From the sequence record PZ809289.1: a DNA stretch of 64,000 bases, one strand, 5' to 3'. The translations under genes were made by a program, and so were the position numbers. The notes beneath the pieces are model-generated. The model was not told the origin of the DNA. It saw only the letters and a program-made list of their open reading frames with translations, and did no database searches. How positions within the stretch are numbered: the stretch's first letter is position 1; each line of letters opens with the position of its first letter. Shown here piece by piece: positions 1 through 64,000 of the stretch. The stretch comes from a phage.

Positions 1-311
1 AAGCCGAACAACTTTTTAACAGGTCGGTTGAAAATGCTCGTAGAGCTATTCTGCGTAATCCTAAATTGAAACCTGTTTATGATGTACTGGACGAAGTTCG
101 TCGTTGTGCTTTAATTAACATGGTATTCCAAATGGGTGAAGCAGGTGTAGCTGGGTTCACTAACTCTTTACGTATGCTCCAACAGAAACGTTGGAATGAT
201 GCGGCAGTTAACCTGGCTCAATCCCGTTGGTATAAACAAACCCCTAATCGTGCTAAGCGCGTGATTTCTACATTTAAAACAGGTACTTGGAAAGCATATG
301 AAAACTTATAA
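1..311 (+). CDS. e: Endolysin (T4-type lysozyme), C-terminal part; 5' end outside window
   Basis: Frame open from window edge; ...[49 protein letters not shown]...[20 protein letters not shown] matches the T4 lysozyme C-terminus nearly residue for residue. Confidence 0.95.
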
Positions 312-696
312 TGAATTTATCGCAGAGAATGTAATTCCTGCATCTAAAGAACTTTTGGCAATGTTCGAATCTGAAGAGTTCACTGAAGAACTGAATGAGA
401 ATCTGACCCAGGCCACTCCTCAGGTTATTCGCGTTCGTAATGCCCTTCAGACAGGCATGCAGGCTCGCGTCTCTAAGACTATGAAGCTGGCCTTCACCAC
501 TTCTAAAAATGAAGACTACGGTGATGGTATTGCAATGAACACTGGACAGTATTATGTTGAGTGGAATGGCGAAACCGGTACTGCTAAGATTCGCCAAACC
601 AGAGCAGCGGGTGGTAAAATGTTGGACATTAAACTGAACGTTAAAGAGAAAGACGTCGCGGCTTTGTTCAAGAATTGGATGAAGACCTATAAATAA
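298..696 (+). CDS. Internal head protein-like (132 aa) with capsid-targeting sequence
   Basis: N-terminus [10 protein letters not shown] = T4 internal-protein CTS (prohead protease cleaves after E); start overlaps e stop. Confidence 0.8.
688..695 (+). promoter_or_regulatory. T4-type late promoter box TATAAATA
   Basis: Exact TATAAATA overlapping the stop of the preceding ORF, upstream of internal-protein gene 779. Confidence 0.5.
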
Positions 697-725
697 GTTT
701 ACATCTCCTAGAATTGTGATAGTAT
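697..725 (+). promoter_or_regulatory. Early promoter-like element (GTTTAC -35, 17-bp spacer, TAGTAT -10)
   Basis: GTTTAC 697-702, hexamer 720-725; member of repeated cassette family. Confidence 0.5.
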
Positions 726-778
726 ATCTACAGTTACTTGAACAGACCAATTAAAATATTTTCCTTTAAGGAACCCGT

Positions 779-1375
779 ATGAAAACGTATAAAGAATTTA
801 TCGCCGAAGCTTCTGTAGGAAAGGTCCAAGGCATTAATAAAGATGAGTGGACTTACAAAGGAAACGGCGTTGACAACCCAGGAAACGGTTTTGACGCTAA
901 AACAGCTCCTATTGAACGGTACTTGGCTACAAAAGCTTCCGACTTTAAAGCTTTCGCCTGGGAAGGACTTCGCTGGCGTAACGACCTAAATATTGAAGCT
1001 GATGGACTTAAATTTGCCCATATCCAAGATGTTGTTGCTAGTAACTTGGACGCAGCTTTTGTTAAAGCTGACGGTGACCTTCGTCGCTGGAATTTAAAAC
1101 TGTTCTCTAAACAGAAAGGTCCTGTATTTGTACCTAAAGCAGGTAAATGGACTATTGATAATAAATTGGCTAAAGCAGTTAACTTCGCTGGTCTTGAATT
1201 TGCCAAGCATAAATCCGCATGGAAAGGTCTTGATGCAATGACTTTCCGTAAAGAATTTGCCGATGTTATGGCTAAAGGCGGCTTTAAGGCAGAAATAGAT
1301 ACCTCTAAAGGTACGTTTAAAGACGCTAATATTCAGTACGCTTACGCCGTTGCTAATGCAGCCCGTGGTAATTAA
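779..1375 (+). CDS. Internal head protein-like (198 aa) with capsid-targeting sequence
   Basis: N-terminus MKTYKEFIAEA; RBS AAGGAA upstream. Confidence 0.8.
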   Translation: MKTYKEFIAEASVGKVQGINKDEWTYKGNGVDNPGNGFDAKTAPIERYLATKASDFKAFAWEGLRWRNDLNIEADGLKFAHIQDVVASNLDAAFVKADGDLRRWNLKLFSKQKGPVFVPKAGKWTIDNKLAKAVNFAGLEFAKHKSAWKGLDAMTFRKEFADVMAKGGFKAEIDTSKGTFKDANIQYAYAVANAARGN

Positions 1376-1399
1376 TAAAGCCGATACTTGATAAAAGTT

Positions 1400-1428
1400 G
1401 TTTACATCTCCTGTAGTCATGATACTAT
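1400..1428 (+). promoter_or_regulatory. Early promoter with stem-loop (PeSL-like cassette) upstream of denV
   Basis: GTTTAC 1400-1405, TG-extended -10 TACTAT 1423-1428; 12-bp perfect inverted repeat 1406-1417/1439-1450 pairs the spacer with the SD GGAG of denV. Confidence 0.6.
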
Positions 1429-1455
1429 AGACCTATCAACTACAGGAGATTAAAA

Positions 1456-1863
1456 ATGACTCGTATCAACCTTACCTTAGTATCTGAATTGGCTGACCAA
1501 CACTTAATGGCTGAATATCGTGAATTACCACGTGTTTTCGGTGCAGTTCGTGAACGTATTGCCAAAGGGCAAGGCTTCTCTGATATCCCTAAAGACTTCC
1601 GCCTTGGTTCAGGGCACGTCAAGTTCTTTTATGACAAAATTGGTTTTTTGTTCTTGCGACAAAATGCAATAATTGAGGAACTTCTGAAGCGTGGTTACCA
1701 GATTCAAAATACCCATGTAGACGTAGCGGATATTCCATTACGGCTTATGAACGATTTCACTCCAACCGAAGCTGATATAGCTTTAAGCCAAGCTCGTCTG
1801 GATGAAAAAATTGCACAGCGTCCTACCTGGTACAAACATTATGGCAAGGCTATTTACGCTTAA
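1456..1863 (+). CDS. denV: Endonuclease V, pyrimidine-dimer DNA glycosylase
   Basis: [31 protein letters not shown]...[15 protein letters not shown] is near-identical in ends and length to T4 DenV. Confidence 0.95.
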
Positions 1864-1906
1864 TTAAATCCGTGATAGAATACTTCTATCAACTTAAGGA
1901 ATAACA

Positions 1907-2206
1907 ATGAAAACTTATCAAGAATTTATCACAGAAGCCAAAGCTCCTAAAGCATTTCAAATTGGAGTTCAAGGCAATTTAGACCAAGAATATGTTGATG
2001 CTATTGTAGCAAGCCTCGGTAAACAGGGCGTACAAGTCGATTTTGTTGATTTTACCAAAGGTAATACTTTTAATATTGTTACATCTAAAGGTTCTTTAGC
2101 TAAAGTTAAAAAGGCCTTTGGCGTAGCACAAGCATATGAAATCGACCACTCCGAATTAGAAAATAAAGGTCGCCAGAACACAATTAGAGGTTCTGGTTCT
2201 TTCTAA
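1907..2206 (+). CDS. Internal head protein-like (99 aa) with capsid-targeting sequence
   Basis: N-terminus MKTYQEFITEAK; RBS AAGGAA. Confidence 0.8.
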   Translation: MKTYQEFITEAKAPKAFQIGVQGNLDQEYVDAIVASLGKQGVQVDFVDFTKGNTFNIVTSKGSLAKVKKAFGVAQAYEIDHSELENKGRQNTIRGSGSF

Positions 2207-2310
2207 TAAAGGCAAGCCGGCCCTCTCCTCATGAACGTCTAGTCCTCTGGGTGATGAACCCAAGGATGAATTATGTGCCAAGGATTAGTCCATAACTTAA
2301 AGAGTCAAAA

Positions 2311-2670
2311 ATGAAAACATATCAGCAATTTATTACTGAATCTACCCAACGTATTAACGAAGCTATGTCGCCTGAACAGTTGGCTAAAGCTAAAGAAGGC
2401 CTGAACCCATCTGAAGTTTTTAAAGTTACAGGTAAAGACTTTGCTTCTATGGCCACTAACCAAAGCCTGGCTAAAGAACTTAAATCTAAATCTAACTTCA
2501 TTCATGCTACATGGAATGGTGATTCTCTTACTTCAATAAGTGTGTACAATAAAAAAGGTCTCCTTAAGAGTTCTTATGGCGCGGATGCCATCCGTGTTTC
2601 TAAATCAGATTGGCATAAAAACACTACTAAAGCAGAAAAACCTCATAACCCGGCACTAGACCATCTTTAA
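2311..2670 (+). CDS. Internal head protein-like (119 aa) with capsid-targeting sequence
   Basis: N-terminus MKTYQQFITEST; preceded by 13-codon uORF. Confidence 0.8.
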   Translation: MKTYQQFITESTQRINEAMSPEQLAKAKEGLNPSEVFKVTGKDFASMATNQSLAKELKSKSNFIHATWNGDSLTSISVYNKKGLLKSSYGADAIRVSKSDWHKNTTKAEKPHNPALDHL

Positions 2671-2678
2671 GGCTTAAT

Positions 2679-2936
2679 ATGAAAACTTACCAAGAATTTA
2701 TTACAGAATCCACTTTAGTTTCTAAACGTTGGAATATGATTGTAAACGTTAAACCTTCCGGCACTGAAGTTTCTATGGCCGACCCTAATGATGACGAACT
2801 TGAGCACGCTTTTAGCTCTAAAGAAACTGACGAGAAAGTGGTTAAGCAACTGGTTGCTGATGCAGATCAACTTCGTAAAGTAGCAGATGTTGTTAAGCTG
2901 TTTACTAAGAAAGGTTTTAAACACGAAGAACGTTAA
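2679..2936 (+). CDS. Internal head protein-like (85 aa) with capsid-targeting sequence
   Basis: N-terminus MKTYQEFITEST. Confidence 0.8.
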   Translation: MKTYQEFITESTLVSKRWNMIVNVKPSGTEVSMADPNDDELEHAFSSKETDEKVVKQLVADADQLRKVADVVKLFTKKGFKHEER

Positions 2937-3052
2937 TTAGCATTTTAAATGGGAGCAACCTGGACCTCACAATTCTGTGAGGGACTCCCGCCAACCTGTA
3001 ATAAGGTCGAGCCCAAGTGCGGTAATGGGTAAATGCAGAAAGGGACGAATTA

Positions 3053-3613
3053 ATGTGCCAAGGAACGGCCCTCAAAGGAAATACTATGAAATTTTTAACC
3101 CCTATTTATCTAACCTTAATGCACGCCTTCGCTGAACGCGCCATTGAACGTTTAGACTCAGACCAATATACCTGGTATGAACCTACTTCACGAATGCAAG
3201 AGTTTGGTACTCTTCGTCTTGATGGCGGTCGACAAACGGGTAAAACAAGTGCCATTGCGCAGTTTGCTGCGGATTGGGTTTCCAAAGGTAATGATGTGAT
3301 TGTTATGTCGAGTTCTTCGCATCGCTCGCGAGAAATTTGTAATATAATAAAACAGGTTTCTAAGGCACACCCACATCTCCAAGTCGAAGGTCCCGGTTTT
3401 GTTGTCTATGATACCGTGCGCAGTTTCCTTGATGAAGACAATTTCCATAAGTATCGTGGACTATCTGTTACTCGATTATTGATTATTATCGAAGAGCCAA
3501 TGCGCCTTCCAACGATGGATAAGTTCTATGAAGCTTACCAGGTAATGATTAATAAATTTATGTGCCAAGGCGACAAGCCTTTGCCTCTGTTCTTTGTGAT
3601 AGGAATGCAATGA
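3053..3613 (+). CDS. Hypothetical protein with P-loop-like GRQTGKTS motif (186 aa; alternative start 3086)
   Basis: ORF with RBS AAGGGA before ATG 3053; second RBS AAGGAA before ATG 3086; Walker-A-like DGGRQTGKTS. Confidence 0.55.
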   Translation: MCQGTALKGNTMKFLTPIYLTLMHAFAERAIERLDSDQYTWYEPTSRMQEFGTLRLDGGRQTGKTSAIAQFAADWVSKGNDVIVMSSSSHRSREICNIIKQVSKAHPHLQVEGPGFVVYDTVRSFLDEDNFHKYRGLSVTRLLIIIEEPMRLPTMDKFYEAYQVMINKFMCQGDKPLPLFFVIGMQ

Positions 3614-3906
3614 TGACCGATGAAGAACTTTTTGAGTTCTGTTATTTCTCACGTAAGGTCCGAAGAGAGGACCTTACTGCAAATTTCGAATATGCTTATT
3701 TCTACCCACTAGAATACGTGTTCATGACAGGGCCCTTTAAGGGCTCTCGTTTTAGATGTCATGCTCCTAGTATCCGATTAATGAAACAGGTTCCTTACTT
3801 CACTCTCGAGTTCATCTCAGGGCCTTGTAAGGGTATTATTACTCGTAGTCTCTTGACTTATGACCAAGAGATTCATATGATTTCTGACTGGAAAAAATAT
3901 GTCTAA
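3610..3906 (+). CDS. Hypothetical protein (98 aa)
   Basis: ATG overlapping upstream stop (ATGA coupling); track ORF begins at upstream GTG 3562. Confidence 0.5.
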   Translation: MMTDEELFEFCYFSRKVRREDLTANFEYAYFYPLEYVFMTGPFKGSRFRCHAPSIRLMKQVPYFTLEFISGPCKGIITRSLLTYDQEIHMISDWKKYV

Positions 3907-4117
3907 ATTGACAATTGAAGGCTCTGATGAAGCTCTGAAGATGTTTGTTGACTGGTTCCATGAACAAGGCGAGCATGGCTTTATGGAATGTTGGGATGGC
4001 GGACAATGGAATGGTAAAGAAACCGTTTATCCTAGCACATATATCTCTGTTCGTGGTGGATATGATGGGATTCATTTAGTTGAATATGATATTGCATCTG
4101 ATGAGGAAGTGAAATGA
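3899..4117 (+). CDS. Hypothetical acidic protein (72 aa)
   Basis: ORF overlapping upstream stop; acidic composition typical of T4 early proteins. Confidence 0.5.
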   Translation: MSKLTIEGSDEALKMFVDWFHEQGEHGFMECWDGGQWNGKETVYPSTYISVRGGYDGIHLVEYDIASDEEVK

Positions 4118-4392
4118 TTGAAGATATCAAGGGTTATAAACCGCATACCGACGATAAAATCGGTAAAGTGAATGCTATCAAAGATGCTGAAGTTCGTCTT
4201 GGGTTAATGTTTAAAGCTCTAGAAGAAGAACATGTTACCTATTATATGAACTTAGATACCGAAGAGGTTTCTGAACAAGAACTAGACCAGGCTCATGAAC
4301 GCATTACCCAGATTCGTAATGCAATTGACCGTCTTAAAGAAGCTAGTATGTGGGCTTGTCGCTCTGTGTTCCAACCAGAAGAAAAGTACTAA
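4114..4392 (+). CDS. Hypothetical protein (92 aa)
   Basis: ATGA start/stop coupling with upstream ORF. Confidence 0.5.
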   Translation: MIEDIKGYKPHTDDKIGKVNAIKDAEVRLGLMFKALEEEHVTYYMNLDTEEVSEQELDQAHERITQIRNAIDRLKEASMWACRSVFQPEEKY

Positions 4393-4396
4393 AGCA

Positions 4397-4425
4397 GTTT
4401 ACATCTCCTGTAGGTATGATACTAT
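4397..4425 (+). promoter_or_regulatory. Early promoter with stem-loop (PeSL-like) upstream of regB
   Basis: GTTTAC 4397-4402, TACTAT 4420-4425, CCTATCAAC box, inverted repeat ATCTCCTGTAG/CTACAGGAGAT around the SD. Confidence 0.6.
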
Positions 4426-4453
4426 AAACCTATCAACTACAGGAGATTACAAA

Positions 4454-4912
4454 ATGTCAGAAATTAATTCAGAAGTATTCATCCGCCGCAACAAATTACG
4501 TCGTCAGTTCGAAACCGAATTCCGTGAACTGAATGCGTCCATCAAAAAAGCCGCCATTAAGAGCGGAGTCCCAGCCTTCTTTATTAAGTACTCTAATCAC
4601 TTGTTGGACCGTGCTATCCAACGTGAAATCGACGAAAAATACGTTTTTGCTTTATTCAAGCAACTCCATAACCATGTTAAAGAAATTCATGAATTTTTAA
4701 TCCAGGAACCTCTACCTGATGTAGAATCCGAAATTGTCCCTGGTAAAGTGTATCGTCCATTGCGTCTCGAAATTACCGATAAAACCTTATGGCTAGGTAT
4801 GACAGTAGACCGTAAACATCCTGATAAAGGATACTCATTAAAATGTCGTATGGCATTTGTTAACTCTAAACGTTTAGAAGGTAAAACCAGCACGAAAGTA
4901 ATCTATCTTTAA
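4454..4912 (+). CDS. regB: RegB sequence-specific endoribonuclease
   Basis: MSEINSEVFIRRNKLRRQFETEFRELN...HLLDRAIQREIDEKYVF...LEITDKTLWLG closely matches T4 RegB (about 152 aa). Confidence 0.9.
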   Translation: MSEINSEVFIRRNKLRRQFETEFRELNASIKKAAIKSGVPAFFIKYSNHLLDRAIQREIDEKYVFALFKQLHNHVKEIHEFLIQEPLPDVESEIVPGKVYRPLRLEITDKTLWLGMTVDRKHPDKGYSLKCRMAFVNSKRLEGKTSTKVIYL

Positions 4913-4924
4913 TAATGAGGTCTC

Positions 4925-5464
4925 ATGAAAAAAGTATTAGCCACTTTACTATTGACAGTTAGTATGTCTGCCTATAGCGTAGAGCCTACTTTCAACAGTG
5001 AGCAACTCGACAATTTGCATTATGCATATGCTTTCGGTGAACAATACCAAAAGTCGGGAAAGTTCAAAGAAACCCCTAATCAAAAAGGATTAGGATATAT
5101 TATGGCCGGATTACTATGGCAGGAATCATCCGCCGGAATTAATCAAGGTTTAAATAAAGATAAGCACCATGCTTATGGCATGTTCCAAAATTACTTGCCT
5201 ACGTTAAGAAGTCGTGTTCAACAGGTAGGTTGGAAGATGTCTGACAAAGAAATAATTCGTATGGTCCAAAAACGACAGAACAGTGCCTCTTGGGCCTACA
5301 TTGAGCTGTCTTATTGGATTGATGTTCACAAAGGTGACCTGAGAAAAGCGATTGCTTCTTATAATGCGGGCTGGAACGTCAAAGCAGGCAGTAAATATGC
5401 TTCTGAAGTTCTAGAAAAGGCCAATTATCTAAAATCTAAAAAGATGTTTGAGGCGGTGTATTAA
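4925..5464 (+). CDS. Secreted lytic-transglycosylase-like protein (SLT fold), 179 aa
   Basis: N-terminal signal peptide MKKVLATLLLTVSMSAYS; catalytic-type E-S motif (LLWQESSAGINQG) and AYNAG motif of family-1 lytic transglycosylases. Confidence 0.7.
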   Translation: MKKVLATLLLTVSMSAYSVEPTFNSEQLDNLHYAYAFGEQYQKSGKFKETPNQKGLGYIMAGLLWQESSAGINQGLNKDKHHAYGMFQNYLPTLRSRVQQVGWKMSDKEIIRMVQKRQNSASWAYIELSYWIDVHKGDLRKAIASYNAGWNVKAGSKYASEVLEKANYLKSKKMFEAVY

Positions 5465-5821
5465 ATGATTAAGCAGATGACTATAGCGCTTATGTTGATT
5501 GCTCCGGGAGTATTAGCGTCACAAGTTGGTGATAGTAATAATTCAATTGTCGAGTATGCTACCCGTACAGCAAAAGATTATTGTCATCCGAGCAATACTG
5601 AATGCATTATCGAATTCAGTTCAAAAATCACAGCTGCTTTTAAAGATGGCCAGAACGACGTAGAGCATCGCCGAATGAAAGAGAAAACTCTTTCTAAAAG
5701 ATACGAGCAACGTCTAAACGTTACTGAATGTATTCCATCTGATAAAAAGTACAAAGAAATGTGCGCGTCTATGGTAGACAGACTCGTTGACTCATACAAC
5801 CGAGGATTAAACTCTAAATGA
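5465..5821 (+). CDS. Secreted/periplasmic hypothetical protein (118 aa)
   Basis: Signal-peptide-like N-terminus MIKQMTIALMLIAPGVLASQ; TAAATG coupling. Confidence 0.55.
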   Translation: MIKQMTIALMLIAPGVLASQVGDSNNSIVEYATRTAKDYCHPSNTECIIEFSSKITAAFKDGQNDVEHRRMKEKTLSKRYEQRLNVTECIPSDKKYKEMCASMVDRLVDSYNRGLNSK

Positions 5822-6285
5822 TTATTGATTATATTAAGGGCGATATCGTCGCCCTGTTTCTTCAAGGTAATAATGTTGCACACGGGTGCAACTGTTTCCA
5901 CACAATGGGTTCAGGTGTAGCTGGGCAATTGGCTAAGGCTTATCCGCCTATTCTCGCTATCGATAAAACTACTTATTTAGGCAATTTGGCAAAACTTGGC
6001 ACGTTTACTCAAGCTACAGGTAATAATGGCCAAATTTGCTATAATTTATATACCCAATACGAACCAGGCCCTAATCTTGATTATGGTGCTTTAGTAAACT
6101 GTATGATAGAATTAAATCAACAAGCAAAAGGTCTTTTGTTTAAACCAAGAATTTATATCCCTCGCATTGGTTGTGGTATTGCTGGTGGTGATTGGGACAA
6201 GGTTTATCAATTGATTAATTTGTTTACTCCTGATATTAATTTAGTGGTGGTAGATTATGAAAGCCCATTACCCGCATCCGTTTGA
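5818..6285 (+). CDS. Macro-domain protein (155 aa)
   Basis: Motifs VAHGCNCFHTMGSGVAGQLAKA (N-terminal Gly-rich ADP-ribose-binding loop) and IPRIGCGIAGGDW (C-terminal macro motif). Confidence 0.65.
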   Translation: MIIDYIKGDIVALFLQGNNVAHGCNCFHTMGSGVAGQLAKAYPPILAIDKTTYLGNLAKLGTFTQATGNNGQICYNLYTQYEPGPNLDYGALVNCMIELNQQAKGLLFKPRIYIPRIGCGIAGGDWDKVYQLINLFTPDINLVVVDYESPLPASV

Positions 6286-6469
6286 CCCTAAAAACAAAGC
6301 GGAAATTATTCGACGCTGGACCGAAACACGAGTAACTAAATGCCCTATAAAAAGTCAACACAACACCGATAAATGGTATATTGGTGAATATGTTGAATAT
6401 ACTTTTATAGATAAAAATAAACGTAAACAGCATGTAGAAGAATATTGCTTAAAGGTGCAATGGTTATGA
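6257..6469 (+). CDS. Hypothetical protein (70 aa)
   Basis: ORF overlapping end of macro gene; weak RBS. Confidence 0.4.
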   Translation: MKAHYPHPFDPKNKAEIIRRWTETRVTKCPIKSQHNTDKWYIGEYVEYTFIDKNKRKQHVEEYCLKVQWL

Positions 6470-6651
6470 GTCTGAGTAAAGAACAGAAAGATAAATTGTT
6501 TGAGCTTATCCATGAACTTCTAGATGAGCATGCAGAAGCAAATTCTTTTTATGATGAATATGGCCCGCTATCTCCCGAACATCAGGAAGAATTTGTCAAT
6601 CGATTTGATGAGAAAGAAAACGAATTAATAGCTTATGTGAATACGCTTTAA
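6460..6651 (+). CDS. Hypothetical acidic protein (63 aa; alt starts 6445 TTG, 6466)
   Basis: RBS AAGGTG 5 nt upstream of ATG 6460. Confidence 0.45.
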   Translation: MVMSLSKEQKDKLFELIHELLDEHAEANSFYDEYGPLSPEHQEEFVNRFDEKENELIAYVNTL

Positions 6652-6660
6652 GAAGGTAAT

Positions 6661-7398
6661 ATGGCAAAGGAATTCCATTATAATTACTTGACTGTAATAA
6701 AAACCCATAAGGCAAATTATTACTATGTAGGTAAACACTCCACTGATAATCTTTCAGACGGGTATTATGGAAGTGGTACGGTAGTTAAAAATATTTGTAA
6801 AAAGCATCCTTATAAAACTCGTATATTAGAATTCTTCGAATCTGAAGAAGAGGCGTATGCCGCCGAAATTCCTTTAGTTGAAAAGGCTAAATTAAAATAT
6901 GGTAAGCATTCTTTAAATTTTGCTGATGGCGGAAGAGGTAAAAAGAAAGGAACCAAATTATCTAATTTAACTAAACAGAAAATGTCTAGGTCTAGAAAAG
7001 GAGTTAAATGGAGCAAAGCCAGAATAGAAGCTTCTAAATTCACCACTTCTAATAAAGGTTTAAACCATTATTCCAATAGAATAGGATTTAGTGATGAGCA
7101 TAAAGCTAAAATAGGATTAGCCTCTAAAAAATTAAAAGGATTTAAACATAGCGCTGAAACCATAGAAAATATGAGTAACGCCAAAAAGGGCAAAAAGAAT
7201 CCCATGTACGGTAAAAAGGGCGCTATGGCAGGAAAACCTTCTCCTATAAGAAACGAATCTTGGAAATTTTACGATGAATTAAAACTCTTATGGGAAGAAT
7301 CCAATAAGCCTTCAGCATATATGTTTAAAAAGATAGCTATAAGCAAAGGTTATCCTAATTGCTCTTATAGAGGAGTTGTATTTAAATGGCAAGCTTGA
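6661..7398 (+). CDS. GIY-YIG homing endonuclease (Seg-like) with NUMOD3-type repeats
   Basis: YNYLTVIKTHKANYYYVGKHS GIY-YIG core; repeated NPMYGKKG-type motifs; inserted just upstream of tk. Confidence 0.75.
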   Translation: MAKEFHYNYLTVIKTHKANYYYVGKHSTDNLSDGYYGSGTVVKNICKKHPYKTRILEFFESEEEAYAAEIPLVEKAKLKYGKHSLNFADGGRGKKKGTKLSNLTKQKMSRSRKGVKWSKARIEASKFTTSNKGLNHYSNRIGFSDEHKAKIGLASKKLKGFKHSAETIENMSNAKKGKKNPMYGKKGAMAGKPSPIRNESWKFYDELKLLWEESNKPSAYMFKKIAISKGYPNCSYRGVVFKWQA

Positions 7399-7958
7399 TG
7401 TTTCACTATGCGGCGATGAATTCCGGGAAAACCGCTTCATTGCTAACGGCAGCTCATAACTACAAAGAACGTGGTATGGGCGTACTCCTTTTAAAGCCTG
7501 CGATAGACAATAGAGAATCAAGCCATAGCATTTCGTCTCGTATAGGGATTAGTCAAGAGGCTAATGCCGTGACTCCGGATATGGACCTATACGAGTTCTA
7601 TCGTTGGGCTGAATCTCAAAAAGATATCCACTGTGTATTTGTGGATGAAGCACAGTTCTTAGAACCTGCACAGATAAAACAACTGGCAAAGATAGTAGAC
7701 AATTATAATGTTCCGGTTATGTGCTATGGACTAAGAACTGATTTTCAGGGTAAACTGTTTCCTGGCTCTGCTGAATTACTCGCTACAGCAGATAAACTCG
7801 TTGAGTACAAAGGTGTGTGCCATTGCGGCCGTAAAGCTACTATGACGGCTCGTATCCAGGATGGTATCGCAATTAAGGACGGCGCCCAAGTTTCTATAGG
7901 TGGCAACGATTCTTACGTGTCATTGTGCAGGAAGCACTGGATAGAAATAACGAGTTGA
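7386..7958 (+). CDS. tk: Thymidine kinase
   Basis: MASLMFHYAAMNSGKTASLLTAAHNYKERGM... with Walker A and C-terminal zinc ribbon CHCGRKAT...C; matches T4 Tk. Confidence 0.95.
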   Translation: MASLMFHYAAMNSGKTASLLTAAHNYKERGMGVLLLKPAIDNRESSHSISSRIGISQEANAVTPDMDLYEFYRWAESQKDIHCVFVDEAQFLEPAQIKQLAKIVDNYNVPVMCYGLRTDFQGKLFPGSAELLATADKLVEYKGVCHCGRKATMTARIQDGIAIKDGAQVSIGGNDSYVSLCRKHWIEITS

Positions 7959-7965
7959 GGGTATT

Positions 7966-8244
7966 ATGGACCTAAATTCAAAGATTTTAATTCTAGCGTT
8001 CGCTGTGGCCATTTCTTATATTGTTCTTTCGCCTATCATGGATGATGTGGCTTACAAAAGAGAGATAGAGGTTGTAGCAGCGACGTATAATGCTAATAAT
8101 AAAGAGTGTCCTAATAAAAATGGGATGGATTTAATTAAAGCGCATTATATGCTTTCCATTACCTCGCCTATACAGAGGAATTGGGTTGAATATAATTTTA
8201 ACGACGTGTTCTATTCTTATTGTCGTAAGCTTAAAAAGCTATAA
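7966..8244 (+). CDS. Hypothetical membrane-anchored protein (92 aa)
   Basis: Hydrophobic N-terminus ILILAFAVAISYIVL. Confidence 0.5.
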   Translation: MDLNSKILILAFAVAISYIVLSPIMDDVAYKREIEVVAATYNANNKECPNKNGMDLIKAHYMLSITSPIQRNWVEYNFNDVFYSYCRKLKKL

Positions 8245-8247
8245 ATA
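8240..8247 (+). promoter_or_regulatory. T4-type late promoter box TATAAATA
   Basis: Exact TATAAATA about 90 nt upstream of lipoprotein ORF 8337. Confidence 0.4.
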
Positions 8248-8336
8248 ATAATACTAACCGTAGAGCTTTAGCTTTTGGTAATCGCTATCGGTTAAGGCCG
8301 AAAGGCAAATAGTATAAAACAACAAAGGACTTTTGT

Positions 8337-8630
8337 ATGGATATTTTCCGTACAGCGGCTTGTATCCTTATGGCGGGATGTTTAAGCCCTACAGTTTCAC
8401 TAGCAAATAATACCAATGATAAATTGATGGATGCATTTGCTAGTAGTGCGATGCCTGTTTATGCGCAAATGAGTAGACCCAGCGTAAAGGCCTCCGAAGA
8501 CTATTGGGCCTATGTTACGGCTTCCTGGAAGATTTCAAGTTGTCGGACTATAGAAGCGTGCTCAATTGAAGGTCGGGCCATCGGAGAGCGTTATGTAAAA
8601 CTAATGAAGGTGGAAGATGAAGTTCAATGA
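8337..8630 (+). CDS. Predicted lipoprotein (97 aa)
   Basis: Lipobox ILMAGC near N-terminus; RBS AAAGGA. Confidence 0.55.
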   Translation: MDIFRTAACILMAGCLSPTVSLANNTNDKLMDAFASSAMPVYAQMSRPSVKASEDYWAYVTASWKISSCRTIEACSIEGRAIGERYVKLMKVEDEVQ

Positions 8631-9000
8631 TTTCGTACCCGGTCGAGGGTCTGAAGTGGATTCTTATATTGGTTGGCTACTGGTTTCTTTAGCCTATTTT
8701 AAGTCAGCCCATTTAGAAACCAAAAGCTATGCAAGACACAAAGCGTATGACTTCTATTATGTAGAAGTTCAAGGACCGCTGGACCAATTTAGTGAGCAAT
8801 ATCTTGGGTTCAGTGGCAAAGAATATAAAGCATCATTACCGTCTGCTTCAGACTTGCCTAAGGACCCGGTAGATTTTCTTGACGAGCTTCTTAAAGCATC
8901 TGATAAAATCTATGACACCCTTCCTAAGGCCATCCAGTCGACTTTGGACGATATCACTGGCGTCTTTTACCAGACTAAGTATTTGCTGACGTTAGAATAA
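8617..9000 (+). CDS. Hypothetical protein (127 aa)
   Basis: RBS GGTGGA; overlaps upstream ORF end. Confidence 0.5.
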   Translation: MKFNDFVPGRGSEVDSYIGWLLVSLAYFKSAHLETKSYARHKAYDFYYVEVQGPLDQFSEQYLGFSGKEYKASLPSASDLPKDPVDFLDELLKASDKIYDTLPKAIQSTLDDITGVFYQTKYLLTLE

Positions 9001-9005
9001 TCAAA

Positions 9006-9031
9006 GGTCTCACTTCGGTGGGACCTTTTTT
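9006..9031 (+). terminator. Rho-independent terminator (8-bp stem, UUCG tetraloop, U6)
   Basis: GGTCTCAC-TTCG-GTGGGACC followed by TTTTTT. Confidence 0.8.
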
Positions 9032-9040
9032 CGTTTAGGT

Positions 9041-9069
9041 GTTTACATCCTCTAGGAACATGATACTAT
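9041..9069 (+). promoter_or_regulatory. Early promoter (PeSL-like)
   Basis: GTTTAC 9041-9046, TG-extended TACTAT 9064-9069, CCTATCAAC box. Confidence 0.6.
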
Positions 9070-9097
9070 AGACCTATCAACTAATGAGGAGAACAGT

Positions 9098-9334
9098 ATG
9101 AAACTTACAAGTACTACGGTTTCATTAGAATATGAAATCAACGGTCGTATCCTTGAGATTAAGATATTCGACGACCGAAGTATCTTCGCTGATTATCGAG
9201 GATACAGAATTCGTCTAGAAAAGGACGAGCTCAAGGAACCGTGGCTCCTTAAAGACACATTAAAGGGTTGTGGATGTAAACTGAATACTACTCAAGCCCA
9301 AGAATTAATTTCTACTATCAACAAATACTGGTGA
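9098..9334 (+). CDS. Hypothetical protein (78 aa)
   Basis: RBS GAGGAG; first gene after promoter. Confidence 0.55.
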   Translation: MKLTSTTVSLEYEINGRILEIKIFDDRSIFADYRGYRIRLEKDELKEPWLLKDTLKGCGCKLNTTQAQELISTINKYW

Positions 9335-9338
9335 TATT

Positions 9339-9521
9339 ATGTTAACTACTGAACAGATTGAACAAATCCTTAAACTAGCTACTGCTATTGAACGTGATTC
9401 TTATGATAGTGCAGTAGAACATTGCGAAGGCTATTCATATTCCGCAATAGAGCAGTGTAAACGAGATTTGGATAACTCTAAAGCGGCATTGGTTGAGTAT
9501 CTTAATGAGTTGAAAGCATAA
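9339..9521 (+). CDS. Hypothetical protein (60 aa)
   Basis: ORF tightly packed after 9098 gene. Confidence 0.45.
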   Translation: MLTTEQIEQILKLATAIERDSYDSAVEHCEGYSYSAIEQCKRDLDNSKAALVEYLNELKA

Positions 9522-9540
9522 TGGCTGATGGCACAGGAAC

Positions 9541-9642
9541 ATGAAGATGATTTATTACTTAGAACCCTGGGCTTGGTCAACAATGATTATAGGCCCTATT
9601 TTAATCGGTTTATTCTTTTCATGGTTAGTGAGGAAATTGTAA
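9541..9642 (+). CDS. Hypothetical small membrane peptide (33 aa)
   Basis: MKMIYYLEPWAWSTMIIGPILIGLFFSWLVRKL; stop overlaps next start (TAAATG); below ORF-track cutoff. Confidence 0.35.
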   Translation: MKMIYYLEPWAWSTMIIGPILIGLFFSWLVRKL

Positions 9643-9840
9643 ATGTTATACGATCCAAATGGTTGTTCTGAAGATGGTGTGATTGCCCTTTTAGCAGATG
9701 TTGAAGAATCTGACGATGACGTCTTTGTTAAAGATTGGGAAGAAAAAGGTGGAATCACGCTCCAACAAGAAAATGATATGATTTGTCTGAATGCAGACCA
9801 AGTCGAAGAGCTTTATAGTATTTTAAAACATAACCGTTGA
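9643..9840 (+). CDS. Hypothetical very acidic protein (65 aa)
   Basis: ORF; D/E-rich. Confidence 0.5.
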   Translation: MLYDPNGCSEDGVIALLADVEESDDDVFVKDWEEKGGITLQQENDMICLNADQVEELYSILKHNR

Positions 9841-9850
9841 GGAATAGAAA

Positions 9851-10411
9851 ATGATTATTGAAACAACTGAATTGTTTGGCGAACTGTCCGCTGAAGTAGT
9901 TAATAACGCAATTGAGCTTTCACAAGAAGACGATAAAATCGTACTGACTATCGCTGATATTAAACCGCTTTATGATTTAATGGTTTTAGATAGACACGAT
10001 TATCTTAACGGTCGGGCTAGTGCTCCTATCGATATCAATGATGATATGTTTGCCTATATCTATAAAAATGAAACCGGGTTTAATCTGGAAAATGGTATTG
10101 AATGTCTGAGCATCAGCGATTCTGATAAATTCTTTGATTGTATTTTCAAACTGTTCCAGGAAGAATGCAAGCCGGAAGTTGAATGGAAAGTCCCTGGCCA
10201 AGATGCCGTGATTCGTTCTAGTGAAACCTTTGAAGGTGATGAAGAAGAACTGAATTATGATACTGAATTAACCGTGTATCAACATCAGGGCCGTGATTTG
10301 TTATCCTTGACCCAAAGACACGATGGTGAAAGTGAAGTGGTATTTACTAAAGACGAACTAAAAGTTTTAGTCTCTTATCTGAACTCTGTTATCCCAACTA
10401 TGAACTCTTAA
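9851..10411 (+). CDS. Hypothetical acidic protein (186 aa)
   Basis: RBS GAGGAA; strongly acidic composition. Confidence 0.55.
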   Translation: MIIETTELFGELSAEVVNNAIELSQEDDKIVLTIADIKPLYDLMVLDRHDYLNGRASAPIDINDDMFAYIYKNETGFNLENGIECLSISDSDKFFDCIFKLFQEECKPEVEWKVPGQDAVIRSSETFEGDEEELNYDTELTVYQHQGRDLLSLTQRHDGESEVVFTKDELKVLVSYLNSVIPTMNS

Positions 10412-10421
10412 GGAAAATATT

Positions 10422-10874
10422 ATGATTATCAATGCAAACTCTTGGCACGCTAAACTTCATGACCGTTTTTATGACAGTCATTCTCGACCGCACTCTTTAT
10501 GTGCTTACTTCTGGAAAATGGTTTGGGCTTGTTTTGCTTGTGCTGTTGTTGCAGGTAGTACGCTTTTTGGATTAACTGTTGCAGGTGTTGGTGTATTAGA
10601 GCATTTCTTTGTATTAAGTACCCCTGTTCTGTTGAGTCTAGGGTTTGTTTTAGGATTGGTTGCAATAGCTCTTATTATTGCGCTATCCATTGGTTTGGCA
10701 TTAGGTGTGATGAATTTACACGCATGGTATGATGCACGTAGAGAAGAAAAGGAATGGCAACGTATTCAAGCTGAGCGTGAAGGCCGAGAAACTAAAGAAA
10801 ATATCGTTATTCAATACATTAAAGCTCGTAAATCTAAGGTCTGTCCGGTAATCCACTTCGAGGACAAAGAATGA
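10422..10874 (+). CDS. Hypothetical membrane protein (150 aa)
   Basis: Two long hydrophobic segments (VWACFACAVVAGSTLFGLTVAGVGVL..., LLSLGFVLGLVAIALIIALSIGLALGV). Confidence 0.55.
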   Translation: MIINANSWHAKLHDRFYDSHSRPHSLCAYFWKMVWACFACAVVAGSTLFGLTVAGVGVLEHFFVLSTPVLLSLGFVLGLVAIALIIALSIGLALGVMNLHAWYDARREEKEWQRIQAEREGRETKENIVIQYIKARKSKVCPVIHFEDKE

Positions 10875-11881
10875 GAACAGTTATGAAAGGCTACTTCGGT
10901 AGCCACCTTTATGGAACAAGTACTCCGGAATCTGACGTCGATTTTAAAGAAATCTTTGTTCCACATCCGCGTGATATTCTGTTAGGTACGGCTATGAACC
11001 ATACCAACCTGAATACGAATAACACTGCTTCCAAAAACACTAAAGATGATGTTGACCATGAGCTTTACAGCCTGAAATATTTCTTTAAACTAGCGGCTGA
11101 AGGCGAAACCGTTGCTCTGGACATGATTCATACTCCACCTGAACTGGTGGTTAAATCTGATTTACCTGATGTATGGAAATTTATCCAAGACAATCGTTCT
11201 CGGTTCTATACGACTAACATGAAAGCCTATTTAGGGTACGTCCGTAAGCAAGCTTCTAAATATGGTGTTAAGGGTTCTCGACTAGCTGCACTGCGTGGTG
11301 TACTGGCTATTGTTAACCAGATTCCTGAACAGTGGGTCGATTATCAAGAAGATGGTTCGACTAAACAACGTCGTACTAAGGTAGAAGATATTAAACATCG
11401 ACTCCCTGAAAATGAGTTCTGTGAATGGGTATTCCATAACCATGAGAAAACAGGCCCTCAAACGTTCTATACTGTTCTAGGACGTAAGTACCAAACTACT
11501 TTGTCTTTAATCGAGCTCAAGCAATCTCTGAATAAGCTTGATGCTGAATATGGCGAACGTGCTCGTAAGGCTGAAGCTAATGAAGGTATTGACTGGAAAG
11601 CTCTGAGCCATGCTTATCGGGCTGGATATCAATTGTTGGAAATCTACCAAACAGGCGACCTGGTATTCCCATTGCGCGAAGCCTCTATCATTAAGCTGAT
11701 TAAGGCCGGTGAACTTCCATTTAAAGAGGTCCAAGAACTTCTTGAAGACACTGTTGATTTAGTCGAAGTACTGGCTATCCAGGCTCATAAGAACGGTATG
11801 CCTGCTAAGGTAGATATGAAGTTCTGGGACAAGTTTGTTGAAGAGGTATACCTTGACAACCACAACTCTTATTATCGATAA
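10871..11881 (+). CDS. Pol-beta-superfamily (minimal) nucleotidyltransferase-domain protein (336 aa)
   Basis: GSHLYGTSTPESDVDF fits the GS-x9-13-DxD nucleotidyltransferase signature; ATGA coupling. Confidence 0.6.
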   Translation: MRTVMKGYFGSHLYGTSTPESDVDFKEIFVPHPRDILLGTAMNHTNLNTNNTASKNTKDDVDHELYSLKYFFKLAAEGETVALDMIHTPPELVVKSDLPDVWKFIQDNRSRFYTTNMKAYLGYVRKQASKYGVKGSRLAALRGVLAIVNQIPEQWVDYQEDGSTKQRRTKVEDIKHRLPENEFCEWVFHNHEKTGPQTFYTVLGRKYQTTLSLIELKQSLNKLDAEYGERARKAEANEGIDWKALSHAYRAGYQLLEIYQTGDLVFPLREASIIKLIKAGELPFKEVQELLEDTVDLVEVLAIQAHKNGMPAKVDMKFWDKFVEEVYLDNHNSYYR

Positions 11882-11888
11882 CGAAGAA

Positions 11889-12077
11889 ATGAAGGTCTTT
11901 TTATCATATGGAAGACCCCATAAAACCCGACGTTGGTATCTTGAAGCTGTCTGTAAAGAAACCGGACGTCGAGTCAATATCAAGTACGTGTGCAAACCTA
12001 CGCCTAAACAGACAAGACAATTTGTTAACTGGGCTATAAATGATATACGCTTCCATAATTTTTGGAGCGCAATTTAG
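11889..12077 (+). CDS. Hypothetical basic protein (62 aa)
   Basis: ORF between NTase gene and terminator; track start 11835 overlaps upstream gene. Confidence 0.4.
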   Translation: MKVFLSYGRPHKTRRWYLEAVCKETGRRVNIKYVCKPTPKQTRQFVNWAINDIRFHNFWSAI

Positions 12078-12098
12078 GAACCTTCGGGTTCCTTTTTT
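12077..12098 (+). terminator. Rho-independent terminator (GGAACC-UUCG-GGUUCC-U6)
   Basis: Perfect 6-bp stem, UUCG loop, T6. Confidence 0.8.
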
Positions 12099-12118
12099 GG
12101 GTTTAGTGCAAAAAAAGA

Positions 12119-12147
12119 GTTTACACCTTCGTAGAGCATGTTATTAT
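12119..12147 (+). promoter_or_regulatory. Early promoter (PeSL-like)
   Basis: GTTTAC 12119-12124, TATTAT 12142-12147, GACCTATCAA box. Confidence 0.55.
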
Positions 12148-12172
12148 GGACCTATCAAATCTACTGAGTGAA

Positions 12173-13165
12173 ATGGAGAATATAATGTTAACTATCAAAA
12201 TCAACAAAGGTATCTATCGCGGTAATGTAATCTCCGGTACGTTCATGAGTTCAGGTAAAACCTGGTTCCCTAATAAAATTCATGAATCCGAAGCTCACCT
12301 CGGTGATGGTAAGGTATTTGTACAGATTGATGGTGTTGAACGTGGTGTATGGGTGTTCAAATGTGACGTTGAAATGGAAGGTGCTGAAGCTCCTGCAGTT
12401 GTTACTGAATCCGCTGAAGAAATGAAACATCGCATTAACAAACGTTTTAAAGTAATGAACATGATGACTAGTGGAATCATCGATGGTAAAATTCGTTCCC
12501 TTATCATCTCTGGTGCCGCAGGTATTGGTAAAACATATTCTTTGGATAAAGCATTACAGAATGCCCACGAAAATGAAACTATCGAATATAAATCAATCAA
12601 CGGAAAGATTAGTGGAATCGGTCTTTACGAGCAGCTTTGGAATAACCGCGGCCCTAATAGTGTTCTTCTTATTGATGATGTTGATGTATTCTCTGATATG
12701 GATATCCTGAACCTGTTAAAAGCAGCATTGGATACTGGTGAAAAACGTAAGGTGTGCTGGAGCACTTCAAGTTCTTATCTTGATGATAAAAATATCGATA
12801 AAGAATTTGAGTATGAAGGCACCATCGTGTTCATCACCAACGTTGATATTGACCGTGAATTAGAGCGTGGAACTAAACTTGCTCCACACCTCCAGGCTTT
12901 AGTATCTCGTTCAGTTTACTTAGACCTCGGAGTTCACTCTAACGAAGAGATTATGGTTCGTGTTGAAGACGTTATCCTGTCCACTGATATGATGCAAAAC
13001 CGTGGTCTGACTGATGCCGAGACTTACCAAGCTTTAGCATGGATGAAGGCTAATGTATCTCGTCTTCGTAACGTATCATTACGTACAGCTCTTTATCTGG
13101 CGGACTTCATTGCCACCGATAAAAATGACTGGAGCGAAATCGCTGAAGTTACACTTCTGAAATAA
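12173..13165 (+). CDS. P-loop NTPase (AAA-like ATPase) of unknown role (330 aa)
   Basis: Walker A SGAAGIGKT and Walker B VLLIDDVD; ATG 12146 of the track ORF lies inside the promoter -10, so start moved to 12173 after ACTGAG RBS. Confidence 0.6.
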   Translation: MENIMLTIKINKGIYRGNVISGTFMSSGKTWFPNKIHESEAHLGDGKVFVQIDGVERGVWVFKCDVEMEGAEAPAVVTESAEEMKHRINKRFKVMNMMTSGIIDGKIRSLIISGAAGIGKTYSLDKALQNAHENETIEYKSINGKISGIGLYEQLWNNRGPNSVLLIDDVDVFSDMDILNLLKAALDTGEKRKVCWSTSSSYLDDKNIDKEFEYEGTIVFITNVDIDRELERGTKLAPHLQALVSRSVYLDLGVHSNEEIMVRVEDVILSTDMMQNRGLTDAETYQALAWMKANVSRLRNVSLRTALYLADFIATDKNDWSEIAEVTLLK

Positions 13166-13174
13166 GGGTGAATT

Positions 13175-13516
13175 ATGTTTGAACAATTTAGTTATGACCT
13201 TATAAAAGCAGAGTTGAAGTACTCTAATGCCGTGAAACAGTCCGTCGAGGACTATGATAAAGAACTTATCGATGGATATACTAATAGAGTTTATAAAACT
13301 GATTGTGAAGAAGGAGACTACAAGAGACTGCTCTTGGCCGCGAAGACCCAGGCCTTAATAAATCTAGACCGCAAGCAGGTAAAGTTGGCAGGCGACTTCC
13401 GAGATGAACTCTGCGCCATCAGGAATGAATATCGCATTCGTATTGAACACCAACGGAAAGAGAACACCCAATCCGCCTGGTTTAGTGGTCAAGCCGGTGA
13501 AAAAAGTTTCTATTAG
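13175..13516 (+). CDS. Hypothetical protein (113 aa)
   Basis: RBS AAGGGTG. Confidence 0.5.
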   Translation: MFEQFSYDLIKAELKYSNAVKQSVEDYDKELIDGYTNRVYKTDCEEGDYKRLLLAAKTQALINLDRKQVKLAGDFRDELCAIRNEYRIRIEHQRKENTQSAWFSGQAGEKSFY

Positions 13517-13518
13517 TT

Positions 13519-13547
13519 GTTTACATCTCCAGTAGAAATGATACTAT
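13519..13547 (+). promoter_or_regulatory. Early promoter with stem-loop (PeSL-like)
   Basis: GTTTAC 13519-13524, TACTAT 13542-13547, CCTATCAAC, inverted repeat TCTCCAGTAG/CTACTGGAG. Confidence 0.6.
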
Positions 13548-13573
13548 AGACCTATCAACTACTGGAGGTTAAC

Positions 13574-14098
13574 ATGAACGCTAAAGATATTTTTTCACTC
13601 ATCAATTATAACAATGGTAATTTCAAATCCGAAAAACAAAGCAAGTTCTTTAACGACGTTGCTTGTGGTAATGAGATTACTGTATCTGGAGGAGAGATTT
13701 ACAAAAGCCGTTGGAACTGGATTGTTGTCATCGATTCAGTTGGTATTGTAGAGCTCTATAAAAACACTAACAAAAAACGTACTCTTCACTGGAGTCGTGA
13801 AACCAATCAAGCTTATCAAGCTGAACGTAACAAACGTTTAATGCCTACCGAATCTGACCTGGCAAACGTTAAATCTGATATCGCTTATTTCGATAATCTG
13901 ATTGCTGAACAACAAGCAGTTATTGATAAGTTTGACGAAATCAAAGCTTGTAAAGAGATTCCTGAATTTATGCGGGAATCAGTAAACGAACAGTACGCCC
14001 TCACTTCAGGTCGTATCGAGCAGTACAAATCACAACGAGCTGAACGCCAAGCTCTGCTTCATAAATTTGAAGAGCGTTTAAAGACGGTTCTCGCATAA
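13574..14098 (+). CDS. Hypothetical protein (174 aa)
   Basis: ORF after promoter; SD inside hairpin 3' arm. Confidence 0.55.
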   Translation: MNAKDIFSLINYNNGNFKSEKQSKFFNDVACGNEITVSGGEIYKSRWNWIVVIDSVGIVELYKNTNKKRTLHWSRETNQAYQAERNKRLMPTESDLANVKSDIAYFDNLIAEQQAVIDKFDEIKACKEIPEFMRESVNEQYALTSGRIEQYKSQRAERQALLHKFEERLKTVLA

Positions 14099-14161
14099 AC
14101 GCTTTATACCAAGGATGGTATAATGGTTCTAGGTTCTTAATTACTTACTGAGGAAATTATT

Positions 14162-15004
14162 ATGTCACAGGCAATTAATCAAATTCGTTCTGAAGTTAAA
14201 AAAGTTATTAAATTTGGTCGTATTCCACTGAATAAAGAAGTGGTTGAAAAGGTTTTGGCCATGATGTGGGAAAAGTTTGAAGTTTGTATTTCTGTAGATG
14301 AATTCACTAAAATATTTGACAAGACTAAAGGTTTGTTTACGTTAGAAGACCGAGTCATGAAATCTCTTCACAGGGCCGGTATGTTGACTCGTGCTAACGC
14401 CAGAATTATTCTTAGAAATTATAACAAAGGCTATGACCTCTATGGTCGTTTAATTCCAGCGATGTCATTTGATGAAGTTGTTAAAGACCTTCGTACTAAC
14501 CAACGTCGTTTACTAGCACTGGGTGCTCGCCTTGCAAAAGGTCAAGATAAGCAAATGCCATTTAAGACTAATGGTTCAGGCGATTGGATTATCTTTAATA
14601 TTGTCAACCAACCAGGTAACGAAAACGAGTATCTTACTTCAACTTTTAGTGGTTGTCAATATGACAACTGGAAATTCCATCTTCGATTGGCTTTGTCCGA
14701 ACTCGAACGTAGTGGTATTCTTACCTTCGATAATGTTAATACCAGTACAGGCTGGCGTATTAAACTTGTTAAGCCAGGTAATGATGTTAAGAGTCATTCA
14801 GAAGCTCCTAAACCGGAACCTGTACCAGTGCGCAGCAATGAGAAGCACCAAGCTCAAATCGAGTATTTTAGCAATTTGCTTACTTGTCTTAATGTTACAA
14901 TTCAACAACAAGATGATGAGATTTTCCGACTCTCTGGTCTGAATGCTAAAGCCAAGGCTGAACGTCAAAAATATATCGATATCCTAAATCTTCTTAAGGA
15001 TTAA
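14162..15004 (+). CDS. Hypothetical protein (280 aa); leader and first codons shared with ORF 21282
   Basis: RBS ACTGAGGA; N-terminus MSQAI. Confidence 0.55.
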   Translation: MSQAINQIRSEVKKVIKFGRIPLNKEVVEKVLAMMWEKFEVCISVDEFTKIFDKTKGLFTLEDRVMKSLHRAGMLTRANARIILRNYNKGYDLYGRLIPAMSFDEVVKDLRTNQRRLLALGARLAKGQDKQMPFKTNGSGDWIIFNIVNQPGNENEYLTSTFSGCQYDNWKFHLRLALSELERSGILTFDNVNTSTGWRIKLVKPGNDVKSHSEAPKPEPVPVRSNEKHQAQIEYFSNLLTCLNVTIQQQDDEIFRLSGLNAKAKAERQKYIDILNLLKD

Positions 15005-15006
15005 TT

Positions 15007-15222
15007 ATGGAAATTATTGGTTTTATTCTTGCTTATCTTGTGATAGGATTTATTACTGCTTTGATTGCGCATAAAACAGGCGCGTGGAACCCGGTTAAAA
15101 TTGAATCAAGCTATGATGCGGTATTCATTACATTTGTATGGCCAGTATTTTGCTTTGCCTGGTTATGTATGCTAATTCTGTGGCCTATCGCTAAACTCTA
15201 TGAAAAATTATTTGGACTCTGA
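15007..15222 (+). CDS. Hypothetical small membrane protein (71 aa)
   Basis: Two hydrophobic helices; RBS AAGGA. Confidence 0.5.
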   Translation: MEIIGFILAYLVIGFITALIAHKTGAWNPVKIESSYDAVFITFVWPVFCFAWLCMLILWPIAKLYEKLFGL

Positions 15223-15223
15223 T

Positions 15224-16093
15224 ATGAACATTAAAACACGTAAAGAATATTCCATCTATGACCATGACACGACTCGTCGTATCGCTATCGATCGGCTGGC
15301 AGACTTTGGCCATATTTGTAATGGTAATTATACTTATGGTGTAGGTCGTAAAGGGACTTATATTAGTTCTTTGAACGATTATTGCCGTTGCCCTGCTCAT
15401 TTATTTGGTGCAACACTGCGAGCTAATATCAAAGACCTCTTGGCTACCGCAGGACGTATTTCTACGGTTCCTGTCAATATCAAGAATATTAATTTTACGG
15501 CTCGTAACCTAGTCATTAATATTCTGCCTGACGGTATTCAAGTTCGTTTCCGTCCTACCTCAAAAGGTAATAAGGCCCTTCGTGAAGCATTCGAAACCTT
15601 ATTCAGAGAGGCAATGACCCGTATTAAGGCAGTAGAATCATATAAAGTTACAACCGATGAATATGCTGATTGTTTTGAGCGGGCTGATGCAGTGTATTTT
15701 AATGTTAAACTAACTCGTGAATATCTTTTGTCTTATGCCCCTTATCAATCCCAACAAAAGGACCCACAAATGGAACGTCGTATCTCTACCGCATCATATG
15801 GGCCCGTAGGCCAGTATGCAGCCTATGACAAATTCAAAACCACTGCTGTACCAAGCCCATTCAATTCCGAACCGTATCATTGGAAAATTAAACCCGAGAA
15901 TTCTTTGGTGGTTACTAACCCTACGATGAAACCTATCGAGAAGTATCATGAGGACCACCTCCAGGAATCAATCCACCGTTTAAACGGTCAGATCGAAGAT
16001 GAGAAAAAGAGTATCCAAGACGTATTGATTCGCATCAAGAACATGGAACTCCAGCGTGACAAGCTCCGCGCGGCAGTATTAGCTCTAAAATAA
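15224..16093 (+). CDS. Hypothetical protein (289 aa)
   Basis: ATG immediately after upstream stop; track start 15200 overlaps upstream gene. Confidence 0.5.
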   Translation: MNIKTRKEYSIYDHDTTRRIAIDRLADFGHICNGNYTYGVGRKGTYISSLNDYCRCPAHLFGATLRANIKDLLATAGRISTVPVNIKNINFTARNLVINILPDGIQVRFRPTSKGNKALREAFETLFREAMTRIKAVESYKVTTDEYADCFERADAVYFNVKLTREYLLSYAPYQSQQKDPQMERRISTASYGPVGQYAAYDKFKTTAVPSPFNSEPYHWKIKPENSLVVTNPTMKPIEKYHEDHLQESIHRLNGQIEDEKKSIQDVLIRIKNMELQRDKLRAAVLALK

Positions 16094-16094
16094 T

Positions 16095-16124
16095 GTTTAC
16101 ATCCAAGGATGGATGGAGTATAAT
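16095..16124 (+). promoter_or_regulatory. Early promoter-like element (GTTTAC, 18 bp, TATAAT)
   Basis: GTTTAC 16095-16100, TATAAT 16119-16124. Confidence 0.55.
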
Positions 16125-16150
16125 CTTTTAAATCTACTGAGGAGAATATC

Positions 16151-17161
16151 ATGACTCGTACTGAATACATCAATGCCTTTACTACGTATATCACTACCAA
16201 CACCCCTCCGTTAACCCCATACGAGGTAATAGTTTCTAATATCAATAAATGGGTCGACCAAATTGATGATGCATTATCGCGCTGTTTCAAAGCTGAAATC
16301 GAAAAGATTGCAGGCCGTTTGTGCATTCATGATATCATTAAAACATTTAAAGGTTCTCGACTGCTTTCGCGCCTGGTCAATAAGGACATCCTTTCTGAGT
16401 TCGGTAAAGAGAAATATCCAGGTTCCAACCGTGTTGTTAACTACAAATGGTTTGGTGATACCATAAAAGGTTATATCAAAATTAAAGGTATGGACCCTAA
16501 TAGTTTATTTCCGCAACGTTGGGTTAGCGAATTCAAGGCTAACTCTGCATTAATTCTCAAAGCGGCCTCTAAAACTATAGTTTCCGGTGATTGTCGTACT
16601 ATTCACCCGATGGCTAATTGCATGATTAAAACAAATAGTTATAAAGGAAAAGCTATTATTTCTGTTATTTGGTCACCTAATAGGAAACCTAAAGATGATG
16701 TGGAAGTTGTAAAGTATCAAGATATTGCTTACGATACCTTGAATACTATCGAACAAGCTTTAGCTCTGATGGATACCGTAGAGAAATATGAGACCCAAGA
16801 AGTTAAACACCACTTAGGCTGGAAAGGATATGAAGTCTTAGTAACAGTCCGTGAAATCAAATGTACCGTTCCAAAAACTGATGCTGAAATTTACAAAGAA
16901 AAATGTGAGGAAATTGTGAACACTGATAAAGAGCCTGCTACATTAGAAGATTTGATTAACGACTTGAACAGCCCTATCATGGCCCCTACACCAATTACTA
17001 AATCCAAGTTACCGGAAGTCGTTGCCTTGGAAAAAGCGTATAAAGACGCCCTTGCTATCAACAAAAAACTGGCCGGGCAATATACTGCTGCCAAGAAACT
17101 TTGGGAAGAGTCTACCAATCGTTTAGACCGTCTTGAACAAGCTCTGGAGCTGTTGAAATGA
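16151..17161 (+). CDS. Hypothetical protein (336 aa)
   Basis: RBS ACTGAGGAG. Confidence 0.55.
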   Translation: MTRTEYINAFTTYITTNTPPLTPYEVIVSNINKWVDQIDDALSRCFKAEIEKIAGRLCIHDIIKTFKGSRLLSRLVNKDILSEFGKEKYPGSNRVVNYKWFGDTIKGYIKIKGMDPNSLFPQRWVSEFKANSALILKAASKTIVSGDCRTIHPMANCMIKTNSYKGKAIISVIWSPNRKPKDDVEVVKYQDIAYDTLNTIEQALALMDTVEKYETQEVKHHLGWKGYEVLVTVREIKCTVPKTDAEIYKEKCEEIVNTDKEPATLEDLINDLNSPIMAPTPITKSKLPEVVALEKAYKDALAINKKLAGQYTAAKKLWEESTNRLDRLEQALELLK

Positions 17162-17379
17162 AATACCAATTAGCTGAAGATATTGACCAAACTATTCCTG
17201 ATTGGAATGCCATTATTAAAATTGTCGAACGTCGTGAAAAAGCTTCTAAGAACGTTCCGAACTGTCCGGAATGTGGAACTGAACAGGTTCAATTGGTCCA
17301 TTGGCAGACTAGTAATCTTCGTTACAAATGCCGCCATTGTAAACATAAATTTGAGCGAGAAGAAAATGGCAAAGCGTAA
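17158..17379 (+). CDS. Small zinc-ribbon protein (73 aa)
   Basis: CPECG...17 residues...CRHC four-Cys arrangement; ATGA coupling. Confidence 0.5.
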
Positions 17380-17602
17380 AGAATATGTAGAGGCTGCCGA
17401 TAAGGCAGTCCGCGAACTTACTCTAGCTTATTATAAAGAGCACGGTAAATTTCCGGACAGTTATTCAGTATTGAAATCTGCTTTAACTCGCTCGTATAAT
17501 AATATACTATCTGATGTGTATAATTTAAAATATGAGCACATGGAAAAATATGGAACAGAACTTGACCGTTCTGAAGCATTCAAACAAATATTAGGAATTT
17601 AA
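17366..17602 (+). CDS. Hypothetical protein (78 aa)
   Basis: [15 protein letters not shown]...; RBS GAGAAGAAA; track ORF 17183 extends upstream in same frame. Confidence 0.45.
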
Positions 17603-17603
17603 A

Positions 17604-17867
17604 ATGTTTAAAGTTTATGGTTATGATTCAAATATTCACCGTTGTGTTTTCTGTGATAATGCCAAACGACTGCTTGATGTTAAGAAACAACCTTACGAAT
17701 TCATTAACGTGATGCCGGAAAAAGGTGTATTTGATGATGAGAAGATTGCTCAACTCCTGGCTGCGCTTGGTCGCGAATCTCAAATCGGTTTGACCATGCC
17801 GCAAGTATTTGCTCCGGACGGAACTTCTATTGGTGGCTTTGACCAACTGCGAGCGTATTTCAAATGA
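17604..17867 (+). CDS. nrdC: Thioredoxin/glutaredoxin NrdC
   Basis: MFKVYGYDSNIHRCVFCDNAKRLLDVKKQPYEFINVMPEKGVFDDEKIAQLL... near-identical to T4 NrdC (87 aa). Confidence 0.9.
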   Translation: MFKVYGYDSNIHRCVFCDNAKRLLDVKKQPYEFINVMPEKGVFDDEKIAQLLAALGRESQIGLTMPQVFAPDGTSIGGFDQLRAYFK

Positions 17868-18034
17868 TTGAATTAATGTTGGTTGTTTTGTATCTTATCA
17901 TCGGTATTGGTTATGCTAAGACCCTAGCTAAATTAGATGATTCAGGTGACTTTTGTTGGTGGTTGACGTCTATGATTTGTTGGCCTTTATTTCTGGTTGG
18001 TGCTTCATTCTGGAACTTCAAATGATTGAATTAA
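17859..18034 (+). repeat. Direct repeat of 18-bp junction TTCAAATGATTGAATTAA flanking a small ORF
   Basis: Copies at 17859-17876 and 18017-18034; each supplies a stop plus overlapping ATG so both downstream ORFs begin MIEL. Confidence 0.7.
17864..18025 (+). CDS. Hypothetical small membrane protein (53 aa)
   Basis: MIELMLVVLYLIIGIGYAKTL...; ATGA coupling with nrdC; not in ORF track (<60 aa). Confidence 0.4.
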   Translation: MIELMLVVLYLIIGIGYAKTLAKLDDSGDFCWWLTSMICWPLFLVGASFWNFK

Positions 18035-18330
18035 ACGAACAAACCATTTTTCTAGGTGATGGTACCGAAGATGACCTGGAATATAAACTATACGAATATA
18101 TGGTTTGGTTGGCTAAAGCAGAAGGTATAGACTTTGCTGTAGCCCATCCATATGGCGAGAACACTGTTGTAATCGGCGGCACCGCTTACGAAGTCCAATG
18201 GCAATACGTTGGCCTTGAATCTGAAGAATTTGAAGAAGATGAACACGGTGATTGGCATCCAGTCGGTCCTTGGTACTGGGAACACGGTGAACCTGATTTT
18301 GAAGTAAGTAGTTGGTGGTGTGACCGTTAA
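18022..18330 (+). CDS. Hypothetical acidic protein (102 aa)
   Basis: MIELNEQTIFLGDG...; ATGA coupling. Confidence 0.5.
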   Translation: MIELNEQTIFLGDGTEDDLEYKLYEYMVWLAKAEGIDFAVAHPYGENTVVIGGTAYEVQWQYVGLESEEFEEDEHGDWHPVGPWYWEHGEPDFEVSSWWCDR

Positions 18331-18385
18331 GCCATGGTATGTCGCTCGGTGGGATACGATAGAACCTACCGAGCCAGAGGAACCC

Positions 18386-18415
18386 GTTTACAACGATTCC
18401 GAAATAGAGTATAAT
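18386..18415 (+). promoter_or_regulatory. Early promoter-like element (GTTTAC, 18 bp, TATAAT)
   Basis: GTTTAC 18386-18391, TATAAT 18410-18415. Confidence 0.5.
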
Positions 18416-18461
18416 GAACCTTCAAACAATGATTTAATTGATATGGAATATGGGTTTTACT

Positions 18462-18647
18462 ATGAAAACTGAACTGATTTATACTGAAAAGTTAAATGGC
18501 GGTAAAGTCTGGAAACTTCTTATTAAAGGAAGTCCTACTGATCAGTTTATGGCCACTTGTGTAGGGTTATACACCCGTCCTACTAAAAAGATGATTCGTC
18601 AATTTAAACGGTTGCATCGCTCGTTTTATAGTACATTTGAAAAATAA
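18462..18647 (+). CDS. Hypothetical protein (61 aa; alternative starts TTG 18438 or ATG 18450)
   Basis: ORF downstream of promoter; start uncertain. Confidence 0.4.
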   Translation: MKTELIYTEKLNGGKVWKLLIKGSPTDQFMATCVGLYTRPTKKMIRQFKRLHRSFYSTFEK

Positions 18648-18682
18648 TAAATACCCTTATCTAATAATGGTAAGGGTTTATT

Positions 18683-19156
18683 ATGTTGTTGACCGGCAAA
18701 TTATACAAAGAAGAAAAACAAAAACTTTATGATGCACAATGTGGTAAGTGTTTGATTTGTAAACGTGAATTAAACCCTGATGTTCAAAGTAACCACCTTG
18801 ACCACGACCATGAATTGAACGGGCCAAAAGCCGGTAAGGTTCGTGGTTTACTATGTAACCTGTGCAATGCTGCAGAAGGACAAATGAAGCATAAGTTCAA
18901 CCGTTCTGGTCTTAAAGGTCAAAACGTTGACTACCTCGAATGGTTAGAGAATTTGCTGGTCTATCTGAAAGCTGATTATACTGAAAACAATATTCATCCT
19001 AATTTCGTTCCTGATAAAACCAAAGAGTTCAGCAGGTTGGGTAAGGAAGAAATGATTGCTGAAATGCTTTCACACGGAATGACTTATAATGAATCTGCCA
19101 CTAAGAAACAAATGGTGGATTCATTCAAAAAACAACTGAGGAAATCGCTTAAATGA
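18683..19156 (+). CDS. 49: Endonuclease VII (Holliday-junction resolvase)
   Basis: MLLTGKLYKEEKQKLYDAQCGKCLICKRELNPDVQSNHLDHDHELNGPKAGKVRGLLCNLCNAAEG... near-identical to T4 gp49 (157 aa). Confidence 0.95.
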   Translation: MLLTGKLYKEEKQKLYDAQCGKCLICKRELNPDVQSNHLDHDHELNGPKAGKVRGLLCNLCNAAEGQMKHKFNRSGLKGQNVDYLEWLENLLVYLKADYTENNIHPNFVPDKTKEFSRLGKEEMIAEMLSHGMTYNESATKKQMVDSFKKQLRKSLK

Positions 19157-19278
19157 TTAATTTTTATGGCTACACATTTTATGCTTTAGCCGAATCTCTG
19201 AATGATGCGGTGCGTATTATGGGTGTTGAGTATCCTGCTCAATGGTTATTTGTTGTAACTAACATGTGGGTTCTTTAA
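19153..19278 (+). CDS. Hypothetical small protein (41 aa)
   Basis: ATGA coupling with gene 49; below track cutoff. Confidence 0.35.
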   Translation: MINFYGYTFYALAESLNDAVRIMGVEYPAQWLFVVTNMWVL

Positions 19279-19493
19279 TGAATAAATTTCGTAATGCTGT
19301 TTCTGATATCCTGGCTAATATAACATTGGTTCTGTTTATCGTATGCCTTTTAATCCTGGCTATTCCGTTTGGATTGCTGTTCATGATTATTGGTGCTCTG
19401 AGTACTGAAAAAGGTCTTGAAGGGTCCGAGTTCGACAAACGAATCCAGGCTGTTCATAGTGTTATTGCAAAAATGATGAAGGTGAAAGAATGA
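19278..19493 (+). CDS. Hypothetical membrane protein (71 aa)
   Basis: MNKFRNAVSDILANITLVLFIVCLLILAIPFGLLFMIIGAL; track start is GTG 19266. Confidence 0.5.
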   Translation: MNKFRNAVSDILANITLVLFIVCLLILAIPFGLLFMIIGALSTEKGLEGSEFDKRIQAVHSVIAKMMKVKE

Positions 19494-19786
19494 AACGTTT
19501 TGAAGAATATGTAGCTTTGAATTGGACCGCTTGGGACAAGTTTGGTGATGATTGGTACTTCCATGACTGTGACCTGAACCCTGAATTCTTTAAAGGTAAG
19601 GAAGACGACCTCAAGGACATCTATGCTCTGTCAGAGATTCATGGTATTAAACCTACTGTCTATTTCTCTTTTGATGATACCGGGTTCCTTATCCAGATTT
19701 ACGTCCCATACGGAACTAATGAAGACGAAGTTCTAAAAACTTGGGACTACCAAGGAGTTATTTCCTGTGGACCAAAAGTTAACTAA
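19490..19786 (+). CDS. Hypothetical protein (98 aa)
   Basis: ATGA coupling. Confidence 0.5.
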   Translation: MKRFEEYVALNWTAWDKFGDDWYFHDCDLNPEFFKGKEDDLKDIYALSEIHGIKPTVYFSFDDTGFLIQIYVPYGTNEDEVLKTWDYQGVISCGPKVN

Positions 19787-20084
19787 AATTGAGATTTACG
19801 GTATCCCTGAGACAGTCATGCGCTGTCCAGGGTGCATTGCTGTTCTATCGCTCCTAAATTCCCTTTCTATCCCACATACTTTCTATCCTGTGATTAATCA
19901 GACGCCGTCAGGCGCAGTATATGACAAGCCTCTTATAGTATCATTGGCCAAACGTGCAGGCTTCAAGAGCTTAGCGATACGCTATCCTGTCATATTTGTC
20001 GATAATAAGAAAATAGAAAATATTCCTGCCTTCAAATCGCTTTTGATTGAACTTGGTTATGACCAAGATTTAATTGAAGATTAG
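19767..20084 (+). CDS. Glutaredoxin/thioredoxin-fold protein with CPGC motif (NrdH-like position)
   Basis: GTG start; KIEIYG beta-strand followed by CPGC redox motif. Confidence 0.5.
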   Translation: MDQKLTKIEIYGIPETVMRCPGCIAVLSLLNSLSIPHTFYPVINQTPSGAVYDKPLIVSLAKRAGFKSLAIRYPVIFVDNKKIENIPAFKSLLIELGYDQDLIED

Positions 20085-20085
20085 T

Positions 20086-20114
20086 ATTTACTTCCTCTCC
20101 TCACGTGTTATAGT
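20086..20114 (+). promoter_or_regulatory. Early promoter variant with stem-loop (PeSL-like)
   Basis: ATTTAC 20086-20091, TATAGT 20109-20114, CCTATCAAC box; 13-bp near-perfect inverted repeat pairing spacer with SD GAGGAG. Confidence 0.5.
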
Positions 20115-20143
20115 CTATCCTATCAACACATGAGGAGAACATT

Positions 20144-20326
20144 ATGACTATCCAAGATAAAGAAATTAAAGCCGACCAGTATTATTCAGTAAATGGCTAC
20201 CCTGTTCAAGTAACAAAGGTAACAAATCTCGATGTATGGTATCAACCTTTGACTCACCCTGATGCTCCATTGATGGTGTGTGACCGTTCTTTATTTTGTT
20301 CAGTAGCTAAGGAAATTAAATCATGA
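20144..20326 (+). CDS. Hypothetical protein (60 aa)
   Basis: RBS GAGGAG. Confidence 0.5.
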   Translation: MTIQDKEIKADQYYSVNGYPVQVTKVTNLDVWYQPLTHPDAPLMVCDRSLFCSVAKEIKS

Positions 20327-20577
20327 GTCTGAAATTACATTCAATGAAAAATATCATTACCCTTAATCTGGATGATGAGCGCCTGATTTTTCTCACCGTC
20401 ACTGATAAGAATATTGAAATTGCAAATGGTCCTAAGACTTATTGTTGCCCGGTGAAGAATTGGAAACATGTAACCTTTTTGACCCTGTGCGACCGTCTGA
20501 AAGATATTAAGTTAGATTTGGATGTCAAAGATGTCCAATACATTAAAAATCTTATTGGATACAAACTGCTGAGGTAA
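20323..20577 (+). CDS. Hypothetical protein (84 aa)
   Basis: ATGA coupling. Confidence 0.5.
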   Translation: MSLKLHSMKNIITLNLDDERLIFLTVTDKNIEIANGPKTYCCPVKNWKHVTFLTLCDRLKDIKLDLDVKDVQYIKNLIGYKLLR

Positions 20578-20579
20578 CT

Positions 20580-20873
20580 ATGGGTAAAACTATTCGTCGT
20601 AAAGAATTGTCTGTAAAAGATTTTTATTATTCCGGACGTCGTAAAGCACCGGACGGCGTAAGTCAGGAACTGGTTGAAGAAAATATCTTCCGTTCCGACA
20701 AGTGGAAACGTATGCGCGGTGTTGATTCTGAAGTTAAGAACGAAATGAACCGCCAGCTTCGTAAAGAAGTGAGAAAGCTGAAAAAAGATGTTTACAATGA
20801 CGATGAACCTGATTACAATACTTCTCATCGAGTTGCAAAACGTAAATCAAACGAATGTTATCGTTATAGCTGA
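20580..20873 (+). CDS. Hypothetical basic protein (97 aa)
   Basis: RBS GAGG; K/R-rich. Confidence 0.5.
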   Translation: MGKTIRRKELSVKDFYYSGRRKAPDGVSQELVEENIFRSDKWKRMRGVDSEVKNEMNRQLRKEVRKLKKDVYNDDEPDYNTSHRVAKRKSNECYRYS

Positions 20874-20880
20874 GGAAAAT

Positions 20881-21012
20881 ATGAATATCAAACGAATGCT
20901 TTTTAAGCAAGGACTATACACTTTAAATGTTAGTCCAAAGGGCGATACAACCACGTGGTCAGTAAATGACTGGATTAAATTCATTGATAAACACGGAAAC
21001 TGGAAAATTTAA
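20881..21012 (+). CDS. Hypothetical small protein (43 aa)
   Basis: RBS GAGGAAAAT; track ORF 20788 extends upstream in frame. Confidence 0.4.
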   Translation: MNIKRMLFKQGLYTLNVSPKGDTTTWSVNDWIKFIDKHGNWKI

Positions 21013-21213
21013 ATGAATCCTGAATCTAAATTATCACAGCGAATTGCTGAAGCTCGTCGTCAGTTCTTTGAAAATATGATAGCCCAAGGTATTGATGACG
21101 AAGTTTTTCTGAACTGGTTTTGGAACCACAAATATTCAAGTTGTTCAGGCGCTTTATTAATTTCAGCTGCATCTATGTACGAAGGCTGGAAAGGTGCAAT
21201 GAGTCAAAAATAG
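21013..21213 (+). CDS. Hypothetical protein (66 aa)
   Basis: TAAATG coupling. Confidence 0.45.
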   Translation: MNPESKLSQRIAEARRQFFENMIAQGIDDEVFLNWFWNHKYSSCSGALLISAASMYEGWKGAMSQK

Positions 21214-21242
21214 TTTACAAACTCTTGGGACCAGAGTATAAT
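21213..21242 (+). promoter_or_regulatory. Early promoter-like element (GTTTAC, 18 bp, TATAAT)
   Basis: GTTTAC 21213-21218, TATAAT 21237-21242; GGACC/GGTCC hairpin across -10. Confidence 0.55.
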
Positions 21243-21281
21243 GGTCCTACGGATTATAACTTTAAAACTGAGGAAATTATT

Positions 21282-21611
21282 ATGTCACAAGCTATTAAAA
21301 ACGTACTGAACTCTTTCGCTTTCGATAAAGTAAACGAACTGATGAAAACAGGTTTTGTAACTCCTCAGGTTCTTGACCAATGGGTTGCTGAACTGTTACC
21401 TATCATGCACTCTAAAGACCAGAAAATTGGTAAGAACGGTATTCGTGAAATCCTGGTTCAATATATCCTCGATGAATTCGATGTCGCTGCCTTTGGTGTA
21501 GAATCTAAAGCTTGGTGCCCTGGTGAAATCACGGATAAAACTATCCGTCGTATGAAAAACCAACGTAAGAAAAAATTCGTCGACCTGAAAATTGTTAAGG
21601 CAGCTAAATGA
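21282..21611 (+). CDS. Hypothetical protein (109 aa); leader and first codons shared with ORF 14162
   Basis: RBS ACTGAGGA; N-terminus MSQAI. Confidence 0.55.
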   Translation: MSQAIKNVLNSFAFDKVNELMKTGFVTPQVLDQWVAELLPIMHSKDQKIGKNGIREILVQYILDEFDVAAFGVESKAWCPGEITDKTIRRMKNQRKKKFVDLKIVKAAK

Positions 21612-21856
21612 ATAATTTGCCTGAGGGTGTATCGGTTATAATAGTCCTTAAAGCTTTAGCCGGGTTCCAACGTACACCCATGATGAATAATATTGAAACT
21701 ATTATAAAAGCGGCTAAGATGCTAAGTGGAAGTCATCGTGATTTCAGGATATTTCCTATAAGCTCTAAAACCACTTATATGAAAATGCCTGACCCAAAAA
21801 TAGCTTGGGATGAAGGCATGACATTAAATGAATTTGAGGATTATTTGAATGATTAA
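21608..21856 (+). CDS. Hypothetical protein (82 aa)
   Basis: ATGA coupling. Confidence 0.5.
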   Translation: MNNLPEGVSVIIVLKALAGFQRTPMMNNIETIIKAAKMLSGSHRDFRIFPISSKTTYMKMPDPKIAWDEGMTLNEFEDYLND

Positions 21857-22115
21857 AATAAAACTCTCTAATTACGATAAAAACTTGGAAATGATTGCTA
21901 TGAAAGAAGAACTCTTGAATGATGTCCGCTTTACCGGTTATGCAGTTCAATTTAATGGTGATGGGACTCTCCAGATTGAGGGTGACCACTTTATCATCGA
22001 ATACGAATTTAAACAGTACTGGCTTTATGCGAAGGATGAAGTTGGCGGTGTTGATTACGTCGACGAGTTCGATAACCTAGATGACGCATTGGAAGGAGCT
22101 CGATTCCTACAATGA
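21849..22115 (+). CDS. Hypothetical acidic protein (88 aa)
   Basis: Overlapping start. Confidence 0.5.
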   Translation: MIKIKLSNYDKNLEMIAMKEELLNDVRFTGYAVQFNGDGTLQIEGDHFIIEYEFKQYWLYAKDEVGGVDYVDEFDNLDDALEGARFLQ

Positions 22116-22375
22116 AACCCATATCCACCACCCTCGCCTACGAAGGTCTCGGATTTTTCTTAATAGATAACTGTATGGATGTTGAGTTTGTTTGTGGTGA
22201 GACTTCTTTAGTATGGAAGTCTCATATTTCCAAATACAACCATCGCGAATATCCAGGTCTTTTTAAAGAATTTTGTGGATATATGTCTGAACATGGATGT
22301 ACTGATACAATTTCTTATTCCGAGTTCACACAAATCCTTGAAACCGTATTTCAGGCTTATTGCTTACTCCGTTGA
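22112..22375 (+). CDS. Hypothetical protein (87 aa)
   Basis: ATGA coupling. Confidence 0.5.
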   Translation: MKPISTTLAYEGLGFFLIDNCMDVEFVCGETSLVWKSHISKYNHREYPGLFKEFCGYMSEHGCTDTISYSEFTQILETVFQAYCLLR

Positions 22376-22441
22376 TGCTTTAAAAGGGTCTTCAAATACT
22401 ATGATATAATAGACCTATGATTTGAGTTATCTGAGGTAACA

Positions 22442-22999
22442 ATGACCGAAATTAAACTGACTAAAAATAACTATGTAAATAATAAGGAGCTTCTGAAAGC
22501 TATCACCCAATGGAAAACAGAACTCAGAGAAAATACCGATCCTAATAAAATAGTTCGCCAGAACGACGTTATCGGCTTGGCTATTATGCTCATTGCTGAA
22601 GGACTAAGTAAACGTTTCAACTTCTCAGGATATACCCAATCTTGGAAGCAAGAAATGATTGCTGATGGAATCGAAGCTTCGATTAAAGGTCTTCACAACT
22701 TCGACGAAACAAAATACGACAACCCACATGCATATATCACTATGGCTTGTTTTAATGCCTTCGTTCAGCGTATCAAAAAAGAACGTAAAGAAATGGCAAA
22801 GAAATATAGCTACTTCGTCCATAATGTCTATGACAGTAATGATGACGACATGGTAGGTATTGCAGATGAAACCTTTATCCAAGATATCTACGACAAAATG
22901 ACTCAGTATGAAACCTCTTTAACTAAAGCACCAGGGTCTGATAAGAGTGCCGAACCTAAAGTTGGTGAACTGGATTTTTTATATGGAACATCAGATTAA
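22442..22999 (+). CDS. 55: Late-transcription sigma factor gp55
   Basis: ...[91 protein letters not shown]... essentially T4 gp55 (185 aa). Confidence 0.95.
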
Positions 23000-23213
23000 T
23001 ATCACTCCACTTTTAGATGGAATGGAAGACTTCGAAGCACTCCCTTATTTTATTAAATTGATATTACGGGATGTTAAAGGTCTTCCTATTGATATTGACC
23101 CACTTAACGTCAGGAATATTGAATTCACTTCTCCTGACAATAACGTAGATTACCGTTATCATGTTGAGAACGCTAATTTCTACTTCACTATTGAATTGAC
23201 TCCAAAGGATTAA
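22983..23213 (+). CDS. Hypothetical protein (76 aa)
   Basis: ATG overlapping end of gene 55; track start 22947 further upstream. Confidence 0.45.
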
Positions 23214-23214
23214 T

Positions 23215-23526
23215 ATGCAAAGCCATGACATTTCTCAATTGACTGATGAGCAAATTGAAGAAGCCCAGCAACGTTTAGAAGAGCACAATATTAAAGAAGC
23301 TAATTCTCAAGCGGCTAAGATTCTTAAGAAGAATGCTCGTGAAATCCGTCGTTTAAATCTCCATGCCCAAGGCGCTGTACTTGAAAACAACTTTGAAGCA
23401 TATAAGTACGCTTTAATTAAATTACGTGGTATTTACCGTCAACCTGTTACTGATGAACTTGTTCAATTGATGTGGGAATCTACCCGCAAACAAATTTGGG
23501 AAATCGTCAATGGCCCTAGTAAATAA
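23215..23526 (+). CDS. Hypothetical protein (103 aa)
   Basis: RBS AAAGGA. Confidence 0.5.
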   Translation: MQSHDISQLTDEQIEEAQQRLEEHNIKEANSQAAKILKKNAREIRRLNLHAQGAVLENNFEAYKYALIKLRGIYRQPVTDELVQLMWESTRKQIWEIVNGPSK

Positions 23527-23710
23527 ACCCTTTAAACGGCTTCTTATTGGAGCCGCCTTTAGACTTCGCTCATACGGTAATATCTGTATTAAGCAGTCCG
23601 AAACCGAATATAAAATGGTCGGCCAGTATTCCGATGGAATTTTTCGGATTGAGCCCGTAGCCAAGGTTTGGGTAGATTCTCATCAACTTAAGAAATGGTG
23701 GCAACGATGA
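23510..23710 (+). CDS. Hypothetical protein (66 aa)
   Basis: ORF overlapping upstream end; weak RBS. Confidence 0.35.
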   Translation: MALVNKPFKRLLIGAAFRLRSYGNICIKQSETEYKMVGQYSDGIFRIEPVAKVWVDSHQLKKWWQR

Positions 23711-23768
23711 TAACGTGGACAGGCGGCTAATGAAAGACGAATACGAAAAAGTTTAAGAGGTTGTATGA

Positions 23769-23942
23769 ATGACGAATTCGATGGATTTTGATAAGATTAA
23801 ATCTGACAAAAATGAGATGATACTTCAATTTGAAGCCGCTCGTATTAAAGCAGAAAATGAAGGTACTATTACCTATAAGCCTATCAAGTTCAGGTCTAAT
23901 CACGAACCTCTGTACGGTGTATTAGTTGGTAAAGGAGCTTAG
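23769..23942 (+). CDS. Hypothetical small protein (57 aa)
   Basis: RBS AAGAGG; ends inside terminator stem; below track cutoff. Confidence 0.35.
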   Translation: MTNSMDFDKIKSDKNEMILQFEAARIKAENEGTITYKPIKFRSNHEPLYGVLVGKGA

Positions 23943-23953
23943 GCTCCTTTTTT
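23934..23953 (+). terminator. Rho-independent terminator (GGAGC-UUAG-GCUCC-U6)
   Basis: 5-bp GC stem, 4-nt loop, T-run. Confidence 0.7.
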
Positions 23954-23982
23954 GCTTTATATTCGGATGATAAAATAAATCT

Positions 23983-24600
23983 ATGAAATACATCACATAC
24001 CTGACAATATATTCCGGGACTAAGCTTCCACCGTTTTATATAGGGTCTACCACTTTAGAGAAGCATTCAAAAGGATATCACGGGAGTGTCCTTTCTAAAG
24101 CATATAAAGAAATCTATAAAAATGAGCTTTTAGAGCATCCAGAATTATTTGACTCATGTATTGTAAGTGAACACCCTACAAGAGAAGAGGCTTTAGAAGC
24201 TGAAAGAATGTACCAGTTAAGAACGGATGCGGCCCAAAATCCTCTATTCTTTAATAGGGCTGTCGCAGCTCCTAAAGGATTCTTTGGGCTTTCGCTACCT
24301 AAAGAGCAACACCCTCTTTACGGCTCTCATAATGCTAAAGGGTATATTCATTCCTATAATCCTATTACATTAGAACAAACCTTTGCACCTACAGTCCCCG
24401 AAGGATATGTAGAAGGTCGTTCACCTAATTATAAAGCATCTAGTCATAATAAGGGCAGGAAGTGGTATAATAACGGAATAGAACATAAACTGATTAACCC
24501 ATCTAATATTCCTGATGGGTGGGTCAAAGGTAAACTTCCTGGCTCTGCTTCTAAAGCAGCCTCCAAAATGTGGGAACGGATACGTAATGAAAATTCTTAA
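23983..24600 (+). CDS. GIY-YIG homing endonuclease (Seg-like), paralog of 56748
   Basis: MKYITYLTIYSGTKLPPFYIGST GIY-YIG core; NUMOD-like HPLYGSHNAKG; sits where T4 has alpha-gt (between 55 and 47). Confidence 0.75.
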   Translation: MKYITYLTIYSGTKLPPFYIGSTTLEKHSKGYHGSVLSKAYKEIYKNELLEHPELFDSCIVSEHPTREEALEAERMYQLRTDAAQNPLFFNRAVAAPKGFFGLSLPKEQHPLYGSHNAKGYIHSYNPITLEQTFAPTVPEGYVEGRSPNYKASSHNKGRKWYNNGIEHKLINPSNIPDGWVKGKLPGSASKAASKMWERIRNENS

Positions 24601-25609
24601 TACGGGTGACTGGCACCTTGGAGTGAAGAACGACGACCCTTGGGTGCAAAATATTCAATTGGCAGGCATTAAAGACGCCATCAATTATTCTAAAGCAAAT
24701 GGTATCACTGTCTGGATTCAGTATGGTGATATTTTTGATGTTCGTAAAGCAATTACTCATAAGTGCATGGAATTTGCCAGACATATTTCAGATTTGCTTA
24801 AAGAAAATGGCATTACCATGTATACTGTTGTTGGTAACCATGATGCACACTACAAAAATACCTTGACACCGAACGCTGCTTCTGAAGTTCTGGGTAAATA
24901 CGACCATATCAAGGTTATTGAGAAACCTACTACGGTTAATTTTGATGGTACAGAAATTGATTTGATTCCATGGATGTGTGAAGAAAACACGACCGATATC
25001 ATGGACCATATCAAAAATACTACTGCCGATTTCTGTATTGGCCACTGGGAATTAAATGGTTTCTATTTCTATAAAGGAATGAAATCACATGGTTTAGAAC
25101 CTGATTTCCTTAAGAAGTATAAGCAAGTATGGTCTGGTCACTTCCACACCATTTCTGATGCAGCAAACGTCAAGTATATTGGTACGCCATGGACCCTGAC
25201 TGCAGGTGATGAGAACGACCCTCGTGGCTTCTGGATTTTCGATACAGAAACCCATAAAATGGATTTCATCATCAATGAAACTTGTTGGCATCGTAAGATT
25301 CATTATCCGAATGCGACTATCGATTACAAAGATTTTACAAATATTGCGGTTCGTGTTATAGTCGATAAAATTGATGACGGGCTTACCAAGTTCGAATCTG
25401 AACTTGAAAAGGTTGTTCACTCTTTACGTATTGTGTCTAAGGTAGATAACAGTGTTGATATCGATGATTCTGAAGAGGAAGATGAAGTTAAGTCCCTCTT
25501 GGATATGATGTATGATTATATCGATGCCCTTCCTGATGGCCACACTGAAGACGATGTTAAAGCCCTTAAGACTATGGCCGCACAACTTTATAATGAGGTT
25601 ACACGATGA
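24587..25609 (+). CDS. 47: Recombination nuclease subunit gp47 (Mre11/SbcD-like)
   Basis: MKILNTGDWHLGVKNDDPW... calcineurin-like phosphoesterase motifs (GDWHLG, GDIFD, GNHD, GHWE...H); track ORF 24515 begins upstream in frame. Confidence 0.9.
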   Translation: MKILNTGDWHLGVKNDDPWVQNIQLAGIKDAINYSKANGITVWIQYGDIFDVRKAITHKCMEFARHISDLLKENGITMYTVVGNHDAHYKNTLTPNAASEVLGKYDHIKVIEKPTTVNFDGTEIDLIPWMCEENTTDIMDHIKNTTADFCIGHWELNGFYFYKGMKSHGLEPDFLKKYKQVWSGHFHTISDAANVKYIGTPWTLTAGDENDPRGFWIFDTETHKMDFIINETCWHRKIHYPNATIDYKDFTNIAVRVIVDKIDDGLTKFESELEKVVHSLRIVSKVDNSVDIDDSEEEDEVKSLLDMMYDYIDALPDGHTEDDVKALKTMAAQLYNEVTR

Positions 25610-25869
25610 CTTTAGATGAATTCAAAAAATCAGGCCTTGAACTAGAACACGACTGCATCGTTATTGATGACGATAACCAAACGAATATCATTAAGTTCTG
25701 GTTTGAAGCCGTGAGCACTCGCGATACCAACGAGCTTATTAAAGTTTATGTTGCTACTGATTGGGCTGTGGAATTTAGCTTTAATGTAATGGTAGATGAT
25801 ACTCCAGAAACATTAATTCATATGGCTGAATCATGCATCAAGGATGCTTATAATGATGAAAATGTATAA
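25606..25869 (+). CDS. Hypothetical protein (87 aa)
   Basis: ATGA coupling with 47. Confidence 0.5.
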   Translation: MTLDEFKKSGLELEHDCIVIDDDNQTNIIKFWFEAVSTRDTNELIKVYVATDWAVEFSFNVMVDDTPETLIHMAESCIKDAYNDENV

Positions 25870-26068
25870 ACATGATTTTCATATTGGCGATGGCTGGTTC
25901 GGTAATGTAGAATGGGACGTGGATGGTTCTTGGTATACCGGAACTATGTATGTCACTTCTGAATATTCTGAAGGTGTTTCATGGGCCATGGAACTTGACG
26001 ACGTGTTTGCTTCTTCCGAAGAAATGCTAGAATATGCTGAACAAACAATTCGTGAGAACAATACATGA
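25853..26068 (+). CDS. Hypothetical acidic protein (71 aa; track start 25844)
   Basis: RBS AAGGA 9 nt upstream of ATG 25853. Confidence 0.45.
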   Translation: MMKMYKHDFHIGDGWFGNVEWDVDGSWYTGTMYVTSEYSEGVSWAMELDDVFASSEEMLEYAEQTIRENNT

Positions 26069-27747
26069 AAACGTTTAAGTTAAAGAAAGTAACGTATAAA
26101 AATATTATGTCGGTAGGCCAGCAACCTATTACAATCCAACTTGATAAGGTCCAAAAGACCTTAGTCACCGGTAAAAACGGCGCTGGTAAATCTACGTTCC
26201 TTGAAGCCGTTACATTTGCTCTGTTCGGTAAGCCTTTTCGTGATGTTAAGAAAGGGCAGTTGATTAACTCAAGTAATAAGAAAGACCTTTTGGTCGAACT
26301 GTGGATGGAATATGATGGCAAAGAATACTATATCAAGCGCGGGCAAAAACCCAATATTTTTGAAATCTCTTGTGGCGGTGAACGTCTTGATGAATCTGCC
26401 AGCAGTAAAGACTTCCAAGCAGAATTTGAACAGCTTATCGGAATGTCATATACCAGTTTCAAACAGATTGTCGTACTTGGTACAGCAGGGTATACCCCTT
26501 TCATGGGTTTGTCGACCCCTGCGCGCCGAAAGCTTGTGGAAGACCTCTTAGAGGTTTCTGTATTAGCGGATATGGACAAGTTGAACAAATCTTTGATTCG
26601 TGAGACTAATAGCCAAATCCAAGTAATCGACGTTAAACAGGATTCTATTATCCAGCAAATTAAAATTTATAATGACAACGAAGAACGTCAGCGTAAATTA
26701 TCAGGTGAGAACGCAGCACGTCTACAAACAATGTACGATGAGCTCGTTAAAGAAGCCAGGACTGCGAAGGGCAATATAGAAAAACTGACTGATGAATTAC
26801 TCAATGTCATCGTCGATGATGACCCTAGCAACTCTATGAGTGACCTGAGCAATAAAGGATTTGCAATCAAGAATGATATGGCAACCTTTACTAAGGTCGT
26901 GAAATTATACGAAACCGGTGGTAGTTGTCCTACATGTATGCAAGGACTGGAAGAGCATGGAAATATCCTTACTAAAATTAAGGATAAGAACTTTGAGCTT
27001 CAAAAATCTTTGGATAAGATTAACGAACAGTACCAAGAACTCAAGCTCATTAAGGACCAAGTAACCGAACAACGTAATAAAGCTCTGGCTATTAAATCTC
27101 AGATAGCTACTCATAAGCAACAAGCCATTACTGCCGTAGAGAAAGCTAAAAAAGTTAAAGTATTAATCGACCAAGCAGCTGCTGAGTTCGTAAGTAATGC
27201 CGAAGAGATTGCCGCGCTTCAAGCAGAGCTTGATAAAATCGTCTCTACCAAATCGTCCTTGGTAATGGAAAAATACCATCGTGGAATTCTGACAGAAATG
27301 TTGAAGGATACTGGTATTAAAGGTTCCATTATTAAGAAATACATTCCTATCTTTAATAAGCAGATAAATTCTTATTTGAAGATTATGGAAGCGGACTACG
27401 TCTTTACACTAGACGAAGAGTTCAATGAGACGATTAAATCACGTGGACGTGAAGACTTTAGTTATGCTTCATTTTCACAGGGTGAGAAAGCACGTATTGA
27501 TATCGCACTACTTTTTACATGGCGCGATATTGCTTCTAAGGTATCAGGTGTTAATATCAGCACGTTAATTCTTGATGAGGTATTTGACAGTGCTACTGAC
27601 GCTGAAGGCGTTAAGACCATTGCAACCATCTTGAATAGCCTTGAGGATACGAACGTGTTCATTATCTCTCACCGAGACCATGACCCACAAGCTTATGGCC
27701 AACATCTTCAAATGAAGAAAGTTGGACGATTCACGGTGATGGAATGA
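26065..27747 (+). CDS. 46: Recombination ATPase subunit gp46 (Rad50/SbcC-like)
   Basis: 560 aa; Walker A GKNGAGKST, Zn-hook CPTC, signature FSQGEKAR, Walker B LILDE; collinear with T4 gp46. Confidence 0.95.
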   Translation: MKTFKLKKVTYKNIMSVGQQPITIQLDKVQKTLVTGKNGAGKSTFLEAVTFALFGKPFRDVKKGQLINSSNKKDLLVELWMEYDGKEYYIKRGQKPNIFEISCGGERLDESASSKDFQAEFEQLIGMSYTSFKQIVVLGTAGYTPFMGLSTPARRKLVEDLLEVSVLADMDKLNKSLIRETNSQIQVIDVKQDSIIQQIKIYNDNEERQRKLSGENAARLQTMYDELVKEARTAKGNIEKLTDELLNVIVDDDPSNSMSDLSNKGFAIKNDMATFTKVVKLYETGGSCPTCMQGLEEHGNILTKIKDKNFELQKSLDKINEQYQELKLIKDQVTEQRNKALAIKSQIATHKQQAITAVEKAKKVKVLIDQAAAEFVSNAEEIAALQAELDKIVSTKSSLVMEKYHRGILTEMLKDTGIKGSIIKKYIPIFNKQINSYLKIMEADYVFTLDEEFNETIKSRGREDFSYASFSQGEKARIDIALLFTWRDIASKVSGVNISTLILDEVFDSATDAEGVKTIATILNSLEDTNVFIISHRDHDPQAYGQHLQMKKVGRFTVME

Positions 27748-27935
27748 GTGATTTTATAACAGGCCAGCATTTGTTGGCCGTTCCTGAACTAAAGCGGTAT
27801 GTTTTAGTTAATAACTTCTCTGGAGACGAACATCTTGTTACTGAAGATTATCTCCGAAATGCTTTTAAGTCAGAGTATGATAGAATCATGTCGAACAGGA
27901 ATCCTGCCTGGTTCGTTTATGAATACTTTGATTAA
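27744..27935 (+). CDS. Hypothetical protein (63 aa)
   Basis: ATGA coupling with 46. Confidence 0.5.
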   Translation: MSDFITGQHLLAVPELKRYVLVNNFSGDEHLVTEDYLRNAFKSEYDRIMSNRNPAWFVYEYFD

Positions 27936-27995
27936 ATTAAGTGCTTTAAAATATTGATTTATAATACATCTACCAACCAAATGAGAGAAAATATT

Positions 27996-28409
27996 ATGTT
28001 TGCTAACGCTATTACTGTTAAAGATATCCAAGTTAAAACCATTCGTACTGATTCCAACCCACATAATCAAAACCGTATCCGTAAATCATGGGTACTGAAT
28101 ATTGATACCGACTCTGCACGTCGTCTGCAGTCTCTTCCACAAGAAACTAAGTTCATGCTCTACGGTATCATTGATAACGACGTATCCGATAAGTGGGTAG
28201 AAATTATGCGTCGCCACTATAATGATTCACTGGCCGCAGGTGCTAAACTGGTTATCGACCGTGATGGTTCTGAACGTCTCGAAGATGATTATTGCGTAGA
28301 TTTTGACGAACAACTGCTTGAAGCCGGTGCTATTGTTGCTTCCCAGATTCCAGAGTATATTGAATCTCTGCCTGAATCCATTCGTAAACAAATGATCGTT
28401 ATTGCTTAA
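27996..28409 (+). CDS. Hypothetical protein at the rpbA position (137 aa)
   Basis: RBS GAGAGAAA; lies between 46 and 45 as T4 rpbA does; identity by position only. Confidence 0.45.
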   Translation: MFANAITVKDIQVKTIRTDSNPHNQNRIRKSWVLNIDTDSARRLQSLPQETKFMLYGIIDNDVSDKWVEIMRRHYNDSLAAGAKLVIDRDGSERLEDDYCVDFDEQLLEAGAIVASQIPEYIESLPESIRKQMIVIA

Positions 28410-28433
28410 TTTTTGACTTGATAAGGAAACATT

Positions 28434-29132
28434 ATGAAATTCTCTAAAGAAACTCTGAACATTCTGAAAAACTTCTCCAGTATTAACCCAGGTATCATGC
28501 TTAAGCCTGGTAACACTATTCTAACTCGTTCAGTAACGGGTGCAAGTTATGGTGAAGCTACTGTAAGCGATACCTTTGATATCGAAGCCGCAATCTATGA
28601 TTTGAACGGCTTCTTAAGTATTCTGTCATTGGTATCTGATAGTGCTGAAGTTTCGGTAAGTGAAGACCAAACCACCTTAATTATTAAAGACCAACGTTCA
28701 ACTATTAAATGGCCTATTGCCGACCCAAGTACAATTGCATTCCCAAGCAAAGCTATTCCATTCCCGGTGGCTGAAGTTATTTTTGACCTTAAAGCCGAAG
28801 ATTACCAACAGTTGATGCGTGTGTCCTCTGGATTGAGTATTGATACATTTGCTATCACTGTAGACAACGGTAAAATTGTAATCAATGGCTACAAACAAGT
28901 TGATGATAAGGACCTGGCACGTCCATTGTATTCCTTAGTGGTTGCAGACCATGATGGTCCTGAATTCAAATTCATTATCAACAAAACTAATATGAAAATG
29001 ATGCCTGCCGATTACCATGTATTGTTATGGGCTCGTGGTGAAGGTCAGGACGCTCGTTTCGCAGCCAAGTTTGAAGGTTCACAAGCTTCTTATGTATTGG
29101 CTATGGAAGCAGGCTCAAGCCACTCGTTCTAA
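28434..29132 (+). CDS. 45: Sliding clamp gp45
   Basis: MKFSKETLNILKNFSSINPGIMLKPGNTILTRSVTGASYGEA...AIYDLNGFLSILSLV... collinear with T4 gp45 (about 230 aa). Confidence 0.95.
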   Translation: MKFSKETLNILKNFSSINPGIMLKPGNTILTRSVTGASYGEATVSDTFDIEAAIYDLNGFLSILSLVSDSAEVSVSEDQTTLIIKDQRSTIKWPIADPSTIAFPSKAIPFPVAEVIFDLKAEDYQQLMRVSSGLSIDTFAITVDNGKIVINGYKQVDDKDLARPLYSLVVADHDGPEFKFIINKTNMKMMPADYHVLLWARGEGQDARFAAKFEGSQASYVLAMEAGSSHSF

Positions 29133-29710
29133 TGTATATATGTTATCATAATACGATAACCAACACTAAAACCAAGTGTGTCTATCATTATTTTGGTAGA
29201 CACCGTGTTACTGCTGAAGAATACTACGGTACAGGTAAGTTTGTTAAGAAATGCAAACGAGAAAATGCTATTACTCCAGGTCTTTGGGAGTTTTGTGTTG
29301 AAGTTATCCATACAGTGGATACGTTTAAAGAAGCCAAGATTATTGAAGAAGAGCTTGTTAAAGAAGGCATATCAAAATATGGTATCCTTTGTGTTAATAA
29401 GAATCCTGGTGGTGATGGCGGTGTGGATTACCACACCGAAGAATCTAAACGTAAAATGTCAGAAACTAGAACAGGAAAATCAAGAATATTTTCCGAAAGT
29501 CATAAAGAAAATTTAAGTAAACGAGCCAGAAAATACTCTGATGTTTGGTCCGAACCTGTATATTCAAATCTTAAAACCATTTGGCTGGAAACAGGTATGT
29601 TAAAACGCGGACGGTTTAGTACGCTTTTACAAAAATATGGGTATAATTATTCTGCGAATGAATTGAATAAAATTGTTAAACATTTTAATGAGGAAAATAA
29701 TAATGAGTAA
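29132..29710 (+). CDS. GIY-YIG-like homing endonuclease inserted between 45 and 44
   Basis: YICYHNT...VYHYFGRH core like the other Seg-like ORFs; NUMOD-like NPGGDGG...SRIFSESHKENLSKRA; TAATG coupling. Confidence 0.6.
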   Translation: MYICYHNTITNTKTKCVYHYFGRHRVTAEEYYGTGKFVKKCKRENAITPGLWEFCVEVIHTVDTFKEAKIIEEELVKEGISKYGILCVNKNPGGDGGVDYHTEESKRKMSETRTGKSRIFSESHKENLSKRARKYSDVWSEPVYSNLKTIWLETGMLKRGRFSTLLQKYGYNYSANELNKIVKHFNEENNNE

Positions 29711-30680
29711 AGTAGTAAATGGTTTAACTATTAATGAAAACGACTTCATGTGGGAACAGAAATATCGTCCAGGTACTTTATCTGAGTGTATTCTGCCTGC
29801 TCATGATAAAGAAACCCTCCAAGCCATTGTTAATAAGGGCCTAATCCCTAACATTATCCTAGTCTCTGCTTCACCAGGCACAGGTAAAACTACCGTAGCT
29901 AAAGCATTGTGTGCTGATACAAATTCAGATATGCTTTTTGTTAACGGTTCCGACTGCCGTATTGATTTCGTTCGTAATGAACTTACTCGTTTTGCATCTT
30001 CCAAATCTATCGAAGGTAAACGTAAGGTAATTGTTATCGACGAATTCGACCGTGCTGGTGTTGCTGAAGCTCAACGTCACCTTCGTTCGTTCTTAGAAGC
30101 CTATTCCTCAAACTGTTCTGTAATTATTACAGCAAACAATATTGATGGTATTATCGGCCCACTTCAATCCCGTTGTCGCGTTATTAAATTTGGTGAAGCC
30201 ACTCCAGCTGACCAAACATCCATGATGAAAGAAATGATTCATCGTGCTGTAGCGATCTGTAAAAACGAAAATATCGAAGTCGAAGACCTTAAAGTTATTG
30301 CTGCTTTAGTTAAACAAAACTTTCCTGATTTCCGTAAAACAGTTAACCAACTGGACCGTTACTCATCCAGTGGTAAAATCGATACAGGCATTTTGAGTAT
30401 TGTAATGAATACCAATTCGCCTATCGATGAAGTAGTGGCTGCACTTAAAGATAAAAACTTTAAAGAACTCCGTGCATTAGCTCCACGCCATGTCAATGAC
30501 TATTCCAACTTTATTATGACGCTGGCTAACGAACTCTATGGTAAATTGCCTGGGCCAAGCATTGTTAGAATGTATGAAATTGTCGGTGAAAATAACCAAT
30601 ACCACGGTATTGCGGCTAACCCAGAAATTCACATGACTTATCTGTTCATCCAACTTGCTCTGGAGCTCCAATGGCTATAA
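29703..30680 (+). CDS. 44: Clamp-loader large subunit gp44 (AAA+)
   Basis: ...WEQKYRPGTLSECILPAHDKETL...SASPGTGKTTVAKALC...VIDEFDR...SNCSVIITANN... collinear with T4 gp44; track ORF begins 29673. Confidence 0.9.
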   Translation: MSKVVNGLTINENDFMWEQKYRPGTLSECILPAHDKETLQAIVNKGLIPNIILVSASPGTGKTTVAKALCADTNSDMLFVNGSDCRIDFVRNELTRFASSKSIEGKRKVIVIDEFDRAGVAEAQRHLRSFLEAYSSNCSVIITANNIDGIIGPLQSRCRVIKFGEATPADQTSMMKEMIHRAVAICKNENIEVEDLKVIAALVKQNFPDFRKTVNQLDRYSSSGKIDTGILSIVMNTNSPIDEVVAALKDKNFKELRALAPRHVNDYSNFIMTLANELYGKLPGPSIVRMYEIVGENNQYHGIAANPEIHMTYLFIQLALELQWL

Positions 30681-31243
30681 GTCTTTTTGATGATGACGTT
30701 GAACTGAACGAACATGAAGTTGCTTGGAAATCACGTAACGACGCTGCAATTCAAGCCTTGGCCGATTCATTTAAAGAAAAGGCTGAAAACGAACTGTTCG
30801 CCATTATGAACGATATCACATATGGTAAGAACCAACGTAACTTGGCTCAGTCGGAAAACTACAATCAATTTTGGCTCGATAATAGTTTGAGCCAACATGT
30901 GGATTGTATTATGCAGGCTGCAATGGTTAACTGTCTGAAACTTGATGACCAAAGTCATTTCAACTATCTTTTACACGCTGTTCCTAAGGGTAAGAGGTTT
31001 GGTAAATGGGCTAAGGCCCATGATGATGAAGTTAGTGTAGTTTTTATTACTCGTTTATTGATGAAATACCATTCAATTAATAATGATGACGCTTATCGTT
31101 ATCTCGAGACTTATAAAATTAAAGGCCATCTTCCTGCAGTGCTTAAGAAGATGAAAGGGTTGGTTACGGACGAATTCCTGAAATCCGTAACTAAAAATGT
31201 TAAAGAACAAAAAGACTTGAAAAAGAAAGCATTGGAATGGTAA
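30671..31243 (+). CDS. 62: Clamp-loader small subunit gp62
   Basis: 190-aa ORF overlapping end of 44, in the T4 44-62-regA order. Confidence 0.8.
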   Translation: MAISLFDDDVELNEHEVAWKSRNDAAIQALADSFKEKAENELFAIMNDITYGKNQRNLAQSENYNQFWLDNSLSQHVDCIMQAAMVNCLKLDDQSHFNYLLHAVPKGKRFGKWAKAHDDEVSVVFITRLLMKYHSINNDDAYRYLETYKIKGHLPAVLKKMKGLVTDEFLKSVTKNVKEQKDLKKKALEW

Positions 31244-31249
31244 ATTAAA

Positions 31250-31612
31250 ATGATTGAAATTACTCTGAAACAACCTGAAGACTTCTTGAAAGTTAAAGAG
31301 ACCCTAACTCGTATGGGTATCGCTAATAATAAAGAAAAGAAACTATATCAATCCTGCCACATTCTGCAAAAGCAAGGGCTGTATTATATCGTCCACTTTA
31401 AAGAGATGTTACGTATGGATGGCCGCCAAGTTGATATCGATGGTGAAGACTACCAACGTCGTGATTCAATTGCCCAGCTTCTTAAGGAGTGGGGACTGAT
31501 TGATATAGTAGACGACTCTGAGCTGTTCGAAATCACTAATAATTTCCGTGTCATTTCCTTTAAGCAGAAAAATGACTGGGAACTACTGTCTAAGTATACC
31601 ATTGGTAATTAA
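31250..31612 (+). CDS. regA: Translational repressor RegA
   Basis: MIEITLKQPEDFLKVKETLTRMGIANNKEKKLYQSCHILQKQGLYYIVHFKEMLRMDGRQV... near-identical to T4 RegA. Confidence 0.95.
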   Translation: MIEITLKQPEDFLKVKETLTRMGIANNKEKKLYQSCHILQKQGLYYIVHFKEMLRMDGRQVDIDGEDYQRRDSIAQLLKEWGLIDIVDDSELFEITNNFRVISFKQKNDWELLSKYTIGN

Positions 31613-31613
31613 T

Positions 31614-31829
31614 ATGATTCTTGAAATTGAAACGTGTGAACGTCTTAAAGAGGTATACGGACTTTCTCCAACTCAAACGATTTTTGACCTTTCCGAAGAG
31701 CTCCAAATAGAATTTCAAAAGGACCTCCAAAAGTTACTACATCCTGGCCAGCAAGTCTTCCAGGCTATGATTAAAACTAAAGACGAAGATGGTAATTCAA
31801 CTATTAAACGTCAGACAATAGAAATTTAA
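31614..31829 (+). CDS. Hypothetical protein (71 aa)
   Basis: ATG 2 nt after regA stop; track ORF 31548 overlaps regA. Confidence 0.45.
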   Translation: MILEIETCERLKEVYGLSPTQTIFDLSEELQIEFQKDLQKLLHPGQQVFQAMIKTKDEDGNSTIKRQTIEI

Positions 31830-31832
31830 GCA

Positions 31833-31852
31833 AAGGGACTTCGGTCCCTTTT
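31833..31852 (+). terminator. Hairpin AGGGAC-UUCG-GUCCCU + U4 (terminator, or part of gene 43 regulatory region)
   Basis: 6-bp stem with UUCG loop and short T-run about 60 nt upstream of the polymerase start. Confidence 0.55.
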
Positions 31853-31910
31853 GGAGTATAATGATTCATCAACAAACAAAAGACAATCACTCGTCTATAA
31901 AGGAAATGAA

Positions 31911-34622
31911 ATGCAAGAATTCTATTTGACAGTCGAACAAATCGGTGATAATATTCTCGAACGTTACATCGATAAAAATGGTAACGAACGTAGTCGTGAA
32001 GTTCCTTACAAGCCTACAATGTTTATGCATGCTAATCCAGAGCAAGCCGTAAAATACATTGATATCTATGGTAAGGGTTGTGTTAAGAAAGAATTCGATT
32101 CTATGCGTGATGCATCCCAATGGATGAAACGTATGGATGATATGGGTCTCGAAGCCCTGGGTATGGACGACTATAAATTAGCCTATTTGTCTGATACCTA
32201 TCGTAAAGAAATCAGATATGATTCTTCTAAGATTCGTATTGCTAACTTCGACATCGAGGTAACATCTCCTGATGGATTCCCTGAACCAGCTCAGGCTAAA
32301 CATCCTATCGATGCCATTACCCACTACGACTCGATTGACGATAAATTCTATGTATTCGACCTTTTAGTTTCGCCTTATGGTACTGTCGAAGAGTGGTCGA
32401 TTAAAATCGCTGAGAAACTCCAAGACGAAGGCGGTGACGAAGTTCCACAAGAAATCATTGACAAAATCGTTTATCTTCCGTTTAATTCTGAAGAAGAAAT
32501 GATGCTTGAGTACTTGAATTTCTGGCAACAGAAAACTCCTGTGATTTTGACTGGATGGAACGTTGAGTCGTTTGACGTACCATACGTTTATAACCGTCTG
32601 AAAAATCTGTTCGGTGAGAACACTGCTAAGCGATTAAGCCCACATCGTAAAACTCGTGTTAAAGTTATCGAGAACATGTACGGTGCTCGTGAAATCATTA
32701 CATTGTTCGGTATCTCTGTTCTGGATTATATCGACCTGTATAAAAAATTCAGCTTTACCAACCAGCCTTCTTATTCTCTGGATTATGTTTCTGAATATGA
32801 ATTGAAAGTAGGTAAGTTGAAATATGATGGCCCAATCTCCAAGTTACGTGAGACGAACCACCAACGATATATTTCCTATAACATTATCGACGTATATCGT
32901 GTAGTGCAGATTGATATGAAGCGTCAGTTCATTCTTCTGAGTTTGGACATGGGTTATTATGCCAAGATGCAGATTCAGTCGGTGTTCAGCCCAATTAAGA
33001 CTTGGGACGCTATTATCTTTAATAGCCTTAAAGAACAAGGCAAGGTAATTCCACAAGCTCGTTCGCACGTGGTCCAACCTTATCCTGGTGCTTTCGTTAA
33101 GGAACCGATTCCTAACGCTTACAAATATGTAATGAGTTTCGACCTTACATCTCTGTACCCGAGTATCATTAGACAAGTGAATATAAGCCCAGAGACCATC
33201 GCAGGGACATTCGCTAACGCACCGATACATGAATATATTGCCGGAACAGCTCCGCGTCCTAGCGACACCTACAGTTGCTCTCCTAACGGCATGATGTATT
33301 ATAAAGACCGTGAAGGTGTGATTCCGACAGAAATCACAAAGGTATTCTTGCAGCGTAAAGAACATAAAGGTTACATGCTTGCAGCTCAACGTAATGGCGA
33401 GTTAATTAAAGAAGCATTGGAAAATCCTAATCTCTCAGTTGATAGTCCACTGGATATCGATTATCGTTTTGACTTCTCTGACGAAATCAAAGCCCAGATT
33501 AAAGCACTGTCAGCGCCTTCTTTAAGAGAAATGTTGAAGAAAGCCGAGCTCACTGAAGTTGCAGGTAACACTGCTCAGATTAACCGTAAGTTGCTTATCA
33601 ACTCCCTTTATGGTGCACTTGGTAACGTATGGTTCCGTTACTATGACCTCAGGAACGCAACTGCAATCACATTGTTTGGTCAAATGGCCCTCCAATGGAT
33701 TGAACGTAAGGTTAACGAATATCTGAATAGCGTGTGTAAGACTGAAAACCAGAAGTTCGTGCTCTACGGTGATACTGACTCCATTTATGTTAAGGCAGAT
33801 GCAATCATCAATAAAGTAGGCGAAGATAAATTCCGTGATACTAACCACTGGGTCGACTTCTTAGATAAATTTGCACGTGAACGTATGGAACCAGCTATTG
33901 ATGCAGGCTTCCGTGAGATGTGTGAGTACATGAACAACAAACAGCACTTGATGTTCATGGACCGAGAAGCTATCGCAGGTCCTCCACTTGGTTCTAAAGG
34001 CCTTGGTGGATTCTGGACAGGCAAGAAACGTTATGCACTTAACGTTTGGGACATGGAAGGTACTCGTTATGCTGAACCACACTTGAAAATCATGGGTCTC
34101 GAAACTCAGAAATCAAGTACACCTAAAGCAGTTCAGAAAGCTCTGAAGGAATGTATCCGTCGTATGCTTCAGGAAGGCGAGGCATCTTTGCAAGAATATT
34201 TCAAACAGTTTAATAAGGAATTTAACGAACTCGATTATGTAAGCATTGCAGCAGTATCCAGTGCTAACAACATCGAGAAATATAATGAAGGTGGATTCCC
34301 GGGTTCTAAATGTCCATACCACATCAAAGGTTGCTTAGCTTACATGCGTGCTTCTGCAGGTGATTTGACTATGCCTCGCATCGTTGATGGTGAAAAGGTA
34401 TATGTACTGCCACTTAAAGAAGGCAACCCGTTTGGTGAAGCTTGTATGGCATGGCCGTCAGGTATTGAACTTCCGGTTCAGATTCGTGACCAAGTCCTCC
34501 GTTGGATGGACTACAACGTACTGTTCCAAAAGACCTTTATCAAACCTCTGACCGGTTTTACTGAGTCTGCTAAAATCGACTACGAGAAAAAAGCAACATT
34601 ATTTGATATGTTCGACTTTTAA
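31911..34622 (+). CDS. 43: DNA polymerase gp43 (family B, with 3'-5' exonuclease)
   Basis: MQEFYLTVEQIGDNILERYIDKNGNERSREV... collinear with T4 gp43; Exo I FDIEV, pol motifs SLYPSII and YGDTDS; RBS AAGGAA; track ORF 31851 has 20-codon upstream extension. Confidence 0.95.
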   Translation: MQEFYLTVEQIGDNILERYIDKNGNERSREVPYKPTMFMHANPEQAVKYIDIYGKGCVKKEFDSMRDASQWMKRMDDMGLEALGMDDYKLAYLSDTYRKEIRYDSSKIRIANFDIEVTSPDGFPEPAQAKHPIDAITHYDSIDDKFYVFDLLVSPYGTVEEWSIKIAEKLQDEGGDEVPQEIIDKIVYLPFNSEEEMMLEYLNFWQQKTPVILTGWNVESFDVPYVYNRLKNLFGENTAKRLSPHRKTRVKVIENMYGAREIITLFGISVLDYIDLYKKFSFTNQPSYSLDYVSEYELKVGKLKYDGPISKLRETNHQRYISYNIIDVYRVVQIDMKRQFILLSLDMGYYAKMQIQSVFSPIKTWDAIIFNSLKEQGKVIPQARSHVVQPYPGAFVKEPIPNAYKYVMSFDLTSLYPSIIRQVNISPETIAGTFANAPIHEYIAGTAPRPSDTYSCSPNGMMYYKDREGVIPTEITKVFLQRKEHKGYMLAAQRNGELIKEALENPNLSVDSPLDIDYRFDFSDEIKAQIKALSAPSLREMLKKAELTEVAGNTAQINRKLLINSLYGALGNVWFRYYDLRNATAITLFGQMALQWIERKVNEYLNSVCKTENQKFVLYGDTDSIYVKADAIINKVGEDKFRDTNHWVDFLDKFARERMEPAIDAGFREMCEYMNNKQHLMFMDREAIAGPPLGSKGLGGFWTGKKRYALNVWDMEGTRYAEPHLKIMGLETQKSSTPKAVQKALKECIRRMLQEGEASLQEYFKQFNKEFNELDYVSIAAVSSANNIEKYNEGGFPGSKCPYHIKGCLAYMRASAGDLTMPRIVDGEKVYVLPLKEGNPFGEACMAWPSGIELPVQIRDQVLRWMDYNVLFQKTFIKPLTGFTESAKIDYEKKATLFDMFDF

Positions 34623-34624
34623 GT

Positions 34625-34654
34625 GTTTACATACCACAAGGAACGTGGTAGTAT
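34625..34654 (+). promoter_or_regulatory. Early promoter variant (PeSL-like)
   Basis: GTTTAC 34625-34630, TG-extended TAGTAT 34649-34654, CCTATCAAC box. Confidence 0.5.
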
Positions 34655-34684
34655 CCTTCCTATCAACTACATGAGGAAATTACA

Positions 34685-34921
34685 ATGGAAGCTTTAATCG
34701 TTAGTGCTGGTGTTTTAGGATTCGGTTCTCTGGTTATTATGTTCATCGGTTACTTTTTACCATGGATTCTGGCTCTTCTGCGAGGCACTCGTAGTAATGT
34801 AGGAATTTTCTTCCTTAATCTCCTGTTAGGCTGGACGATGATTGGTTGGGTAGTGGCTTTAATCTGGGCTATCGTCGCTGAACGTAAATCAAACGCACAA
34901 ATCATTATTGTTAAACAATGA
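34685..34921 (+). CDS. imm: Small inner-membrane protein at the T4 imm position (78 aa)
   Basis: Two transmembrane helices; located directly downstream of 43 as T4 imm is; identity by position and topology. Confidence 0.55.
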   Translation: MEALIVSAGVLGFGSLVIMFIGYFLPWILALLRGTRSNVGIFFLNLLLGWTMIGWVVALIWAIVAERKSNAQIIIVKQ

Positions 34922-35055
34922 AAATAATTGTTTTATTTCTTATAATGGCTGCCTTTACCGTTTATTGGGCAGTGGCAATTCCGCCAATGATTCCGACACT
35001 CATCATTGGATGGATTATTCTTATAGCACAAATTAAGTATAACTGTTTTAATTGA
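34918..35055 (+). CDS. Hypothetical hydrophobic peptide (45 aa)
   Basis: MKIIVLFLIMAAFTVYWAVAIPPMIPTLIIGWIILIAQI...; ATGA coupling; below track cutoff. Confidence 0.35.
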   Translation: MKIIVLFLIMAAFTVYWAVAIPPMIPTLIIGWIILIAQIKYNCFN

Positions 35056-35062
35056 GGATATT

Positions 35063-35563
35063 ATGAAAAAGTTAATTATCGCAATGAGTATGCTCCTATC
35101 AGGTTGCGCGGTCCAATATGGTGATACAGTTTCGGCCGATGAAGTTGGTAAAGCTCGTATCGCAGCTGAACAGAAACAATTCGATGGCGAAATGAAATTC
35201 CGTGCAGGTTCTGGACTTGTGTACACCCGAGCTAATAATCAATGCGGTAATAACTGTGCAAAATATGCTCAACAAGAAATCGAATTCCAACGTGAACAAG
35301 AGTCCAAGCGTGAAGCGGTACTAGCCAAACACCAGGCAGAAATGAAGCGTCAAGATGATTTGTACAAAAAGCAGAAACTGTATGCGATGTGCGTAAACCA
35401 TATCAATCTACAGATTTCCATCCACGAGGCTCGTTATTACGAAATGCTCGAAACCGAGAGCTTCGGTAAAGCTCGTGATTATAAGAAACAAATCGATAAG
35501 CTCAAGACCAAAGTACCGGCGGCAATAGAACAGTGTATTGAAATCGGTAAAGATAAGATTTAA
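35063..35563 (+). CDS. Predicted lipoprotein with coiled-coil (166 aa)
   Basis: Lipobox LLSGC after signal sequence MKKLIIAMSM. Confidence 0.55.
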   Translation: MKKLIIAMSMLLSGCAVQYGDTVSADEVGKARIAAEQKQFDGEMKFRAGSGLVYTRANNQCGNNCAKYAQQEIEFQREQESKREAVLAKHQAEMKRQDDLYKKQKLYAMCVNHINLQISIHEARYYEMLETESFGKARDYKKQIDKLKTKVPAAIEQCIEIGKDKI

Positions 35564-35623
35564 GCAATACCAATTTATTAAAAATAGTGTATAATGTACC
35601 TACATTCACTTGAGGAACAGATA

Positions 35624-37297
35624 ATGAAAAAGGTTGTTATTTTAGGCGCGGGTCTTGGCTCACGGTTGTATCCAATTACCAACGAAATCCCGAAGGTACT
35701 GGTTAACTACAAACAACATACTGTATTAAAACATTTGTATGATTTGTATAGTAATCAATCAGATGAAATTATTCTGGTTATTCACAGCAAATTTAACGAC
35801 CTCGTTAAAGGCTATATTAAATCCATTAACATGATTAATAGTGATAAGCCTAAATTCACTATTCGTAACGTTGATGTTGCCAATGGTTCGGCTCATGCTA
35901 TCGATTGCATTGCTGAAGATATCATTGGGCACAATGTCTTGTTTAACTGGTGTGATATTATTCCTGAAGGTCATAAAGTTGAGTGGGATACCGACTACTG
36001 TTATACCTATGGGACCGACTGTCGTTTTACATTTGAAGAACCGTACTTGCGTGAAATTGGTACCGGTGGTGGCGTAGTTGGCTTGTATCAGGTGGCTAAT
36101 TGGACAGGTTTCGACCGTTCTAATTATGGTGAAGACCTTGCTGACAACCTGGATTCAATGGTCCATTTGACTGAACGTAAGTTAGACTTTGTAGTTGATG
36201 TTGGTGACAAACTGAAACTGGCTAAGGCCCATGAAGATTCTGAAATTAACCGTGAATTTAATAAATTAGAGTTCACTGAGAATCTAGCTATTAAAGTACC
36301 TACAAACGAATTAGGTAAAGAAATCCAATCTAAAGAAATCAATTGGTACAATTCTATTGATTCTGAATTCGTTCCTAGCATTGTAGACTTTGCTCCAGGT
36401 GAATTCATTAAAATGGAACGTATCTTTGGTCGAACCATGGCAGATGCCTACCGGTTTATGTCTAAAGAAACTAAAGTCCTAATGGTTTATAAGGTTATTA
36501 GTGCATTACGTTCGTTCGGTGGAACTATCGATAATCCGTCCGATGAGCAATGGTATTCTGATGTTAAGAAAGAAGTATTGGACAAGGTCCTTATTCGTAA
36601 TGCTTCTATTGCCGGATTGATTGAAGGCTTTGCTCCACAGGGTATTACCCATGTTAACGACTTCAAGGTAGGCGACCCAGAAAAACTTCTTCGTCACGCC
36701 TTAGAAATTCTGTCTGAACATAAAGAACCGTACCAACTTATTCATGGCGACCCGCACTACAGTAATATTATGTTGTCGGACGAAGGTAATATTAAAATCA
36801 TCGACCCACGTGGTTATTTTGGTAATAGTTCTAAAGGCCCTGCGATTTATGATGAAGCTAAGGTGCTTTATTCTATCGATGGTTATGACAAATTTAACTC
36901 TGACCCTCTATGGGGTGGCTTAACTCGTAACGGAACTCGTGTATTCGTTGATATTGAAAAGGTTATGCCTTTAGATGATATTCCGATGTGTACATTTAAG
37001 CACAAGCTCTGGATTGCTGTTATCTGGATGGCATTGGCAGGTTACTTTAAAAATAACCCTCTGAAAGCTCTGGGCGCTTATTACAATGGGCTATATCAAC
37101 TGAGTGTGCTGCTGAAGCGGCATCCTCGTAAGCGTAAGCTTATCACAGGTGAATTCGTTGATGAAGTTCGCGACCCTATCACGGCTCAAATTATCACTCG
37201 TTGTCCTGATAAGTGGGTTTTGCTTGACCAGGAAACTGGTGTAAAATATAAACCTACAGGTTCTACCGAACTCCACAAACAATGGAAGAAAATTTAA
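35624..37297 (+). CDS. Bifunctional sugar-phosphate nucleotidyltransferase / APH-choline-kinase-like kinase fusion (557 aa)
   Basis: N-terminus KVVILGAGLGSRLYPITNEIPKVLV = G-x-G-x-R-x-P...PK NDP-sugar pyrophosphorylase signature; C-terminus HGDPHYSNIM...IIDPRG = Brenner kinase motif; RBS GAGGAA; track ATG 35594 lies inside TATAAT. Confidence 0.65.
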   Translation: MKKVVILGAGLGSRLYPITNEIPKVLVNYKQHTVLKHLYDLYSNQSDEIILVIHSKFNDLVKGYIKSINMINSDKPKFTIRNVDVANGSAHAIDCIAEDIIGHNVLFNWCDIIPEGHKVEWDTDYCYTYGTDCRFTFEEPYLREIGTGGGVVGLYQVANWTGFDRSNYGEDLADNLDSMVHLTERKLDFVVDVGDKLKLAKAHEDSEINREFNKLEFTENLAIKVPTNELGKEIQSKEINWYNSIDSEFVPSIVDFAPGEFIKMERIFGRTMADAYRFMSKETKVLMVYKVISALRSFGGTIDNPSDEQWYSDVKKEVLDKVLIRNASIAGLIEGFAPQGITHVNDFKVGDPEKLLRHALEILSEHKEPYQLIHGDPHYSNIMLSDEGNIKIIDPRGYFGNSSKGPAIYDEAKVLYSIDGYDKFNSDPLWGGLTRNGTRVFVDIEKVMPLDDIPMCTFKHKLWIAVIWMALAGYFKNNPLKALGAYYNGLYQLSVLLKRHPRKRKLITGEFVDEVRDPITAQIITRCPDKWVLLDQETGVKYKPTGSTELHKQWKKI

Positions 37298-37656
37298 TGC
37301 ATCTGTGTTTTGATATCGATAATACCATTACTCACTGGCAAGATGACCGTGATTACGAAAACTTTAAACCGGACACCGAAATGGTGTCCATGATTAATAA
37401 GCTTTATGATGAAGGGTACGAGATTACCTTGTTCACTGCCCGTGGTATGACTTCATGCGGCCCGGGTCGAATCTTGGTTGAAGTAGTTCCTGCATTAGTT
37501 AAGAACCTTGAAAAGATTGGATTGAAATATCACAATCTGCTTACACATAAGCCGAGTTATACTTTTATCATCGATGACCGAGCAATCCGTCCTGACCACT
37601 TTAAAGAAATGGTTCGTGAAGGAACTCTTGAAACCTATAAGGCATATCATCCGTGA
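37297..37656 (+). CDS. HAD-superfamily phosphatase (119 aa)
   Basis: Motif I FDIDNTIT (DxDxT), later T, K and IIDDR motifs; TAATG coupling. Confidence 0.6.
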   Translation: MHLCFDIDNTITHWQDDRDYENFKPDTEMVSMINKLYDEGYEITLFTARGMTSCGPGRILVEVVPALVKNLEKIGLKYHNLLTHKPSYTFIIDDRAIRPDHFKEMVREGTLETYKAYHP

Positions 37657-38189
37657 AACCAAAAATCATTGTTATCGACGGCCCGGATAATTCCGGGAAG
37701 TCTACTTTAATTGAATCACTTTTATCTGATAAGAAATATCGTCTTATTGATTTCCCTAAAAAGATTAATGGCAAATGCATTTCATTAGGGACTGATAATG
37801 ACAAGGCTTTAGTCGAGACGTTGTATAAGTTTTTAGACCCTAATTTTGTCTACATCTTAGACCGTGGGTATCCTAGTAATATTGTTTACTCTGGATTCCT
37901 TCGTGGTGAAATGGACCCTTATGTAGAACTGGAAGATTGGAAAGGGTTTAAATCTGAATTCAATATTATTGAGGTTATTTTAACCCGTAATCCACTGGAT
38001 AAAGACTTTGAAGATGACCTTATTAAATTAACCAAAGACGAGTTCAACCTAACTATCCGGCAATATGAAACATGTTTTGAAAACGTGTTTAAAATCTTAA
38101 ATCACGACGGCCATAATAACTTGCTTAACGTCGATATGGTAGAATTAAAACGTCTGAATGAATATATTGAAAATAAGGTGAATAAATGA
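37653..38189 (+). CDS. P-loop nucleoside/nucleotide kinase-like protein (178 aa)
   Basis: IVIDGPDNSGKSTL Walker A at residues 6-19, dTMP/dNK-kinase-like; GTG start overlapping upstream stop. Confidence 0.6.
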   Translation: MKPKIIVIDGPDNSGKSTLIESLLSDKKYRLIDFPKKINGKCISLGTDNDKALVETLYKFLDPNFVYILDRGYPSNIVYSGFLRGEMDPYVELEDWKGFKSEFNIIEVILTRNPLDKDFEDDLIKLTKDEFNLTIRQYETCFENVFKILNHDGHNNLLNVDMVELKRLNEYIENKVNK

Positions 38190-38884
38190 AACACATTACC
38201 GCTGTTAGTTTTGAAAACGCGTTTAAGCAAATGAACGAAGAAATCCTGGAAGCCCCACAGTTTGCAGTTGATTCTCGTATCGGCCGTTGTTATGAAATTG
38301 GTTCTGCTTCGGTAGAAGTACTGGATGCAAGCACCTATAAATTCACCGACCCTCGTATTAATCGTATCAACTATGATTATGCCGAATCTTTCTGGAAGTT
38401 TATGATTTCTGGTGGTACTGACGCCGCCGAAGCATTTAAGGAATACCCTAATGTTGCTAAGTTCATTGATAAGCCGAAAAGTGACGTATTGCCTGCAAAC
38501 TTCAACACTTTCTATGGACCTAGAATTGTGGCCCAACTCCCAGCCTTACTTAAAGAGCTTAAAGAGAAGCCTAACTCAAGACGAGTTGTGTTCCAAATTC
38601 TCCAAGAACAAGACCAAGCCCTCCTTGATTCTGACGAATCCTTAGAATATCCATGTACTGATTCAGTGACATATTATATTCGTGATGGACGTCTTTATGC
38701 ACATACCCATATGCGTTCACAGAACTGTGCTATTGTTATGCAGCTGGATTTCTATCTGCAGGGTAAACTGATGGCCTTTATTGCTGAACAGTGTGGTGTT
38801 GGTCTGGGTACGTATTCCCATACTATGGTTAGTGCACACGTATTTGAACGTGATTTTGACTACGTTCGAGGATTCCTGAAATGA
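38186..38884 (+). CDS. 42: dCMP hydroxymethylase-like enzyme (thymidylate-synthase fold)
   Basis: NSRRVVFQ..., YPCTDSVTYYIRD (catalytic Cys), HMRSQNCAIVMQLDF (Asp at the cytosine-specifying position) align with T4 gp42 MCTNTVQYLIRD...MRSNDVVFGFRND. Confidence 0.7.
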   Translation: MKHITAVSFENAFKQMNEEILEAPQFAVDSRIGRCYEIGSASVEVLDASTYKFTDPRINRINYDYAESFWKFMISGGTDAAEAFKEYPNVAKFIDKPKSDVLPANFNTFYGPRIVAQLPALLKELKEKPNSRRVVFQILQEQDQALLDSDESLEYPCTDSVTYYIRDGRLYAHTHMRSQNCAIVMQLDFYLQGKLMAFIAEQCGVGLGTYSHTMVSAHVFERDFDYVRGFLK

Positions 38885-39774
38885 GTTTGTTTATCGTTCC
38901 TATTTTCAGTATGCGTAGTTACGAAACAGGTGAATATGCCGTCCTTAAGGACGGCAATTTTCAACTCCATTTAAACCGTGCTTGCCCAGGTGATTATCTG
39001 GCTTATCCTAGAAATTCGAGCGATATCAAAGAATGCATTGAATTATTTCCTGAACTGAATTTTGTACCTCTTTGGTATAAAGAAAATGCTTATGAAACTC
39101 GTAAACATTTTTGGTCTGAAAATGAGTTCGTTGTTGATTCGTTAATCGAATACTATGACTGCTCAGGATTGGTAACCGATATCACAGGTTATGATGGTGC
39201 TCATACCGTACAATTCAACTTTAACATTACAATGGACCCTGAAGTTCCTCGTTATTACATCGATGAGTTTATTGATACCGACGTGGGTTCAGTTGAACGT
39301 TCGATTTATACTACAGTCTTGAATCAATGTCAGAAAGACGTCCTGGTGTCACGAGGTGCGTCCTCTGATAAGATTTTTGTAGACCAAAAGGTAATTAATC
39401 CGGCAGTAATTGAGCGTTACTCTGAAGGTCTAGCGCCTATTAAAATTGATGGTATTTTCCATCCATTCCGTATCTCTGATAAATGTTATCAATTCGAAAG
39501 AGTTGTAGACCAAGCTGCGGCTGAAGGTTCTCGCCTTTATATCACCGATCCGAATGATTCATTTAAGCGTGAAGACTATCGTCCTGATGTAGAGATTATT
39601 AAATTCAAACCGAGTAAGGTTGAATATTATCAGATTCTGAAATCAAGACCTCATATCATTTATCATGAGAATCCCGGTTTAGTATTCCATCCTGGTCTGG
39701 CTGAATTCATTTATTTCGGTGCCCACATCCATTCTGAGCACGAAATGCCAAGTTATGAGGACGTGGTCCTTTAA
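38881..39774 (+). CDS. Unassigned 297-aa protein in the beta-glucosyltransferase slot (candidate DNA-modifying transferase)
   Basis: ATGA coupling to hydroxymethylase gene; lies between 42 and uvsX; no similarity to T4 beta-gt recognised by eye. Confidence 0.5.
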   Translation: MSLFIVPIFSMRSYETGEYAVLKDGNFQLHLNRACPGDYLAYPRNSSDIKECIELFPELNFVPLWYKENAYETRKHFWSENEFVVDSLIEYYDCSGLVTDITGYDGAHTVQFNFNITMDPEVPRYYIDEFIDTDVGSVERSIYTTVLNQCQKDVLVSRGASSDKIFVDQKVINPAVIERYSEGLAPIKIDGIFHPFRISDKCYQFERVVDQAAAEGSRLYITDPNDSFKREDYRPDVEIIKFKPSKVEYYQILKSRPHIIYHENPGLVFHPGLAEFIYFGAHIHSEHEMPSYEDVVL

Positions 39775-39851
39775 CGCTGTAAATGTGAAGTGATATAATT
39801 ACCCTATCTTAAAACGTGAGTAAAATATAATGATGCCTATGGAAAAATATA

Positions 39852-41024
39852 ATGTCTGATTTAAAATCCCGTTTGATTAAAGCTTCTACTTCTAAAATGA
39901 CCGCCGACCTGACCAAATCTAAATTGTTTAATGGTCGTGACGAAGTTCCTACTCGTATCCCTATGCTGAATATTGCATTGGGCGGTGCGTTGAATGCAGG
40001 CTTACAATCAGGTTTGACAATCTTTGCTGCTCCATCTAAACACTTTAAAACGTTGTTTGGACTTACCATGGTTGCGGCATATATGAAGAAATATCCAGAC
40101 GCAATTTGTTTGTTCTATGACTCTGAGTTTGGTGCTTCAGAATCTTATTTCCGTTCGATGGGTGTTGATTTGGAACGTGTGGTTCATACACCAATCCAGT
40201 CAGTCGAACAGCTTAAAGTTGATATGACCAACCAGTTAGAAGAAATTACTCGTGGCGAAAAGGTTATTATCTTTATCGACTCCATTGGTAACACTGCTTC
40301 TAAGAAAGAAACCGAAGATGCTTTGAACGAGAAAGTTGTAGGTGATATGACCCGTGCTAAGTCACTGAAATCTCTGTTCCGTATCGTAACACCTTATCTG
40401 ACTATCAAAGATATCCCTTGTGTAGCAATCAACCACACGGCTATGGAAATTGGTGGAATGTACCCTAAAGAGATTATGGGTGGTGGTACTGGTATTCTGT
40501 ACTCTGCTTCTACCGTGTTCTTTATCTCTAAACGTCAGGTTAAAGATGGTACTGAGCTCACTGGTTATGACTTCACACTGAAGGCCGAGAAATCTCGTAC
40601 GGTTAAAGAGAAATCAACGTTCCCGATTACAGTGAACTTCGAAGGTGGTATCGACCCATTCAGTGGATTGCTTGAAATGGCTACTGATATTGGCTTTGTC
40701 GTGAAACCTAAAGCTGGCTGGTATAATCGTGCATTCCTTGACGAAACCACAGGCGAAATGGTTCAAGAAGAAAAAGCATGGCGTGCTAAAGCTACCGATT
40801 GTGTCGAGTTCTGGGGACCGCTGTTTAAACATGCCCCGTTCCGTGAAGCAATCGAGAATAAGTATAAGCTCGGTGCAATTAATTCTATTAAAGAAGTTGA
40901 CGATGCAGTGAACGACCTTATTAACTCTCGTGTCTCTAAGAACGTTGCTGTTAAATTAGGTGGTAATGCCCAAAGCGCCGCTGATATCGAAAACGATTTG
41001 GAAGAGATGAATTTAGATGACTGA
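39852..41024 (+). CDS. uvsX: Recombinase UvsX (RecA-like)
   Basis: 390 aa; RecA core with Walker A; collinear with T4 UvsX. Confidence 0.9.
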   Translation: MSDLKSRLIKASTSKMTADLTKSKLFNGRDEVPTRIPMLNIALGGALNAGLQSGLTIFAAPSKHFKTLFGLTMVAAYMKKYPDAICLFYDSEFGASESYFRSMGVDLERVVHTPIQSVEQLKVDMTNQLEEITRGEKVIIFIDSIGNTASKKETEDALNEKVVGDMTRAKSLKSLFRIVTPYLTIKDIPCVAINHTAMEIGGMYPKEIMGGGTGILYSASTVFFISKRQVKDGTELTGYDFTLKAEKSRTVKEKSTFPITVNFEGGIDPFSGLLEMATDIGFVVKPKAGWYNRAFLDETTGEMVQEEKAWRAKATDCVEFWGPLFKHAPFREAIENKYKLGAINSIKEVDDAVNDLINSRVSKNVAVKLGGNAQSAADIENDLEEMNLDD

Positions 41025-41346
41025 TTTATCTGATTTAGATAATTTCGTTAAAGATACCGAAGAGGGTCCTAGTGACCCTCGTTATTATGAGAAATCATTA
41101 GATATAATCCGTAAGTCAATGGGTTCTGTTAAGCAGGAAATTATGCTTACTTTACCCGATGGCACTGCTCACATCGTTTATGTGATGAATATTGTTATTG
41201 AGAAAGATGGAAAAGTGTCGGTTGATTTCGGAACACCTTCCGAAGACCGAAAAGAAGAGCTGGCGCTTCATGTAGAAAAATGTGTTACAATGCAAATACA
41301 AGAAGAACTGGATAAAATTAAATCTAAGAGGTGGTGGAAGTGGTAG
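41017..41346 (+). CDS. 40: gp40 head-vertex assembly chaperone-like protein (109 aa)
   Basis: Position between uvsX and 41; overlaps both neighbours. Confidence 0.7.
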   Translation: MTDLSDLDNFVKDTEEGPSDPRYYEKSLDIIRKSMGSVKQEIMLTLPDGTAHIVYVMNIVIEKDGKVSVDFGTPSEDRKEELALHVEKCVTMQIQEELDKIKSKRWWKW

Positions 41347-42770
41347 AAACTATTTTGGCTCAACTGCTAGGCAATAGTGATTATTTCACTAAGGTCTGGC
41401 CTTATATGAATGATTCTTATTTTGACCAGGGTCCTGCAAAGACCCTTTTCAAAGAAATTAAAAAACATGTCAATGAATATAATGCAGTGCCTTCTAAGAA
41501 CGCATTGAGCATTGCATTAGATAACAGTACGCTTTCAGAAGTTGAACACCAAGGCGCTAAAGAGCTTTTAAGTTCGCTGAATGCCGGACCTGAAGACCAA
41601 GAATGGTTGGTTAAAGAGACGGAGAAATACGTTCAGAAAGCAGCGATGTATAATGCAACTTCAAAAATCATTGAAATCCAAACTAATGCCGACCTTCCGG
41701 TTGAGCAACAAAATAGAAAACTTCCAGGTATTGGTGCTATTCCAGATATCATGCGTGATGCATTATCGATTTGTTTCGATTCTGAATTAGGTCATGACTG
41801 GATGGATGACTATGAAGAACGATTCAAAAGTTATTCTGATAAAGCACGTAAGGTTCCATTCCGTCTTAATATTCTGAATAAGATTACCAAGGGTGGTGCT
41901 GAGTTTGGTACTGAAAACGTATTGTTGGCAGGAACAAACGTAGGTAAGTCTCTTGGTCTTTGTTCATTGGCTGCTGATTACCTTCAATCTGGTTACGATG
42001 TTCTTTATATCTCCATGGAGATGGCAGAGGAAGTATGTGCTAAGCGTATCGATGCCAACCTTCTGGACGTGTCGCTGGATGATATCGATGATGGTCACGT
42101 CTCGTGGCCTGAATATAAAGCTAAGATGGATAAATGGCGTTCAACTGCTACTTTAGGTCGTTTAAAGATTAAACAGTATCCTACTGGCGGTGCTAATGCC
42201 GATACATTCCGTGCATTATTAAACGAATACAAGCTCAAACAAAACTTTGTCCCTCAGGTTGTTATCGTTGACTACTTGGCTATCTGTGCATCGTCTCGTA
42301 CGAAAGTTTTCTCTGAAAACAGTTACGGATTGATTAAGATGGTCGCCGAAGAACTACGTGGACTTGCAGTAGAGAAGAAATTATTGCTGTGGACAGCAGC
42401 CCAGACTACTCGTGGTGCGAACGTTGCAGCCGAAATCGATATGGCCGATATTGCTGAATCCTTTGGTATTGCACATACTGCAGACTTCATGTTAGGTGTG
42501 GTCGAGACAGAAGAATTTGCTCAAATGGGTATGCAGATGGTTAAGCAGCTTAAATCTCGTTATGGTGATAAGAGCTACTACAACAAATTTAAGATTGGTG
42601 TTAAGAAAGGAAATCAACGTTGGTATGAAGTTGAAGACGATTCCAACCCAGGTCCAGTGAACACGGTACGTGAGGCTACAGGTGAGATGAATCGCCAAGC
42701 CGAGGTCAATCGACAGACGCGTGTTAATAGAAGTGATTTGGACGATTTAGCAGCATCTATCAAATTTTAA
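41331..42770 (+). CDS. 41: Replicative DNA helicase gp41 (DnaB-like)
   Basis: GTG start; MVEVVETILAQLLGNSDYFTKVWPYM... and LAGTNVGKSLGLCSLAADYLQSGYDVLYISMEMAEEVCAKRIDANLLDVSLDDIDDGH match T4 gp41. Confidence 0.95.
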   Translation: MVEVVETILAQLLGNSDYFTKVWPYMNDSYFDQGPAKTLFKEIKKHVNEYNAVPSKNALSIALDNSTLSEVEHQGAKELLSSLNAGPEDQEWLVKETEKYVQKAAMYNATSKIIEIQTNADLPVEQQNRKLPGIGAIPDIMRDALSICFDSELGHDWMDDYEERFKSYSDKARKVPFRLNILNKITKGGAEFGTENVLLAGTNVGKSLGLCSLAADYLQSGYDVLYISMEMAEEVCAKRIDANLLDVSLDDIDDGHVSWPEYKAKMDKWRSTATLGRLKIKQYPTGGANADTFRALLNEYKLKQNFVPQVVIVDYLAICASSRTKVFSENSYGLIKMVAEELRGLAVEKKLLLWTAAQTTRGANVAAEIDMADIAESFGIAHTADFMLGVVETEEFAQMGMQMVKQLKSRYGDKSYYNKFKIGVKKGNQRWYEVEDDSNPGPVNTVREATGEMNRQAEVNRQTRVNRSDLDDLAASIKF

Positions 42771-42790
42771 GGAGCTTCGGCTCCTTTTTT
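42771..42790 (+). terminator. Rho-independent terminator (GGAGC-UUCG-GCUCC-U6)
   Basis: Immediately after gene 41 stop. Confidence 0.8.
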
Positions 42791-42800
42791 GTTTTTAAGG

Positions 42801-42829
42801 GTTTACATCTCCTGTAGGTGTGATACTAT
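42801..42829 (+). promoter_or_regulatory. Early promoter with stem-loop (PeSL-like)
   Basis: GTTTAC 42801-42806, TACTAT 42824-42829, GACCTATCAAC box. Confidence 0.6.
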
Positions 42830-42853
42830 AGACCTATCAACTTGGAGAACAAA

Positions 42854-43171
42854 ATGAAAACCATCGACTGTAAAGCAGAATATAAAGTGTATTATCACGG
42901 AAGTTGTAGTGTTGCTAATATCGGTAATATGCTTTGTCCTCCTGAGGAGACAGGAGTTCTGTCTGAAACTGGTCGTAAGAAAAACCTAAATCGTGTGTTC
43001 TTTACTGAAGATATTGGTTTGGCTAAGATTTATGCTGGACGTGCAGCTCGTTCAGTGGGAGGAGAACCCCGTCTTTATCGTGTAATTGCTCCGGTAGATG
43101 TGGTTTGTTTAAATGATACTAAAGGCGCTACGGTTTATCATGCTGAATGGGCCTTCTGTGAGGAAATCTAA
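42854..43171 (+). CDS. Hypothetical protein (105 aa)
   Basis: RBS GGAG; track start is TTG 42842. Confidence 0.5.
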   Translation: MKTIDCKAEYKVYYHGSCSVANIGNMLCPPEETGVLSETGRKKNLNRVFFTEDIGLAKIYAGRAARSVGGEPRLYRVIAPVDVVCLNDTKGATVYHAEWAFCEEI

Positions 43172-43366
43172 ATGTCCAAATTGACTACGGTAAAATTTGT
43201 ATGCTGTTTTAATAATGATGATACCACTACCAAAGAAGCTTCAGTACCTGAAAATGATATTGTGTGGGTGGCTACTCAATTCGCTGAAGTCAATAACATT
43301 CTAGTCAAGGCCTATGTTGATGGCGTAGAAGTTTATGAACATGATGCACGTATTAAGGAAATCTAA
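43172..43366 (+). CDS. Hypothetical protein (64 aa), tandem paralog 1
   Basis: Shares ...QFAEVNNILVKAYVDG...E.D.R with the next ORF. Confidence 0.5.
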   Translation: MSKLTTVKFVCCFNNDDTTTKEASVPENDIVWVATQFAEVNNILVKAYVDGVEVYEHDARIKEI

Positions 43367-43570
43367 ATGCCTAAATTAGAGAAAGTAGTGTTTATTGGTT
43401 GGTTTGAAAATGGTAATATGTTTACCAAAGAAACCGTTCTAGATGTTAGTGACCAAAATATGATTGAATGGGTTACAGTGCAGTATGCAGAAGTGAATAA
43501 TGCGCTGGTGAAAGCCTTTGTTGATGACAATAAAGTTTTTGAGTGTGATTATCGTTCTAACGAAAAATAA
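43367..43570 (+). CDS. Hypothetical protein (67 aa), tandem paralog 2
   Basis: ...QYAEVNNALVKAFVDD...ECDYR; same architecture as 43172 ORF. Confidence 0.5.
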   Translation: MPKLEKVVFIGWFENGNMFTKETVLDVSDQNMIEWVTVQYAEVNNALVKAFVDDNKVFECDYRSNEK

Positions 43571-43572
43571 CA

Positions 43573-43601
43573 GTTTACATCAAAGGGGTAATGTAGTATA
43601 T
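43573..43601 (+). promoter_or_regulatory. Early promoter variant with hairpin (PeSL-like)
   Basis: GTTTAC 43573-43578; 8-bp inverted repeat GGGGTAAT/ATTACCCC across the -10; CCTATCAAC box. Confidence 0.5.
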
Positions 43602-43630
43602 TACCCCTATCAACTACCGAGGAGAACATT

Positions 43631-43924
43631 ATGAAAAAGTTATTAATCGCAGCAATCCTTACAGTAGCATCATGTGGCACAGCTCCAGTTACGGCTGGAT
43701 TGGATAAAGACCTTTGTGAATGGTCTATGACTGCAGACCAAGAATCGGTTGAACATCAGATTTATGCCGATATCATGAACATCACTAAACGCGACCGCCC
43801 TGATATGGCTAAAGAAGTGTCAGACCAATTAGCTTCAGGTGGTGTTATGCAATATAACCGGAATTTGTATTGTGATGCCAATTTCGATAACAAAAATATC
43901 GTTAAAGAGGTGACAGGTGAATAA
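43631..43924 (+). CDS. Predicted lipoprotein (97 aa)
   Basis: Signal sequence MKKLLIAAILTVASCG with lipobox; RBS GAGGAG. Confidence 0.55.
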   Translation: MKKLLIAAILTVASCGTAPVTAGLDKDLCEWSMTADQESVEHQIYADIMNITKRDRPDMAKEVSDQLASGGVMQYNRNLYCDANFDNKNIVKEVTGE

Positions 43925-44357
43925 GATTAACAGAAATTTAGTTATCAAAAAACTTCGTTGTAAAAATCCAAATGCACAAGCATACAGGATGTTTTGGAGC
44001 GACGACCACCAATACCTGGGTTATTTTCTTGTTGATAGCGATGATCGAATTACAATGGCTCATAAACTTCTTAACAGAGAATTAAACCATTGGCAAGAAC
44101 TTATCGCGGTGAGGTCTAAATTATTTTCGTGCAATACAATGCACCAATTGGTTTATTTTTTCGCTGAAGGTATTCCTGACAAGGTTGAGTTTGATGGATT
44201 CGAATTTAAAGACATCCTCCCAGACAACGAATTGAACGACCGCGTTAATATGGACATCCCTAGCAAGTATATCAAAAACAGTCTGTTGAAAATTCTGGAA
44301 GCTCCGGTTTATTCAATAGATGACCAGATTTTTAATGCCTTTATGAATCGAGGTTAA
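43917..44357 (+). CDS. Hypothetical protein (146 aa, GTG start; first ATG at 43989)
   Basis: RBS AAAGAGG before GTG. Confidence 0.45.
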   Translation: MNKINRNLVIKKLRCKNPNAQAYRMFWSDDHQYLGYFLVDSDDRITMAHKLLNRELNHWQELIAVRSKLFSCNTMHQLVYFFAEGIPDKVEFDGFEFKDILPDNELNDRVNMDIPSKYIKNSLLKILEAPVYSIDDQIFNAFMNRG

Positions 44358-44358
44358 T

Positions 44359-44580
44359 ATGTTTGTCTTAACTCAATTCTCTAAAGCGGTGTATAGTTAC
44401 TCTTGTCAGTGGGAAGTCTTTATCGATTCTCCTTCACCTAAGTATGGTGTTTTTGGACGAGTAACTACTCAAGCTTATGTCGCACGGCCGACTAAGCGCC
44501 AGCTTCGTAAACTTAAAAAGGCCCATCGCCAACTGATTGAGAGAAGGGAACAATATGAGTGCAATGTGTACGGGCTCTAA
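44359..44580 (+). CDS. Hypothetical basic protein (73 aa)
   Basis: RBS GAGG. Confidence 0.5.
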   Translation: MFVLTQFSKAVYSYSCQWEVFIDSPSPKYGVFGRVTTQAYVARPTKRQLRKLKKAHRQLIERREQYECNVYGL

Positions 44581-53014: not shown

Positions 53015-53685
53015 AAGATATAATTATTGACTTTGAAACCTTTGCCACTACTCAAAATGCAGCGGTTATCGACCTAGCCGTAATTGCTTACGACCCTAAT
53101 CCAGAGGTTGTAGAAACGTTTGAAGAGCTTACTCAACGAGGCCTTCGTATTAAATTTGACCTCGCTTCTCAACGTGATAAACGACTGTTTTCTAAAAGCA
53201 CGTTGCAGTGGTGGAAAGAGCAAGGGCCTGAAGCGCGTAAAAACCTGGCTCCATCTGAAATTGATGTGTCCACTTCTATTGGTCTCGGTAATTTCCTGGA
53301 ATACTGCCGTAAAAACGAAGTGGACCAATGGAAATCTCAGATGTGGTGTCGTGGAATGTCCTTTGACTTTCCTATCTTAGTCGACCTTATTCGTGATGCT
53401 TATCGTTCTGAAGGTGTTCCTGAGAATGAAATCGATACCAGTAAATTAGAACCGGTTAAATTCTGGAACCAACGTGACATCCGTACGGCTATTGAAGCAT
53501 ATTCACTAACTCGTGGATTGAGCATGTGTCCTCTGCCTAACGGAACATTGAATGGCTTTGTTGCCCATGACTCCATCCATGACTGTGCTAAGGATATCTT
53601 GATGCTGAAATATGCCCAACGTTATGCCTTAGGCCTGGAAGATGTCCCTGAGAATCCTGACCCGTTAAGTGTAAAAAATCGATAA
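53011..53685 (+). CDS. dexA: Exonuclease A (DEDD-type 3'-5' exonuclease)
   Basis: MKDIIIDFETFATTQNAAVIDLAVIAY... DEDD exo I motif at N-terminus; 224 aa; position downstream of dda as in T4. Confidence 0.85.
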   Translation: MKDIIIDFETFATTQNAAVIDLAVIAYDPNPEVVETFEELTQRGLRIKFDLASQRDKRLFSKSTLQWWKEQGPEARKNLAPSEIDVSTSIGLGNFLEYCRKNEVDQWKSQMWCRGMSFDFPILVDLIRDAYRSEGVPENEIDTSKLEPVKFWNQRDIRTAIEAYSLTRGLSMCPLPNGTLNGFVAHDSIHDCAKDILMLKYAQRYALGLEDVPENPDPLSVKNR

Positions 53686-53689
53686 AAGT

Positions 53690-53718
53690 GTTTACTTCTC
53701 CTCATGACATGATACTAT
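53690..53718 (+). promoter_or_regulatory. Early promoter with stem-loop (PeSL-like)
   Basis: GTTTAC 53690-53695, TACTAT 53713-53718, CCCTATCAAC; 11-bp inverted repeat TTCTCCTCATG/CATGAGGAGAA. Confidence 0.6.
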
Positions 53719-53745
53719 CTACCCTATCAACATGAGGAGAACAAA

Positions 53746-54255
53746 ATGAAAATTTATCGAGTGGAGTCATCGTTCAGTATCTTAGATAACAGCGATGTTA
53801 TAGCAATCACTCACCAACAGTGCCGCCAATTAACACCGTATAGAGGCTCGTTTGATGAATGGAGCGAAGGTTGGTTATTAGAAGTAGGTTTCGACAAACC
53901 TAATTTTAGACACCACCATACCAATAATAAAAATATTCCGCTACCAGGTCAAGACAAGTTGTTGGTGGAAAATTCTAATAAAACCATTCGAACTAAGTGG
54001 GGCCAGCCTGATTATGAAGGCTGCGATGATTATATTCCAGGTTGGTTTGTTAATCTCTACCATTTTGCTTTTGCCAGTGAGTATGATATGATGCGCTGGT
54101 TCACTCGTGAAGAGCGTGAAGAATTATCTTCTAAAGGATTCTATCTTGCCGTTTACGAAATCCCTGAAGATGAGGTTGTCATTGGTGGCCGCCAAGTAAT
54201 GTTCCGCAAATCCCATGCTGAACTCGTAGATTTTATTGAATTGAGAACAATATGA
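53746..54255 (+). CDS. Hypothetical protein (169 aa)
   Basis: RBS GAGGAG. Confidence 0.55.
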   Translation: MKIYRVESSFSILDNSDVIAITHQQCRQLTPYRGSFDEWSEGWLLEVGFDKPNFRHHHTNNKNIPLPGQDKLLVENSNKTIRTKWGQPDYEGCDDYIPGWFVNLYHFAFASEYDMMRWFTREEREELSSKGFYLAVYEIPEDEVVIGGRQVMFRKSHAELVDFIELRTI

Positions 54256-54800
54256 AATTTAATTACAACCCTAAATACACCCCGAATCCGGCAGCTAAAC
54301 TGATTGATTTTGATGTTTTAAGCACTTATGTATGCCCTGTTAAACCACTGGAAATTAAGGAACCTGCTATGAATACTCAGACTATCGAAATCGGCAAAAC
54401 CTACAAACTGGTTGAACCTGAAATTAAAACTAAGGCCTTGATTTCTGGCCATAAAACTCTGACTGAGGTTTTTGGCGAAGGCGAATTTATTGTTGAAGAA
54501 TTTACCAAAAGTGACTGGTTTACTAAATCTTACGTCATCCACGGCCGTCGATTAGATAATAACAAAATAGAGAAAATCTTGGTTTATGAAGATGAGTTCA
54601 TCCTGTTCCAAGAAGTTGAAGAACAAGACCCTACCGACCTTCTGTGTGCTGCTGTGTCTATCCGTCGTCCTTTTGATAATCCTATCTGTGGTTGGGTAAC
54701 AGACCAGTGGGTTGAAGACGGTGTTGAGCTGCTGAACGTTGTACATGCTGGTGATTTTAGCGTAGTACCTCGTAGTGCAGTGGTTAATGTATTGAATTAG
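54252..54800 (+). CDS. Hypothetical protein (182 aa), paralog of 54874
   Basis: C-terminus ...CGWVTDQWVEDGVELLNVVHAGDFSVVPRS parallels the next ORF. Confidence 0.55.
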   Translation: MKFNYNPKYTPNPAAKLIDFDVLSTYVCPVKPLEIKEPAMNTQTIEIGKTYKLVEPEIKTKALISGHKTLTEVFGEGEFIVEEFTKSDWFTKSYVIHGRRLDNNKIEKILVYEDEFILFQEVEEQDPTDLLCAAVSIRRPFDNPICGWVTDQWVEDGVELLNVVHAGDFSVVPRSAVVNVLN

Positions 54801-54802
54801 TA

Positions 54803-54831
54803 GTTTACTTTATCGAGAGCCATGTTATAAT
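54803..54831 (+). promoter_or_regulatory. Early promoter with hairpin across -10
   Basis: GTTTAC 54803-54808, TG-extended TATAAT 54826-54831; 9-bp inverted repeat GAGAGCCAT/ATGGCTCTC. Confidence 0.55.
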
Positions 54832-54873
54832 GGCTCTCATGGAGAATAAACTTATTAACCAAGAGAGAAAATT

Positions 54874-55425
54874 ATGATTACTATCGGTGAAATTGTTCGT
54901 GTATCCAAAGAATCTCGCTCAAAAGCCGCGGGTCGTTTTGTTGAAGTTGCTGGTATTCGTACTAATTTAGTAGGTGGAATTAAAGAAGTTAAAGTGCGTA
55001 TTATTCCTAAAAATGGCCAGACTGAAACTCAATTCGCTTATGTGCATCCTAAATTCCTGGAATCAACTGAATTCACTGGACACATCGCTCCTGTAGTTGA
55101 AGAAGTTGAATCCCATGATGGGTATGTATGTGAAAGCAATGATATCCGTGGCGTAGTAGCTCAAGACGTTGAAACTATTGACCAATCTCATGTTGGTGTT
55201 GATTTCAAATGGAAATTAGGTAAAGGTGTCTTTTTCGTTTCACCTAAACCGTTTGAATACAATTGCAAGTATGGTCCGACTTATGAAACCACTAGTATGT
55301 CCGGTTACATCACAGACCAATGGGTTGAAGAAGGTGTTAAGCTGTATAACATCGTGTTCCTTGGCACCTTTAAAGTAGTTCCTGAAAGTTTTATTGTTGA
55401 GTACGCTGATATTCATTTTGCATAA
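54874..55425 (+). CDS. Hypothetical protein (183 aa), paralog of 54252
   Basis: C-terminus ...SGYITDQWVEEGVKLYNIVFLGTFKVVPES. Confidence 0.55.
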   Translation: MITIGEIVRVSKESRSKAAGRFVEVAGIRTNLVGGIKEVKVRIIPKNGQTETQFAYVHPKFLESTEFTGHIAPVVEEVESHDGYVCESNDIRGVVAQDVETIDQSHVGVDFKWKLGKGVFFVSPKPFEYNCKYGPTYETTSMSGYITDQWVEEGVKLYNIVFLGTFKVVPESFIVEYADIHFA

Positions 55426-55436
55426 AGTTTAAAAAC

Positions 55437-55467
55437 AGTATACAACAGGGTAGTAGTGTGATACTAT
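55437..55467 (+). promoter_or_regulatory. Early promoter variant (PeSL-like)
   Basis: GTATAC at -35 position, TG-extended TACTAT 55462-55467, CCCTATCAAC box. Confidence 0.4.
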
Positions 55468-55497
55468 TACCCTATCAACAAATGAGAGGAAAATAAA

Positions 55498-55716
55498 ATG
55501 GCTAAAGTTACTGTGAACTCGACTCGTGAAGAATTTGAAGATGTTCTGTTCAACCCTGATTTAATCGTGGTTCAAAAGGAACATTCTGATACGTTTTCTC
55601 ATTTATCGTCGGTTTATGTATACGAAAACCAAGGTGATGAAAACCCTATCTATGCGGTGTTCCGTGAAATCACTGCTGAAGGCACCGACTTCTGGAAGGA
55701 AACTTATAATGCTTAA
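55498..55716 (+). CDS. Hypothetical protein (72 aa)
   Basis: RBS GAGAGGAAAA. Confidence 0.5.
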   Translation: MAKVTVNSTREEFEDVLFNPDLIVVQKEHSDTFSHLSSVYVYENQGDENPIYAVFREITAEGTDFWKETYNA

Positions 55717-56236
55717 TCAAGAACTTGAATTTGAAAAAGGTAAATGGTACTATTTTAAAGATGATGCGGCAGAAGCTGAATTCCGTAAGCTGAATTCCCA
55801 TAATATTAGGAATCCTAATAATTCTTCTATAGCAGATATCATTGTCAATTCTGAAGGTTTTTGCCCTGTTAGATTAGCGGCAGGTTATGTGATGAACGTG
55901 GACTTGGCTTATGGTGATAACACTGATATGGTTTTATATCCAAGCGAGCGTAAATTCTTTACTGAAATGGTTGTAGTTGACAGTGAAGACGAATGGGCTG
56001 AAGATGGTTTCTCTGAAGAAGACAAGTCTGAAGATGCAGCCCCATCTGAACCAAGCGATTTCCCTTTGACTAAAATCACTATGGAAATGGGTTTAGTTAG
56101 CAGTGAAGACGAAGACCAGTCTGAAGATGCCGCCCCATCTGAACCTAGTGATTTCCCTTTGACTAAAATCACTATCTCTAATAATTCTGAAGCCTGGACT
56201 GTTTACCAGATGTTGAAAGCTCACTTTAAGGAATAA
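55709..56236 (+). CDS. Hypothetical acidic protein with internal tandem repeat (175 aa)
   Basis: ATG overlapping upstream stop (ATGCTTAA); contains two copies of SEDAAPSEPSDFPLTKIT; track start 55616 overlaps upstream gene. Confidence 0.5.
   Translation: MLNQELEFEKGKWYYFKDDAAEAEFRKLNSHNIRNPNNSSIADIIVNSEGFCPVRLAAGYVMNVDLAYGDNTDMVLYPSERKFFTEMVVVDSEDEWAEDGFSEEDKSEDAAPSEPSDFPLTKITMEMGLVSSEDEDQSEDAAPSEPSDFPLTKITISNNSEAWTVYQMLKAHFKE
56027..56175 (+). repeat. Intragenic direct repeat, two 56-bp copies 93 bp apart
   Basis: 56027-56082 and 56120-56175 differ at about 3 positions; in-frame duplication. Confidence 0.8.
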
Positions 56237-56238
56237 TA

Positions 56239-56412
56239 TGCCACTTTATGATTATAAATGCCAATCTGAAGACTGTGCAAAAGAATACGAAAAAATCAAG
56301 AAAATCTCTGAAAGAGATAATGATGTTTGTCCTGATTGCCATCGGCTGGCTGTTCGGTTAGTCTCGGCTCCTAAACATGTTAATGGCGGTTTTTACGACC
56401 TGCTGACTAAGT
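56239..56412 (+). CDS. Small zinc-ribbon protein (57 aa)
   Basis: CQSEDC...17 residues...CPDC four-Cys arrangement; below track cutoff. Confidence 0.4.
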
Positions 56413-56420
56413 GAGAAATT

Positions 56421-56681
56421 ATGAAATATATTAATCGTTCTATTGCAGCTCTCGTATTAGCAGTTTCGTTGGTTGGATGTACTGATGCTGATAATGCTAC
56501 CCGTGTATTGGATGCAAATGGCTACGAACAAATCCAAATCACAGGATACAACCTATTCGGCTGTTCTGAAGATGATTTCCAACGTACAGGCTTTATTGCT
56601 GTGGGTCCGACAGGTAAAAGGGTTGAAGGAACAGTTTGTTCTGGGTTATTCTTTAAAAAGTCGACCATTCGATTTGATTAA
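56421..56681 (+). CDS. Predicted lipoprotein (86 aa)
   Basis: Signal sequence with lipobox LVGC. Confidence 0.55.
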   Translation: MKYINRSIAALVLAVSLVGCTDADNATRVLDANGYEQIQITGYNLFGCSEDDFQRTGFIAVGPTGKRVEGTVCSGLFFKKSTIRFD

Positions 56682-56700
56682 GGGCTTCGGCCCTTTTCTT
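56681..56700 (+). terminator. Rho-independent terminator (AGGGC-UUCG-GCCCU-U4)
   Basis: Stem-loop begins at last base of upstream stop codon. Confidence 0.7.
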
Positions 56701-56747
56701 GTTAAGCAAAGTATCCAAATCCTTAAATCTATGTTATAATACATATT

Positions 56748-57428
56748 ATGAAATATATAACATACTTAACAATATATGATGGAACAAAGCTACCTCCATT
56801 TTATATAGGCTCCACTTATTTGGATAAACACCTAGCTGGATATCATGGTTCGGTGACATCCAAAAAGTACGAAGACCTATATAATAAAGAGCTTGAGGAA
56901 CATCCTGAATTATTTGATAGCATGATTTTGGGTGAATTTGAAACCAGAGAAGAAGCTACATTTTGCGAGCTTTATTACCAAAAACTTTATAACGTGGTCA
57001 AAAGTAATTTATTTTTCAATATGGCATATGCTACCGTTGACGGATGTTTTGGTATGGATGTTTGTAAAGAAAATAATCCATTTTGGAACCATAAACATTC
57101 TGAAAGTACATTAAAAGCCCAATCTGATGCTAAGATTGGAGAGCTTAATCCTATGTACGGGACTAAACGCCCTGAGCATTCTAAAGCAATGTCAAAAGAA
57201 AATAATCCTTTTTATGATAAGAAACACACCGAAGAAGGATTGGTTAAGTGTGGAATTAAAAATCGTAAAAGTCCGGTATGGGAATATGAATCTGCTTTAG
57301 AAAAATTATGGTTAGAATTAGATAAACCTAAATTGGCTATGTTTATGCGAGAAAGTATTAAACGCGGTTTTCCTGAAGGTTCATACAAAAATATTTTACG
57401 ACAATTCGAGAGAAGACATAATGATTGA
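56748..57428 (+). CDS. GIY-YIG homing endonuclease (Seg-like), paralog of 23983
   Basis: MKYITYLTIYDGTKLPPFYIGSTYLDKH...; NUMOD3 repeats NPFWNHKHSE, NPMYGTKRPEHS, NPFYDKKHTEEG; directly upstream of gene 39. Confidence 0.75.
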   Translation: MKYITYLTIYDGTKLPPFYIGSTYLDKHLAGYHGSVTSKKYEDLYNKELEEHPELFDSMILGEFETREEATFCELYYQKLYNVVKSNLFFNMAYATVDGCFGMDVCKENNPFWNHKHSESTLKAQSDAKIGELNPMYGTKRPEHSKAMSKENNPFYDKKHTEEGLVKCGIKNRKSPVWEYESALEKLWLELDKPKLAMFMRESIKRGFPEGSYKNILRQFERRHND

Positions 57429-59241
57429 TAATAAAATTGAAATGCTTAGTATTAAAGAACACGTTATTAAACGCCCTGGAATGTACATAGGAAGTGTATC
57501 ATTCGAGGACCATGAACGTTTTCTCTTTGGCGAATTTAAAAAAATTCGTTATGTTGCGGGTGTTCTCAAATTAGTAGATGAAATCATTGATAACTCTGTC
57601 GATGAAGCCATTCGTACCAATTTTAAATTTGCAAATAAAATCTCAGTTGGTATTGATTTAAAAACTAATAAAGTTACTGTAGAAGATAATGGTCGTGGCA
57701 TTCCACAGGCTATGGTTATTACTCCTGAAGGTGAAGAAATCCCAGGACCTGTGGCTGCCTGGACCAAGACTATGGCAGGTGGTAACTTTGGCGACGATAA
57801 AGAACGAGTCACGGGTGGCCAAAACGGTGTAGGCTCAAGCTTAACAAATATTTTCTCTACATTGTTTACAGGTGTAACTTCAGATGGCAAAAATGAGCTA
57901 TCAGTAAATTGTTCTAATAACGCCGATAACGTTTCTTGGAAAACCAAAGCATCTAAAGCCAATGGAACAAAGGTTGAATTTATTCCAGATTTTACCCACT
58001 TTGAAATGTCGGCTTTTGACCAAATCTATTTAGATGTTACTTTAGACCGTTTGCAAACCTTGTCAGTGGTTTATCCCGACATAGAATTTAAATTTAATGG
58101 TAAAAAGGTTCAAGGCCAGTTTAAAAAATATGCTAAGCAGTTTGATGAAGAAGTTGTAACTCAAGAACAAGAAACATGCTCTATTGCAATCGGTCGAAGC
58201 CCTGACGGATTCCGTCATTTAACTTATGTGAACAATATTCATACTAAAAATGGTGGCCATCACATTGAATGCGTAATGGATGATATGTGTGATGAATTGA
58301 TTCCAGCTATTAAAAAGAAATATAAAATCGAAGTAACTAAGGCTCGCGTTAAAGAATGTCTAACTATGTTGATGTTTGTCCGTGGAATGAAAAACCTTCG
58401 TTTTGATTCCCAGACTAAAGAGCGTTTGACTAGCCCTTATGGCGAAATCCGTAGTCATATTCAGTTAGATACTAAAAAGTTGGCCAAAAGCATTCTGAAT
58501 TCTGAAGCAGTATTGATGCCCATTATCGAAGCTGCTTTAGCACGTAAATTAGCAGCTGAAAAGGCTGCCGAAACTAAAGCCGCTAAGAAAGCTTCTAAAG
58601 CCAAGGTCCATAAGCATATTAAAGCTAACCTATACGGCAAAGATGCTGATACAACCCTGTTCCTAACCGAAGGTGATTCCGCTATGGGTCCTTTCATTGA
58701 AGTCCGTAATAAAGACCTTCAAGGTGGCTATCCATTACGTGGTAAGGTTATGAATACCTGGGGAATGACAGCAACAGATATCATGAAGAACAAGGAACTA
58801 TTTGATATCTGTGCAATCACTGGATTGGTTATTGGTGAACCTGCAGAGAAAACTAACTATCGTAATATTGCTATTATGACTGATGCCGATGTGGATGGTA
58901 CTGGCTCGATTTATCCATCATTGCTAGCCTTCTTTAGTCAATGGCCTGAATTGTTCGAACAAGGCCGAGTACGTTTCTGTAAAACACCTGTAATTATTGC
59001 CCAGGTTGGTAAAGAACAAGAATGGTTCTATGATGTTCCTAGTTATACCAAAGCTAAGGACTCTCTACCAAAACATTCTATTCGGTATATCAAAGGACTA
59101 GGTTCTCTTGAGAAAGCTGAATACCGTCGAATGATTCAAGACCCTAAATTTGATGTGGTTCAATTACCTGAAGATTGGAAAGAACAGTTCGAAATGCTCC
59201 TTGGTAATGACCCACAACTCCGTAAGGCCTGGATGTCGTAA
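57421..59241 (+). CDS. 39: DNA topoisomerase II large subunit (GyrB-like ATPase), unsplit 39+60 form
   Basis: 606 aa; GHKL ATPase N-terminus aligning to T4 gp39, continuing without interruption through the region T4 encodes as gene 60. Confidence 0.9.
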   Translation: MIDNKIEMLSIKEHVIKRPGMYIGSVSFEDHERFLFGEFKKIRYVAGVLKLVDEIIDNSVDEAIRTNFKFANKISVGIDLKTNKVTVEDNGRGIPQAMVITPEGEEIPGPVAAWTKTMAGGNFGDDKERVTGGQNGVGSSLTNIFSTLFTGVTSDGKNELSVNCSNNADNVSWKTKASKANGTKVEFIPDFTHFEMSAFDQIYLDVTLDRLQTLSVVYPDIEFKFNGKKVQGQFKKYAKQFDEEVVTQEQETCSIAIGRSPDGFRHLTYVNNIHTKNGGHHIECVMDDMCDELIPAIKKKYKIEVTKARVKECLTMLMFVRGMKNLRFDSQTKERLTSPYGEIRSHIQLDTKKLAKSILNSEAVLMPIIEAALARKLAAEKAAETKAAKKASKAKVHKHIKANLYGKDADTTLFLTEGDSAMGPFIEVRNKDLQGGYPLRGKVMNTWGMTATDIMKNKELFDICAITGLVIGEPAEKTNYRNIAIMTDADVDGTGSIYPSLLAFFSQWPELFEQGRVRFCKTPVIIAQVGKEQEWFYDVPSYTKAKDSLPKHSIRYIKGLGSLEKAEYRRMIQDPKFDVVQLPEDWKEQFEMLLGNDPQLRKAWMS

Positions 59242-59285
59242 TAAATACGTATGGTACTAATTGGTGCCATACAAAAGGAGACTTT

Positions 59286-59447
59286 ATGAGAAAGTACTGG
59301 GTTACGCTCGTCACCGGTGAATACGGTTATATCTGGACTGATACTAGACCTCAGTTTGCAGAATACGTGACTATTACAGTCGAGACATGGGACGGCGAAG
59401 TTTACCAAACCCGCGGACAAGTCTATAAGGTCGATTCAAGTAACTAA
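59286..59447 (+). CDS. Hypothetical small protein (53 aa)
   Basis: Strong RBS AAGGAG; followed by terminator; below track cutoff. Confidence 0.45.
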   Translation: MRKYWVTLVTGEYGYIWTDTRPQFAEYVTITVETWDGEVYQTRGQVYKVDSSN

Positions 59448-59448
59448 T

Positions 59449-59468
59449 AAGGGCCTTCGGGCCCTTTT
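59449..59468 (+). terminator. Rho-independent terminator (AAGGGCC-UUCG-GGCCCUU-U4)
   Basis: 7-bp stem, UUCG loop, T-run. Confidence 0.75.
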
Positions 59469-59472
59469 CGGG

Positions 59473-59502
59473 GTTTACAAAGACCCGTGGTTATGATAGG
59501 AT
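59473..59502 (+). promoter_or_regulatory. Early promoter-like element
   Basis: GTTTAC 59473-59478, TG-extended TAGGAT 59497-59502. Confidence 0.45.
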
Positions 59503-59519
59503 TATCTAGAGGTGAGAAT

Positions 59520-59843
59520 ATGATTATGCAAGATAACAGTATAGTGAACACTGACAACCTGGCTCTATCCTTTATGGAAACAGCCATACGAAATTGTAAG
59601 GACGAAGGAATAGTGACTACAAGCGGTAAGGGACTTGAATACCTTAAGGCTGTAAAATCTATTGCCTTAAAGATTAAAGATAACCAGGCGCTCTCTCCTG
59701 TGGTCCAGGAAAAGGTTTTAGAGATAATGTATCGCCACAGAGAGCACAAAAGTACAATGGGTTCTATGAGAAGAATTCTGGCTGAACTAGGTTCTACCAG
59801 AGAATATGTTCAACATGAGGTAGTTAAAAATGACAAACTTTAA
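59520..59843 (+). CDS. Hypothetical protein (107 aa)
   Basis: RBS GAGGTGAG; track start 59487 falls inside promoter. Confidence 0.5.
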   Translation: MIMQDNSIVNTDNLALSFMETAIRNCKDEGIVTTSGKGLEYLKAVKSIALKIKDNQALSPVVQEKVLEIMYRHREHKSTMGSMRRILAELGSTREYVQHEVVKNDKL

Positions 59844-60033
59844 AGTGAATATTGATTTGTTCGATAAAGCCGTCCATAAAGAATTCCGGTTAATCCAGCG
59901 ATTTTTTGATATCAATGCGGCTGAGGATTTTAAAGAACGCTTTAAAGAAATCAGATATAAAATACTCAACGACATCGCTACTAAGGACGAGCTCCTTGAA
60001 GTGGCAGACATTTTTAAACGTAACCTGAATTGA
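59830..60033 (+). CDS. Hypothetical protein (67 aa), rIIA-proximal
   Basis: ORF overlapping upstream end. Confidence 0.5.
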   Translation: MTNFKVNIDLFDKAVHKEFRLIQRFFDINAAEDFKERFKEIRYKILNDIATKDELLEVADIFKRNLN

Positions 60034-60040
60034 GAAAAAT

Positions 60041-62251
60041 ATGATTATTGAAACCGAAAAAGAACAAATCATTGGTAATGGTGCTAAGTCCACAGGCTTT
60101 ACTATTCAGGCATCGCCTAAGGTCTTTAAAATTTTGTCATCAGACCTTTATAGTAATAAAGTACGTGCCGTAGTTCGTGAACTGATTACTAACATGATTG
60201 ATGCCCATATTCTAAATGGTAATAAAGAACGTTGGAAAGTACAGGTTCCTGGTAAACTGGACCCTCGCTTTGTATGCCGTGACTTCGGGCCGGGTATGAG
60301 TGATTTCCAAATTCGTGGTGATGAAAACGAAACAGGTTTGTATAACTCTTATTTCGCGTCGTCCAAAACCGCTTCTAACGATTTCATCGGCGGCTTTGGC
60401 CTTGGTTCAAAATCTCCGTTCAGTTATACCGAAACGTTTAATATTACCTCATGGCACAATGGCGAAGTTCGCGGTTATGTAGCATATATGGATGGTGATG
60501 GCCCGCAGATTAAACCTACTTTCGTAGAACCTATGCAGCCAGGTGATAAAACAGGTATCGAAATCACGGTTCCTGTTGATGAAGAAGATTTCCGTAAGTT
60601 TGAAACTGAAGTTCGTTATATCATGCGGCCTTTCATTGGTCTTGGTGATGTAGACGGTGTTGAAGTTGATTATTTCCCTGAATTTGACGATTACCATCCT
60701 GTAACCACTACAAATTATGGCAGCTTCGAACGTTCAGGACTTTATGCAGTTTATGGTGGTATTGTTTATCCATTGGATTCCGCCTATAATAAAGGCACGT
60801 GGATGCGTACTCGCCATGATGTAGTTTATATTAAGTTCCCTATGGGTTCACTGGATATTGCTCCTTCTCGTGAAGTGTTGTCTCTTGATAAACGTACGAT
60901 GGAAAATATTGCAACCCGTATCGAAGCACTGGATGCAGTGGTCTTTAAAAACGATACACAGGAATGGGTTGAATCTGATAATCCACGCCATGTTTATCGT
61001 GACCTTTCTAACCTTGGTTACAGTGCTCGTGACTATCTTACCAAAAAAGGTGGAACTAGCCTGTTTACTACAGAAAAATTGACATATGAGAAATTATACC
61101 AGCGTTATACCCTTCAAAACGACCTTATTAATTTAGGTGTGGTTTACGAAGTCGTTTCAGACCCACGTTTGAAACGAATTAAGTCAAGTGGTAATACTTC
61201 TTCGGTAGCAGGACTTAGTAATTTATTAGGCATTAATAAGAAAGAAATCCATGTTGTTTATGATGATGAAAAAGGTCGTGTGCCATTAGTTCGAGGTCTT
61301 TGGGCTCTGGCAATGGACAACAGTGCTTCGGCTAAGAAAATTGTTAAAGAGAACAATATTCCTAAATACGGAACTGACCTTATTTTTGTCGACCCAAATT
61401 CAATGTTGCAAATGCAACAACTTGAAAAGGTTAAAGAACTTTTTAAAGGTGACACAATTCATTTTTATAAAGTCTCTGAACTGAATAAAATTGTTAAGCC
61501 ATGGATTCCGGTTACTGTCCGTTCATCAGAACCGCGTCCTAAAACACCGAGTGCTTATCGTTGGTTCATTAAAGACGGGCGCTGGCAACAAGAGACCATG
61601 TATTTGACTGCTGCCGAAGCAGAAGAAATTACAGGTTATGTTCTGTTTGGCAGTCGTTCTGATATTATGGGAATGGATGAAGCTTATGGTATCTTTGACA
61701 TCAATACCACTACCATGTGTCGTATGGCTAATTTGATTGGTGCTACCGAATTCCATATCATTCGCCCTCAGATTGCCAAAAAGATTAAAAAGTTAGGCCA
61801 ATGCGAATGCTTGATGGAAGCTACATTAGAAGCTTATGCTGAAGCCTTAGACGCGGTAGATGTTGATGACTACCTTGGTAGCAATACTCGAGCTCGGTAT
61901 TACCTTGAAATCATTGCTAAGTTCCCTCAGCTTAATTTCATGACCAAGTATTTCAGTGATAAGCCGGTAACTGAAGCATATACTCGTCTGAGTAATTTCT
62001 ATGATATATTCCGTTATATGAATTTCCATGGTTATATCACTGATGATAAGCTTTCCGTTATCAAGAAAATTTGTAACAATACTTTTTTTAAGTTGACTGA
62101 TAATGCTTCAAGCAACAATGATAAAATGACTGTACAGTTTGAATCTGATTACCATTTAGTTTCGGACTACATGTATCGTCGTGGAACATCCATTACCGAG
62201 GCTTCTGTAGCTCAAATTGTTAAATTCATGAAAGCCGTGGAAGCGGCTTAA
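60041..62251 (+). CDS. rIIA: rIIA membrane-associated protein (lysis-inhibition/exclusion locus)
   Basis: 736 aa; N-terminal GHKL-like motif VRAVVRELITNMIDAH and GFGLGSKS; size and position match T4 rIIA. Confidence 0.9.
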   Translation: MIIETEKEQIIGNGAKSTGFTIQASPKVFKILSSDLYSNKVRAVVRELITNMIDAHILNGNKERWKVQVPGKLDPRFVCRDFGPGMSDFQIRGDENETGLYNSYFASSKTASNDFIGGFGLGSKSPFSYTETFNITSWHNGEVRGYVAYMDGDGPQIKPTFVEPMQPGDKTGIEITVPVDEEDFRKFETEVRYIMRPFIGLGDVDGVEVDYFPEFDDYHPVTTTNYGSFERSGLYAVYGGIVYPLDSAYNKGTWMRTRHDVVYIKFPMGSLDIAPSREVLSLDKRTMENIATRIEALDAVVFKNDTQEWVESDNPRHVYRDLSNLGYSARDYLTKKGGTSLFTTEKLTYEKLYQRYTLQNDLINLGVVYEVVSDPRLKRIKSSGNTSSVAGLSNLLGINKKEIHVVYDDEKGRVPLVRGLWALAMDNSASAKKIVKENNIPKYGTDLIFVDPNSMLQMQQLEKVKELFKGDTIHFYKVSELNKIVKPWIPVTVRSSEPRPKTPSAYRWFIKDGRWQQETMYLTAAEAEEITGYVLFGSRSDIMGMDEAYGIFDINTTTMCRMANLIGATEFHIIRPQIAKKIKKLGQCECLMEATLEAYAEALDAVDVDDYLGSNTRARYYLEIIAKFPQLNFMTKYFSDKPVTEAYTRLSNFYDIFRYMNFHGYITDDKLSVIKKICNNTFFKLTDNASSNNDKMTVQFESDYHLVSDYMYRRGTSITEASVAQIVKFMKAVEAA

Positions 62252-62265
62252 TCTAAGGAAATATT

Positions 62266-63234
62266 ATGTACAATATTAAGTGTTTGACCTCCGCTGAGCA
62301 AGTTGAAATCGTTAAGTTATATATTTCTGGTAATTATACTCAGAATGAGTTGGCTGACTGGTACAGTGTATCAGTTGATACAATCCGTAAAGTCCTGAAA
62401 AATGCTAAAGGAGCTGGACAGGCCCAGGTAGTTATTACCGGAAATATCAAAGTAACAGTTCCTAACGAGCCTCGTGAAGTTCCCGTTGAAGTTACTATTG
62501 GCGGCTCTCGCCCTGAAATTATCTGGAACGCGAGTTCTAAATTCGTATCCATCACTGAAGGTCGTACAGTATGGAACACCACTAATAAGAACAAACATTT
62601 TGATGCCATCGTACAGGCTCTTAAAGAATCTCGTTTCGATGACGCGATTAAACTGATTTCCATTAAAGAAGCCGTTAAGGCCTTTGTTAAAGGCAACGTT
62701 CGTATTGAAGGTGGACGTCTGGTTTACCAAGGCATTGAATTGCGTTCAGGGTTGATTGACCGTATTATCACTTCAATGGAAAACGGTGAAGACTTCGAAT
62801 TCTACCTGCCGTTCCTTGAGAACCTGTTAGAAAACCCAAGCGAAAAAGCTGTACAACGTTTGTTCGACTTCTTGGTGGCAAACGACATCAAAATTACTGA
62901 AGATGGTCACTTTATTACGTGGAAGGTGGTTAACTCCGATTACACCGACTGCCGTACCGGTACGTTTGATAACTCGCCAGGCAAACCGGTTAAAATGCCT
63001 CGTTCTCGTGTAAATGACGATGATGAAGTAACCTGTTCAAGTGGTCTGCACGTTTGCTCTCGTAGTTATATCGGTCATTTTGGTAACTCAAGCTGTAAAG
63101 TGGTTTCATGTAAAGTTAACCCACGTGATGTTGTTAGTATTCCGGTCGATTACGGTGATGCTAAAATGCGTGTATGTTATTATGAAGTTCTAGAAGACGT
63201 CACCGAACAGTTCGCAAACGAATACAAATACTAA
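62266..63234 (+). CDS. rIIB: rIIB protein
   Basis: 322 aa immediately downstream of rIIA; N-terminus MYNIKCLTSAEQVEIVKLYISGNYTQNELADWYSVSVDTIRKVL resembles T4 rIIB. Confidence 0.85.
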   Translation: MYNIKCLTSAEQVEIVKLYISGNYTQNELADWYSVSVDTIRKVLKNAKGAGQAQVVITGNIKVTVPNEPREVPVEVTIGGSRPEIIWNASSKFVSITEGRTVWNTTNKNKHFDAIVQALKESRFDDAIKLISIKEAVKAFVKGNVRIEGGRLVYQGIELRSGLIDRIITSMENGEDFEFYLPFLENLLENPSEKAVQRLFDFLVANDIKITEDGHFITWKVVNSDYTDCRTGTFDNSPGKPVKMPRSRVNDDDEVTCSSGLHVCSRSYIGHFGNSSCKVVSCKVNPRDVVSIPVDYGDAKMRVCYYEVLEDVTEQFANEYKY

Positions 63235-63240
63235 ATCAAT

Positions 63241-63262
63241 AACGGAGGCTTCGGCCTCCTAA
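63241..63262 (+). terminator. Hairpin GGAGGC-UUCG-GCCUCC after rIIB (possible weak terminator, no U-tract)
   Basis: Perfect 6-bp stem with UUCG loop; lacks T-run. Confidence 0.4.
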
Positions 63263-63271
63263 TGAGGAATT

Positions 63272-63469
63272 ATGTTAGGTTACCAAGCACGTGTAGTTGA
63301 AGAATACGACCAGTTGGTTCTTAAAATTAACGCACTAGAAACCTTTATTGAAGGTGGTGTTTTTGAAACTCTTGATATCCGTCAACAAGGGTTACTGATT
63401 GCACAACTGGATGCGATGGGCGCTTATGCTCATTGTTTAGAGGTTCGTATTTCTTATTTCGGTGAGTAA
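63272..63469 (+). CDS. Hypothetical protein (65 aa)
   Basis: RBS GAGGAA. Confidence 0.5.
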   Translation: MLGYQARVVEEYDQLVLKINALETFIEGGVFETLDIRQQGLLIAQLDAMGAYAHCLEVRISYFGE

Positions 63470-63470
63470 A

Positions 63471-63788
63471 ATGATTAATTATATGAATGTTGGCGACGAA
63501 GATATCAAAAATTCATATCTCCAAGGTAACCATGTGGTAGATAAGGTTTATTGTGTAGATGTAATCAAATCCGATAAAGCCACGGGCCATCTTTTCGCCG
63601 CAGACGTGATTTTTGATTCAATTGAAAACCTTAAAAAATTAGACCACAGTAAATTGAGTGAAAACTCTCGTATCTATTTTGGTAATGTTCACGTCGAAGA
63701 ATTGTATATTGGTGGTGATTATGAACCCGTCAAATCCGGGACTAGTTCGACTGTCGAAGATGCCGACATTTACCCTGAAGACATCTGA
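63471..63788 (+). CDS. Hypothetical protein (105 aa; track uses GTG 63462)
   Basis: RBS GGTGAG before ATG 63471. Confidence 0.5.
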   Translation: MINYMNVGDEDIKNSYLQGNHVVDKVYCVDVIKSDKATGHLFAADVIFDSIENLKKLDHSKLSENSRIYFGNVHVEELYIGGDYEPVKSGTSSTVEDADIYPEDI

Positions 63789-63801
63789 TTTAACAGGTGA
63801 A

Positions 63802-64000
63802 ATGAAGGTCAAGATTAAGGACACCGTATTGTATTCCTTAAGCCAAGACCCGTCCCAAGATAAGAAAGAAGTATTGACTCGGTGTGTCATTGCAACGTAT
63901 GCCGAGTATATGGTGGCTGATTGGTTGAAAGGATACGTTAACAGTGGTCTGGAAGACCATGATGACCCTTATACCTATGCCTGGGATGTTTTAGCGCATC
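63802..64000 (+). CDS. Hypothetical protein, 3'-truncated by window edge
   Basis: RBS AGGTGA then ATG 63802; frame open to end of window. Confidence 0.45.
   Translation, partial: MKVKIKDTVLYSLSQDPSQDKKEVLTRCVIATYAEYMVADWLKGYVNSGLEDHDDPYTYAWDVLAH

Follow-up and report, generated by a model that had tools for sequence, protein, structure and literature searches.

The question raised by two adjacent open reading frames (ORFs) at positions 4925 to 5821 of a 64,000-nucleotide stretch of phage DNA (record PZ809289.1; the whole stretch is referred to as the window) is whether a phage may export a murein-cleaving enzyme early in infection, and what the protein encoded directly behind it would contribute. 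Both ORFs are present as they had been described, on the + strand, the first at 4925..5464 (179 aa) and the second at 5465..5821 (118 aa). The 3-kb stretch around the first is 93–97% identical to the Dhakavirus T4-like phages Bp7, JS10, WG01, and IME08, and the window derives from a T4-like member of this genus (Bp7/JS10/WG01 group). The annotated gene order of Bp7 is vs.4, regB, vs.1, vs, tk.4, tk.3, tk.2, tk, and the order regB-vs.1-vs-tk.4 is common to the window, Bp7, and T4. Owing to this synteny and to the matches with phrog_600 (E 2e-66) and phrog_1256 (E 2.7e-34), respectively, ORF 4925-5464 is identified as the orthologue of T4 vs.1 and ORF 5465-5821 as the orthologue of T4 vs, the latter annotated as "valyl-tRNA synthetase modifier"; in addition, PF26829 was found on all Vs relatives, and a search of NCBIfam gave no model for Vs.1 or Vs. 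The Vs.1 of the window is 97–99% identical to the Dhakavirus orthologues and ~63% identical to T4 Vs.1 (UniProt P13311; phrog_600), and the T4, Bp7, JS10, and WG01 proteins are products of the same gene with no difference of substance. The gene names vs.1 and vs, which are those of T4, had not been recognised in the original prediction.

The two genes lie in a tightly packed block on the + strand, which is probably translationally coupled. It comprises the regB endoribonuclease gene (4448..4912; Pfam REGB_T4, E 5e-69), placed as in Bp7 and T4 and ending 12 nt before vs.1, a Shine-Dalgarno sequence read as GAGG (4917..4920) 4 nt 5' of the vs.1 ATG, vs.1 itself, vs, whose ATG directly abuts the TAA stop of vs.1, and tk.4 (5818..6285; Pfam Macro, E 5e-8), which encodes a macro-domain protein and closes the tightly packed run, with a start overlapping the vs stop (ATGA, the vs stop being TGA). 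Just 5' of regB, a consensus scan returned a promoter-like site of the sigma-70/T4-early type at 4398..4425 (+ strand; TTTACA-16-TACTAT with a TG-extended -10, TGaTACTAT), a pattern match only, which is the likely start of a regB-vs.1-vs-tk.4 transcript. No late TATAAATA box was found on the + strand from 688 to 8240, and a search for MotA-box (middle) promoters gave none immediately upstream of regB or vs.1. In T4, vs.1 and vs are classed as early at the RNA level and as middle at the protein level in a time-resolved omics study (PMC9697503 supplements). Pre-replicative expression is supported by the early-type promoter, by the lack of a nearby late promoter, and by these T4 classes, in agreement with the early-region expression that had been proposed for the locus.

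The second element of the question is the export of the two proteins. A cleavable signal peptide had been attributed to the product of ORF 4925, and the product of ORF 5465 had been described as a second secreted protein. The N-termini were evaluated by a heuristic rule, distinct from SignalP, that requires the n-region to be positive, the hydrophobic core to be uncharged, the residues at -3/-1 to be small, and a charged residue to follow shortly; the corresponding Sec/SPase I criterion is a hydrophobic core of 8–15 residues followed by a polar mature start. In Vs.1, the predicted Sec/SPase I signal peptide covers aa 1–18 (4925..4978, + strand), MKKVLATLLLTVSMSAYS, followed by VEP, that is, MKK as n-region, VLATLLLTVSMSA as core, and A-Y-S before the putative cleavage site. 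In Vs, it likewise covers aa 1–18 (5465..5518, + strand), MIKQMTIALMLIAPGVLA, followed by SQ, with MIK, QMTIALMLIAPG, and V-L-A as the respective parts. Applied to the 171 ATG ORFs of the window with a minimum length of 60 aa, the rule retains only 6, namely those of Vs.1 and Vs, of two or three lipobox proteins, and of the Spackle orthologue at 43631-43924, which carries the PHROG name 'spackle periplasmic'; Spackle is a T4 protein whose periplasmic location is experimentally established. RI, a protein that uses an uncleaved signal anchor, fails the rule. The tripartite pattern occurs in all 42 Vs.1 relatives and in all 26 aligned Vs relatives, as well as in 57/57 distinct Vs-family sequences and in T4 Vs.1 and T4 Vs, and the residues that compose it vary freely. 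Both attributions are upheld by this conservation, and export is well supported by prediction and can be considered quite probable. Cleavage would take place near residue 18, and the predicted mature proteins, with the cleavage site placed there, are a Vs.1 of ~161 aa (18.6 kDa, pI 9.4) and a Vs of ~100 aa (11.5 kDa).

Two further assignments of Vs.1 were considered and rejected. It was not retained as a lipoprotein, as the h-region cysteines of some relatives follow I, F, or L and not G, A, or S, and it was not retained as a virion protein (one record uses the name 'lytic tail protein') on the basis of its signal peptide and early context.

Vs has been characterized through the match with phrog_1256, an alignment of 26 relatives, and an AF2 model. 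Four cysteines (C40, C47, C89, and C100) are conserved in the alignment, and the model consists of four helices preceded by ~20–22 disordered or low-confidence N-terminal residues, with the cysteines located at two inter-helix turns; this arrangement suggests that Vs may be composed of two hairpins, with one cysteine pair closing each of them. In one clade of the family, the SPase I site is replaced by a lipobox, LSGC. Foldseek comparison of the model with the PDB, whose library includes the PliG complex 4g9s, retrieved only generic helical bundles, nothing with E below 1.9, and comparison with BFVD retrieved only other Vs proteins and one phage 'lipoprotein'.

The annotation of Vs leads to a different compartment. 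In classical biochemistry, the vs product is assigned to a complex with the cytoplasmic valyl-tRNA synthetase (ValRS), and the factor involved is reportedly of ~10 kDa. For the assignment of vs to the ValRS-modifying factor, PMC8076793 cites Muller and Marchin (1975, 1977). In the same paper, full-length T4 Vs carrying an N-terminal His tag was insoluble on production in the cytoplasm of E. coli, as would be expected if Vs were an exported protein with disulfides whose signal peptide had been blocked. The cytoplasmic location that is needed for ValRS binding in vivo conflicts with what is predicted for Vs from its signal peptide, the lipobox clade, and the four cysteines. Should the N-terminal hydrophobic segments fail to function as signal peptides, Vs.1 and Vs would both be cytoplasmic; Vs would then bind the host ValRS, and Vs.1 would be either a muralytic enzyme dependent on a holin or an unrelated protein of the cytoplasm. 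This reading, which agrees with the classical assignment, is unlikely: the n/h/c pattern with small -3/-1 residues is kept in 42/42 Vs.1 and 57/57 Vs sequences despite the free variation of its residues, a lipobox replaces the SPase I site in one Vs clade, the four cysteines are conserved, and the predicted mature mass of T4 Vs (11.0–11.2 kDa) is closer to that reported for the classical factor than is the mass of the precursor (13.1 kDa).

With both proteins predicted to be exported, the third element is the enzymatic class of Vs.1. In the classification of Blackburn and Clarke, the lytic transglycosylases of family 1 are defined by a set of sequence motifs, all four of which can be located in Vs.1 on the + strand. 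Motif I is W65-Q-E67-S68-S69 (5117..5131), which is invariant, contains the predicted catalytic Glu67 (codon 5123-5125), and aligns with the W-N-E-S of EtgA, the transglycosylase of the type III secretion system of EPEC, with Glu67 on the glutamate of this sequence. Motif II, of the GLMQ type, is G85-M-F-Q88-N89 (5177..5191), in which G85, Q88, and N89 are invariant in 42 relatives. Motif III, of the AYNxG type, is S145-Y146-N147-A148-G149 (5357..5371), whose Y-N-A-G is invariant, Y146 and G149 being so also in the wider set, while motif IV corresponds to Tyr158 (5396..5398), invariant in both alignments. All four motifs are unchanged across the 42 Vs.1 relatives (41–88% identity), and E67, Y146, G149, and Y158 are invariant across 58 relatives, down to 24% identity. 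Of the two motifs on which the original prediction was based, E-S is present, whereas AYNAG does not occur in its literal form, since the sequence reads I-A-S145-Y146-N147-A148-G149, that is, SYNAG after Ala.

Profile and structure comparisons lead to the same class, mainly at the level of the family. The Vs.1 of the window gives 16 bits (E 0.009) against the Pfam SLT domain (PF01464), below the gathering cut-off of 21.3; among its relatives, 36 of 42 match the same model (E<=0.01, best 1.3e-7). An exhaustive profile search with the Vs.1 family collected 498 cluster representatives, mostly single-domain proteins of 160–200 aa, and Pfam SLT is matched by 25 of the 58 sampled distant relatives (E<=1e-3, best 2.2e-10). 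The wider profile, which includes the distant relatives, matches EtgA in the PDB (8urn_A, E 2e-6) over positions 44–170, corresponding to the whole catalytic domain, and EtgA is the only significant sequence match of the family among solved structures; a direct PDB sequence search with the Vs.1 of the window gave no match, and the 42-member profile gave only noise in the PDB (metacaspase, E 0.15). The AF2 model of Vs.1 (pLDDT 87, pTM 0.80, with low pLDDT in the first 20 residues) was compared with the PDB by Foldseek, and the 14 best matches are all GH23 proteins (MltD, Slt, LtgA, and goose-type lysozymes) with probability 0.87–0.99, weak E-values of 0.05–0.5, and TM-scores of 0.4–0.5; the model and these matches support a lysozyme-like alpha-helical fold. 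The SLT fold anticipated for the protein is borne out by the profile comparisons for the family (36/42 relatives and the EtgA match), the window protein alone being below the Pfam threshold. At family level, the evidence for the SLT relationship is well beyond chance and, considering also the phrog_600 match and the orthology with Bp7 and T4, Vs.1 very probably belongs to the GH23/family-1 lytic transglycosylase class, as a small single-domain member made as a 179-aa precursor.

GH23 includes two chemistries, and Vs.1 might be a hydrolytic goose-type muramidase rather than a lytic transglycosylase. The goose-type lysozyme structures 4g9s, 3mgw, 153l, and 1gbs are among the best structural matches of the model, and g-type lysozyme is a weak profile match. 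However, g-type lysozymes use additional acidic residues, and no invariant or near-invariant Asp was found between E67 and G85 in either the 42- or the 58-sequence alignment, so that transglycosylase chemistry is favoured over goose-lysozyme hydrolysis. Moreover, E-S, G-x-x-Q, and Y-N-x-G constitute the signature of family-1 transglycosylases, and EtgA is the sole significant sequence match; the goose-type reading is on these grounds quite improbable. Lytic-transglycosylase chemistry is what the aligned sequences predict for Vs.1. In the literature searched, no functional study of vs.1 and no activity data for any member of the family were found.

The closest relatives of Vs.1 are proposed to be the small 'specialised' transglycosylases, such as EtgA, which have in common with it a length of ~150–180 aa, a Sec signal peptide, a single GH23 domain, and the E-S, G-x-M-Q, and A-Y-N-A-G motifs; IpgF, IagB, VirB1, and P19 are further single-domain lytic transglycosylases of secretion systems. 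Unlike EtgA, Vs.1 comes from a virulent phage, is not encoded beside any trans-envelope machine, and has an invariant Gln27 in the N-terminal helix and a family-specific insertion. The larger enzymes Slt70 and MltD (families 1A and 1D), among the best Foldseek matches, have the fold and motifs of the catalytic domain in common with Vs.1, but they carry extra domains (a superhelical ring or LysM repeats) or lipid anchors, whereas Vs.1 is a bare catalytic domain. Other phage enzymes, such as T4 e, T4 gp5, phi6 P5 (which is among the weaker Foldseek matches of the Vs.1 model), and phiKZ gp144, are muralytic, as proposed for Vs.1; in contrast to Vs.1, which is early and predicted to be Sec-dependent, they are late, holin-dependent or virion-borne, and without a cleavable signal peptide.

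The activity of EtgA is controlled by a small partner, EscI, and the structure 8urn is that of an EscI-EtgA fusion. Vs is unrelated to EscI, and the EscI-EtgA pair serves as an analogy for Vs and Vs.1. A second working analogy is provided by Spackle and the gp5 lysozyme, in which a periplasmic helical protein inhibits a phage muramidase; like Vs, Spackle is a small, early, signal-peptide-bearing, helical, cysteine-containing phage protein, periplasmic as is predicted for Vs. The likeness does not extend to homology: hhalign of Vs with the Spackle orthologue gave a probability of 5%, with the signal peptides alone aligned, and no Foldseek match was obtained between the two. More generally, no homology or common fold with known inhibitors of lysozymes or transglycosylases (Spackle, Ivy, MliC, and PliG) was found for Vs by hhalign to the Spackle orthologue or by Foldseek to the PDB.

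The association of the two genes was examined in 70 loci fetched through Vs.1, in which Vs was sought downstream, directly and then with an iterated Vs profile. A same-strand Vs match starting at the vs.1 stop, or a few dozen bases from it, is present in 48 of the 70 loci, and the iterated profile raises to 64 the loci with a same-strand Vs-family gene 3' of vs.1; in most of them this gene abuts or overlaps the vs.1 stop, and in the others it lies within ~1.2 kb. Conversely, vs.1 is on the same contig in each of the 27 solid loci fetched through Vs. Two isolates have a disrupted vs with vs.1 intact, one by an internal deletion (L003) and the other by a frameshift (L035); these disruptions are consistent with a non-essential gene and argue somewhat against Vs as an indispensable antidote. 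In a tblastn search of 50,697 phage records, 2,013 contained a Vs.1 relative; most of these belong to Straboviridae, with others from Felixounavirus, Ackermannviridae, and Angelvirus, and both the signal peptide and the motifs are retained in the distant versions. No Vs-family match was found in the 2-kb flanks of the Vs.1-like genes of Felixounavirus, Ackermannviridae, and Angelvirus, and since these distant genes have no Vs neighbour, Vs is probably an add-on of the T4-like lineages that is not required by the enzyme. A direct partnership between Vs.1 and Vs, for which the basis is the gene coupling and the shared predicted compartment only, is a plausible but tentative proposal.

The neighbours of the distant genes weakly link vs.1 to envelope and lysis functions. 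In the Angelvirus AsFcp_2, the vs.1-like gene is located directly after genes noted as PseT.3 and PseT.2, which are taken to be the spanins of T4, and in Felixounavirus, it is flanked by rIIB and pnk, with rIIA and an Rz-like spanin close by. These contexts, together with the uncleaved signal anchor of RI in the same phage, would fit a Vs.1 acting in final lysis as a SAR (signal-anchor-release) or membrane-tethered auxiliary endolysin. Nevertheless, such a role is very unlikely, because the uncharged stretch of Vs.1 has a length of only ~16 residues, with a conserved A-x-S/A cleavage site at its end, before a charged residue, whereas a SAR segment is of ~18–22 residues and is not cleaved; furthermore, vs.1 is early and has no late promoter near it, whereas the expression of SAR endolysins is late and holin- or pinholin-linked, and the phage already has the e endolysin, according to the gene map of Bp7. 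A Vs.1 that lacks catalytic activity and serves to bind murein or as a decoy, a reading compatible with the lack of reported activity in the literature searched and with the sub-threshold Pfam SLT score of the window protein, is extremely improbable, as the residues of the active-site motifs are invariant down to 24% identity, over a divergence equivalent to hundreds of millions of years, a pattern expected for an enzyme.

The reading that is preferred is that Vs.1 is a pre-replicative, Sec-exported, soluble periplasmic enzyme of the GH23/family-1 type, forming one module with an exported Vs that binds or regulates it; taken as a whole, this picture is likely. According to this model, Sec would export Vs.1, and processing near Ser18 would yield a soluble periplasmic enzyme whose single acid/base catalyst would be Glu67; the enzyme would cut the MurNAc-GlcNAc bond of murein, leaving a 1,6-anhydro-MurNAc end. 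Vs would be made together with Vs.1 and exported as a disulfide-stapled four-helix protein of ~11 kDa, and the two proteins would constitute one periplasmic module in which Vs modulates, regulates, or localises Vs.1. Since an early periplasmic muralytic enzyme must not lyse the cell prematurely, Vs would most likely be, by analogy with the systems described above, a restraint or targeting subunit of Vs.1. A contact between Vs.1 and Vs and the biological purpose are both presumptive, and any particular role of Vs.1, such as local opening of the murein, trimming of glycan strands in the long infected state, priming of lysis, or interference with superinfecting phages, is proposed with low confidence. 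The analysis gave no evidence for the part in lysis inhibition or superinfection control that had been suggested originally.

As regards its novelty, the SLT prediction for vs.1 is already known. Nolan et al. (PMC1524935) reported a marginal SLT similarity of Vs.1 and cite earlier PSI-BLAST matches from the 2003 T4 genome review. Several GenBank records and UniRef also name Vs.1 relatives 'Transglycosylase SLT domain-containing protein'. The core finding is a rediscovery, because the similarity was published in 2003 and 2006, and a rediscovered prediction for a conserved accessory gene of T4 adds little alone. The point that was absent from the original prediction, and that might be surprising to a T4 specialist, is the conserved coupling of vs and vs.1 together with the predicted export of Vs. 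It is conceivable, though rather doubtful at present, that the vs product is not, or not only, a cytoplasmic ValRS modifier, and that it is an exported, disulfide-bonded periplasmic protein, in some phages a lipoprotein, forming with Vs.1 a two-gene envelope module in which it could be, for example, an inhibitor, an activator, or a targeting subunit. If this were true, the 50-year-old association with ValRS would be due to a mis-assignment of the locus to the ORF, to an association formed after cell breakage, or to a second activity of the protein.

The predicted export of Vs calls into question an annotation that has been copied into hundreds of phage genomes, and the coupling of the two genes, together with this prediction, offers a cheap and testable handle on both of them. 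For the large virulent phages of Gram-negative bacteria, in ~2,000 records of which relatives of Vs.1 are present, the family would represent a predicted muralytic enzyme that is exported minutes after infection.

Two genes upstream of vs.1, which codes for the predicted exported lytic-transglycosylase-like enzyme, lies the vs.4 orthologue (4114-4392, plus strand), whose match to the Pfam Acb2/Tad1 hairpin domain (E 1.3e-15) identifies its predicted product as a cyclic-nucleotide sponge of the anti-CBASS/anti-Thoeris type. On the other side, the stop codon of vs is overlapped by the start of tk.4 (5818-6285, plus strand), annotated in the databases as a 'phosphatase', whose product carries a macro domain (Pfam Macro, E 5e-8) and weakly resembles the DarG antitoxin ADP-ribosyl glycohydrolase, in a hit far under the NCBIfam cut-off (E 2e-4). 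Farther upstream, the vs.8-like ORF at 3053-3613 (plus strand; phrog_1488) has weak Pfam matches to P-loop/AAA and terminase-N-like domains (E 0.02-0.2) and a weak match to phrog_2, the terminase large subunit (E 2.5e-4). Between tk.2 and tk, a 245-aa ORF (6661-7398, plus strand) is missing in Bp7, WG01, JS10 and most relatives, megablast coverage ending at about 6666, and is carried by vB_SalD_ABTNLS3 and IME540, where its annotation is NUMOD3-domain or intron-like DNA endonuclease. The ORF appears to be an inserted, free-standing homing endonuclease gene.

Within the coding region of vs.1, a perfect 7-bp inverted repeat (CCTAATC-AAAAAG-GATTAGG, 5075-5094) was picked up as a terminator-like element on each strand; it lacks a convincing T-run and is probably due to chance. 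Several orthologues of vs.1 in public records wrongly carry the name of the neighbouring regB: for example, those of Yersinia phages TG1 and phiR1-RT are entered as 'site-specific RNA endonuclease', and those of Salmonella phage selz and Citrobacter phage CF1 as 'endoribonuclease'; other record names are 'C-type lysozyme/alpha-lactalbumin family protein' and 'lytic tail protein'.

The more distant vs.1-like genes of Aeromonas phage AsFcp_2 (region 1031-2519 of locus L076) and E. coli typing phage 1 (region 791-4098 of locus L073) adjoin envelope and lysis genes, and no Vs-family gene was found close to them at either locus. In particular, the AsFcp_2 gene immediately follows pseT.3/pseT.2, which we take to be the T4 spanins; in E. 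coli typing phage 1, rIIA/rIIB precede the vs.1-like gene and an Rz-like spanin is close by.

Vs itself is damaged in two phage genomes in which vs.1 is intact: in phage vB_EcoM_005 (L003, 3541-3798) an in-frame internal deletion leaves 85 aa and removes the first cysteine pair, while at L035 (3525-3876) a frameshift splits the gene in two. In one clade (L029, L033, L034, L035 and L049), the Vs encoded immediately 3' of vs.1 begins with MKKLFVLLVV.ALSGC, a lipobox, and is thus predicted to be a lipoprotein and not a soluble periplasmic protein; a Cronobacter phage 'Lipoprotein' is also among the BFVD structural matches to Vs. Signal peptides with a terminal lipobox occur in two other ORFs of the window, at 35063-35563 (LSGC; phrog_1754) and 56421-56681 (LVGC; phrog_902), both on the plus strand, which together with the Spackle orthologue (43631-43924), vs.1 and vs constitute its predicted exported set.

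Follow-up and report, generated by a model that had tools for sequence, protein, structure and literature searches.

A free-standing macrodomain in a T4-like phage, the ortholog of T4 Tk.4 (AdfM), is a probable orphan antitoxin against DarT2

The tk.4 locus and its orthology with T4

The window, the whole 64,000-nucleotide stretch of record PZ809289.1 analysed here, is T4-like (Dhakavirus-type) phage DNA. On its + strand, an open reading frame at 5818..6285, from an ATG through the stop codon, codes for a single-domain macrodomain protein of 155 residues, Tk.4 or AdfM; the initial annotation had placed the frame at exactly these positions. The protein is 100% identical to a protein of phage QL01, and its relatives are encoded in 2,734 phage records. 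Two syntenic neighbours, identified from the IME08 and T4 annotations, flank the gene on the same strand: vs (5465..5821, +), coding for the valyl-tRNA synthetase modifier and lying ahead of the gene in 22/79 related loci, and tk.3 (6257..6469, +), a DUF7202 gene (Pfam, E=2.5e-37) that overlaps the 3' end of tk.4 by 29 nt.

The translation start region, read directly from the sequence (5802..5821, +), has a Shine-Dalgarno motif, GAGGA, at 5802-5806, upstream of the tk.4 ATG. The stop codon of vs and the start codon of tk.4 share the ATGA at 5818-5821, suggesting that the two genes may be co-transcribed and translationally coupled. We found no evidence for a dedicated tk.4 promoter in a sigma-70 scan of 3500-8500, which covers T4 early and middle promoters poorly and returned 13 sites, against 15.1 expected by chance.

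The gene order regB-vs.1-vs-tk.4-tk.3-tk.2-tk is common to the window, IME08 and T4. The initial annotation knew of no macro domain at this position in T4. T4 Tk.4 (NP_049723), however, occupies the same slot between vs and tk.3, has the same length of 155 residues and is 53% identical to the window protein (E=4e-62), so that the window gene is no unusual acquisition. T4 Tk.4 matches only 5818-6270 within the window, a unique reciprocal hit, and the T4 genome has a single place matching the window protein. The genes regB, vs.1 and tk are retained around the gene in 28/79 related loci; they comprise the loci with roughly 50% identity or more and, in addition, two disrupted copies (L032 and L033). 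In a neighbour-joining tree, calculated with no bootstrap values, the window protein falls inside the syntenic T-even clade with T4 Tk.4, and it has the traits of the Tk.4 group: a single domain of about 155 residues, H22, N25, Q80 and an 8-residue loop after the Gln. T4 Tk.4 shares H22, G23, N25 and Q80 with it, and the 5' intragenic hairpin described below is common to both genes. The two proteins differ in the diphosphate loop, which is IGCGIAGGDW (the family consensus) in the window protein and IGAGIGKGNW in T4 Tk.4, and they have strongly diverged over residues 44-79. Judged by gene order, tree position and shared residues, the frame is an ordinary ortholog of T4 tk.4, since renamed adfM (anti-DarT factor, macrodomain). 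The T4 protein carries the label 'phosphatase; contains A1pp phosphatase motif' in RefSeq NC_000866.

Macro fold and active site of Tk.4

The initial annotation had called a macro domain from two signature segments, both of which are present, VAHGCNCFHTMGSGVAGQLAKA (residues 20-41) and IPRIGCGIAGGDW (residues 114-126), and had suggested profile and structure comparison as a check. Both approaches returned macro-fold matches. Pfam Macro (PF01661) matched with a score of 33.4 bits (gathering cut-off 22; E=4.9e-8) over profile positions 2-117 of 118, and PHROG 335 matched with E=6e-67. An AlphaFold2 model of the protein (pLDDT 94.6, pTM 0.89) was compared with the PDB using Foldseek; the top 20 matches were all macrodomains (probability 1.00, TM 0.68-0.77), and the best included TARG1, Poa1p, DarG and Bt_1257. 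By profile and model, the window protein is a genuine macro domain with a predicted three-layer α/β/α fold. [quoted passage not shown]

Homolog alignment and residue mapping place the first ADP-ribose-binding loop at residues 21-35 (AHGCNCFHTMGSGVA; 5878..5922, +). Within it, H22, G23, N25 and G33 are unchanged across 69 homologs. H22 corresponds to H24 of SCO6735, G23 to V25, and N25 to N27 of SCO6735 and N23 of PhiKZ AdfM, whose N23A substitution lowered activity (PMC13309987). The glycine-rich diphosphate-binding loop was assigned to residues 115-126 (PRIGCGIAGGDW; 6160..6195, +) by alignment to TARG1, Bt_1257 and SCO6735. Here P115, G118 and G120 are invariant and G123, G124 and W126 nearly so among the 69 homologs, and Ala122 sits at the position of TARG1 Asp125.

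The catalytic position was assigned to Gln80 (codon CAA, 6055..6057, +) by profile-to-PDB and multiple alignment, with a check of SCO6735 numbering. This column holds Gln85 in SCO6735, Lys84 in TARG1 and Lys80 in DarG. A pairwise BLASTP alignment with PhiKZ AdfM put Gln80 one column off the Lys; the placement rests on the profile and multiple alignments, which match the published structure-based equivalence. The Gln is invariant across the 69 homologs, and the Q85A form of SCO6735 is inactive (PMC9411070). An invariant Gln in Tk.4 proteins, as in SCO6735, at the position where DarG, TARG1 and PhiKZ 'AdfM' have the catalytic Lys appears to be new. In one syntenic ortholog (L027), position 80 is naturally Lys and the loop has a DarG-like form, GGLEW, suggesting that Gln-type and Lys-type active sites may interchange within the T-even clade. 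Fold, orthology, synteny and conserved active-site residues are all observations on the window protein itself.

An intragenic hairpin and a hypervariable cassette

A terminator scan detected, 20 nt into the reading frame (5837..5865, +), a conserved hairpin with a GC-rich stem of 8 bp (AGGGCGAT-ATC-GTCGCCCT) and a run rich in T after it. T4 has the same hairpin, in the corresponding region 61,350-61,390 of its genome, and so does every lineage whose protein includes the peptide KGD(I/L)(V/I)AL; in two loci (L013 and L014) a G-C pair has changed to A-T in a compensatory manner at synonymous sites. Its stability exceeds that of 99.5-100% of synonymous recodings, and its 81-nt context has z = -2.13. 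A scan of 5400-6700 against Rfam (E<=1) gave only two sub-threshold chance matches, to a snoRNA and a lncRNA fragment, which leaves the hairpin outside all described RNA families. In form it resembles a terminator or an Hfq-binding module. Contacts of the T2 tk.4 mRNA with Hfq and ArcZ have been reported, and the hairpin and its U-tract may be the site behind them.

A hypervariable, recombining cassette covers about residues 44-79 (5948..6055, +) and separates tk.4 alleles on near-identical phage backbones. Between the window and a related locus (L006), the cassette has 43-50% nucleotide identity, whereas both flanks have 92-100%. On near-identical backbones, Tk.4 is 78% identical at the protein level while the flanking genes are 97-100% identical.

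A proposed role against DarTG2

In T4, tk.4 was the single significant hit of HIDEN-SEQ, a transposon screen, on a DarTG2 host, and a clean tk.4 knockout made T4 sensitive to DarTG2 (bioRxiv 10.1101/2025.11.20.689424). This evidence is genetic (screen and knockout), comes from a preprint and concerns the T4 protein only. The initial annotation had guessed that the protein reverses an ADP-ribosylation-based host defence in hosts carrying DarTG, a guess borne out by the T4 ortholog, and the experiment it proposed is essentially the 2025 knockout (bioRxiv 10.1101/2025.11.20.689424). It was known earlier that T4 without adfA and adfN retains DarTG2 resistance. AdfA (T4 gp61.2) is matched in the window only by a C-terminal remnant of 14 residues, at 44313-44354, and AdfN (gene 30.3) lies outside the region covered.

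Several observations on related proteins bear on the activity. SCO6735 removes thymidine-linked ADP-ribose from DNA and rescues cells from DarT in a manner that depends on Gln85 (PMC9411070), and DNA de-ADP-ribosylation by PhiKZ AdfM was demonstrated biochemically (Cell Rep 2026, PMC13309987). The Tk.4 protein is expressed during T2 infection. The sole match of the window protein in the PADLOC defence library is DarG, in its macrodomain part (E=2.4e-6), and its best NCBIfam match is antitoxin DarG. With a probability that we put at roughly two in three, this Tk.4/AdfM ortholog would act as an orphan antitoxin against DarT2 by DNA de-ADP-ribosylation, a chemistry that for the window protein, as for any Tk.4-type protein, we infer by analogy.

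In the proposed mechanism, Tk.4 would be made early in infection, alongside vs. Host DarT2 would ADP-ribosylate thymidines of single-stranded phage DNA, blocking replication; the cleft of Tk.4, formed by the loops at 21-35 and 115-126, would bind the ADP-ribose, and hydrolysis of the ribose-thymine bond would restore the phage DNA. Catalysis would probably be SCO6735-like, with Gln80 positioning the distal ribose and a backbone-held water attacking, a route that would differ from the Lys-dependent one of DarG and TARG1. Neither characterised mechanism transfers cleanly, because the protein is without the Lys of DarG, Val25 of SCO6735 and the Lys-bearing mobile loop of SCO6735. The specificity of the window allele could also differ from that of T4 Tk.4, since the two are only 53% identical and a 36-residue cassette distinguishes the alleles.

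Alternative activities

Tk.4 could instead act like Poa1p or phage Adpp, as an ADP-ribose-1''-phosphate (ADPR-1P) phosphatase. It would convert ADPR-1P made by RES-domain NAD+-cleaving defences (aRES) to ADPR, whether for detoxification or as a supply for rebuilding NAD+. The legacy 'phosphatase / A1pp' annotation goes back to this activity, and databases call the family 'phosphatase'. Yeast Poa1p, an ADPR-1''-phosphate phosphatase, is a top structural match of the window protein and is among its top sequence matches. Adpp of Vibrio phage Gary (KNV71_gp137), which dephosphorylates ADPR-1P as assessed by LC-MS and is required to overcome aRES, belongs to the same broad family; it shares about 38% identity with the window protein, as well as the H-x-C-N-C motif and a Gln in the catalytic column, and a Kronos relative (94% identical to Gary Adpp) matches the window protein at 38% identity (E=5e-24). 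Adpp, however, functions within an Adps-Adpp-Namat operon (NARP1-AP), and no Adps or Namat homolog was found in the 64-kb window. Such a gene lies within 3 kb in 0/28 syntenic T-even loci, and only 6 distant loci have one. Moreover, Gary and Kronos Adpp branch outside the T-even clade in the neighbour-joining tree (again with no bootstrap values). The loop after the Gln has 14-16 residues in Adpp (15 in that of Gary) and in most NARP1-linked relatives, but 8 in all 24 T-even sequences, and position 32 is Arg in Gary and Kronos Adpp and Lys in the NARP1-linked phiAbaA1 protein, but Ala, Ser or Gly in all 24 T-even sequences. The sole phenotype known for a T-even ortholog is sensitivity to DarTG2. 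Because the NARP1 partner genes are missing and the clade is different, we consider the phosphatase unlikely. It also seems possible that the two activities coexist in one protein; macrodomains are often promiscuous.

That Tk.4 removes ADP-ribose from proteins or RNA, thereby reversing a host ADP-ribosyltransferase defence or tuning the modifications made by phage Alt, ModA and ModB, is in our view very improbable. TARG1 and SCO6735 de-modify proteins too, TARG1 also acts on RNA ends, and the phage does encode ModA (49610-50248) and ModB (48998-49579) in the same window as tk.4, as the initial annotation had stated. T4 Alt, ModA and ModB, however, modify arginine, and ALC1-like macrodomains are not known to cleave arginine-linked ADP-ribose. 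The link of tk.4 to modA and modB was rejected, as they lie about 43 kb away and are unlinked. Regarding RNA, SCO6735 is inactive on 5'-phosphate and 2'-OH RNA ADP-ribosylation, and T-even phages, which carry tk.4, are reportedly still sensitive to the mRNA-ADP-ribosylating CmdTAC system. We give hardly any credence to an action that needs no catalysis, either direct binding and block of DarT2 ('interaction-inhibition') or sequestration of the Thoeris signals gcADPR or His-ADPR. In vitro, catalytically dead forms of SCO6735, DarG and TARG1 are all inhibitors of DarT, that of SCO6735 being the strongest (PMC9411070); a fast-evolving, recombining surface cassette is the pattern expected of a protein-protein interface in an arms race, and Thoeris II effectors use a macrodomain to sense His-ADPR. 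Nevertheless, the invariance of the catalytic-site residues in 69 homologs argues for an enzyme, the window protein is without the C-terminal DarT-binding domain of DarG, tk.4 has no reported Thoeris phenotype, and the anti-Thoeris sponges known so far have other folds. A search of papers on CmdTAC, Thoeris II and DarTG1 turned up no mention of Tk.4. An Acb2/Tad1-hairpin protein, an anti-Thoeris sponge, is encoded separately in the window, at 4114-4392.

The orphan antitoxin reading has a more specific form, which we regard as doubtful. In this form, the T-even Tk.4/AdfM proteins would be DNA ADP-ribosylglycohydrolases of a lineage with its own mechanism, Gln-type and short-looped, using neither the chemistry of DarG nor the full chemistry of SCO6735, and their recruitment against DarT2 would have been independent of that of the DarG-like PhiKZ 'AdfM'. 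The hairpin and U-tract would gate their expression, and the cassette at residues 44-79 would tune their specificity, for example by direct inhibition of different DarT2 variants or by a preference for DNA-ADP-ribose or ADPR-1P as substrate.

Implications for annotation and host range

Much about this gene is already known: the T4 gene has been annotated since the genome paper, GenBank holds an identical protein, and the anti-DarTG2 role was described for T4 in 2025. Many database records call the product 'hypothetical protein' or 'phosphatase' and could now read AdfM-like macrodomain; one 2026 preprint labels tk.4 'putative thymidine kinase'. The name AdfM is now in use for two non-orthologous proteins, one with a catalytic-position Gln (T4), the other with a Lys (PhiKZ). 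Since the broad phage macro family includes a proven ADPR-1P phosphatase (Adpp), function should not be transferred within it without a check of clade and gene context. For phage therapy and host range, the tk.4 allele may predict resistance to DarTG2-carrying hosts, a prediction to be made allele by allele.

Comparison with known macrodomains

DarG, the antitoxin of DarTG2 (PDB 5M3I, 5M31/5M3E; NCBIfam NF048014), has the same fold as the window protein (Foldseek probability 1.00, TM 0.72-0.73) and the same presumed substrate, DarT2-modified thymidine. The two are only about 20% identical, and Gln80, aligned with the lysine of FPTK in each of the two DarG structures, stands in place of the catalytic Lys80 (T. 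aquaticus numbering). The DarG profile score is 20.6 bits against a cut-off of 250, and the NF048014 and PADLOC profiles of DarG are matched only at positions 3-138/338 and 3-142/329, respectively. Membership of DarG was rejected, as the window protein is without the C-terminal DarT-binding domain, the catalytic Lys and an adjacent darT, its neighbours being vs and tk.3. PhiKZ gp104, also a free-standing phage macrodomain acting against DarTG2 and independently given the name 'AdfM', shares the conserved Asn and is imported into the phage nucleus (PMC13309987). It is, however, only 20% identical to the window protein, is of the DarG type, with FPTK and the catalytic Lys, and groups with DarG, not with Tk.4, in the neighbour-joining tree.

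SCO6735 of Streptomyces coelicolor and Bt_1257 of Bacteroides (PDB 5E3B, 2FG1/2AFC) are the best PDB sequence matches; the family profile matched these structures with E=4e-20 and 4e-17, the latter value being that of SCO6735, the nearest relative that has both a solved structure and a tested function. Both are cellular, not phage, proteins, about 27-28% identical to the window protein, and both have its catalytic-position Gln and, in the first loop, the same His and Asn. In contrast, Gly23, invariant in the Tk.4 family, stands where the subclass is expected to have Val or Ile and where SCO6735 has the mechanistically important Val25, whose proposed role is backbone-mediated (PMC9411070), and a Ser stands at the position of SCO6735 Lys34. 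The SCO6735 subclass is also characterised by a longer 'mobile loop' with Lys89 and Lys93 (PMC9411070); the loop after the Gln has 13-14 residues there, 5 more than the 8, none of them lysine, in the window protein. With this defining loop missing, membership of the subclass was rejected despite the matching Gln. Human TARG1 (C6orf130; PDB 4J5R) is the best Foldseek match (E=5.6e-10, TM 0.77-0.85), with about 21-23% identity and the same short post-catalytic loop. Its Lys84/Asp125 catalytic dyad is replaced by Gln80/Ala122 in the window protein, and TARG1 too removes the ADP-ribose that DarT attaches to DNA (PMC9411070).

A conserved macrodomain gene of the T-even phages

The ORF at 5818..6285 (+ strand) starts with ATG and codes for 155 residues. 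Its start codon shares the sequence ATGA (5818-5821) with the stop codon of the upstream gene, and a Shine-Dalgarno sequence, GAGGA, lies 11 nt 5' of the ATG. The initial annotation had placed a 155-aa ORF with two macro-domain signature segments here; its coordinates were exact, and both segments were found. The protein matched the Pfam Macro profile almost end to end (33.4 bits; curated threshold 22; E=4.9e-8) as well as PHROG 335 ('phosphatase'; E=6e-67). Among solved macrodomains, Bt_1257 (Bacteroides), SCO6735 (Streptomyces coelicolor), Poa1p (yeast), DarG and TARG1 (human) were matched at the sequence level. An AlphaFold2 model, obtained with 69 homologs as input, was very confident (pLDDT 94.6, pTM 0.89). 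When the model was compared with the PDB using Foldseek, a check of the kind proposed initially, the best matches were TARG1, Poa1p, DarG from M. tuberculosis and T. aquaticus, and Bt_1257, with a probability of 1.00 throughout and TM values of 0.72-0.77; a lack of macro-fold hits was thus clearly not the outcome. The profile score, the sequence matches, the model and the structural comparison all confirm the domain. We conclude that the macro domain is real, and that its first reading was correct and its interpretation sensible.

A megablast search with 5000-7500 matched 526 T4-like phage genomes, the closest being of the Dhakavirus type (IME540, QL01, IME08 and JS10 among them). The IME08 RefSeq record names the counterpart tk.4, in the gene order regB, vs.1, vs, tk.4, tk.3, tk.2, tk, and Pfam scans around the gene in the window confirmed RegB, Tk.3 (DUF7202), Tk.2 (DUF7438) and thymidine kinase. 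A QL01 protein in GenBank is identical to the window protein. A tblastn search of 50,697 phage records found relatives in 2,734, T4 among them, where the gene lies beside vs. T4 Tk.4 also has 155 residues and is 53% identical to the window protein (E=4e-62); searched against the window, it matched only the ORF at 5818..6285. The macro domain was formerly known as A1pp. RefSeq labels the T4 protein 'phosphatase; Tk.4; contains A1pp phosphatase motif', and the initial remark that T4 was not known to have a macro domain at this position was therefore mistaken.

Both regB and vs.1 upstream and tk downstream are kept in 28 of 79 related loci from viral contigs, that is, those with at least about 50% identity plus L032 and L033. 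In a neighbour-joining tree, computed without bootstrap support values, the window protein falls within this syntenic clade, alongside T4 Tk.4. The tk.4 matches in L032 and L033, both from T-even-like genomes, are partial (3001-3246 only and 3210-3446 only, respectively), and may represent disrupted or truncated copies. Macro domains were found in 41% of myoviruses in a published survey (PMC9503650). There is thus nothing unusual in the gene, which is the conserved tk.4/adfM of T-even phages; annotation of a macro domain in this family is of long standing, and an anti-DarTG2 role was recently reported.

Function of the tk.4 product

A knockout assayed on hosts carrying DarTG had been suggested in the initial annotation, and for T4 this experiment has already been done. 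When a transposon library of T4 was screened on a host expressing DarTG2, tk.4 alone came out as significant, and T4 with a clean knockout of the gene became sensitive to DarTG2 (November 2025, bioRxiv 10.1101/2025.11.20.689424). In the same preprint the gene was given the new name adfM, and its product was proposed to remove ADP-ribose from DNA (bioRxiv 10.1101/2025.11.20.689424). The result fits the earlier observation that T4 lacking adfA and adfN is still resistant to DarTG2 (PMC11825919). The label 'putative thymidine kinase' that a 2026 preprint gives to T2 tk.4 is a mis-annotation.

The main alternative is that the window protein is an ADPR-1''-phosphate phosphatase resembling Adpp, a Poa1p-like macro protein found in 15% of the operons for NAD+ reconstitution by NARP1. 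The substrate of Adpp is ADPR-1''-phosphate, which is produced by aRES, a RES-domain NAD+-cleaving defence; once it has been dephosphorylated, NARP1 can rebuild NAD+ (January 2026, bioRxiv 10.64898/2026.01.28.702374). The activity was demonstrated by LC-MS for KNV71_gp137 of Vibrio phage Gary (bioRxiv 10.64898/2026.01.28.702374), which shares 94% identity with the protein of phage Kronos; the latter in turn shares 38% with the window protein, and the old 'phosphatase' label thus has some substance. As the main role here, however, this activity is disfavoured: no Adps/Namat homologs were found in the 64-kb window, and Adps/Namat occur within 3 kb of the macro gene in none of the syntenic T-even loci, as against 6 distant loci. 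Gary Adpp lies outside the T-even clade in the tree, and unlike the T-even proteins, Adpp and most NARP1-linked relatives have 14-16 residues in the loop that follows the catalytic Gln, with Arg (Gary and Kronos) or Lys (phiAbaA1) at position 32. The phosphatase activity and DNA de-ADP-ribosylation could also coexist in the same protein. There is little support for a product that reverses ADP-ribosylation of protein or RNA, including that by the phage's own ModA/ModB. Both enzymes are encoded by the phage, as had been noted, but their genes (48998-50248) are unlinked to tk.4; SCO6735 has no activity on RNA-linked ADP-ribose, and the mRNA-ADP-ribosylating CmdTAC is still effective against T-even phages. 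Little also speaks for a protein that binds DarT2 or Thoeris signals without catalysis, as an active site so strictly conserved points to an enzyme.

Directly beside the macro gene of several distant relatives lie genes annotated as ribose-phosphate pyrophosphokinase and nicotinamide phosphoribosyltransferase. Distant Tk.4-like macro genes are found in or abutting Adps/Namat (NARP1) in Acinetobacter phage phiAbaA1 (L084), Vibrio phages Kronos (L085) and Gary (L086), and loci L034, L076, L077, L080, L081 and L082. These genes show 35-44% identity, belong to unrelated phage lineages, and often have overlapping stop and start codons; the arrangement is the NARP1-AP/Adpp described previously (bioRxiv 10.64898/2026.01.28.702374). 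Because the NARP1-linked copies are scattered across the tree, linkage to NARP1 may have had more than one origin.

Features within and around tk.4

A GC-rich, 8-bp hairpin followed by a T-rich run is found 20 nt into the tk.4 ORF (5837-5865, + strand). Its counterpart in T4 (3019-3045 of the T4 locus, L002) is unannotated, and no Rfam family matched the hairpin. It is kept from T4 to Dhakavirus-type phages, being present in every lineage with the peptide KGD(I/L)(V/I)AL and absent from lineages with a different peptide. In two loci, L013 and L014, a compensatory change from G-C to A-T affects two synonymous positions, and a Watson-Crick pair takes the place of a wobble. Among synonymous recodings of the peptide, 99.5-100% are less stable than the native hairpin (p about 0.001). 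Hfq typically binds modules of this kind, in which a U-tract follows a hairpin, and the tk.4 hairpin may act as such a module, or else as a terminator or attenuator. Hfq-bound chimeras described in a 2026 preprint pair T2 tk.4 mRNA with the host sRNA ArcZ.

In the related loci L006, L007 and L028, the genes flanking tk.4 code for proteins 97-100% identical to those of the window, and Tk.4 is 78% identical. The alleles diverge only in 5948-6055 (aa 44-79), just before the catalytic strand, with 43-50% nucleotide identity against 92-100% on both sides. Such sharp bounds between near-identical flanks point to a cassette that was swapped or evolves rapidly, and suggest either recombinational allele swapping or diversifying selection.

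The vs.4 homolog (4114-4392, + strand; 92 aa) carries the Pfam Acb2/Tad1 hairpin domain (E=1.3e-15), and is thus another putative anti-defence gene, of the cyclic-nucleotide sponge type, at a distance of 1.4 kb upstream of tk.4; anti-defence genes would then cluster in the early region. Between tk.2 and tk lies a NUMOD3 homing-endonuclease-like gene (6661-7398, + strand; 245 aa) with a GC content of 0.33 versus 0.39 for the window. It is presumably a sporadic mobile insertion, because at least 80% of 5000-7500 is covered in only 4 of the 526 related genomes. T4 gp61.2 (AdfA, anti-DarT1 factor) is matched in the window only by its last 14 residues (44313-44354, + strand; 100% identity), and the gene as a whole seems to be missing or to have been replaced; in IME08 its slot is occupied by orf29-31. 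Gene 39 (topoisomerase; 57421-59238, + strand), whose product is 81% identical to that of IME08, is likely a further mosaic segment; nearby rIIA, srd, modA, modB and gene 43 show 96-99% identity to IME08.

The active site compared with known macrodomains

The family profile was aligned to solved structures, and residue numbers were verified against the SCO6735 paper (PMC9411070); with a chain offset of 20, H24, V25, N27, K34, Q85, K89 and K93 all agreed. Gln80 of the window protein (codon CAA, 6055-6057, + strand) aligned with a Gln of Bt_1257, Gln85 of SCO6735, Lys84 of TARG1, the FPTK lysine in both DarG structures and the corresponding lysine of PhiKZ AdfM. Ala122 is the counterpart of TARG1 Asp125. 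Gln80, His22, Gly23 and Asn25 were invariant among 69 homologs. SCO6735 hydrolyses thymidine-linked ADP-ribose on DNA and rescues cells from DarT, and the Q85A substitution inactivates it; its authors proposed that the Gln positions the distal ribose for attack by a backbone-held water (PMC9411070). In view of the alignment and these data, catalysis by T-even AdfM would probably follow the Gln route, and not the lysine route of DarG and TARG1. The window protein is not a plain SCO6735-type enzyme, however. It lacks the longer 'mobile loop' with Lys89 and Lys93 that defines the SCO6735 subclass (all 24 T-even sequences have 8 residues after the Gln, the subclass 13-14), and has Gly at the position of Val25.

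Membership of the DarG family was likewise rejected: the DarG profiles are matched over their macrodomain third alone, with a score of 20.6 bits (cut-off 250), and no darT gene neighbours tk.4 in the window. A syntenic, T-even-type Tk.4 ortholog with 51% identity (L027, 3001-3453; IMGVR_UViG_2974573495_000001) has Lys in place of the otherwise invariant Gln80 (NLYTKF) and a diphosphate loop, GGLEW, resembling that of DarG. It would represent a natural switch to the DarG/TARG1 type of active site, which suggests that the Gln and Lys versions are interchangeable within the T-even clade.

Of residual interest in tk.4 are its Gln-for-Lys active site, a possible overlap in activity with Adpp, the hairpin, the variable cassette, and a pair of non-orthologous proteins that share a name. 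AdfM was also, independently, the name given to PhiKZ gp104, a macrodomain protein that is imported into the phage nucleus and strips DarT2-installed ADP-ribose from a TNTC oligonucleotide in biochemical assays (Cell Reports 2026, PMC13309987). PhiKZ AdfM has a catalytic Lys where T4 Tk.4 has Gln. It shares only 20% identity with the window protein and clusters with DarG, and on these grounds the T4 and PhiKZ proteins are not orthologs.

Follow-up and report, generated by a model that had tools for sequence, protein, structure and literature searches.

The open reading frame (ORF) at positions 8337-8630, on the + strand of phage sequence record PZ809289.1, encodes a 97-aa protein that profile searches, similarity to T4 RI, and synteny identify as the product of rI, the gene for a T4-like antiholin and lysis-inhibition regulator. 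It lies within a stretch of 64,000 nucleotides, referred to here as the window, which is the early-gene region of a T4-like Dhakavirus of the JS98/Bp7/QL01 group (95-98% DNA identity). Among the 493 phage records matched in a megablast search of positions 7300-11900, the best matches were Dhakavirus genomes, namely LQ5 and QL01 (98%), WG01 (96.5%), and Bp7 (94.7%).

Comparison with the Bp7 and T4 annotations established that the + strand of the window corresponds to the T4 early-gene strand, along which the genes run e, denV, regB, vs, tk, rI, nrdC.11 ... nrdC ... 55 ... 47, 46, 45, 44, 62, regA, 43, imm, and then ... uvsX, 40, 41, sp, 61, 56, soc ... dda, dexA, motB, 39.1, 39, rIIA, rIIB. This gene-by-gene synteny gives each ORF discussed below a named T4 or Bp7 gene as its point of reference, and the gene identities, synteny, motif presence, and conservation reported here are direct results of the present analysis. 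A gene block absent from T4 occupies positions 35594-39774, between imm.1 and uvsX, and encodes a 567-aa hypothetical protein, three products annotated in their Bp7 equivalents as phosphoheptose isomerase-like, thymidylate kinase-like, and gene 42-like, and a 297-aa hypothetical protein; it stands in the place of T4 beta-gt and may represent an alternative DNA sugar-modification module.

Lipobox and hydrophobic ORFs in the window

The original prediction singled out four ORFs with lipoboxes as small lipoproteins, together with a set of small hydrophobic ORFs, and associated them with superinfection exclusion, receptor masking, or lysis inhibition. All 12 ORFs are present where it placed them and carry the motifs it gave, with LMAGC at residues 11-15 of the 8337 product, LLSGC at 35063, VASC followed by G at 43631, and LVGC at 56421, and the small ORFs are hydrophobic as described, each containing a 19-residue segment with a mean Kyte-Doolittle (KD) value of at least 1.8. 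The share of hydrophobic ORFs is ordinary, since 13 of the 128 ORFs that tile the window have a strongly hydrophobic 19-residue segment; the ORFs at 17864 and 9541 drop out of this tiling, and their strongly hydrophobic segments were seen in a separate scan.

A four-residue lipobox was rejected as significant on its own, because its relaxed form occurs within the first 36 residues of 12 of the 589 ORFs of at least 30 aa, eight of these 12 being junk. The full PROSITE rule PS51257, which combines the pattern {DERK}(6)-[LIVMFWSTAG](2)-[LIVMFYSTAGCQ]-[AGS]-C with a Cys at position 15-35 and a Lys or Arg within the first seven residues, was passed by seven of 1982 start/ORF combinations: the ORFs at 35063, 43631, and 56421, and four junk ORFs on the minus strand. 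Three of the four lipobox ORFs thus conform to the rule, whereas the one at 8337 is a near miss, with nine uncharged residues between R5 and C15 where at least ten are required, and with Met at position -3 of its lipobox-like motif. NCBIfam yielded sub-threshold signal-peptide matches only.

The rI locus

The product of the 8337 ORF matches the Pfam family Antiholin (PF24205) with 84.1 bits against a cut-off of 27 (E 6e-24) and the PHROG family phrog_1246, annotated as lysis inhibition (E 3e-30). It is 25% identical to T4 RI over 91 residues (tblastn, E 2e-6), and its sequence also matches the T4 antiholin chains of crystal structures 6PSK and 6PSH. The gene sits in the T4-like order tk - x - rI - rI.-1 on the early strand, the slot of rI.1 being taken by a different gene. 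An exhaustive HMMER search for the family returned 17 cluster representatives, to which the window ORF and T4 RI were added, and in the resulting alignment of 19 sequences Y42, S49, S53, C69, C75, and G79 are invariant. A word-index search and a viral-contig scan returned only close relatives (at least 80% identical), and the wider family came to light in the exhaustive HMMER search and in a tblastn search of GenBank phages. The protein is predicted to begin with a Sec signal and to continue as a periplasmic domain of some 73-74 residues, which contains the conserved C69 and C75.

About 90 nt upstream of rI, at 8240-8247 (+), lies the T4 late-promoter core motif TATAAATA, of which the window holds only four copies, another of them preceding the late gene soc. 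T4 rI is also transcribed late. Directly upstream of rI, in the position of T4 rI.1, a hydrophobic gene that was missing from the original list (7966-8244, +) encodes a 92-aa protein with an N-terminal transmembrane segment (residues 7-25, KD 2.52) and belongs to phrog_6298 (E 3.5e-37). A phrog_6298 gene also precedes rI in Gaprivervirus VR25, while EcS1, Kc304, and Phi_KR1 retain rI.1. The T4 rI.1 product is a soluble protein of phrog_1826, replaced in the window by a membrane protein. One report links T4 rI.1 to the regulation of lysis inhibition (PMC2962797), and the exchange of rI.1 for the phrog_6298 gene may have a bearing on this process.

Downstream, the rI.-1 (mobD.6) orthologue (8617-9000, +), recognized from the Bp7 and T4 annotations and from direct sequence similarity, overlaps the end of rI and is followed by a terminator-like hairpin at 9003-9028 found in a terminator scan. 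A stretch of KY979109.1, the 62,829-bp record of Salmonella phage SHP1, matches the RI protein with 100% identity; the features that overlap it in that record are labelled "endoribonuclease", which looks like a misannotation.

The RI signal peptide

The predicted Sec signal of the window RI covers residues 1-23 and consists of the n-region MDIFR, the 12-residue h-region TAACILMAGCLS, and the c-region PTVSLA, after which the chain continues with NN. Judged from these features, the length of the h-region and the site SLA23↓N24, with Ser at -3, Ala at -1, and Asn at +1, would fit signal peptidase I well. The first description of T4 RI gave it a signal-anchor-release domain, but the protein was later shown to carry a normal signal peptide, which signal peptidase I cuts after Ala24 at the site IEA↓N and whose processing is blocked by the A24P substitution (PMC8385771). 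The Asn at +1 slows cleavage of T4 RI, and the uncleaved, membrane-bound protein still mediates lysis inhibition (PMC11413866), so a membrane-tethered RI is functionally possible.

We surveyed 25 distinct RI N-termini, including those of the window and T4. Five of them, from Gaprivervirus VR25, Kagamiyamavirus EcS1, Winklervirus Kc304, and the metagenomic sequences P0088 and P0089, pass PS51257. The RI sequences of Phi_KR1 and Lazarusvirus fit the pattern and are excluded by the position or charge requirement, the n-region of Phi_KR1 being uncharged; the window RI and its closest relative fall short of the rule by one residue; P0090 carries its Cys at position 16 and fails the pattern through a Cys at -3; and L041 has Val at -1 before the Cys. 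No Cys is found near positions 13-16 in 13 of the 25 N-termini (T4 and 12 of the 24 others), and the downstream -3/-1 site is kept in every Cys-bearing orthologue. Absence of the Cys, Val at -1, and an uncharged n-region among the orthologues are not compatible with obligatory lipidation. The rule-passing orthologues nonetheless keep the G/A-Cys pair at 31-43% overall identity, a retention that exceeds the usual conservation of a free h-region residue and counts against the signal peptidase I reading. RI signal peptides are in general rich in Cys, with at least one in 14 of the 25 N-termini, often as a C-x5-C pair, regardless of whether a lipobox is formed.

The chief alternative is that the window RI is a true lipoprotein, in which Lgt would acylate Cys15 and signal peptidase II would cut before it, producing a lipid-tethered antiholin instead of the T4 form, which is soluble or transiently anchored. 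Gly at -1 and Ala at -2 give LMAGC the look of a lipobox, but Met is rare at -3, the n-region MDIFR is net neutral, and the run of uncharged residues before the Cys is too short for PS51257. Although Cys15 is invariant across all Dhakavirus-type RI sequences seen, and the orthologues of VR25, EcS1, Kc304, P0088, and P0089 do satisfy that rule, the pre-Cys h-region of the window RI is one residue shorter than in VR25 and P0088 (15 vs 16), which suggests that it is under no signal peptidase II constraint; moreover, a signal peptidase I site occupies the T4-homologous position in every Cys-bearing orthologue, and in still other orthologues the Cys is missing or follows Val. The lysis inhibition retained by membrane-anchored T4 RI (PMC11413866) would speak for a tethered protein, but under the E. 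coli +2 rule a lipoprotein with Leu at +2 would be sorted to the outer membrane and be separated from holin T in the inner membrane. We consider a lipoprotein RI unlikely, and our literature search found no paper describing RI as one. Processing by signal peptidase I is, on the comparison with T4, the best reading for the window RI, and the rule-passing orthologues are relevant to the question, recently under debate, whether RI exerts its action in the membrane-bound state.

Spackle

The 97-aa product of the ORF at 43631-43924 (+) matches the Pfam family T4_Spackle (PF25676) with 141 bits against a cut-off of 27 (E 1.8e-41), is 68% identical to T4 Sp over its full length of 97 residues, and is encoded in the syntenic order 41 - dmd - 61.4 - sp - 61, with C29 and C81 conserved. 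By these sequence criteria, the gene is identified as sp (gene 61.3), coding for Spackle. Its signal peptide contains the lipobox-like VASC15, followed by a signal peptidase I site, VTA↓G, after residue 22. Although the protein passes the PS51257 pattern, its T4 orthologue is cut after residue 22 (PMC7650644): N-terminal sequencing of T4 Sp gave a start at residue 23, with exactly 22 residues removed and soluble release into the periplasm (PMC7650644; PMC7677548). Because T4 Sp is cut at this point, the lipobox look-alike is apparently not used, at least under overexpression.

A lipobox-like Cys recurs in two periplasmic proteins, in RI within the Dhaka-, Gapriver-, Kagamiyama-, Winkler-, and Lazarusvirus lineages and in Spackle within all orthologues seen. 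That these residues are functional, with part or all of both proteins acylated and membrane-tethered in natural infection, seems to us improbable; if true, it would make the antiholin and the lysozyme inhibitor lipoproteins, which overexpression studies on T4 would have missed.

The stronger claim, that all four ORFs including Spackle encode lipoproteins and that soluble T4 Sp is an overexpression artefact or a secondary release product, is in our judgment very improbable. Its starting points are the PS51257 match of Sp and the motif [AS]-S-C15, which does not vary among 19 viral loci with identities as low as 46%, in contrast to the adjacent h-region residues; however, P19 and the -3/-1 residues of the signal peptidase I site are conserved to the same degree as the Cys, and the family is so narrow, its members in 898 phage records being at least 46% identical, that conservation of the Cys carries little weight. 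The sequencing of T4 Sp covered only the soluble periplasmic fraction of the overexpressed protein (PMC7650644), yet it is a direct determination that places the cut after residue 22, and RI, for its part, fails PS51257.

The imm.1 and gp39.1 families

The remaining two lipobox ORFs stand as predicted lipoproteins. The first (35063-35563, +; 166 aa) belongs to the imm.1 family. Its signal peptide, MKKLIIAMSMLLSG followed by C15 with Ala at +2, ends in a canonical LL[SA]GC lipobox and passes PS51257, and L12, G14, and C15 are invariant in 13 aligned sequences, which comprise 11 homologues of 45-88% identity and include T4 Imm.1. A CGNNC motif is conserved in the product, whose C-terminal half is long and helical. 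The possibility that this ORF is unrelated to T4 genes was rejected, because phrog_1754 is common to it and T4 imm.1; the family profile is matched over its full length both by T4 Imm.1 (E 6e-43) and by the window protein (E 3.5e-52), and hhalign aligns the two N-termini with a probability of 93%. The AlphaFold2 (AF2) model has a mean pLDDT of 68, rising above 90 for residues 100-160 in the helical C-terminal half, and no significant PDB neighbour was found for it.

The second (56421-56681, +; 86 aa) belongs to the gp39.1 family, phrog_902. Its signal peptide ends in AVSLVG, followed by C20 with Thr at +2 and Asp at +3. The protein passes PS51257, and C20 is invariant in 34 aligned homologues, where it follows a variable h-region and the motif L-x-[GAS]; of the 72 homologues found, several already bear the name "lipoprotein" in their sources. 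C48 and C73 are invariant in the mature domain, which is about 66 aa long, and its AF2 model (mean pLDDT 79) shows one helix packed on a four-stranded sheet, a fold that occurs in BFVD also in uncharacterised phage proteins, including those of phage PG7 (named "Lipoprotein") and Atu_ph07. The full lipoprotein is kept in other T-even-type members, such as the cluster P0023 with 167 member sequences.

For both families, PDB sequence searches returned nothing meaningful, fold searches gave weak or uninformative matches only, and a literature search gave no relevant papers. In both families the lipobox Cys is invariant across divergent homologues while the h-region varies, and this Cys within a rule-conforming signal peptide makes a convincing case for predicting the 35063 and 56421 products to be lipoproteins. 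Neither has Asp at +2, and outer-membrane sorting is consequently expected. The claim of four lipoproteins is therefore upheld for this pair, while for RI and Spackle it runs against the experiments on their T4 orthologues. As for their roles, a plausible guess would be that the two work in the periplasm as binding proteins or inhibitors, with a part in exclusion or in remodelling of the envelope. As robustly predicted early lipoproteins, they are reasonable candidates for superinfection exclusion.

Imm and the small membrane peptides

The ORF at 34685-34921 (+), adjoining gene 43, encodes the 78-aa superinfection immunity membrane protein Imm, as recognized from identity to the T4 protein and from its match to PF14373 (Imm_superinfect; 65 bits against a cut-off of 27.9, E 5e-18); its hydrophobic segments span residues 3-21 and 46-64. 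Immediately downstream, a 45-aa hydrophobic peptide of phrog_3610 (34918-35055, +; E 1.7e-21) shares 53% identity across 30 residues with a T4 ORF that lies between imm and 42. This conserved hydrophobic ORF of 45-49 aa overlaps the imm stop, and its T4 copy (MKSKIIAALLLILMIIISIYYSVTVPLMIPTIILGWSLLLLQVKYECIN; about 26225-26374, minus strand) is absent from the T4 reference table. The small 71-aa membrane protein encoded at 19278-19493 (+) is the orthologue of T4 gp55.8 (41% identity, E 3e-12; phrog_1930; KD 3.1).

The other small ORFs on the + strand encode a 150-aa protein with three hydrophobic segments (10422-10874; phrog_944; labelled "membrane protein" in Bp7), a 71-aa peptide with two hydrophobic segments (15007-15222; phrog_7899), a 53-aa hydrophobic peptide whose start overlaps the nrdC stop (17864-18025; phrog_6756; equivalent to Bp7 gp189), and a 33-aa hydrophobic peptide, unannotated in Bp7, that matches phrog_12165 over residues 3-33 (9541-9642; E 2.6e-21), the profile beginning at Met3 (position 9547). 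On the minus, or late, strand downstream of gene 61 lies a 66-aa peptide with two hydrophobic segments (45988-46188; phrog_2024, E 6e-28; equivalent to Bp7 gp130). T4 has a phrog_2024 membrane ORF of about 66 aa at about 17740-17940 on the plus strand, between dam and 61 and in the late direction, that is likewise unannotated. By family assignment, the ORFs at 10422, 15007, 17864, 9541, 34918, and 45988(-) are identified as small conserved membrane peptides of PHROG families.

A chance origin of the small ORFs, notably those at 9541 (33 aa), 34918 (45 aa), and 45988(-), is scarcely credible: they are very short, two of the three have no annotated counterpart in the T4 reference, and 9541 is unannotated in Bp7 with a Shine-Dalgarno sequence too close to its ATG, but each has a PHROG match at E <= 1e-21, T4 encodes conserved protein counterparts of 34918 and 45988(-) in syntenic positions although the DNA has diverged, and the starts and stops of the small ORFs abut neighbouring genes, as is usual for T4-type genomes. 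The same limit (E <= 1e-21) holds for the PHROG matches of all 12 listed ORFs, so that none of them is to be regarded as a chance ORF.

Interpretation and comparison with known systems

Taken as a whole, the best explanation, and one that we regard as highly probable, is that positions 8337-8630 carry the Dhakavirus rI, whose product is processed by signal peptidase I, and that the other ORFs are known envelope genes or members of conserved families. RI would be exported through the Sec pathway, its N-terminal 23 residues forming an ordinary, probably slowly cleaved signal peptide that signal peptidase I would cut at SLA↓NN, and LMAGC would be a Cys-containing part of the hydrophobic core of this peptide, not a used lipobox. 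As in T4, the periplasmic domain of about 74 residues, with a C69-C75 disulfide, would bind the periplasmic domain of holin T, whose gene t lies outside the window, and would thereby block hole formation and delay lysis upon superinfection. Spackle would act as a soluble periplasmic inhibitor of the gp5 tail lysozyme of an incoming phage, and Imm as a block to DNA entry at the inner membrane. These processing sites and mechanisms are extrapolated from experiments on T4 orthologues with which the window proteins share no more than 25% (RI) and 68% (Sp) identity.

The envelope functions originally proposed are thereby borne out in part, with lysis inhibition assigned to RI (PF24205) and superinfection exclusion to Imm (PF14373) and Sp (PF25676). 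Nothing supports receptor masking, and a comparison with the receptor-masking lipoproteins T5 Llp and Cor detected no similarity by sequence or fold. By orthology and conserved synteny, the flagged envelope ORFs are already known biology, rI, sp, and imm corresponding to textbook T4 genes. The discovery value is accordingly small, since these are orthologues of well-studied T4 genes and conserved early genes already in public records, some of them labelled "lipoprotein".

The window RI resembles T4 RI (PF24205; 6PSH, 6PSK, 6PX4) in its length of 97 aa, its position from tk to rI.-1, the arrangement of a signal peptide and a periplasmic domain with two invariant Cys, the A↓N cleavage context at the homologous site, and the upstream late-promoter motif. 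It differs in sequence, the two being 25% identical, and in a signal peptide that has C9 and C15, the latter in the lipobox-like LMAGC absent from T4. The loci also differ, the upstream neighbour of rI being the phrog_6298 membrane protein gene in the window and rI.1 in T4. Spackle (sp/61.3; PF25676), in contrast, is a plain orthologue with no notable difference from T4 Sp, sharing 68% identity, the locus between 41 and 61, xASC15, the signal peptidase I site, and the disulfide Cys. Imm (PF14373; phrog_1039) is 43% identical to its T4 counterpart, likewise with two hydrophobic segments and adjoining gene 43.

The imm.1-family protein shares with T4 Imm.1 the family phrog_1754, the lipobox, and the N-terminal motif C-x-Q-G-x-V-x-x-x-[ED]-V-G-K, but it is longer (166 aa vs 125 aa in T4) and about 19% identical overall, and its gene lies downstream of imm in the window and upstream of imm in T4. 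The gp39.1-family protein is 74% identical to T4 gp39.1 (phrog_902) over the mature domain and is likewise encoded upstream of gene 39; in T4, however, the lipobox has been lost (LVGC to LINS) and a 1-nt insertion has occurred, so that a 65-aa signal-less remnant is annotated, whereas the window copy is intact. Within positions 5398-5685 of T4 NC_000866 (minus strand), the signal peptide of 39.1 is still encoded upstream and is 83% identical, the 1-nt insertion creating a stop. With its reference 39.1 degraded, T4 is a poor model for this gene. Finally, T5 Llp and lambdoid Cor are, like the 56421 and 35063 products, small early phage lipoproteins with a disulfide-containing mature domain, and by this analogy the two window proteins might act similarly.

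Follow-up and report, generated by a model that had tools for sequence, protein, structure and literature searches.

The starts of two unrelated genes in a T4-like phage share a region of roughly 32 nt that was most likely copied long ago, without a swap of gene bodies between the two loci. The genes are homologues of nrdC.6 and 55.2, and they lie about 7.1 kb apart in a stretch of 64,000 nucleotides from the phage sequence record PZ809289.1, which was analysed as a whole and is called the window below. The reading that we favour, with a probability of about 0.6, is that the start region of 55.2 was copied ectopically onto nrdC.6 at an early time, through recombination between two cassettes of the PeSL/PmSL type.

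The window comes from a Dhakavirus (JS98/IME08/WG01 group; Straboviridae, T4-like). Its positions 13000-23000 are 97.5% identical to Escherichia phage WG01, and also match QL01, IME08 and other Dhakavirus genomes. Prereplicative transcription runs along the + strand. Both genes sit in the nrdC-49-55 stretch, which is rich in small variable ORFs. T4 gp55.2 inhibits E. coli topoisomerase I (PMC4396842). No mention of nrdC.6 was found in the literature searched. The coordinates of the features are collected in Table 1.

The 32-mer ACTGAGGAAATTATTATGTCACARGCWATTAA was found on the + strand at both genes, exactly where the preliminary description had placed it, with 30/32 positions identical. The same SD, spacer and first five codons had been claimed for the two genes, and this was confirmed: both proteins begin MSQAI, and the two mismatches between the copies are synonymous third-codon positions (CAG/CAA and GCA/GCT). 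At 55.2, the GAGG is located at 21270-21273 and the ATG at 21282. The number of chance matches expected for the block from shuffled sequence (n=100) was 0. All start regions of the window were then compared over positions -15 to +17 (32 nt). Each ATG with an upstream SD-like motif and an ORF of at least 40 codons was taken as a start site, which gave 156 sites and 12,090 pairs. The runner-up to the nrdC.6/55.2 pair reached 23/32. An upstream half of 15/15 was seen for this pair alone, identity of at least 12/14 on the 3' side of the ATG was seen for 8 pairs, and the joint match of 15/15 upstream and 15/17 downstream had no equal among the 12,090. Unrelated proteins of the window do share chance N-terminal prefixes of 4-5 residues (MSKLT, MKKL, MDIF), and the start-region identity of such pairs was always 22/32 or lower. 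The similarity also reaches upstream of the block, where GTATAATGGTyCTA is 13/14 identical and matches exactly at these two sites only. A search for the motif had been suggested; in the scanned Dhakavirus genomes its exact core was confined to these two places, and most of these genomes had it twice. These results indicate that the block similarity is real and far from chance.

The similarity does not extend to the proteins. BLASTP of NrdC.6 against gp55.2 found nothing beyond the shared start (E = 8.6). When a 32-sequence alignment of 55.2 was compared with a 15-sequence alignment of nrdC.6 by hhalign, only columns 1-8 were aligned, with 2% probability. The two proteins were also assigned to different PHROG and Pfam groupings. 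Full-length homology, which the preliminary description had named as the finding that would speak against it, is ruled out by these three comparisons, as is domain homology, and its statement that the proteins diverge completely was right. NrdC.6 and gp55.2 are thus unrelated past residue 8.

Each start codon lies 38-40 nt 3' of a TATAAT (14119-14124 for nrdC.6, 21237-21242 for 55.2), and both TATAATs are within hairpins. A TATAAT promoter with a hairpin over the -10 had been reported for each gene, and it is present in both, although the geometry differs: the -10 is in the loop at 55.2 and in the 3' arm at nrdC.6. The 55.2 hairpin has a 7-bp stem (arms 21226-21232/21243-21249), and relatives carry stem variants in which the pairing is kept (GGGACC/GGTCC, GAGC/GCTC, GAGGAC/GTCCTC and GGGTCA/TGACCC). 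In a ten-sequence alignment of the TATAAT promoter class alone, with the second class left out since its gaps shift the arms, 95% of cells were paired and double changes were found in 4/7 pairs. Slid registers gave 39-57% paired, and 0/500 shuffles reached the observed score. This second class (TTTGCTATAG...) precedes 55.2 in more distant genera and has an analogous longer hairpin. For the full set of 26 promoter regions of 55.2, no structure was obtained with RNAalifold, because MAFFT had aligned the two promoter classes out of register. Upstream of the 55.2 -35, where PeSL elements are expected to have an AT-rich tract, there is only a short caaaaatag tract that overlaps the end of gene 55.3. 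In T4, the 55.2 promoter was lost and the terminator hairpin was kept.

The nrdC.6 promoter has no -35. Its aaaCGCTTTA fits the Mot box at 9/10 positions with the CTT core intact; the MotA-box consensus is (a/t)(a/t)(a/t)TGCTTtA, placed 12 +/- 1 bp from the -10 and often accompanied by TGn (PMC2988021). CGCTTTATACCAAGGATGGTATAATGGTTCTA of this promoter recurs essentially unchanged at the mapped T4 middle promoter PnrdC.7. The nrdC.6 promoter would be MotA-dependent in this phage, as judged from these matches. Its hairpin consists of an 8-bp stem, TTATACCA/TGGTATAA, and a 4-nt loop, and the lineages are too few for covariation.

Transcription would start at about 14131 for nrdC.6 and about 21249 for 55.2, with leaders of about 30 nt. 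The leaders are less folded than 186-190/200 shuffles (z = +1.3 and +1.5), which leaves an open, A/U-rich ribosome-binding site whose GAGG stands 8 nt ahead of the AUG. Because the hairpins lie upstream of or across these putative start sites, they would form only in read-through transcripts. PeSL stem-loops have been shown to attenuate transcription (PMC2839356), and the hairpins here may by analogy attenuate read-through transcripts.

Table 1. Positions of the genes, promoters, hairpins and start blocks in the window
Feature	Position	Strand	Description
Internal-protein cluster	296-2707		five genes with a common leader
nrdC.6 promoter	14097..14124	+	middle-type; Mot-box-like aaaCGCTTTA (14097-14106), 12-bp spacer, TGg extended -10, TATAAT (14119-14124)
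nrdC.6 hairpin	14104..14123	+	TTATACCA-AGGA-TGGTATAA, -10 in 3' arm
Copy A of the block	14147..14178	+	GAGG Shine-Dalgarno, 8-nt A/U spacer, ATG and codons 2-6 of nrdC.6
nrdC.6 homologue	14162..15004	+	280 aa, phrog_2257, without Pfam family (IME08, VR20 annotations)
55.2 promoter	21214..21242	+	early-type; (G)TTTACA, 17-nt spacer, TATAAT; 11/12 to consensus
55.2 PeSL hairpin	21226..21249	+	TGGGACC / GGTCCTA, -10 in loop; compensatory changes across genera
Copy B of the block	21267..21298	+	same elements at 55.2; apparent ancestral 55.2 start region
55.2 homologue	21282..21611	+	109 aa, Pfam DUF7570 / phrog_1475 (IME08, VR20 annotations)
regA	31250-31612		1REG, E = 4e-58

Composite elements of this kind are known. 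PeSL is made of an early promoter, a stem-loop and SD-ATG, and PmSL is its Mot-box version (Arbiol et al. 2010, PMC2839356; Comeau et al. 2014, PMC4122927). Recombination between regulatory cassettes has already been described in T4-like phages, and the published PeSL crossovers were located between the -10 and the ATG (PMC2839356; PMC4122927). The two units here have the same parts in the same order, namely an early or Mot-box middle promoter, a stem-loop, an SD and a start codon. The stem-loop likewise lies between the boxes or overlaps the -10, and the units are situated in a hyperplastic region, beside ORF indels. The 55.2 unit has the sigma-70-like/T4 early promoter, the stem-loop, the 3' SD with start codon and the hyperplastic surroundings of a PeSL: Mosigvirus has an extra ORF directly upstream, and an 82-aa ORF directly downstream is present or absent among Dhakaviruses. 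The nrdC.6 unit has the Mot box, the -10 with TGn and the associated stem-loop of a PmSL. There are also differences. The block has two copies only, its identity is highest from the SD to codon 6 and not in the promoter or stem, the nrdC.6 and 55.2 promoters are of separate classes, and the cassettes precede conserved genes instead of ORFans. A further relative is T4 PnrdC.7. Its CCGCTTTATACCAAGGATGGTATAATGGTTCTA is essentially identical to the nrdC.6 promoter here and stands at the same place after nrdC.8 (PMC2988021 Table 1). In T4 this promoter drives nrdC.7, whereas here nrdC.7 is absent at this position and the cassette directly heads nrdC.6.

The block appears to be the ancestral 55.2 start (MSQAIKN) across many T4-like genera. 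Seen from four genera, MSQAIN is on nrdC.6 in Dhakavirus and Gaprivervirus, and 55.2 starts with MTIQIKN in T4, MSTKIKN in Mosigvirus and MTASITN in Gaprivervirus. A recent transfer from nrdC.6 to 55.2, as read from four genomes, was overturned by a set of 40 55.2 loci, which showed MSQAIKN to be ancestral in this gene. MSQAIKNVLNSF, encoded as ATGTCNCARGCNATYAAAAAC, starts 55.2 in 29/40 IMG/VR loci, and 23 of those 29 are distant, non-Dhakavirus loci (56-65% identity). The synonymous positions of the MSQAIKNVLNSFA(F/Y) 55.2 starts vary freely, and ACTGAGGAAA often precedes them. By tblastn, counterparts of the distant loci in the annotated collection were found in Klebsiella, Enterobacter, Citrobacter and Serratia phages; the same search gave no nrdC.6 match in these phages with 55.2.

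A position weight matrix was built from 17 distinct non-Dhakavirus 55.2 starts only. It gave 43.6 bits for the 55.2 start of the window, 41.6 bits for its nrdC.6 start and 39.2 bits for the nrdC.6 start of VR20 (Gaprivervirus). The remaining 154 sites of the window reached 13.9 bits at most (mean -22, sd 12.6). The T4-group nrdC.6 starts scored -10.2 and -4.5 bits, and the Mosigvirus nrdC.6 start -3.0 bits. The 55.2 family has an invariant I5 and N7 and an almost invariant K6; the N-terminus of nrdC.6 is invariant at M1 and S2 only. This is the pattern expected if the sequence has a function in 55.2 and is carried along as a passenger in nrdC.6. Taken together, the 55.2-type scores and the residue conservation argue that the block is native to 55.2 and was copied onto nrdC.6.

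The nrdC.6 copy would be older than the Dhakavirus-Gaprivervirus split. Both copies were present in 8/8 Dhakavirus genomes examined (30-31/32), and the nrdC.6 copy was present in 3/3 Gaprivervirus genomes examined. It is probably older than the split from T4 too, with later decay in T4 and Mosigvirus. The SD/spacer half of Mosigvirus nrdC.6 is 12/15 identical, and T4-group nrdC.6 begins ATG TCA GTA G(T/C)A ATT AA, which encodes MSV(V/A)IN. For each of these two remnants, only about 0.2% of background pairs match as well. NrdC.6 residues 5-16 can be aligned between T4 and Dhakavirus. The promoter cassette of T4 extends to ...TTGAGATTATT-ATG (...ATTATT-ATG) and is followed by nrdC.7, which encodes a 133-aa membrane protein; after nrdC.7, a second start region, GAGTGAGGAAAAT-ATG-TCA-GTA..., starts nrdC.6. 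In this layout, therefore, an ORF-sized indel of about 405 nt stands between the two halves of the 55.2-like block. In Mosigvirus, nrdC.7 is located elsewhere, between nrdC.2 and nrdC. The simplest reading of the two partial remnants is that the block would be ancestral to all nrdC.6. A conversion limited to Dhakavirus and Gaprivervirus is weakened by the Mosigvirus and T4 remnants and by the T4 nrdC.7 split.

In Dhakavirus, Gaprivervirus, Mosigvirus and T4 alike, the two genes occupy the same map positions and are syntenic orthologues. Their promoters differ in class, and each gene has a lineage-conserved one of its own. Around the nrdC.6 start, the Dhakavirus genomes do not differ between about -92 and +44. 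Further on, over the stretch between +45/+65 and about +700, the QL01-, JS98- and IME281-like genomes show an allele switch, with a divergence of about 20%. Reciprocal chimeras of the two loci were searched in 50,697 phage records and none was found; the best matches were the native sites (80% coverage, 89-90% identity). Every exact block match in IMG/VR has native flanks, with no chimera. Among metagenome contigs there were two block matches, both with native flanks, and no chimera or third gene. A degenerate 55.2-type pattern, GAGGAAA-N5-ATGTCNCARGCNATYAA, was searched over 2.9 million viral contigs. It gave 38 matches, 29 at 55.2 and 9 at nrdC.6, and none at a third gene. Mini-circles were not seen either, and assemblies of this kind cannot reveal them at about 1e-5 per virion. 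Deletion between the copies would probably be inviable, because the segment between them includes nrdC and gene 49 (endonuclease VII).

The block was also compared with operators of RegA. The T4 RegA operator (PMC3014915) is similarly A/U-rich and unstructured, spans the AUG and has a 5' A tract, and the block resembles the gene 44 operator AAAUUAUGAUU. With the T4 RegA SELEX consensus aaAAUUGUUAUGUAA (PMC3014915), the block was the best match of the window, scoring 12/15 at the top of the 156 sites. The rIIB orthologue scored 10/15 and genes 45, 44, 62 and regA 5-9/15, so that with classical-target orthologues at 5-10/15 the score separates known targets weakly. The window encodes regA (Table 1). 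A canonical RegB site was rejected: the SD is GAGGAAA, not GGAG/U (RegB consensus from PMC3014915).

Other explanations of the shared block were weighed against the old copy. The preliminary description had suggested cassette exchange with the break point inside the first codons. One part of this suggestion stood, in that start regions at the nrdC.6/55.2 locus do act as exchange or indel junctions: nrdC.7 follows the same cassette in T4, and nrdC.6 alleles switch at +45 to +65. The other part, a recent swap in which one of these two gene bodies was brought in, did not. PeSL-type cassettes are known to mediate swaps, and T4 has a different ORF right after the same promoter and start region, but the orthologues are syntenic in four genera behind their own conserved promoters, nrdC.6 residues 5-16 align with the T4 orthologue, and the searches yielded no chimera. 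Gene content at both loci was also compared in relatives, as had been proposed, and no other gene stood downstream of the block in any of them. We regard a recent swap as highly improbable. The 30-31/32 identity in all the Dhakavirus genomes examined could instead reflect concerted evolution, in which recurrent short-patch gene conversion across 7.1 kb keeps the copies alike. Minority variants always match the other copy (CAA of nrdC.6 in L018; GCA of 55.2 in IME08 and L019), and this toggling is weak evidence because the variable positions have two to four synonymous options only. Full identity of the copies was, however, never seen, and they differ at the same synonymous positions from genome to genome. 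Each copy is already near the ancestral state of its own gene family, and Gaprivervirus retains the nrdC.6 copy though its own 55.2 start has diverged (MTASITN). Concerted evolution therefore seems improbable to us.

The main rival of the old copy is convergence, which we consider unlikely. Here the two genes would have evolved independently to the same optimal, unstructured and possibly RegA-regulated site, and the shared Q3 and A4 would be coincidental. The block tops the 156 sites for the RegA consensus, regA is present in the window, GAGGAAA with an A/U spacer is a common T4-type layout near the generic T4 optimum, and chance prefixes of 4-5 residues do occur in the window. Against this, the joint match of 15/15 and 15/17 is unique among the 12,090 pairs, the 2.9 million viral contigs hold no third gene with the pattern, and the RegA score discriminates weakly among classical targets. 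From genus to genus, 55.2 codons 2-5 vary freely at their synonymous sites, and the coding half thus shows no RNA-level constraint that could push it towards convergence. It is very improbable that MSQAI is instead a functional N-terminal tag common to both proteins, like the leader of the internal proteins. The 55.2 peptide is conserved at the protein level while its codons vary, and there is a precedent within the window, where five internal-protein genes have the leader MKTY(N/K/Q)EFI(A/T)E. The known role of the internal-protein leader is capsid targeting. In T-even phages, unrelated internal proteins likewise share promoter, SD and first codons (Repoila et al. 1994, discussed in PMC2839356). 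Their leader has about 10 residues and their genes are clustered and shuffled, whereas here 5 residues are shared by two dispersed, stable genes; start-region identity is 30/32 here versus 18-23/32 between internal-protein gene starts. Moreover, nrdC.6 orthologues accept MSVVIN, MSVAIN and MSITSD. A capsid-targeting leader was rejected, as MSQAI(N/K) is unlike the internal-protein leaders of the window, has no terminal Glu and belongs to genes of the nrdC-55 region.

In the old-copy reading, two composite cassettes of promoter, stem-loop, SD and ATG would each have the block at their 3' end, as translation-initiation region. 55.2 would be its native owner, and copying would have run from 55.2 to nrdC.6, by short-patch conversion or by a crossover between start regions. 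The event would have happened before the Dhakavirus-Gaprivervirus split and probably before the split from T4, and both genes would since have been inherited vertically, in place. The phage, viral-contig and metagenome collections contained no intermediate or chimera recording it. The limits of the copied patch are no finer than roughly -20 to +17. The whole cassette was not duplicated, because the two promoters belong to different classes. Each copy would provide its gene with a strong, unstructured ribosome-binding site, carried on the leader of about 30 nt that the gene's own promoter yields, and the upstream hairpin would serve as an attenuator in read-through transcripts only.

The block adds a new case to a known kind of element. 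It reveals no new type of system, and its interest is modest. It is a clean natural case in which a short regulatory/initiation patch, not a gene, was the copied unit between unrelated phage genes, with an identifiable donor (55.2) and an age that can be roughly estimated. It extends the PeSL/PmSL picture to JS98-like coliphages, and it shows that one start region can be common to early-type and middle-type cassettes. RegA may co-repress nrdC.6 and 55.2, a hypothesis drawn from the operator-like sequence, and the pair is a simple system in which to examine whether RegA co-regulates a known inhibitor of a host topoisomerase. A more specific proposal, which we think rather doubtful, is that the block is a portable module of RegA-type operator and first codons, moved from 55.2 to nrdC.6 and kept, from before the Dhakavirus-Gaprivervirus split and probably from before that of T4, for the shared translational shut-off of both proteins. 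If this were true, start regions, besides promoters, would be units of regulatory exchange in T4-like phages.

The gene nrdC.6 is mosaic inside the genus Dhakavirus (14206-14860). Against three Dhakavirus genomes (L015, L018 and L020) it showed about 20% nucleotide divergence from +45/+65 to about +700, and this divergent stretch was bordered on both sides by near-identical sequence. The neighboring nrdC.8 of another Dhakavirus genome (L016) has a 99-nt in-frame deletion in its C-terminal part (window 13973-14071), which ends about 90 nt 5' of the nrdC.6 start. nrdC.7 is a displaced ORF, as judged from its positions in T4 versus the Mosigvirus JS09 (see the table). The T4 copy has AATTGAG repeats on both sides, and these lie inside two start regions.

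Variation was also found around 55.2. The 82-aa ORF immediately 3' of this gene is not found in every Dhakavirus: IME08, L017 and L020 have it, L015, L016 and L018 lack it, and L019 carries divergent sequence in this region. The T4-group phages (L024-L030) lack a promoter ahead of 55.2. About 40-60 nt 5' of the gene, at the intergenic position where the 55.2 promoter sits in other phages, they have a hairpin, GGGCTTCGGCCC, that resembles a terminator and leads into a T run.

The annotated starts of both genes in the IME08 RefSeq record look wrong (3154 for nrdC.6 and 10710 for 55.2). The nrdC.6 annotation begins at an ATT 6 nt 5' of the ATG, and that of 55.2 begins 72 nt too far upstream, which places the gene's own promoter inside the CDS. 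The window also encodes the translational repressor RegA, and the start block shared by nrdC.6 and 55.2 is the best match in the window to the T4 RegA SELEX consensus.

Several other repeats were observed in the window. The early-promoter cassettes (GTTTACATCTCCTGTAG..TGATACTATAGACCTATCAACTACAGGAGAT) form a nine-member family of 63 nt each, in which the promoter spacer and the GGAG SD can pair as the two arms of a roughly 11-nt inverted repeat; one copy heads nrdC.8, shortly upstream of the nrdC.6 locus. Folding was very strong in two of the three cassettes tested (z = -5.9 and -5.5), and SD sequestration would be confined to read-through transcripts. The hairpin AGGAACCTTCGGGTTCC, which resembles a terminator and precedes a T run, occurs at 12076-12105 and 47082-47111; these two copies are 35 kb apart and share 97% identity over 30 nt. 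An imperfect tandem duplication at 55951-56175 has a 68-nt unit (93% identity, 93-nt spacing) and a second pair of 43 nt.

Coordinates of genes and cassettes (window positions unless another genome is named)
Feature	Position	Remark
MKTY(N/K/Q)EFI(A/T)E-leader gene starts	298, 779, 1907, ~2311, 2679	
63-nt early-promoter cassettes 1-5	691-753, 1394-1456, 4391-4453, 9035-9097, 12113-12175	
63-nt early-promoter cassettes 6-9	13513-13575, 42795-42857, 50314-50376, 53684-53746	
82-aa ORF	21608-21856	immediately 3' of 55.2
regA	31250-31612	1REG, E = 4e-58
nrdC.7, T4	13825-14226	predicted membrane protein; between nrdC.8 and nrdC.6
nrdC.7, JS09	4291-4704	between nrdC.2 and nrdC

Five small clustered genes at 296-2707 have a common leader, MKTY(N/K/Q)EFI(A/T)E, and are unrelated beyond it. 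This cluster looks like an internal-protein locus; it resembles the loci of this kind that are the classical example of first codons common to unrelated proteins.

Follow-up and report, generated by a model that had tools for sequence, protein, structure and literature searches.

An 18-bp sequence, TTCAAATGATTGAATTAA, occurs as two exact copies on the + strand of the T4-type phage DNA analysed here (a 64,000-nucleotide stretch, called "the window" throughout), 158 bp apart from start to start. The repeat is probably a scar: the trace of the loss of a 62-codon gene by recombination between similar stop/start junctions of neighbouring genes. Three circumstances would account for the likeness of the two copies: 1) NrdC and the 53-residue peptide encoded just downstream of it both end in Phe-Lys-stop (TTCAAATGA); 2) this peptide and gp49.3, the product of the gene that follows, both start with Met-Ile-Glu-Leu; 3) the 62-codon gene, once located between the peptide gene and gene 49.3, would have been removed by a 185-bp deletion. 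That deletion would have run between the imperfect copies of a junction motif at the two ends of the lost gene, J2 and J3 below, leaving an exact direct repeat behind.

The locus and its repeat

The region is 99.2% identical to the corresponding DNA of Escherichia phages WG01, QL01 and LHE83 (Dhakavirus, JS98-like T4-type phages), and its gene order is nrdC.1, nrdC, a small ORF, 49.3, a 49.1 homologue and gene 49 (endonuclease VII); Table 1 gives the positions of the features. NrdC is annotated in WG01, JS98 and T4, and the window's copy ends ..AYFK-stop. The 53-residue product of the small ORF has no Pfam match; it contains two hydrophobic segments (11-residue Kyte-Doolittle means of up to 3.0 and 2.0), so that "membrane peptide" is a reasonable label for it. 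Its C-terminus is the conserved FWNFK and the pN/pS of the gene is 0.26. The ORF is unannotated in the records of JS98, IME08 and CJ20, to which it should be added. What the peptide does is irrelevant to the origin of the repeat.

Table 1. Features of the nrdC-49.3 region (positions in the window)
Feature	Position	Strand	Basis and remarks
Early-promoter-like site, TTGAAA-18-TATAAT, upstream of nrdC	17471..17500	+	Consensus scan, 11/12 matches
nrdC, phage glutaredoxin/thioredoxin, 87 aa	17604..17867	+	Pfam PF00462 Glutaredoxin, E = 5e-7
Repeat copy 1 (junction J1)	17859..17876	+	Conserved throughout the Dhakavirus/Gaprivervirus relatives with the small ORF
53-codon membrane-peptide gene	17864..18025	+	phrog_6756, E = 8e-30; function unknown
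Repeat copy 2 (hybrid junction)	18017..18034	+	Alignment with LQ5, IME540, JS98 and IME08
Candidate crossover point	18022..18025	+	ATGA; on the left of the T/C difference the two parental junctions agree in no other stretch
gp49.3 homologue, 102 aa	18022..18330	+	phrog_4203, E = 1.5e-47; function unknown
Promoter-like site, TTTACA-17-TATAAT, inside the 49.1 homologue, downstream of 49.3	18387..18415	+	Consensus scan

What the initial annotation had read from the letters holds: the exact recurrence of the string 158 bp downstream, the nrdC stop codon with an overlapping ATG inside it, the 53-codon membrane-peptide ORF that it brackets, and the four codons shared with the start of the next ORF. 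Copy 1 is made up of the nrdC tail TTCAA (Phe-Lys), an ATGA at 17864-17867 in which the TGA of nrdC overlaps the ATG of the 53-codon ORF, and the head of that ORF (ATGATTGAATTA followed by A). Copy 2 holds the TGA of the 53-codon ORF overlapping the ATG of the gp49.3 homologue, with its ATGA at 18022-18025. Both reading frames open with ATGATTGAATTA, that is, MIEL (MIELNEQ in the gp49.3 homologue), and identity between the two copies ends after 18 nt. Both junctions are 4-bp stop/start overlaps devoid of intergenic DNA, an arrangement that would need translational coupling, here putative. A scan for a promoter/terminator cassette at the repeats found none, only a weak (9/12) promoter match at 17839-17868; the two strong promoter-like sites of Table 1, which come from the consensus scan only, bracket the nrdC-small ORF-49.3 block.

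The 18-mer is special to this place. Elsewhere in the window it has a single match, at 31245-31262 with 3 mismatches, and with up to 3 mismatches allowed, shuffled sequence averages 0.38 matches. Scoring all pairs of the 34 ATGA-overlap junctions of the whole window by exact match anchored on the ATGA (561 pairs) singles out the two junctions of the peptide ORF, which share 18 nt; the other 560 pairs share 11 nt or fewer, so that the 18-mer is not ubiquitous at gene junctions, an outcome that the initial annotation had named as one that would tell against its reading if it were otherwise. Its 11-nt core, AAATGATTGAA (an M-I-E start), is also found at the gene starts at 4114 and 31250, and M-I-E starts with AAATG in front account for four gene starts in the window. 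Nor is the repeat an assembly artefact, since a 101-nt stretch across copy 2 is identical in the nine independently sequenced phages of the WG01 group (named in Table 2).

A missing gene and its junctions

In phages LQ5 (96.9% identical to the window over 1.3 kb), IME540, IME08 and JS98, alignment with the window and WG01 brings out a different order: nrdC, small ORF, a 62-codon ORF, 49.3. The small ORF of these four relatives has 53 or 55 codons and joins nrdC through the same junction, J1; the 62-codon ORF (MTEFD..., RB69 orf092c-like, phrog_9444) is connected to it through J2 and to 49.3 through J3. The window and WG01 are without exactly 185 bp between the membrane ORF and 49.3, a gap of 185 alignment columns. 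J2 is TTCAAATGACYGAATTT, J3 is GGAATTATGATTGAATTA, and the fused product in the window is TTCAAATGATTGAATTA. With the boundary marked by a slash, J2 in the relatives reads ..CTGGAACTTCAA/ATGACYGAATTTGAT.. or TTCAA/ATGACYGAATTT.. (into the 62-codon ORF), J3 reads ..TATGGTGGAATT/ATGATTGAATTAAAC.. with GGAATT preceding the boundary, and the junction of the window reads ..CTGGAACTTCAA/ATGATTGAATTAAAC... Copy 2 of the repeat is a hybrid: the left half of J2 (the membrane-ORF tail TTCAA and the ATGA) joined to the right half of J3 (the gp49.3 head TTGAATTAA). Because the window fuses the left side of one junction to the right side of the other, the break lies inside the imperfect repeat ATGAYTGAATT, the motif that J2 and J3 have in common. 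Bringing the membrane-ORF tail (..FWNFK-stop) next to the gp49.3 head (MIEL) through the loss of 185 bp is, to judge from these alignments, most likely what completed the 18-bp repeat.

The uninterrupted homology available to such an event is small: 4 bp (ATGA) and, past one mismatch, 6 bp (TGAATT), which is little even by the standard of T4 deletions. The mechanism would be recombination at short homology (illegitimate or low-homology), or else slippage during replication, carried out by the phage's own machinery; selection would then have retained only those events that preserved coupling through ATGA, and the reaction would formally be reversible by way of an excised circle. As the ATGA overlap would have survived the deletion, translation of gp49.3 would now be coupled to that of the peptide gene. 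In place of J3's Shine-Dalgarno-like GGTGGA, gp49.3 would rely on a weaker CTGGAA together with that coupling: the junction into 49.3 is GGTGGAATTATG when the 62-codon gene is present and CTGGAACTTCAAATG when only the peptide gene is. The perfect 18-bp repeat would, in its turn, make the 158-bp peptide gene prone to loss, with the layout of MX01 and T4 as the product; instability of this gene is accordingly a prediction for WG01-like phages, some of which are considered for therapy.

Are the gene ends that make up the repeat native to their genes? In T4, nrdC directly abuts 49.3 at the junction TTTAAATGATAGAATTAA, which matches the 18-mer at 16 of 18 positions. T4 NrdC also ends ..YFK-stop, and because T4 gp49.3 starts MIELNEQIIF, the right half of the repeat, MIEL included, can be assigned to gp49.3. 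The single junction of MX01, TATTTCAA/ATGATTGAATTAAAC, is identical to the 18-mer. In Kagamiyamavirus, Winklervirus and Marfavirus, tblastn places homologues of the peptide at this locus too: those of EcS1, CHI14, Gravdalen and Marfa all end ..FWNFK, and their heads are MIEG in EcS1 (ATGATCGAAGGT), MVEG in CHI14 and Gravdalen, and MTTVF in Marfa. Distant homologues sharing such ends, the M-I-E head and TTCAA tail of the peptide gene are taken to be native; only codon 4 (TTA) of the head is specific to the clade. The natively MIEG or MVEG heads of EcS1, CHI14 and Gravdalen also weaken the notion that the small ORF "borrowed" its MIEL from gp49.3. Gene order varies among these distant phages: EcS1 has nrdC, peptide gene and 49.3 in succession, with a peptide gene/49.3 junction, TTTTAAAAATGTTGATTGAATTA, that resembles the window's; in CHI14 and Gravdalen the peptide gene adjoins 49.3, and in the Winklerviruses it does so on the upstream side; the distant Klebsiella phage Marfa has nrdC, peptide gene, a 62-aa ORF and 49.3. 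Pre-existing similar gene ends and one rearrangement yield the repeat, so that a target duplication is unnecessary.

Layouts across the clade

Junction-specific searches of the INPHARED phage set distinguish five layouts, one of them a remnant type (Table 2); scans of IMG/VR with three junction-specific patterns returned nothing beyond sequenced isolates. The layout with both genes, SB, is in the majority and is spread over both genera, Dhakavirus and Gaprivervirus. Apart from the remnant type, all layouts have their break-points at J1, J2 or J3. At the level of aligned sequence, the absence of one gene, the end-points of what is missing and the bounding of every presence/absence variant by these three junctions have been demonstrated.

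Table 2. Layouts between nrdC and 49.3
Layout	Phages	Members and junctions
SB (both genes)	At least 22	Including JS98, IME08, LQ5, IME540, VR5, VR26, SP18 and KIT01
S (peptide gene only)	17	WG01 group, to which the window belongs (nine): WG01, QL01, FB, PSD9, PSD2002, E33, ABTNLS3, 04086, LHE83; others (eight): fDHCT2, Bp7, SHP1, Esco_phi_B-01, dhaeg, ESCO10, CJ20, P479
B (62-aa gene only)	4	dhabil, CLB_P2, NC-G, Ec2-ASingh; nrdC..TTCAA/ATGACCAAATTT
Neither gene	4	MX01, AnYang, CUA3, vB_EcoM_005, and in addition T4-like phages; nrdC..TTCAA/ATGATTGAATTAAAC
Sr (remnant of the 62-aa gene)	3	VR7, TH15, TH57

The remnant of the Sr layout is 26 nt long and consists of the head and tail of the 62-aa gene (for example ATGATTGACGAATTTATGGTGGAATT/ATGA). 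Read as sequence, it is an independent, imprecise internal deletion, and as such direct proof that the 62-aa gene has been lost. The S-type junctions occur on three alleles of the 49.3 head (MIELNEQ, MIGLNEQ and M[IN]ELSGQ), and each S-type phage has an SB- or B-type phage as its nearest relative in the flanks (Bp7 and LQ5, 98%; dhaeg and JS98/dhabil, 98% in nrdC), which together imply at least two to three separate junction events. In all three segments the window's nearest relatives of different layout are SB-type: LQ5 is 95% identical to it in nrdC, 98% in the small ORF and 97% in 49.3; for MX01, which has neither gene, the values are 92% in nrdC and 93% in 49.3. The relatives without the 53-codon ORF, with which the initial annotation had proposed a comparison, carry the junction in a single copy (MX01, AnYang, CUA3, vB_EcoM_005 and T4).

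The neighbourhood varies in other ways as well. In Mosigvirus the 62-aa gene follows 49.3, and 21 nt of the nrdC tail are duplicated around gene 49.3. Homing endonuclease genes near the locus were seen in VR7 and Bp7 only.

Exchange of the small genes between lineages

Synonymous diversity (Nei-Gojobori pS, the same 13 genomes throughout except for the 62-aa ORF, where n = 6) is 0.36 for nrdC, 0.087 for the 53-aa ORF, 0.143 for the 62-aa ORF and 0.37 for 49.3. The J1-J3 segment is thus about fourfold less diverse than its flanks, from which it follows that the cassette genes have moved between lineages. A 20-nt sliding profile places the limits of this island: diversity is 0.10-0.19 up to J1, 0.00-0.05 in the peptide gene and 0.03-0.06 in most of the 62-aa gene, and is back to at least 0.12 directly past J3. 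The contrast is starkest between genera: the peptide genes of IME540 (Dhakavirus) and P479 (Gaprivervirus) are without a single difference (0/158), while the flanks differ at 88 of 565 positions (Fisher p = 7e-11), and 55 of the 78 genome pairs reach p < 0.01. The low-diversity island and this pair of phages together indicate a recent passage of the small ORF between lineages and between genera. Read most simply, these sequence comparisons mean that lineages have swapped the J1-J3 segment more recently than its flanks, with the junction repeats as its limits. Constraint by an RNA structure or a known RNA is rejected as the cause of the island on a fold z-score of +1.04 and the lack of an Rfam match at E up to 1.

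Which event, and in which direction?

The initial annotation explained the repeat as the footprint of an insertion by recombination at a short junction homology. In its explicit form, the 53-aa gene would have entered an nrdC/49.3 junction of the MX01/T4 layout and duplicated the 18-mer on both sides of itself, by a single crossover with an excised circular cassette bearing one junction copy (Campbell-type, as for the PeSL mini-circle; PeSL, promoter-early stem-loop). Single-copy junctions do exist, identical to the 18-mer in MX01 and close to it in T4; the low diversity of the small ORF has a sharp limit at J1 (pi 0.00-0.05 versus 0.10-0.19); and a reversible circle model has been published for T4-type phages (PMC2839356). 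What makes this origin improbable is that the window's flanks are nearer to those of the SB-type phage LQ5 (95%/97%) than to those of MX01 (92%/93%), that an LQ5-like layout yields the sequence exactly by deletion in one step, and that each part of the repeat already belongs to its gene family, which leaves no need for a duplication. The initial annotation had itself named, as an observation that would tell against insertion, a small ORF in relatives that is not flanked by the repeat: Marfa, EcS1 and CHI14 carry it in that state. Two elements of the proposal are retained, namely the use of short junction homology by recombination and a history of the small ORF that differs from that of its neighbours (pS 0.087 versus 0.36-0.37); the repeat itself is better explained by the loss of the adjoining 185-bp gene. 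It would also be possible to do without recombination altogether: the 18-mer might be coincidental, or an optimal context for termination-reinitiation that was selected independently at each junction. The M-I-E core AAATGATTGAA does stand at the start of four genes of the window, and both junctions are ATGA overlaps that would call for coupling. Nevertheless, identity at 18 of 18 positions is an extreme outlier next to the 11 nt or fewer of the other 560 junction pairs, and the relatives show copy 2 to have been built by an indel. Moreover, the 18-mer is apparently not required for expression of 49.3, because the SB junction uses a different and better Shine-Dalgarno-like context. This is much the least credible of the readings. 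Other candidates fail outright. Tandem duplication of a "MIEL" gene is contradicted by the lack of similarity between the 53-aa ORF and gp49.3 (BLASTP E = 13), the footprint of a transposon or homing endonuclease by 158 bp that have the peptide ORF as their only reading frame and contain neither an enzyme gene nor inverted repeats, and also because co-conversion tracts would not stop sharply at J1 and J3, and a PeSL element at the junction by the scan for promoter/terminator cassettes described above.

The direction of the event is a separate matter, and the assignment of polarity rests on parsimony, because deletion between J2 and J3 leads to one and the same junction as the reverse reactions, in which the 62-aa gene enters an S-type genome or the peptide gene, from an excised circle, enters an nrdC/49.3 junction like that of MX01. 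An ancestral S layout is conceivable, since in EcS1 and the Winklerviruses nothing separates the peptide gene from 49.3 downstream of it; the 62-aa gene would then have been inserted, once or repeatedly, in the SB relatives, and the 18-bp identity would be a by-product of shared Phe-Lys tails and Met-Ile-Glu heads. The similar junction of EcS1 and the adjacency in CHI14 and Gravdalen fit this order of events, as do a 62-aa gene that is evidently mobile (after 49.3 in Mosigvirus) and has a pS of 0.143, below the flanks, and the four M-I-E gene starts of the window that are preceded by AAATG. It is nonetheless unlikely: the remnants in VR7 and TH15 prove loss from SB to an S-like layout inside the clade, Marfa shares the SB order, SB prevails in both genera, and one gene would have had to enter a single 4-bp overlap precisely, several times and independently. 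Deletion of the 62-codon gene is favoured because the window's nearest relatives of different layout are SB-type, because loss is documented, because SB predominates in both genera and because Marfa is SB. The low pS of the cassette genes counts with EcS1 and the Winklerviruses on the opposing side: it shows that these genes have moved, and simple "ancestral plus loss" reasoning is weakened thereby.

One can take the mobility of the small genes a step further and think of the J1-J3 type of overlap with the first 3-4 codons (TTYAAATGAYTGAATT) as an "attachment site" made of coding sequence in JS98/VR7-like phages. Promoter-less single-gene cassettes would be excised as circles and would re-integrate, in register, at similar junctions; tiny genes could thus hop between genera while staying coupled, in a manner that is independent of PeSLs and resembles integrons, except that there is no integrase. 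The low-diversity island between J1 and J3, the four occupancy states and the 21-nt duplication of the nrdC tail in Mosigvirus would be its signatures. This is a doubtful proposition. Should the junctions be reused integration sites, the idea of PeSL cassette shuffling would extend to cassettes that lack promoters and are translationally coupled.

Comparison with known systems

That small ORFs come and go in the hyperplastic regions of T4-type phages by way of short repeats is already established. What is new here is a well-resolved case at a coding stop/start junction rather than at a regulatory cassette, and the locus provides a clean and well-sampled example of T4-type phages gaining and losing tiny accessory genes while leaving their operons intact.

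The closest parallel is spontaneous deletion between short direct repeats, as reportedly described by Albertini et al. in 1982; a limited literature search found no relevant paper on short-repeat deletion or join-copy recombination in T4. The lost segment is likewise flanked, in the parental layout, by two copies of a motif (ATGAYTGAATT) of which one hybrid copy is left, no dedicated recombinase is involved, and the setting is the same T4-type hyperplastic region. Two things set the present locus apart: its repeats are not random, and the same three sites have been reused for all four layouts. Because the repeats are stop/start overlaps together with the first codons of three genes, whole genes are removed in register and coupling is preserved. 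Deletion of this class has been invoked before for the neighbouring T4 g49.2/.3 region, a non-PeSL case of "small randomly homologous sequences", to account for an exchange in phage PST (Comeau et al. 2014, PMC4122927).

PeSL-flanked ORFans have been proposed, and in part demonstrated by inverse PCR, to be excised and integrated via mini-circles (Arbiol et al. 2010, PMC2839356). The likeness to PeSL shuffling lies in small ORFan cassettes of hyperplastic regions that are bounded by repeated sequence, in reversibility in principle, in presence/absence polymorphism among close relatives and in the implied exchange between lineages. The differences are that the junctions considered here have no intergenic space, promoter or terminator, the genes overlapping by ATGA; that the homology amounts to 11-18 bp, within coding sequence, and not to a regulatory cassette of about 100 bp; and that the cassettes, being promoter-less, would depend on coupling to the upstream gene.

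Integron cassettes and target-site duplications offer a more superficial resemblance: one small gene between direct repeats, with one-copy "empty" sites in relatives. In contrast to integrons and mobile elements, the 158 bp bracketed here contain no integrase, transposase or homing endonuclease and no inverted repeats, and the halves of the repeat are coding sequence of the neighbouring genes, conserved in distant relatives that do not have the duplication.

A conserved interval bounded by look-alike junctions

In an alignment of the window (17864-18025) with relatives, low diversity is sharply confined to columns 260-610, between J1 and J3, the first and last of the look-alike ATGA stop/start junctions (nrdC/membrane ORF and 62-aa ORF/49.3). 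The membrane ORF has a pS of 0.087 and the 62-aa ORF one of 0.143, compared with 0.36-0.37 in nrdC and 49.3; between Dhakavirus and Gaprivervirus, identity is 94-100% within this island and 82-90% in its flanks.

The 53-aa ORF has a variable patch of its own: in this otherwise near-invariant gene, most of the differences are non-synonymous and cluster at codons 5-8 (window 17876-17887), which come directly after J1 and read MLVV, SLGV, LLGI, LLSV or MLGV. The loop of the peptide also carries a 2-codon indel (DDSGDF vs DDFGAGDF). This may reflect mosaicism at a recombination junction or selection on the N-terminus.

The 62-aa gene has left a trace in Gaprivervirus: between the membrane ORF and 49.3, phages VR7 and TH15 retain 26 nt that join the head of the 62-aa ORF to its tail (e.g., ATGATTGACGAATTTATGGTGGAATT). 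This is an imprecise, independent deletion of that gene.

Coordinates of the repeat copies, the remnant and the unannotated ORFs (positions in each locus or in the window)
Feature	Source	Position	Strand	Remark
Repeat copy CTACGAGAATATTTTAAATGA	L013 (ChristianSchoenbein)			true nrdC tail, LREYFK*
Repeat copy CTGCGAGAAAATTTTAAATGA	L013 (ChristianSchoenbein)			non-coding, reads LRENFK*
26-nt remnant of 62-aa ORF	L022 (VR7)	1365-1394		
26-nt remnant of 62-aa ORF	L009 (TH15)	1248-1277		
Membrane-peptide ORF, unannotated	L002 (JS98 RefSeq)	1465-1626		
Membrane-peptide ORF, unannotated	L003 (IME08)	about 1465-1632		
Membrane-peptide ORF, unannotated	L016 (CJ20)	1084-1251		
50-codon ORF	window	18320-18472	+	GTG start; 11-nt overlap with 49.3 end

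Annotation gaps and the mosaic stretch downstream

The conserved membrane-peptide ORF is intact yet unannotated in three records (JS98 RefSeq, IME08 and CJ20). The 62-aa gene, as annotated in two of these (JS98 orf81, IME08 orf77), has its start extended upstream, overlapping the 3' part of the peptide gene. The window's 50-codon ORF is matched by JS98 gp49.1 (82% identity, E = 5e-29), and corresponds to an unannotated gap in the WG01 RefSeq record. Within the ORF, at 18387-18415, lies a strong promoter-like site.

Between 49.3 and gene 49 (endonuclease VII), the DNA is likewise highly mosaic among relatives (window 18330-18680 compared with L002, L003, L006, L014 and L019, the corresponding loci of relatives): a Pin-like gene, orf77, orf76 and 49.1 come and go; VR7 has a MobE-like homing endonuclease after 49.3, and Bp7 has another after the block. 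The window and WG01 share the shortest version among the relatives compared.

Repeated junctions: insertion footprint or relic?

Four gene starts in the window (4114, 17864, 18022 and 31250) have AAATGATTGAA in common, a Lys/stop context running into Met-Ile-Glu. This suggests a preferred start context that recurs in this phage; if so, it would supply scattered microhomology for junction recombination.

A different repeat is found in the Mosigvirus Escherichia phage ChristianSchoenbein. Its gp49.3 homologue (1168-1464) is flanked by the two copies of a 21-nt direct repeat (1151-1171 and 1466-1486; 19/21 identical), and the second copy is closely followed by the orf092c-like gene. The arrangement looks like either a true duplicated-junction insertion footprint or the relic of a past adjacency of nrdC and orf092c, such as is seen in phage dhabil, where the 62-aa gene directly follows nrdC.
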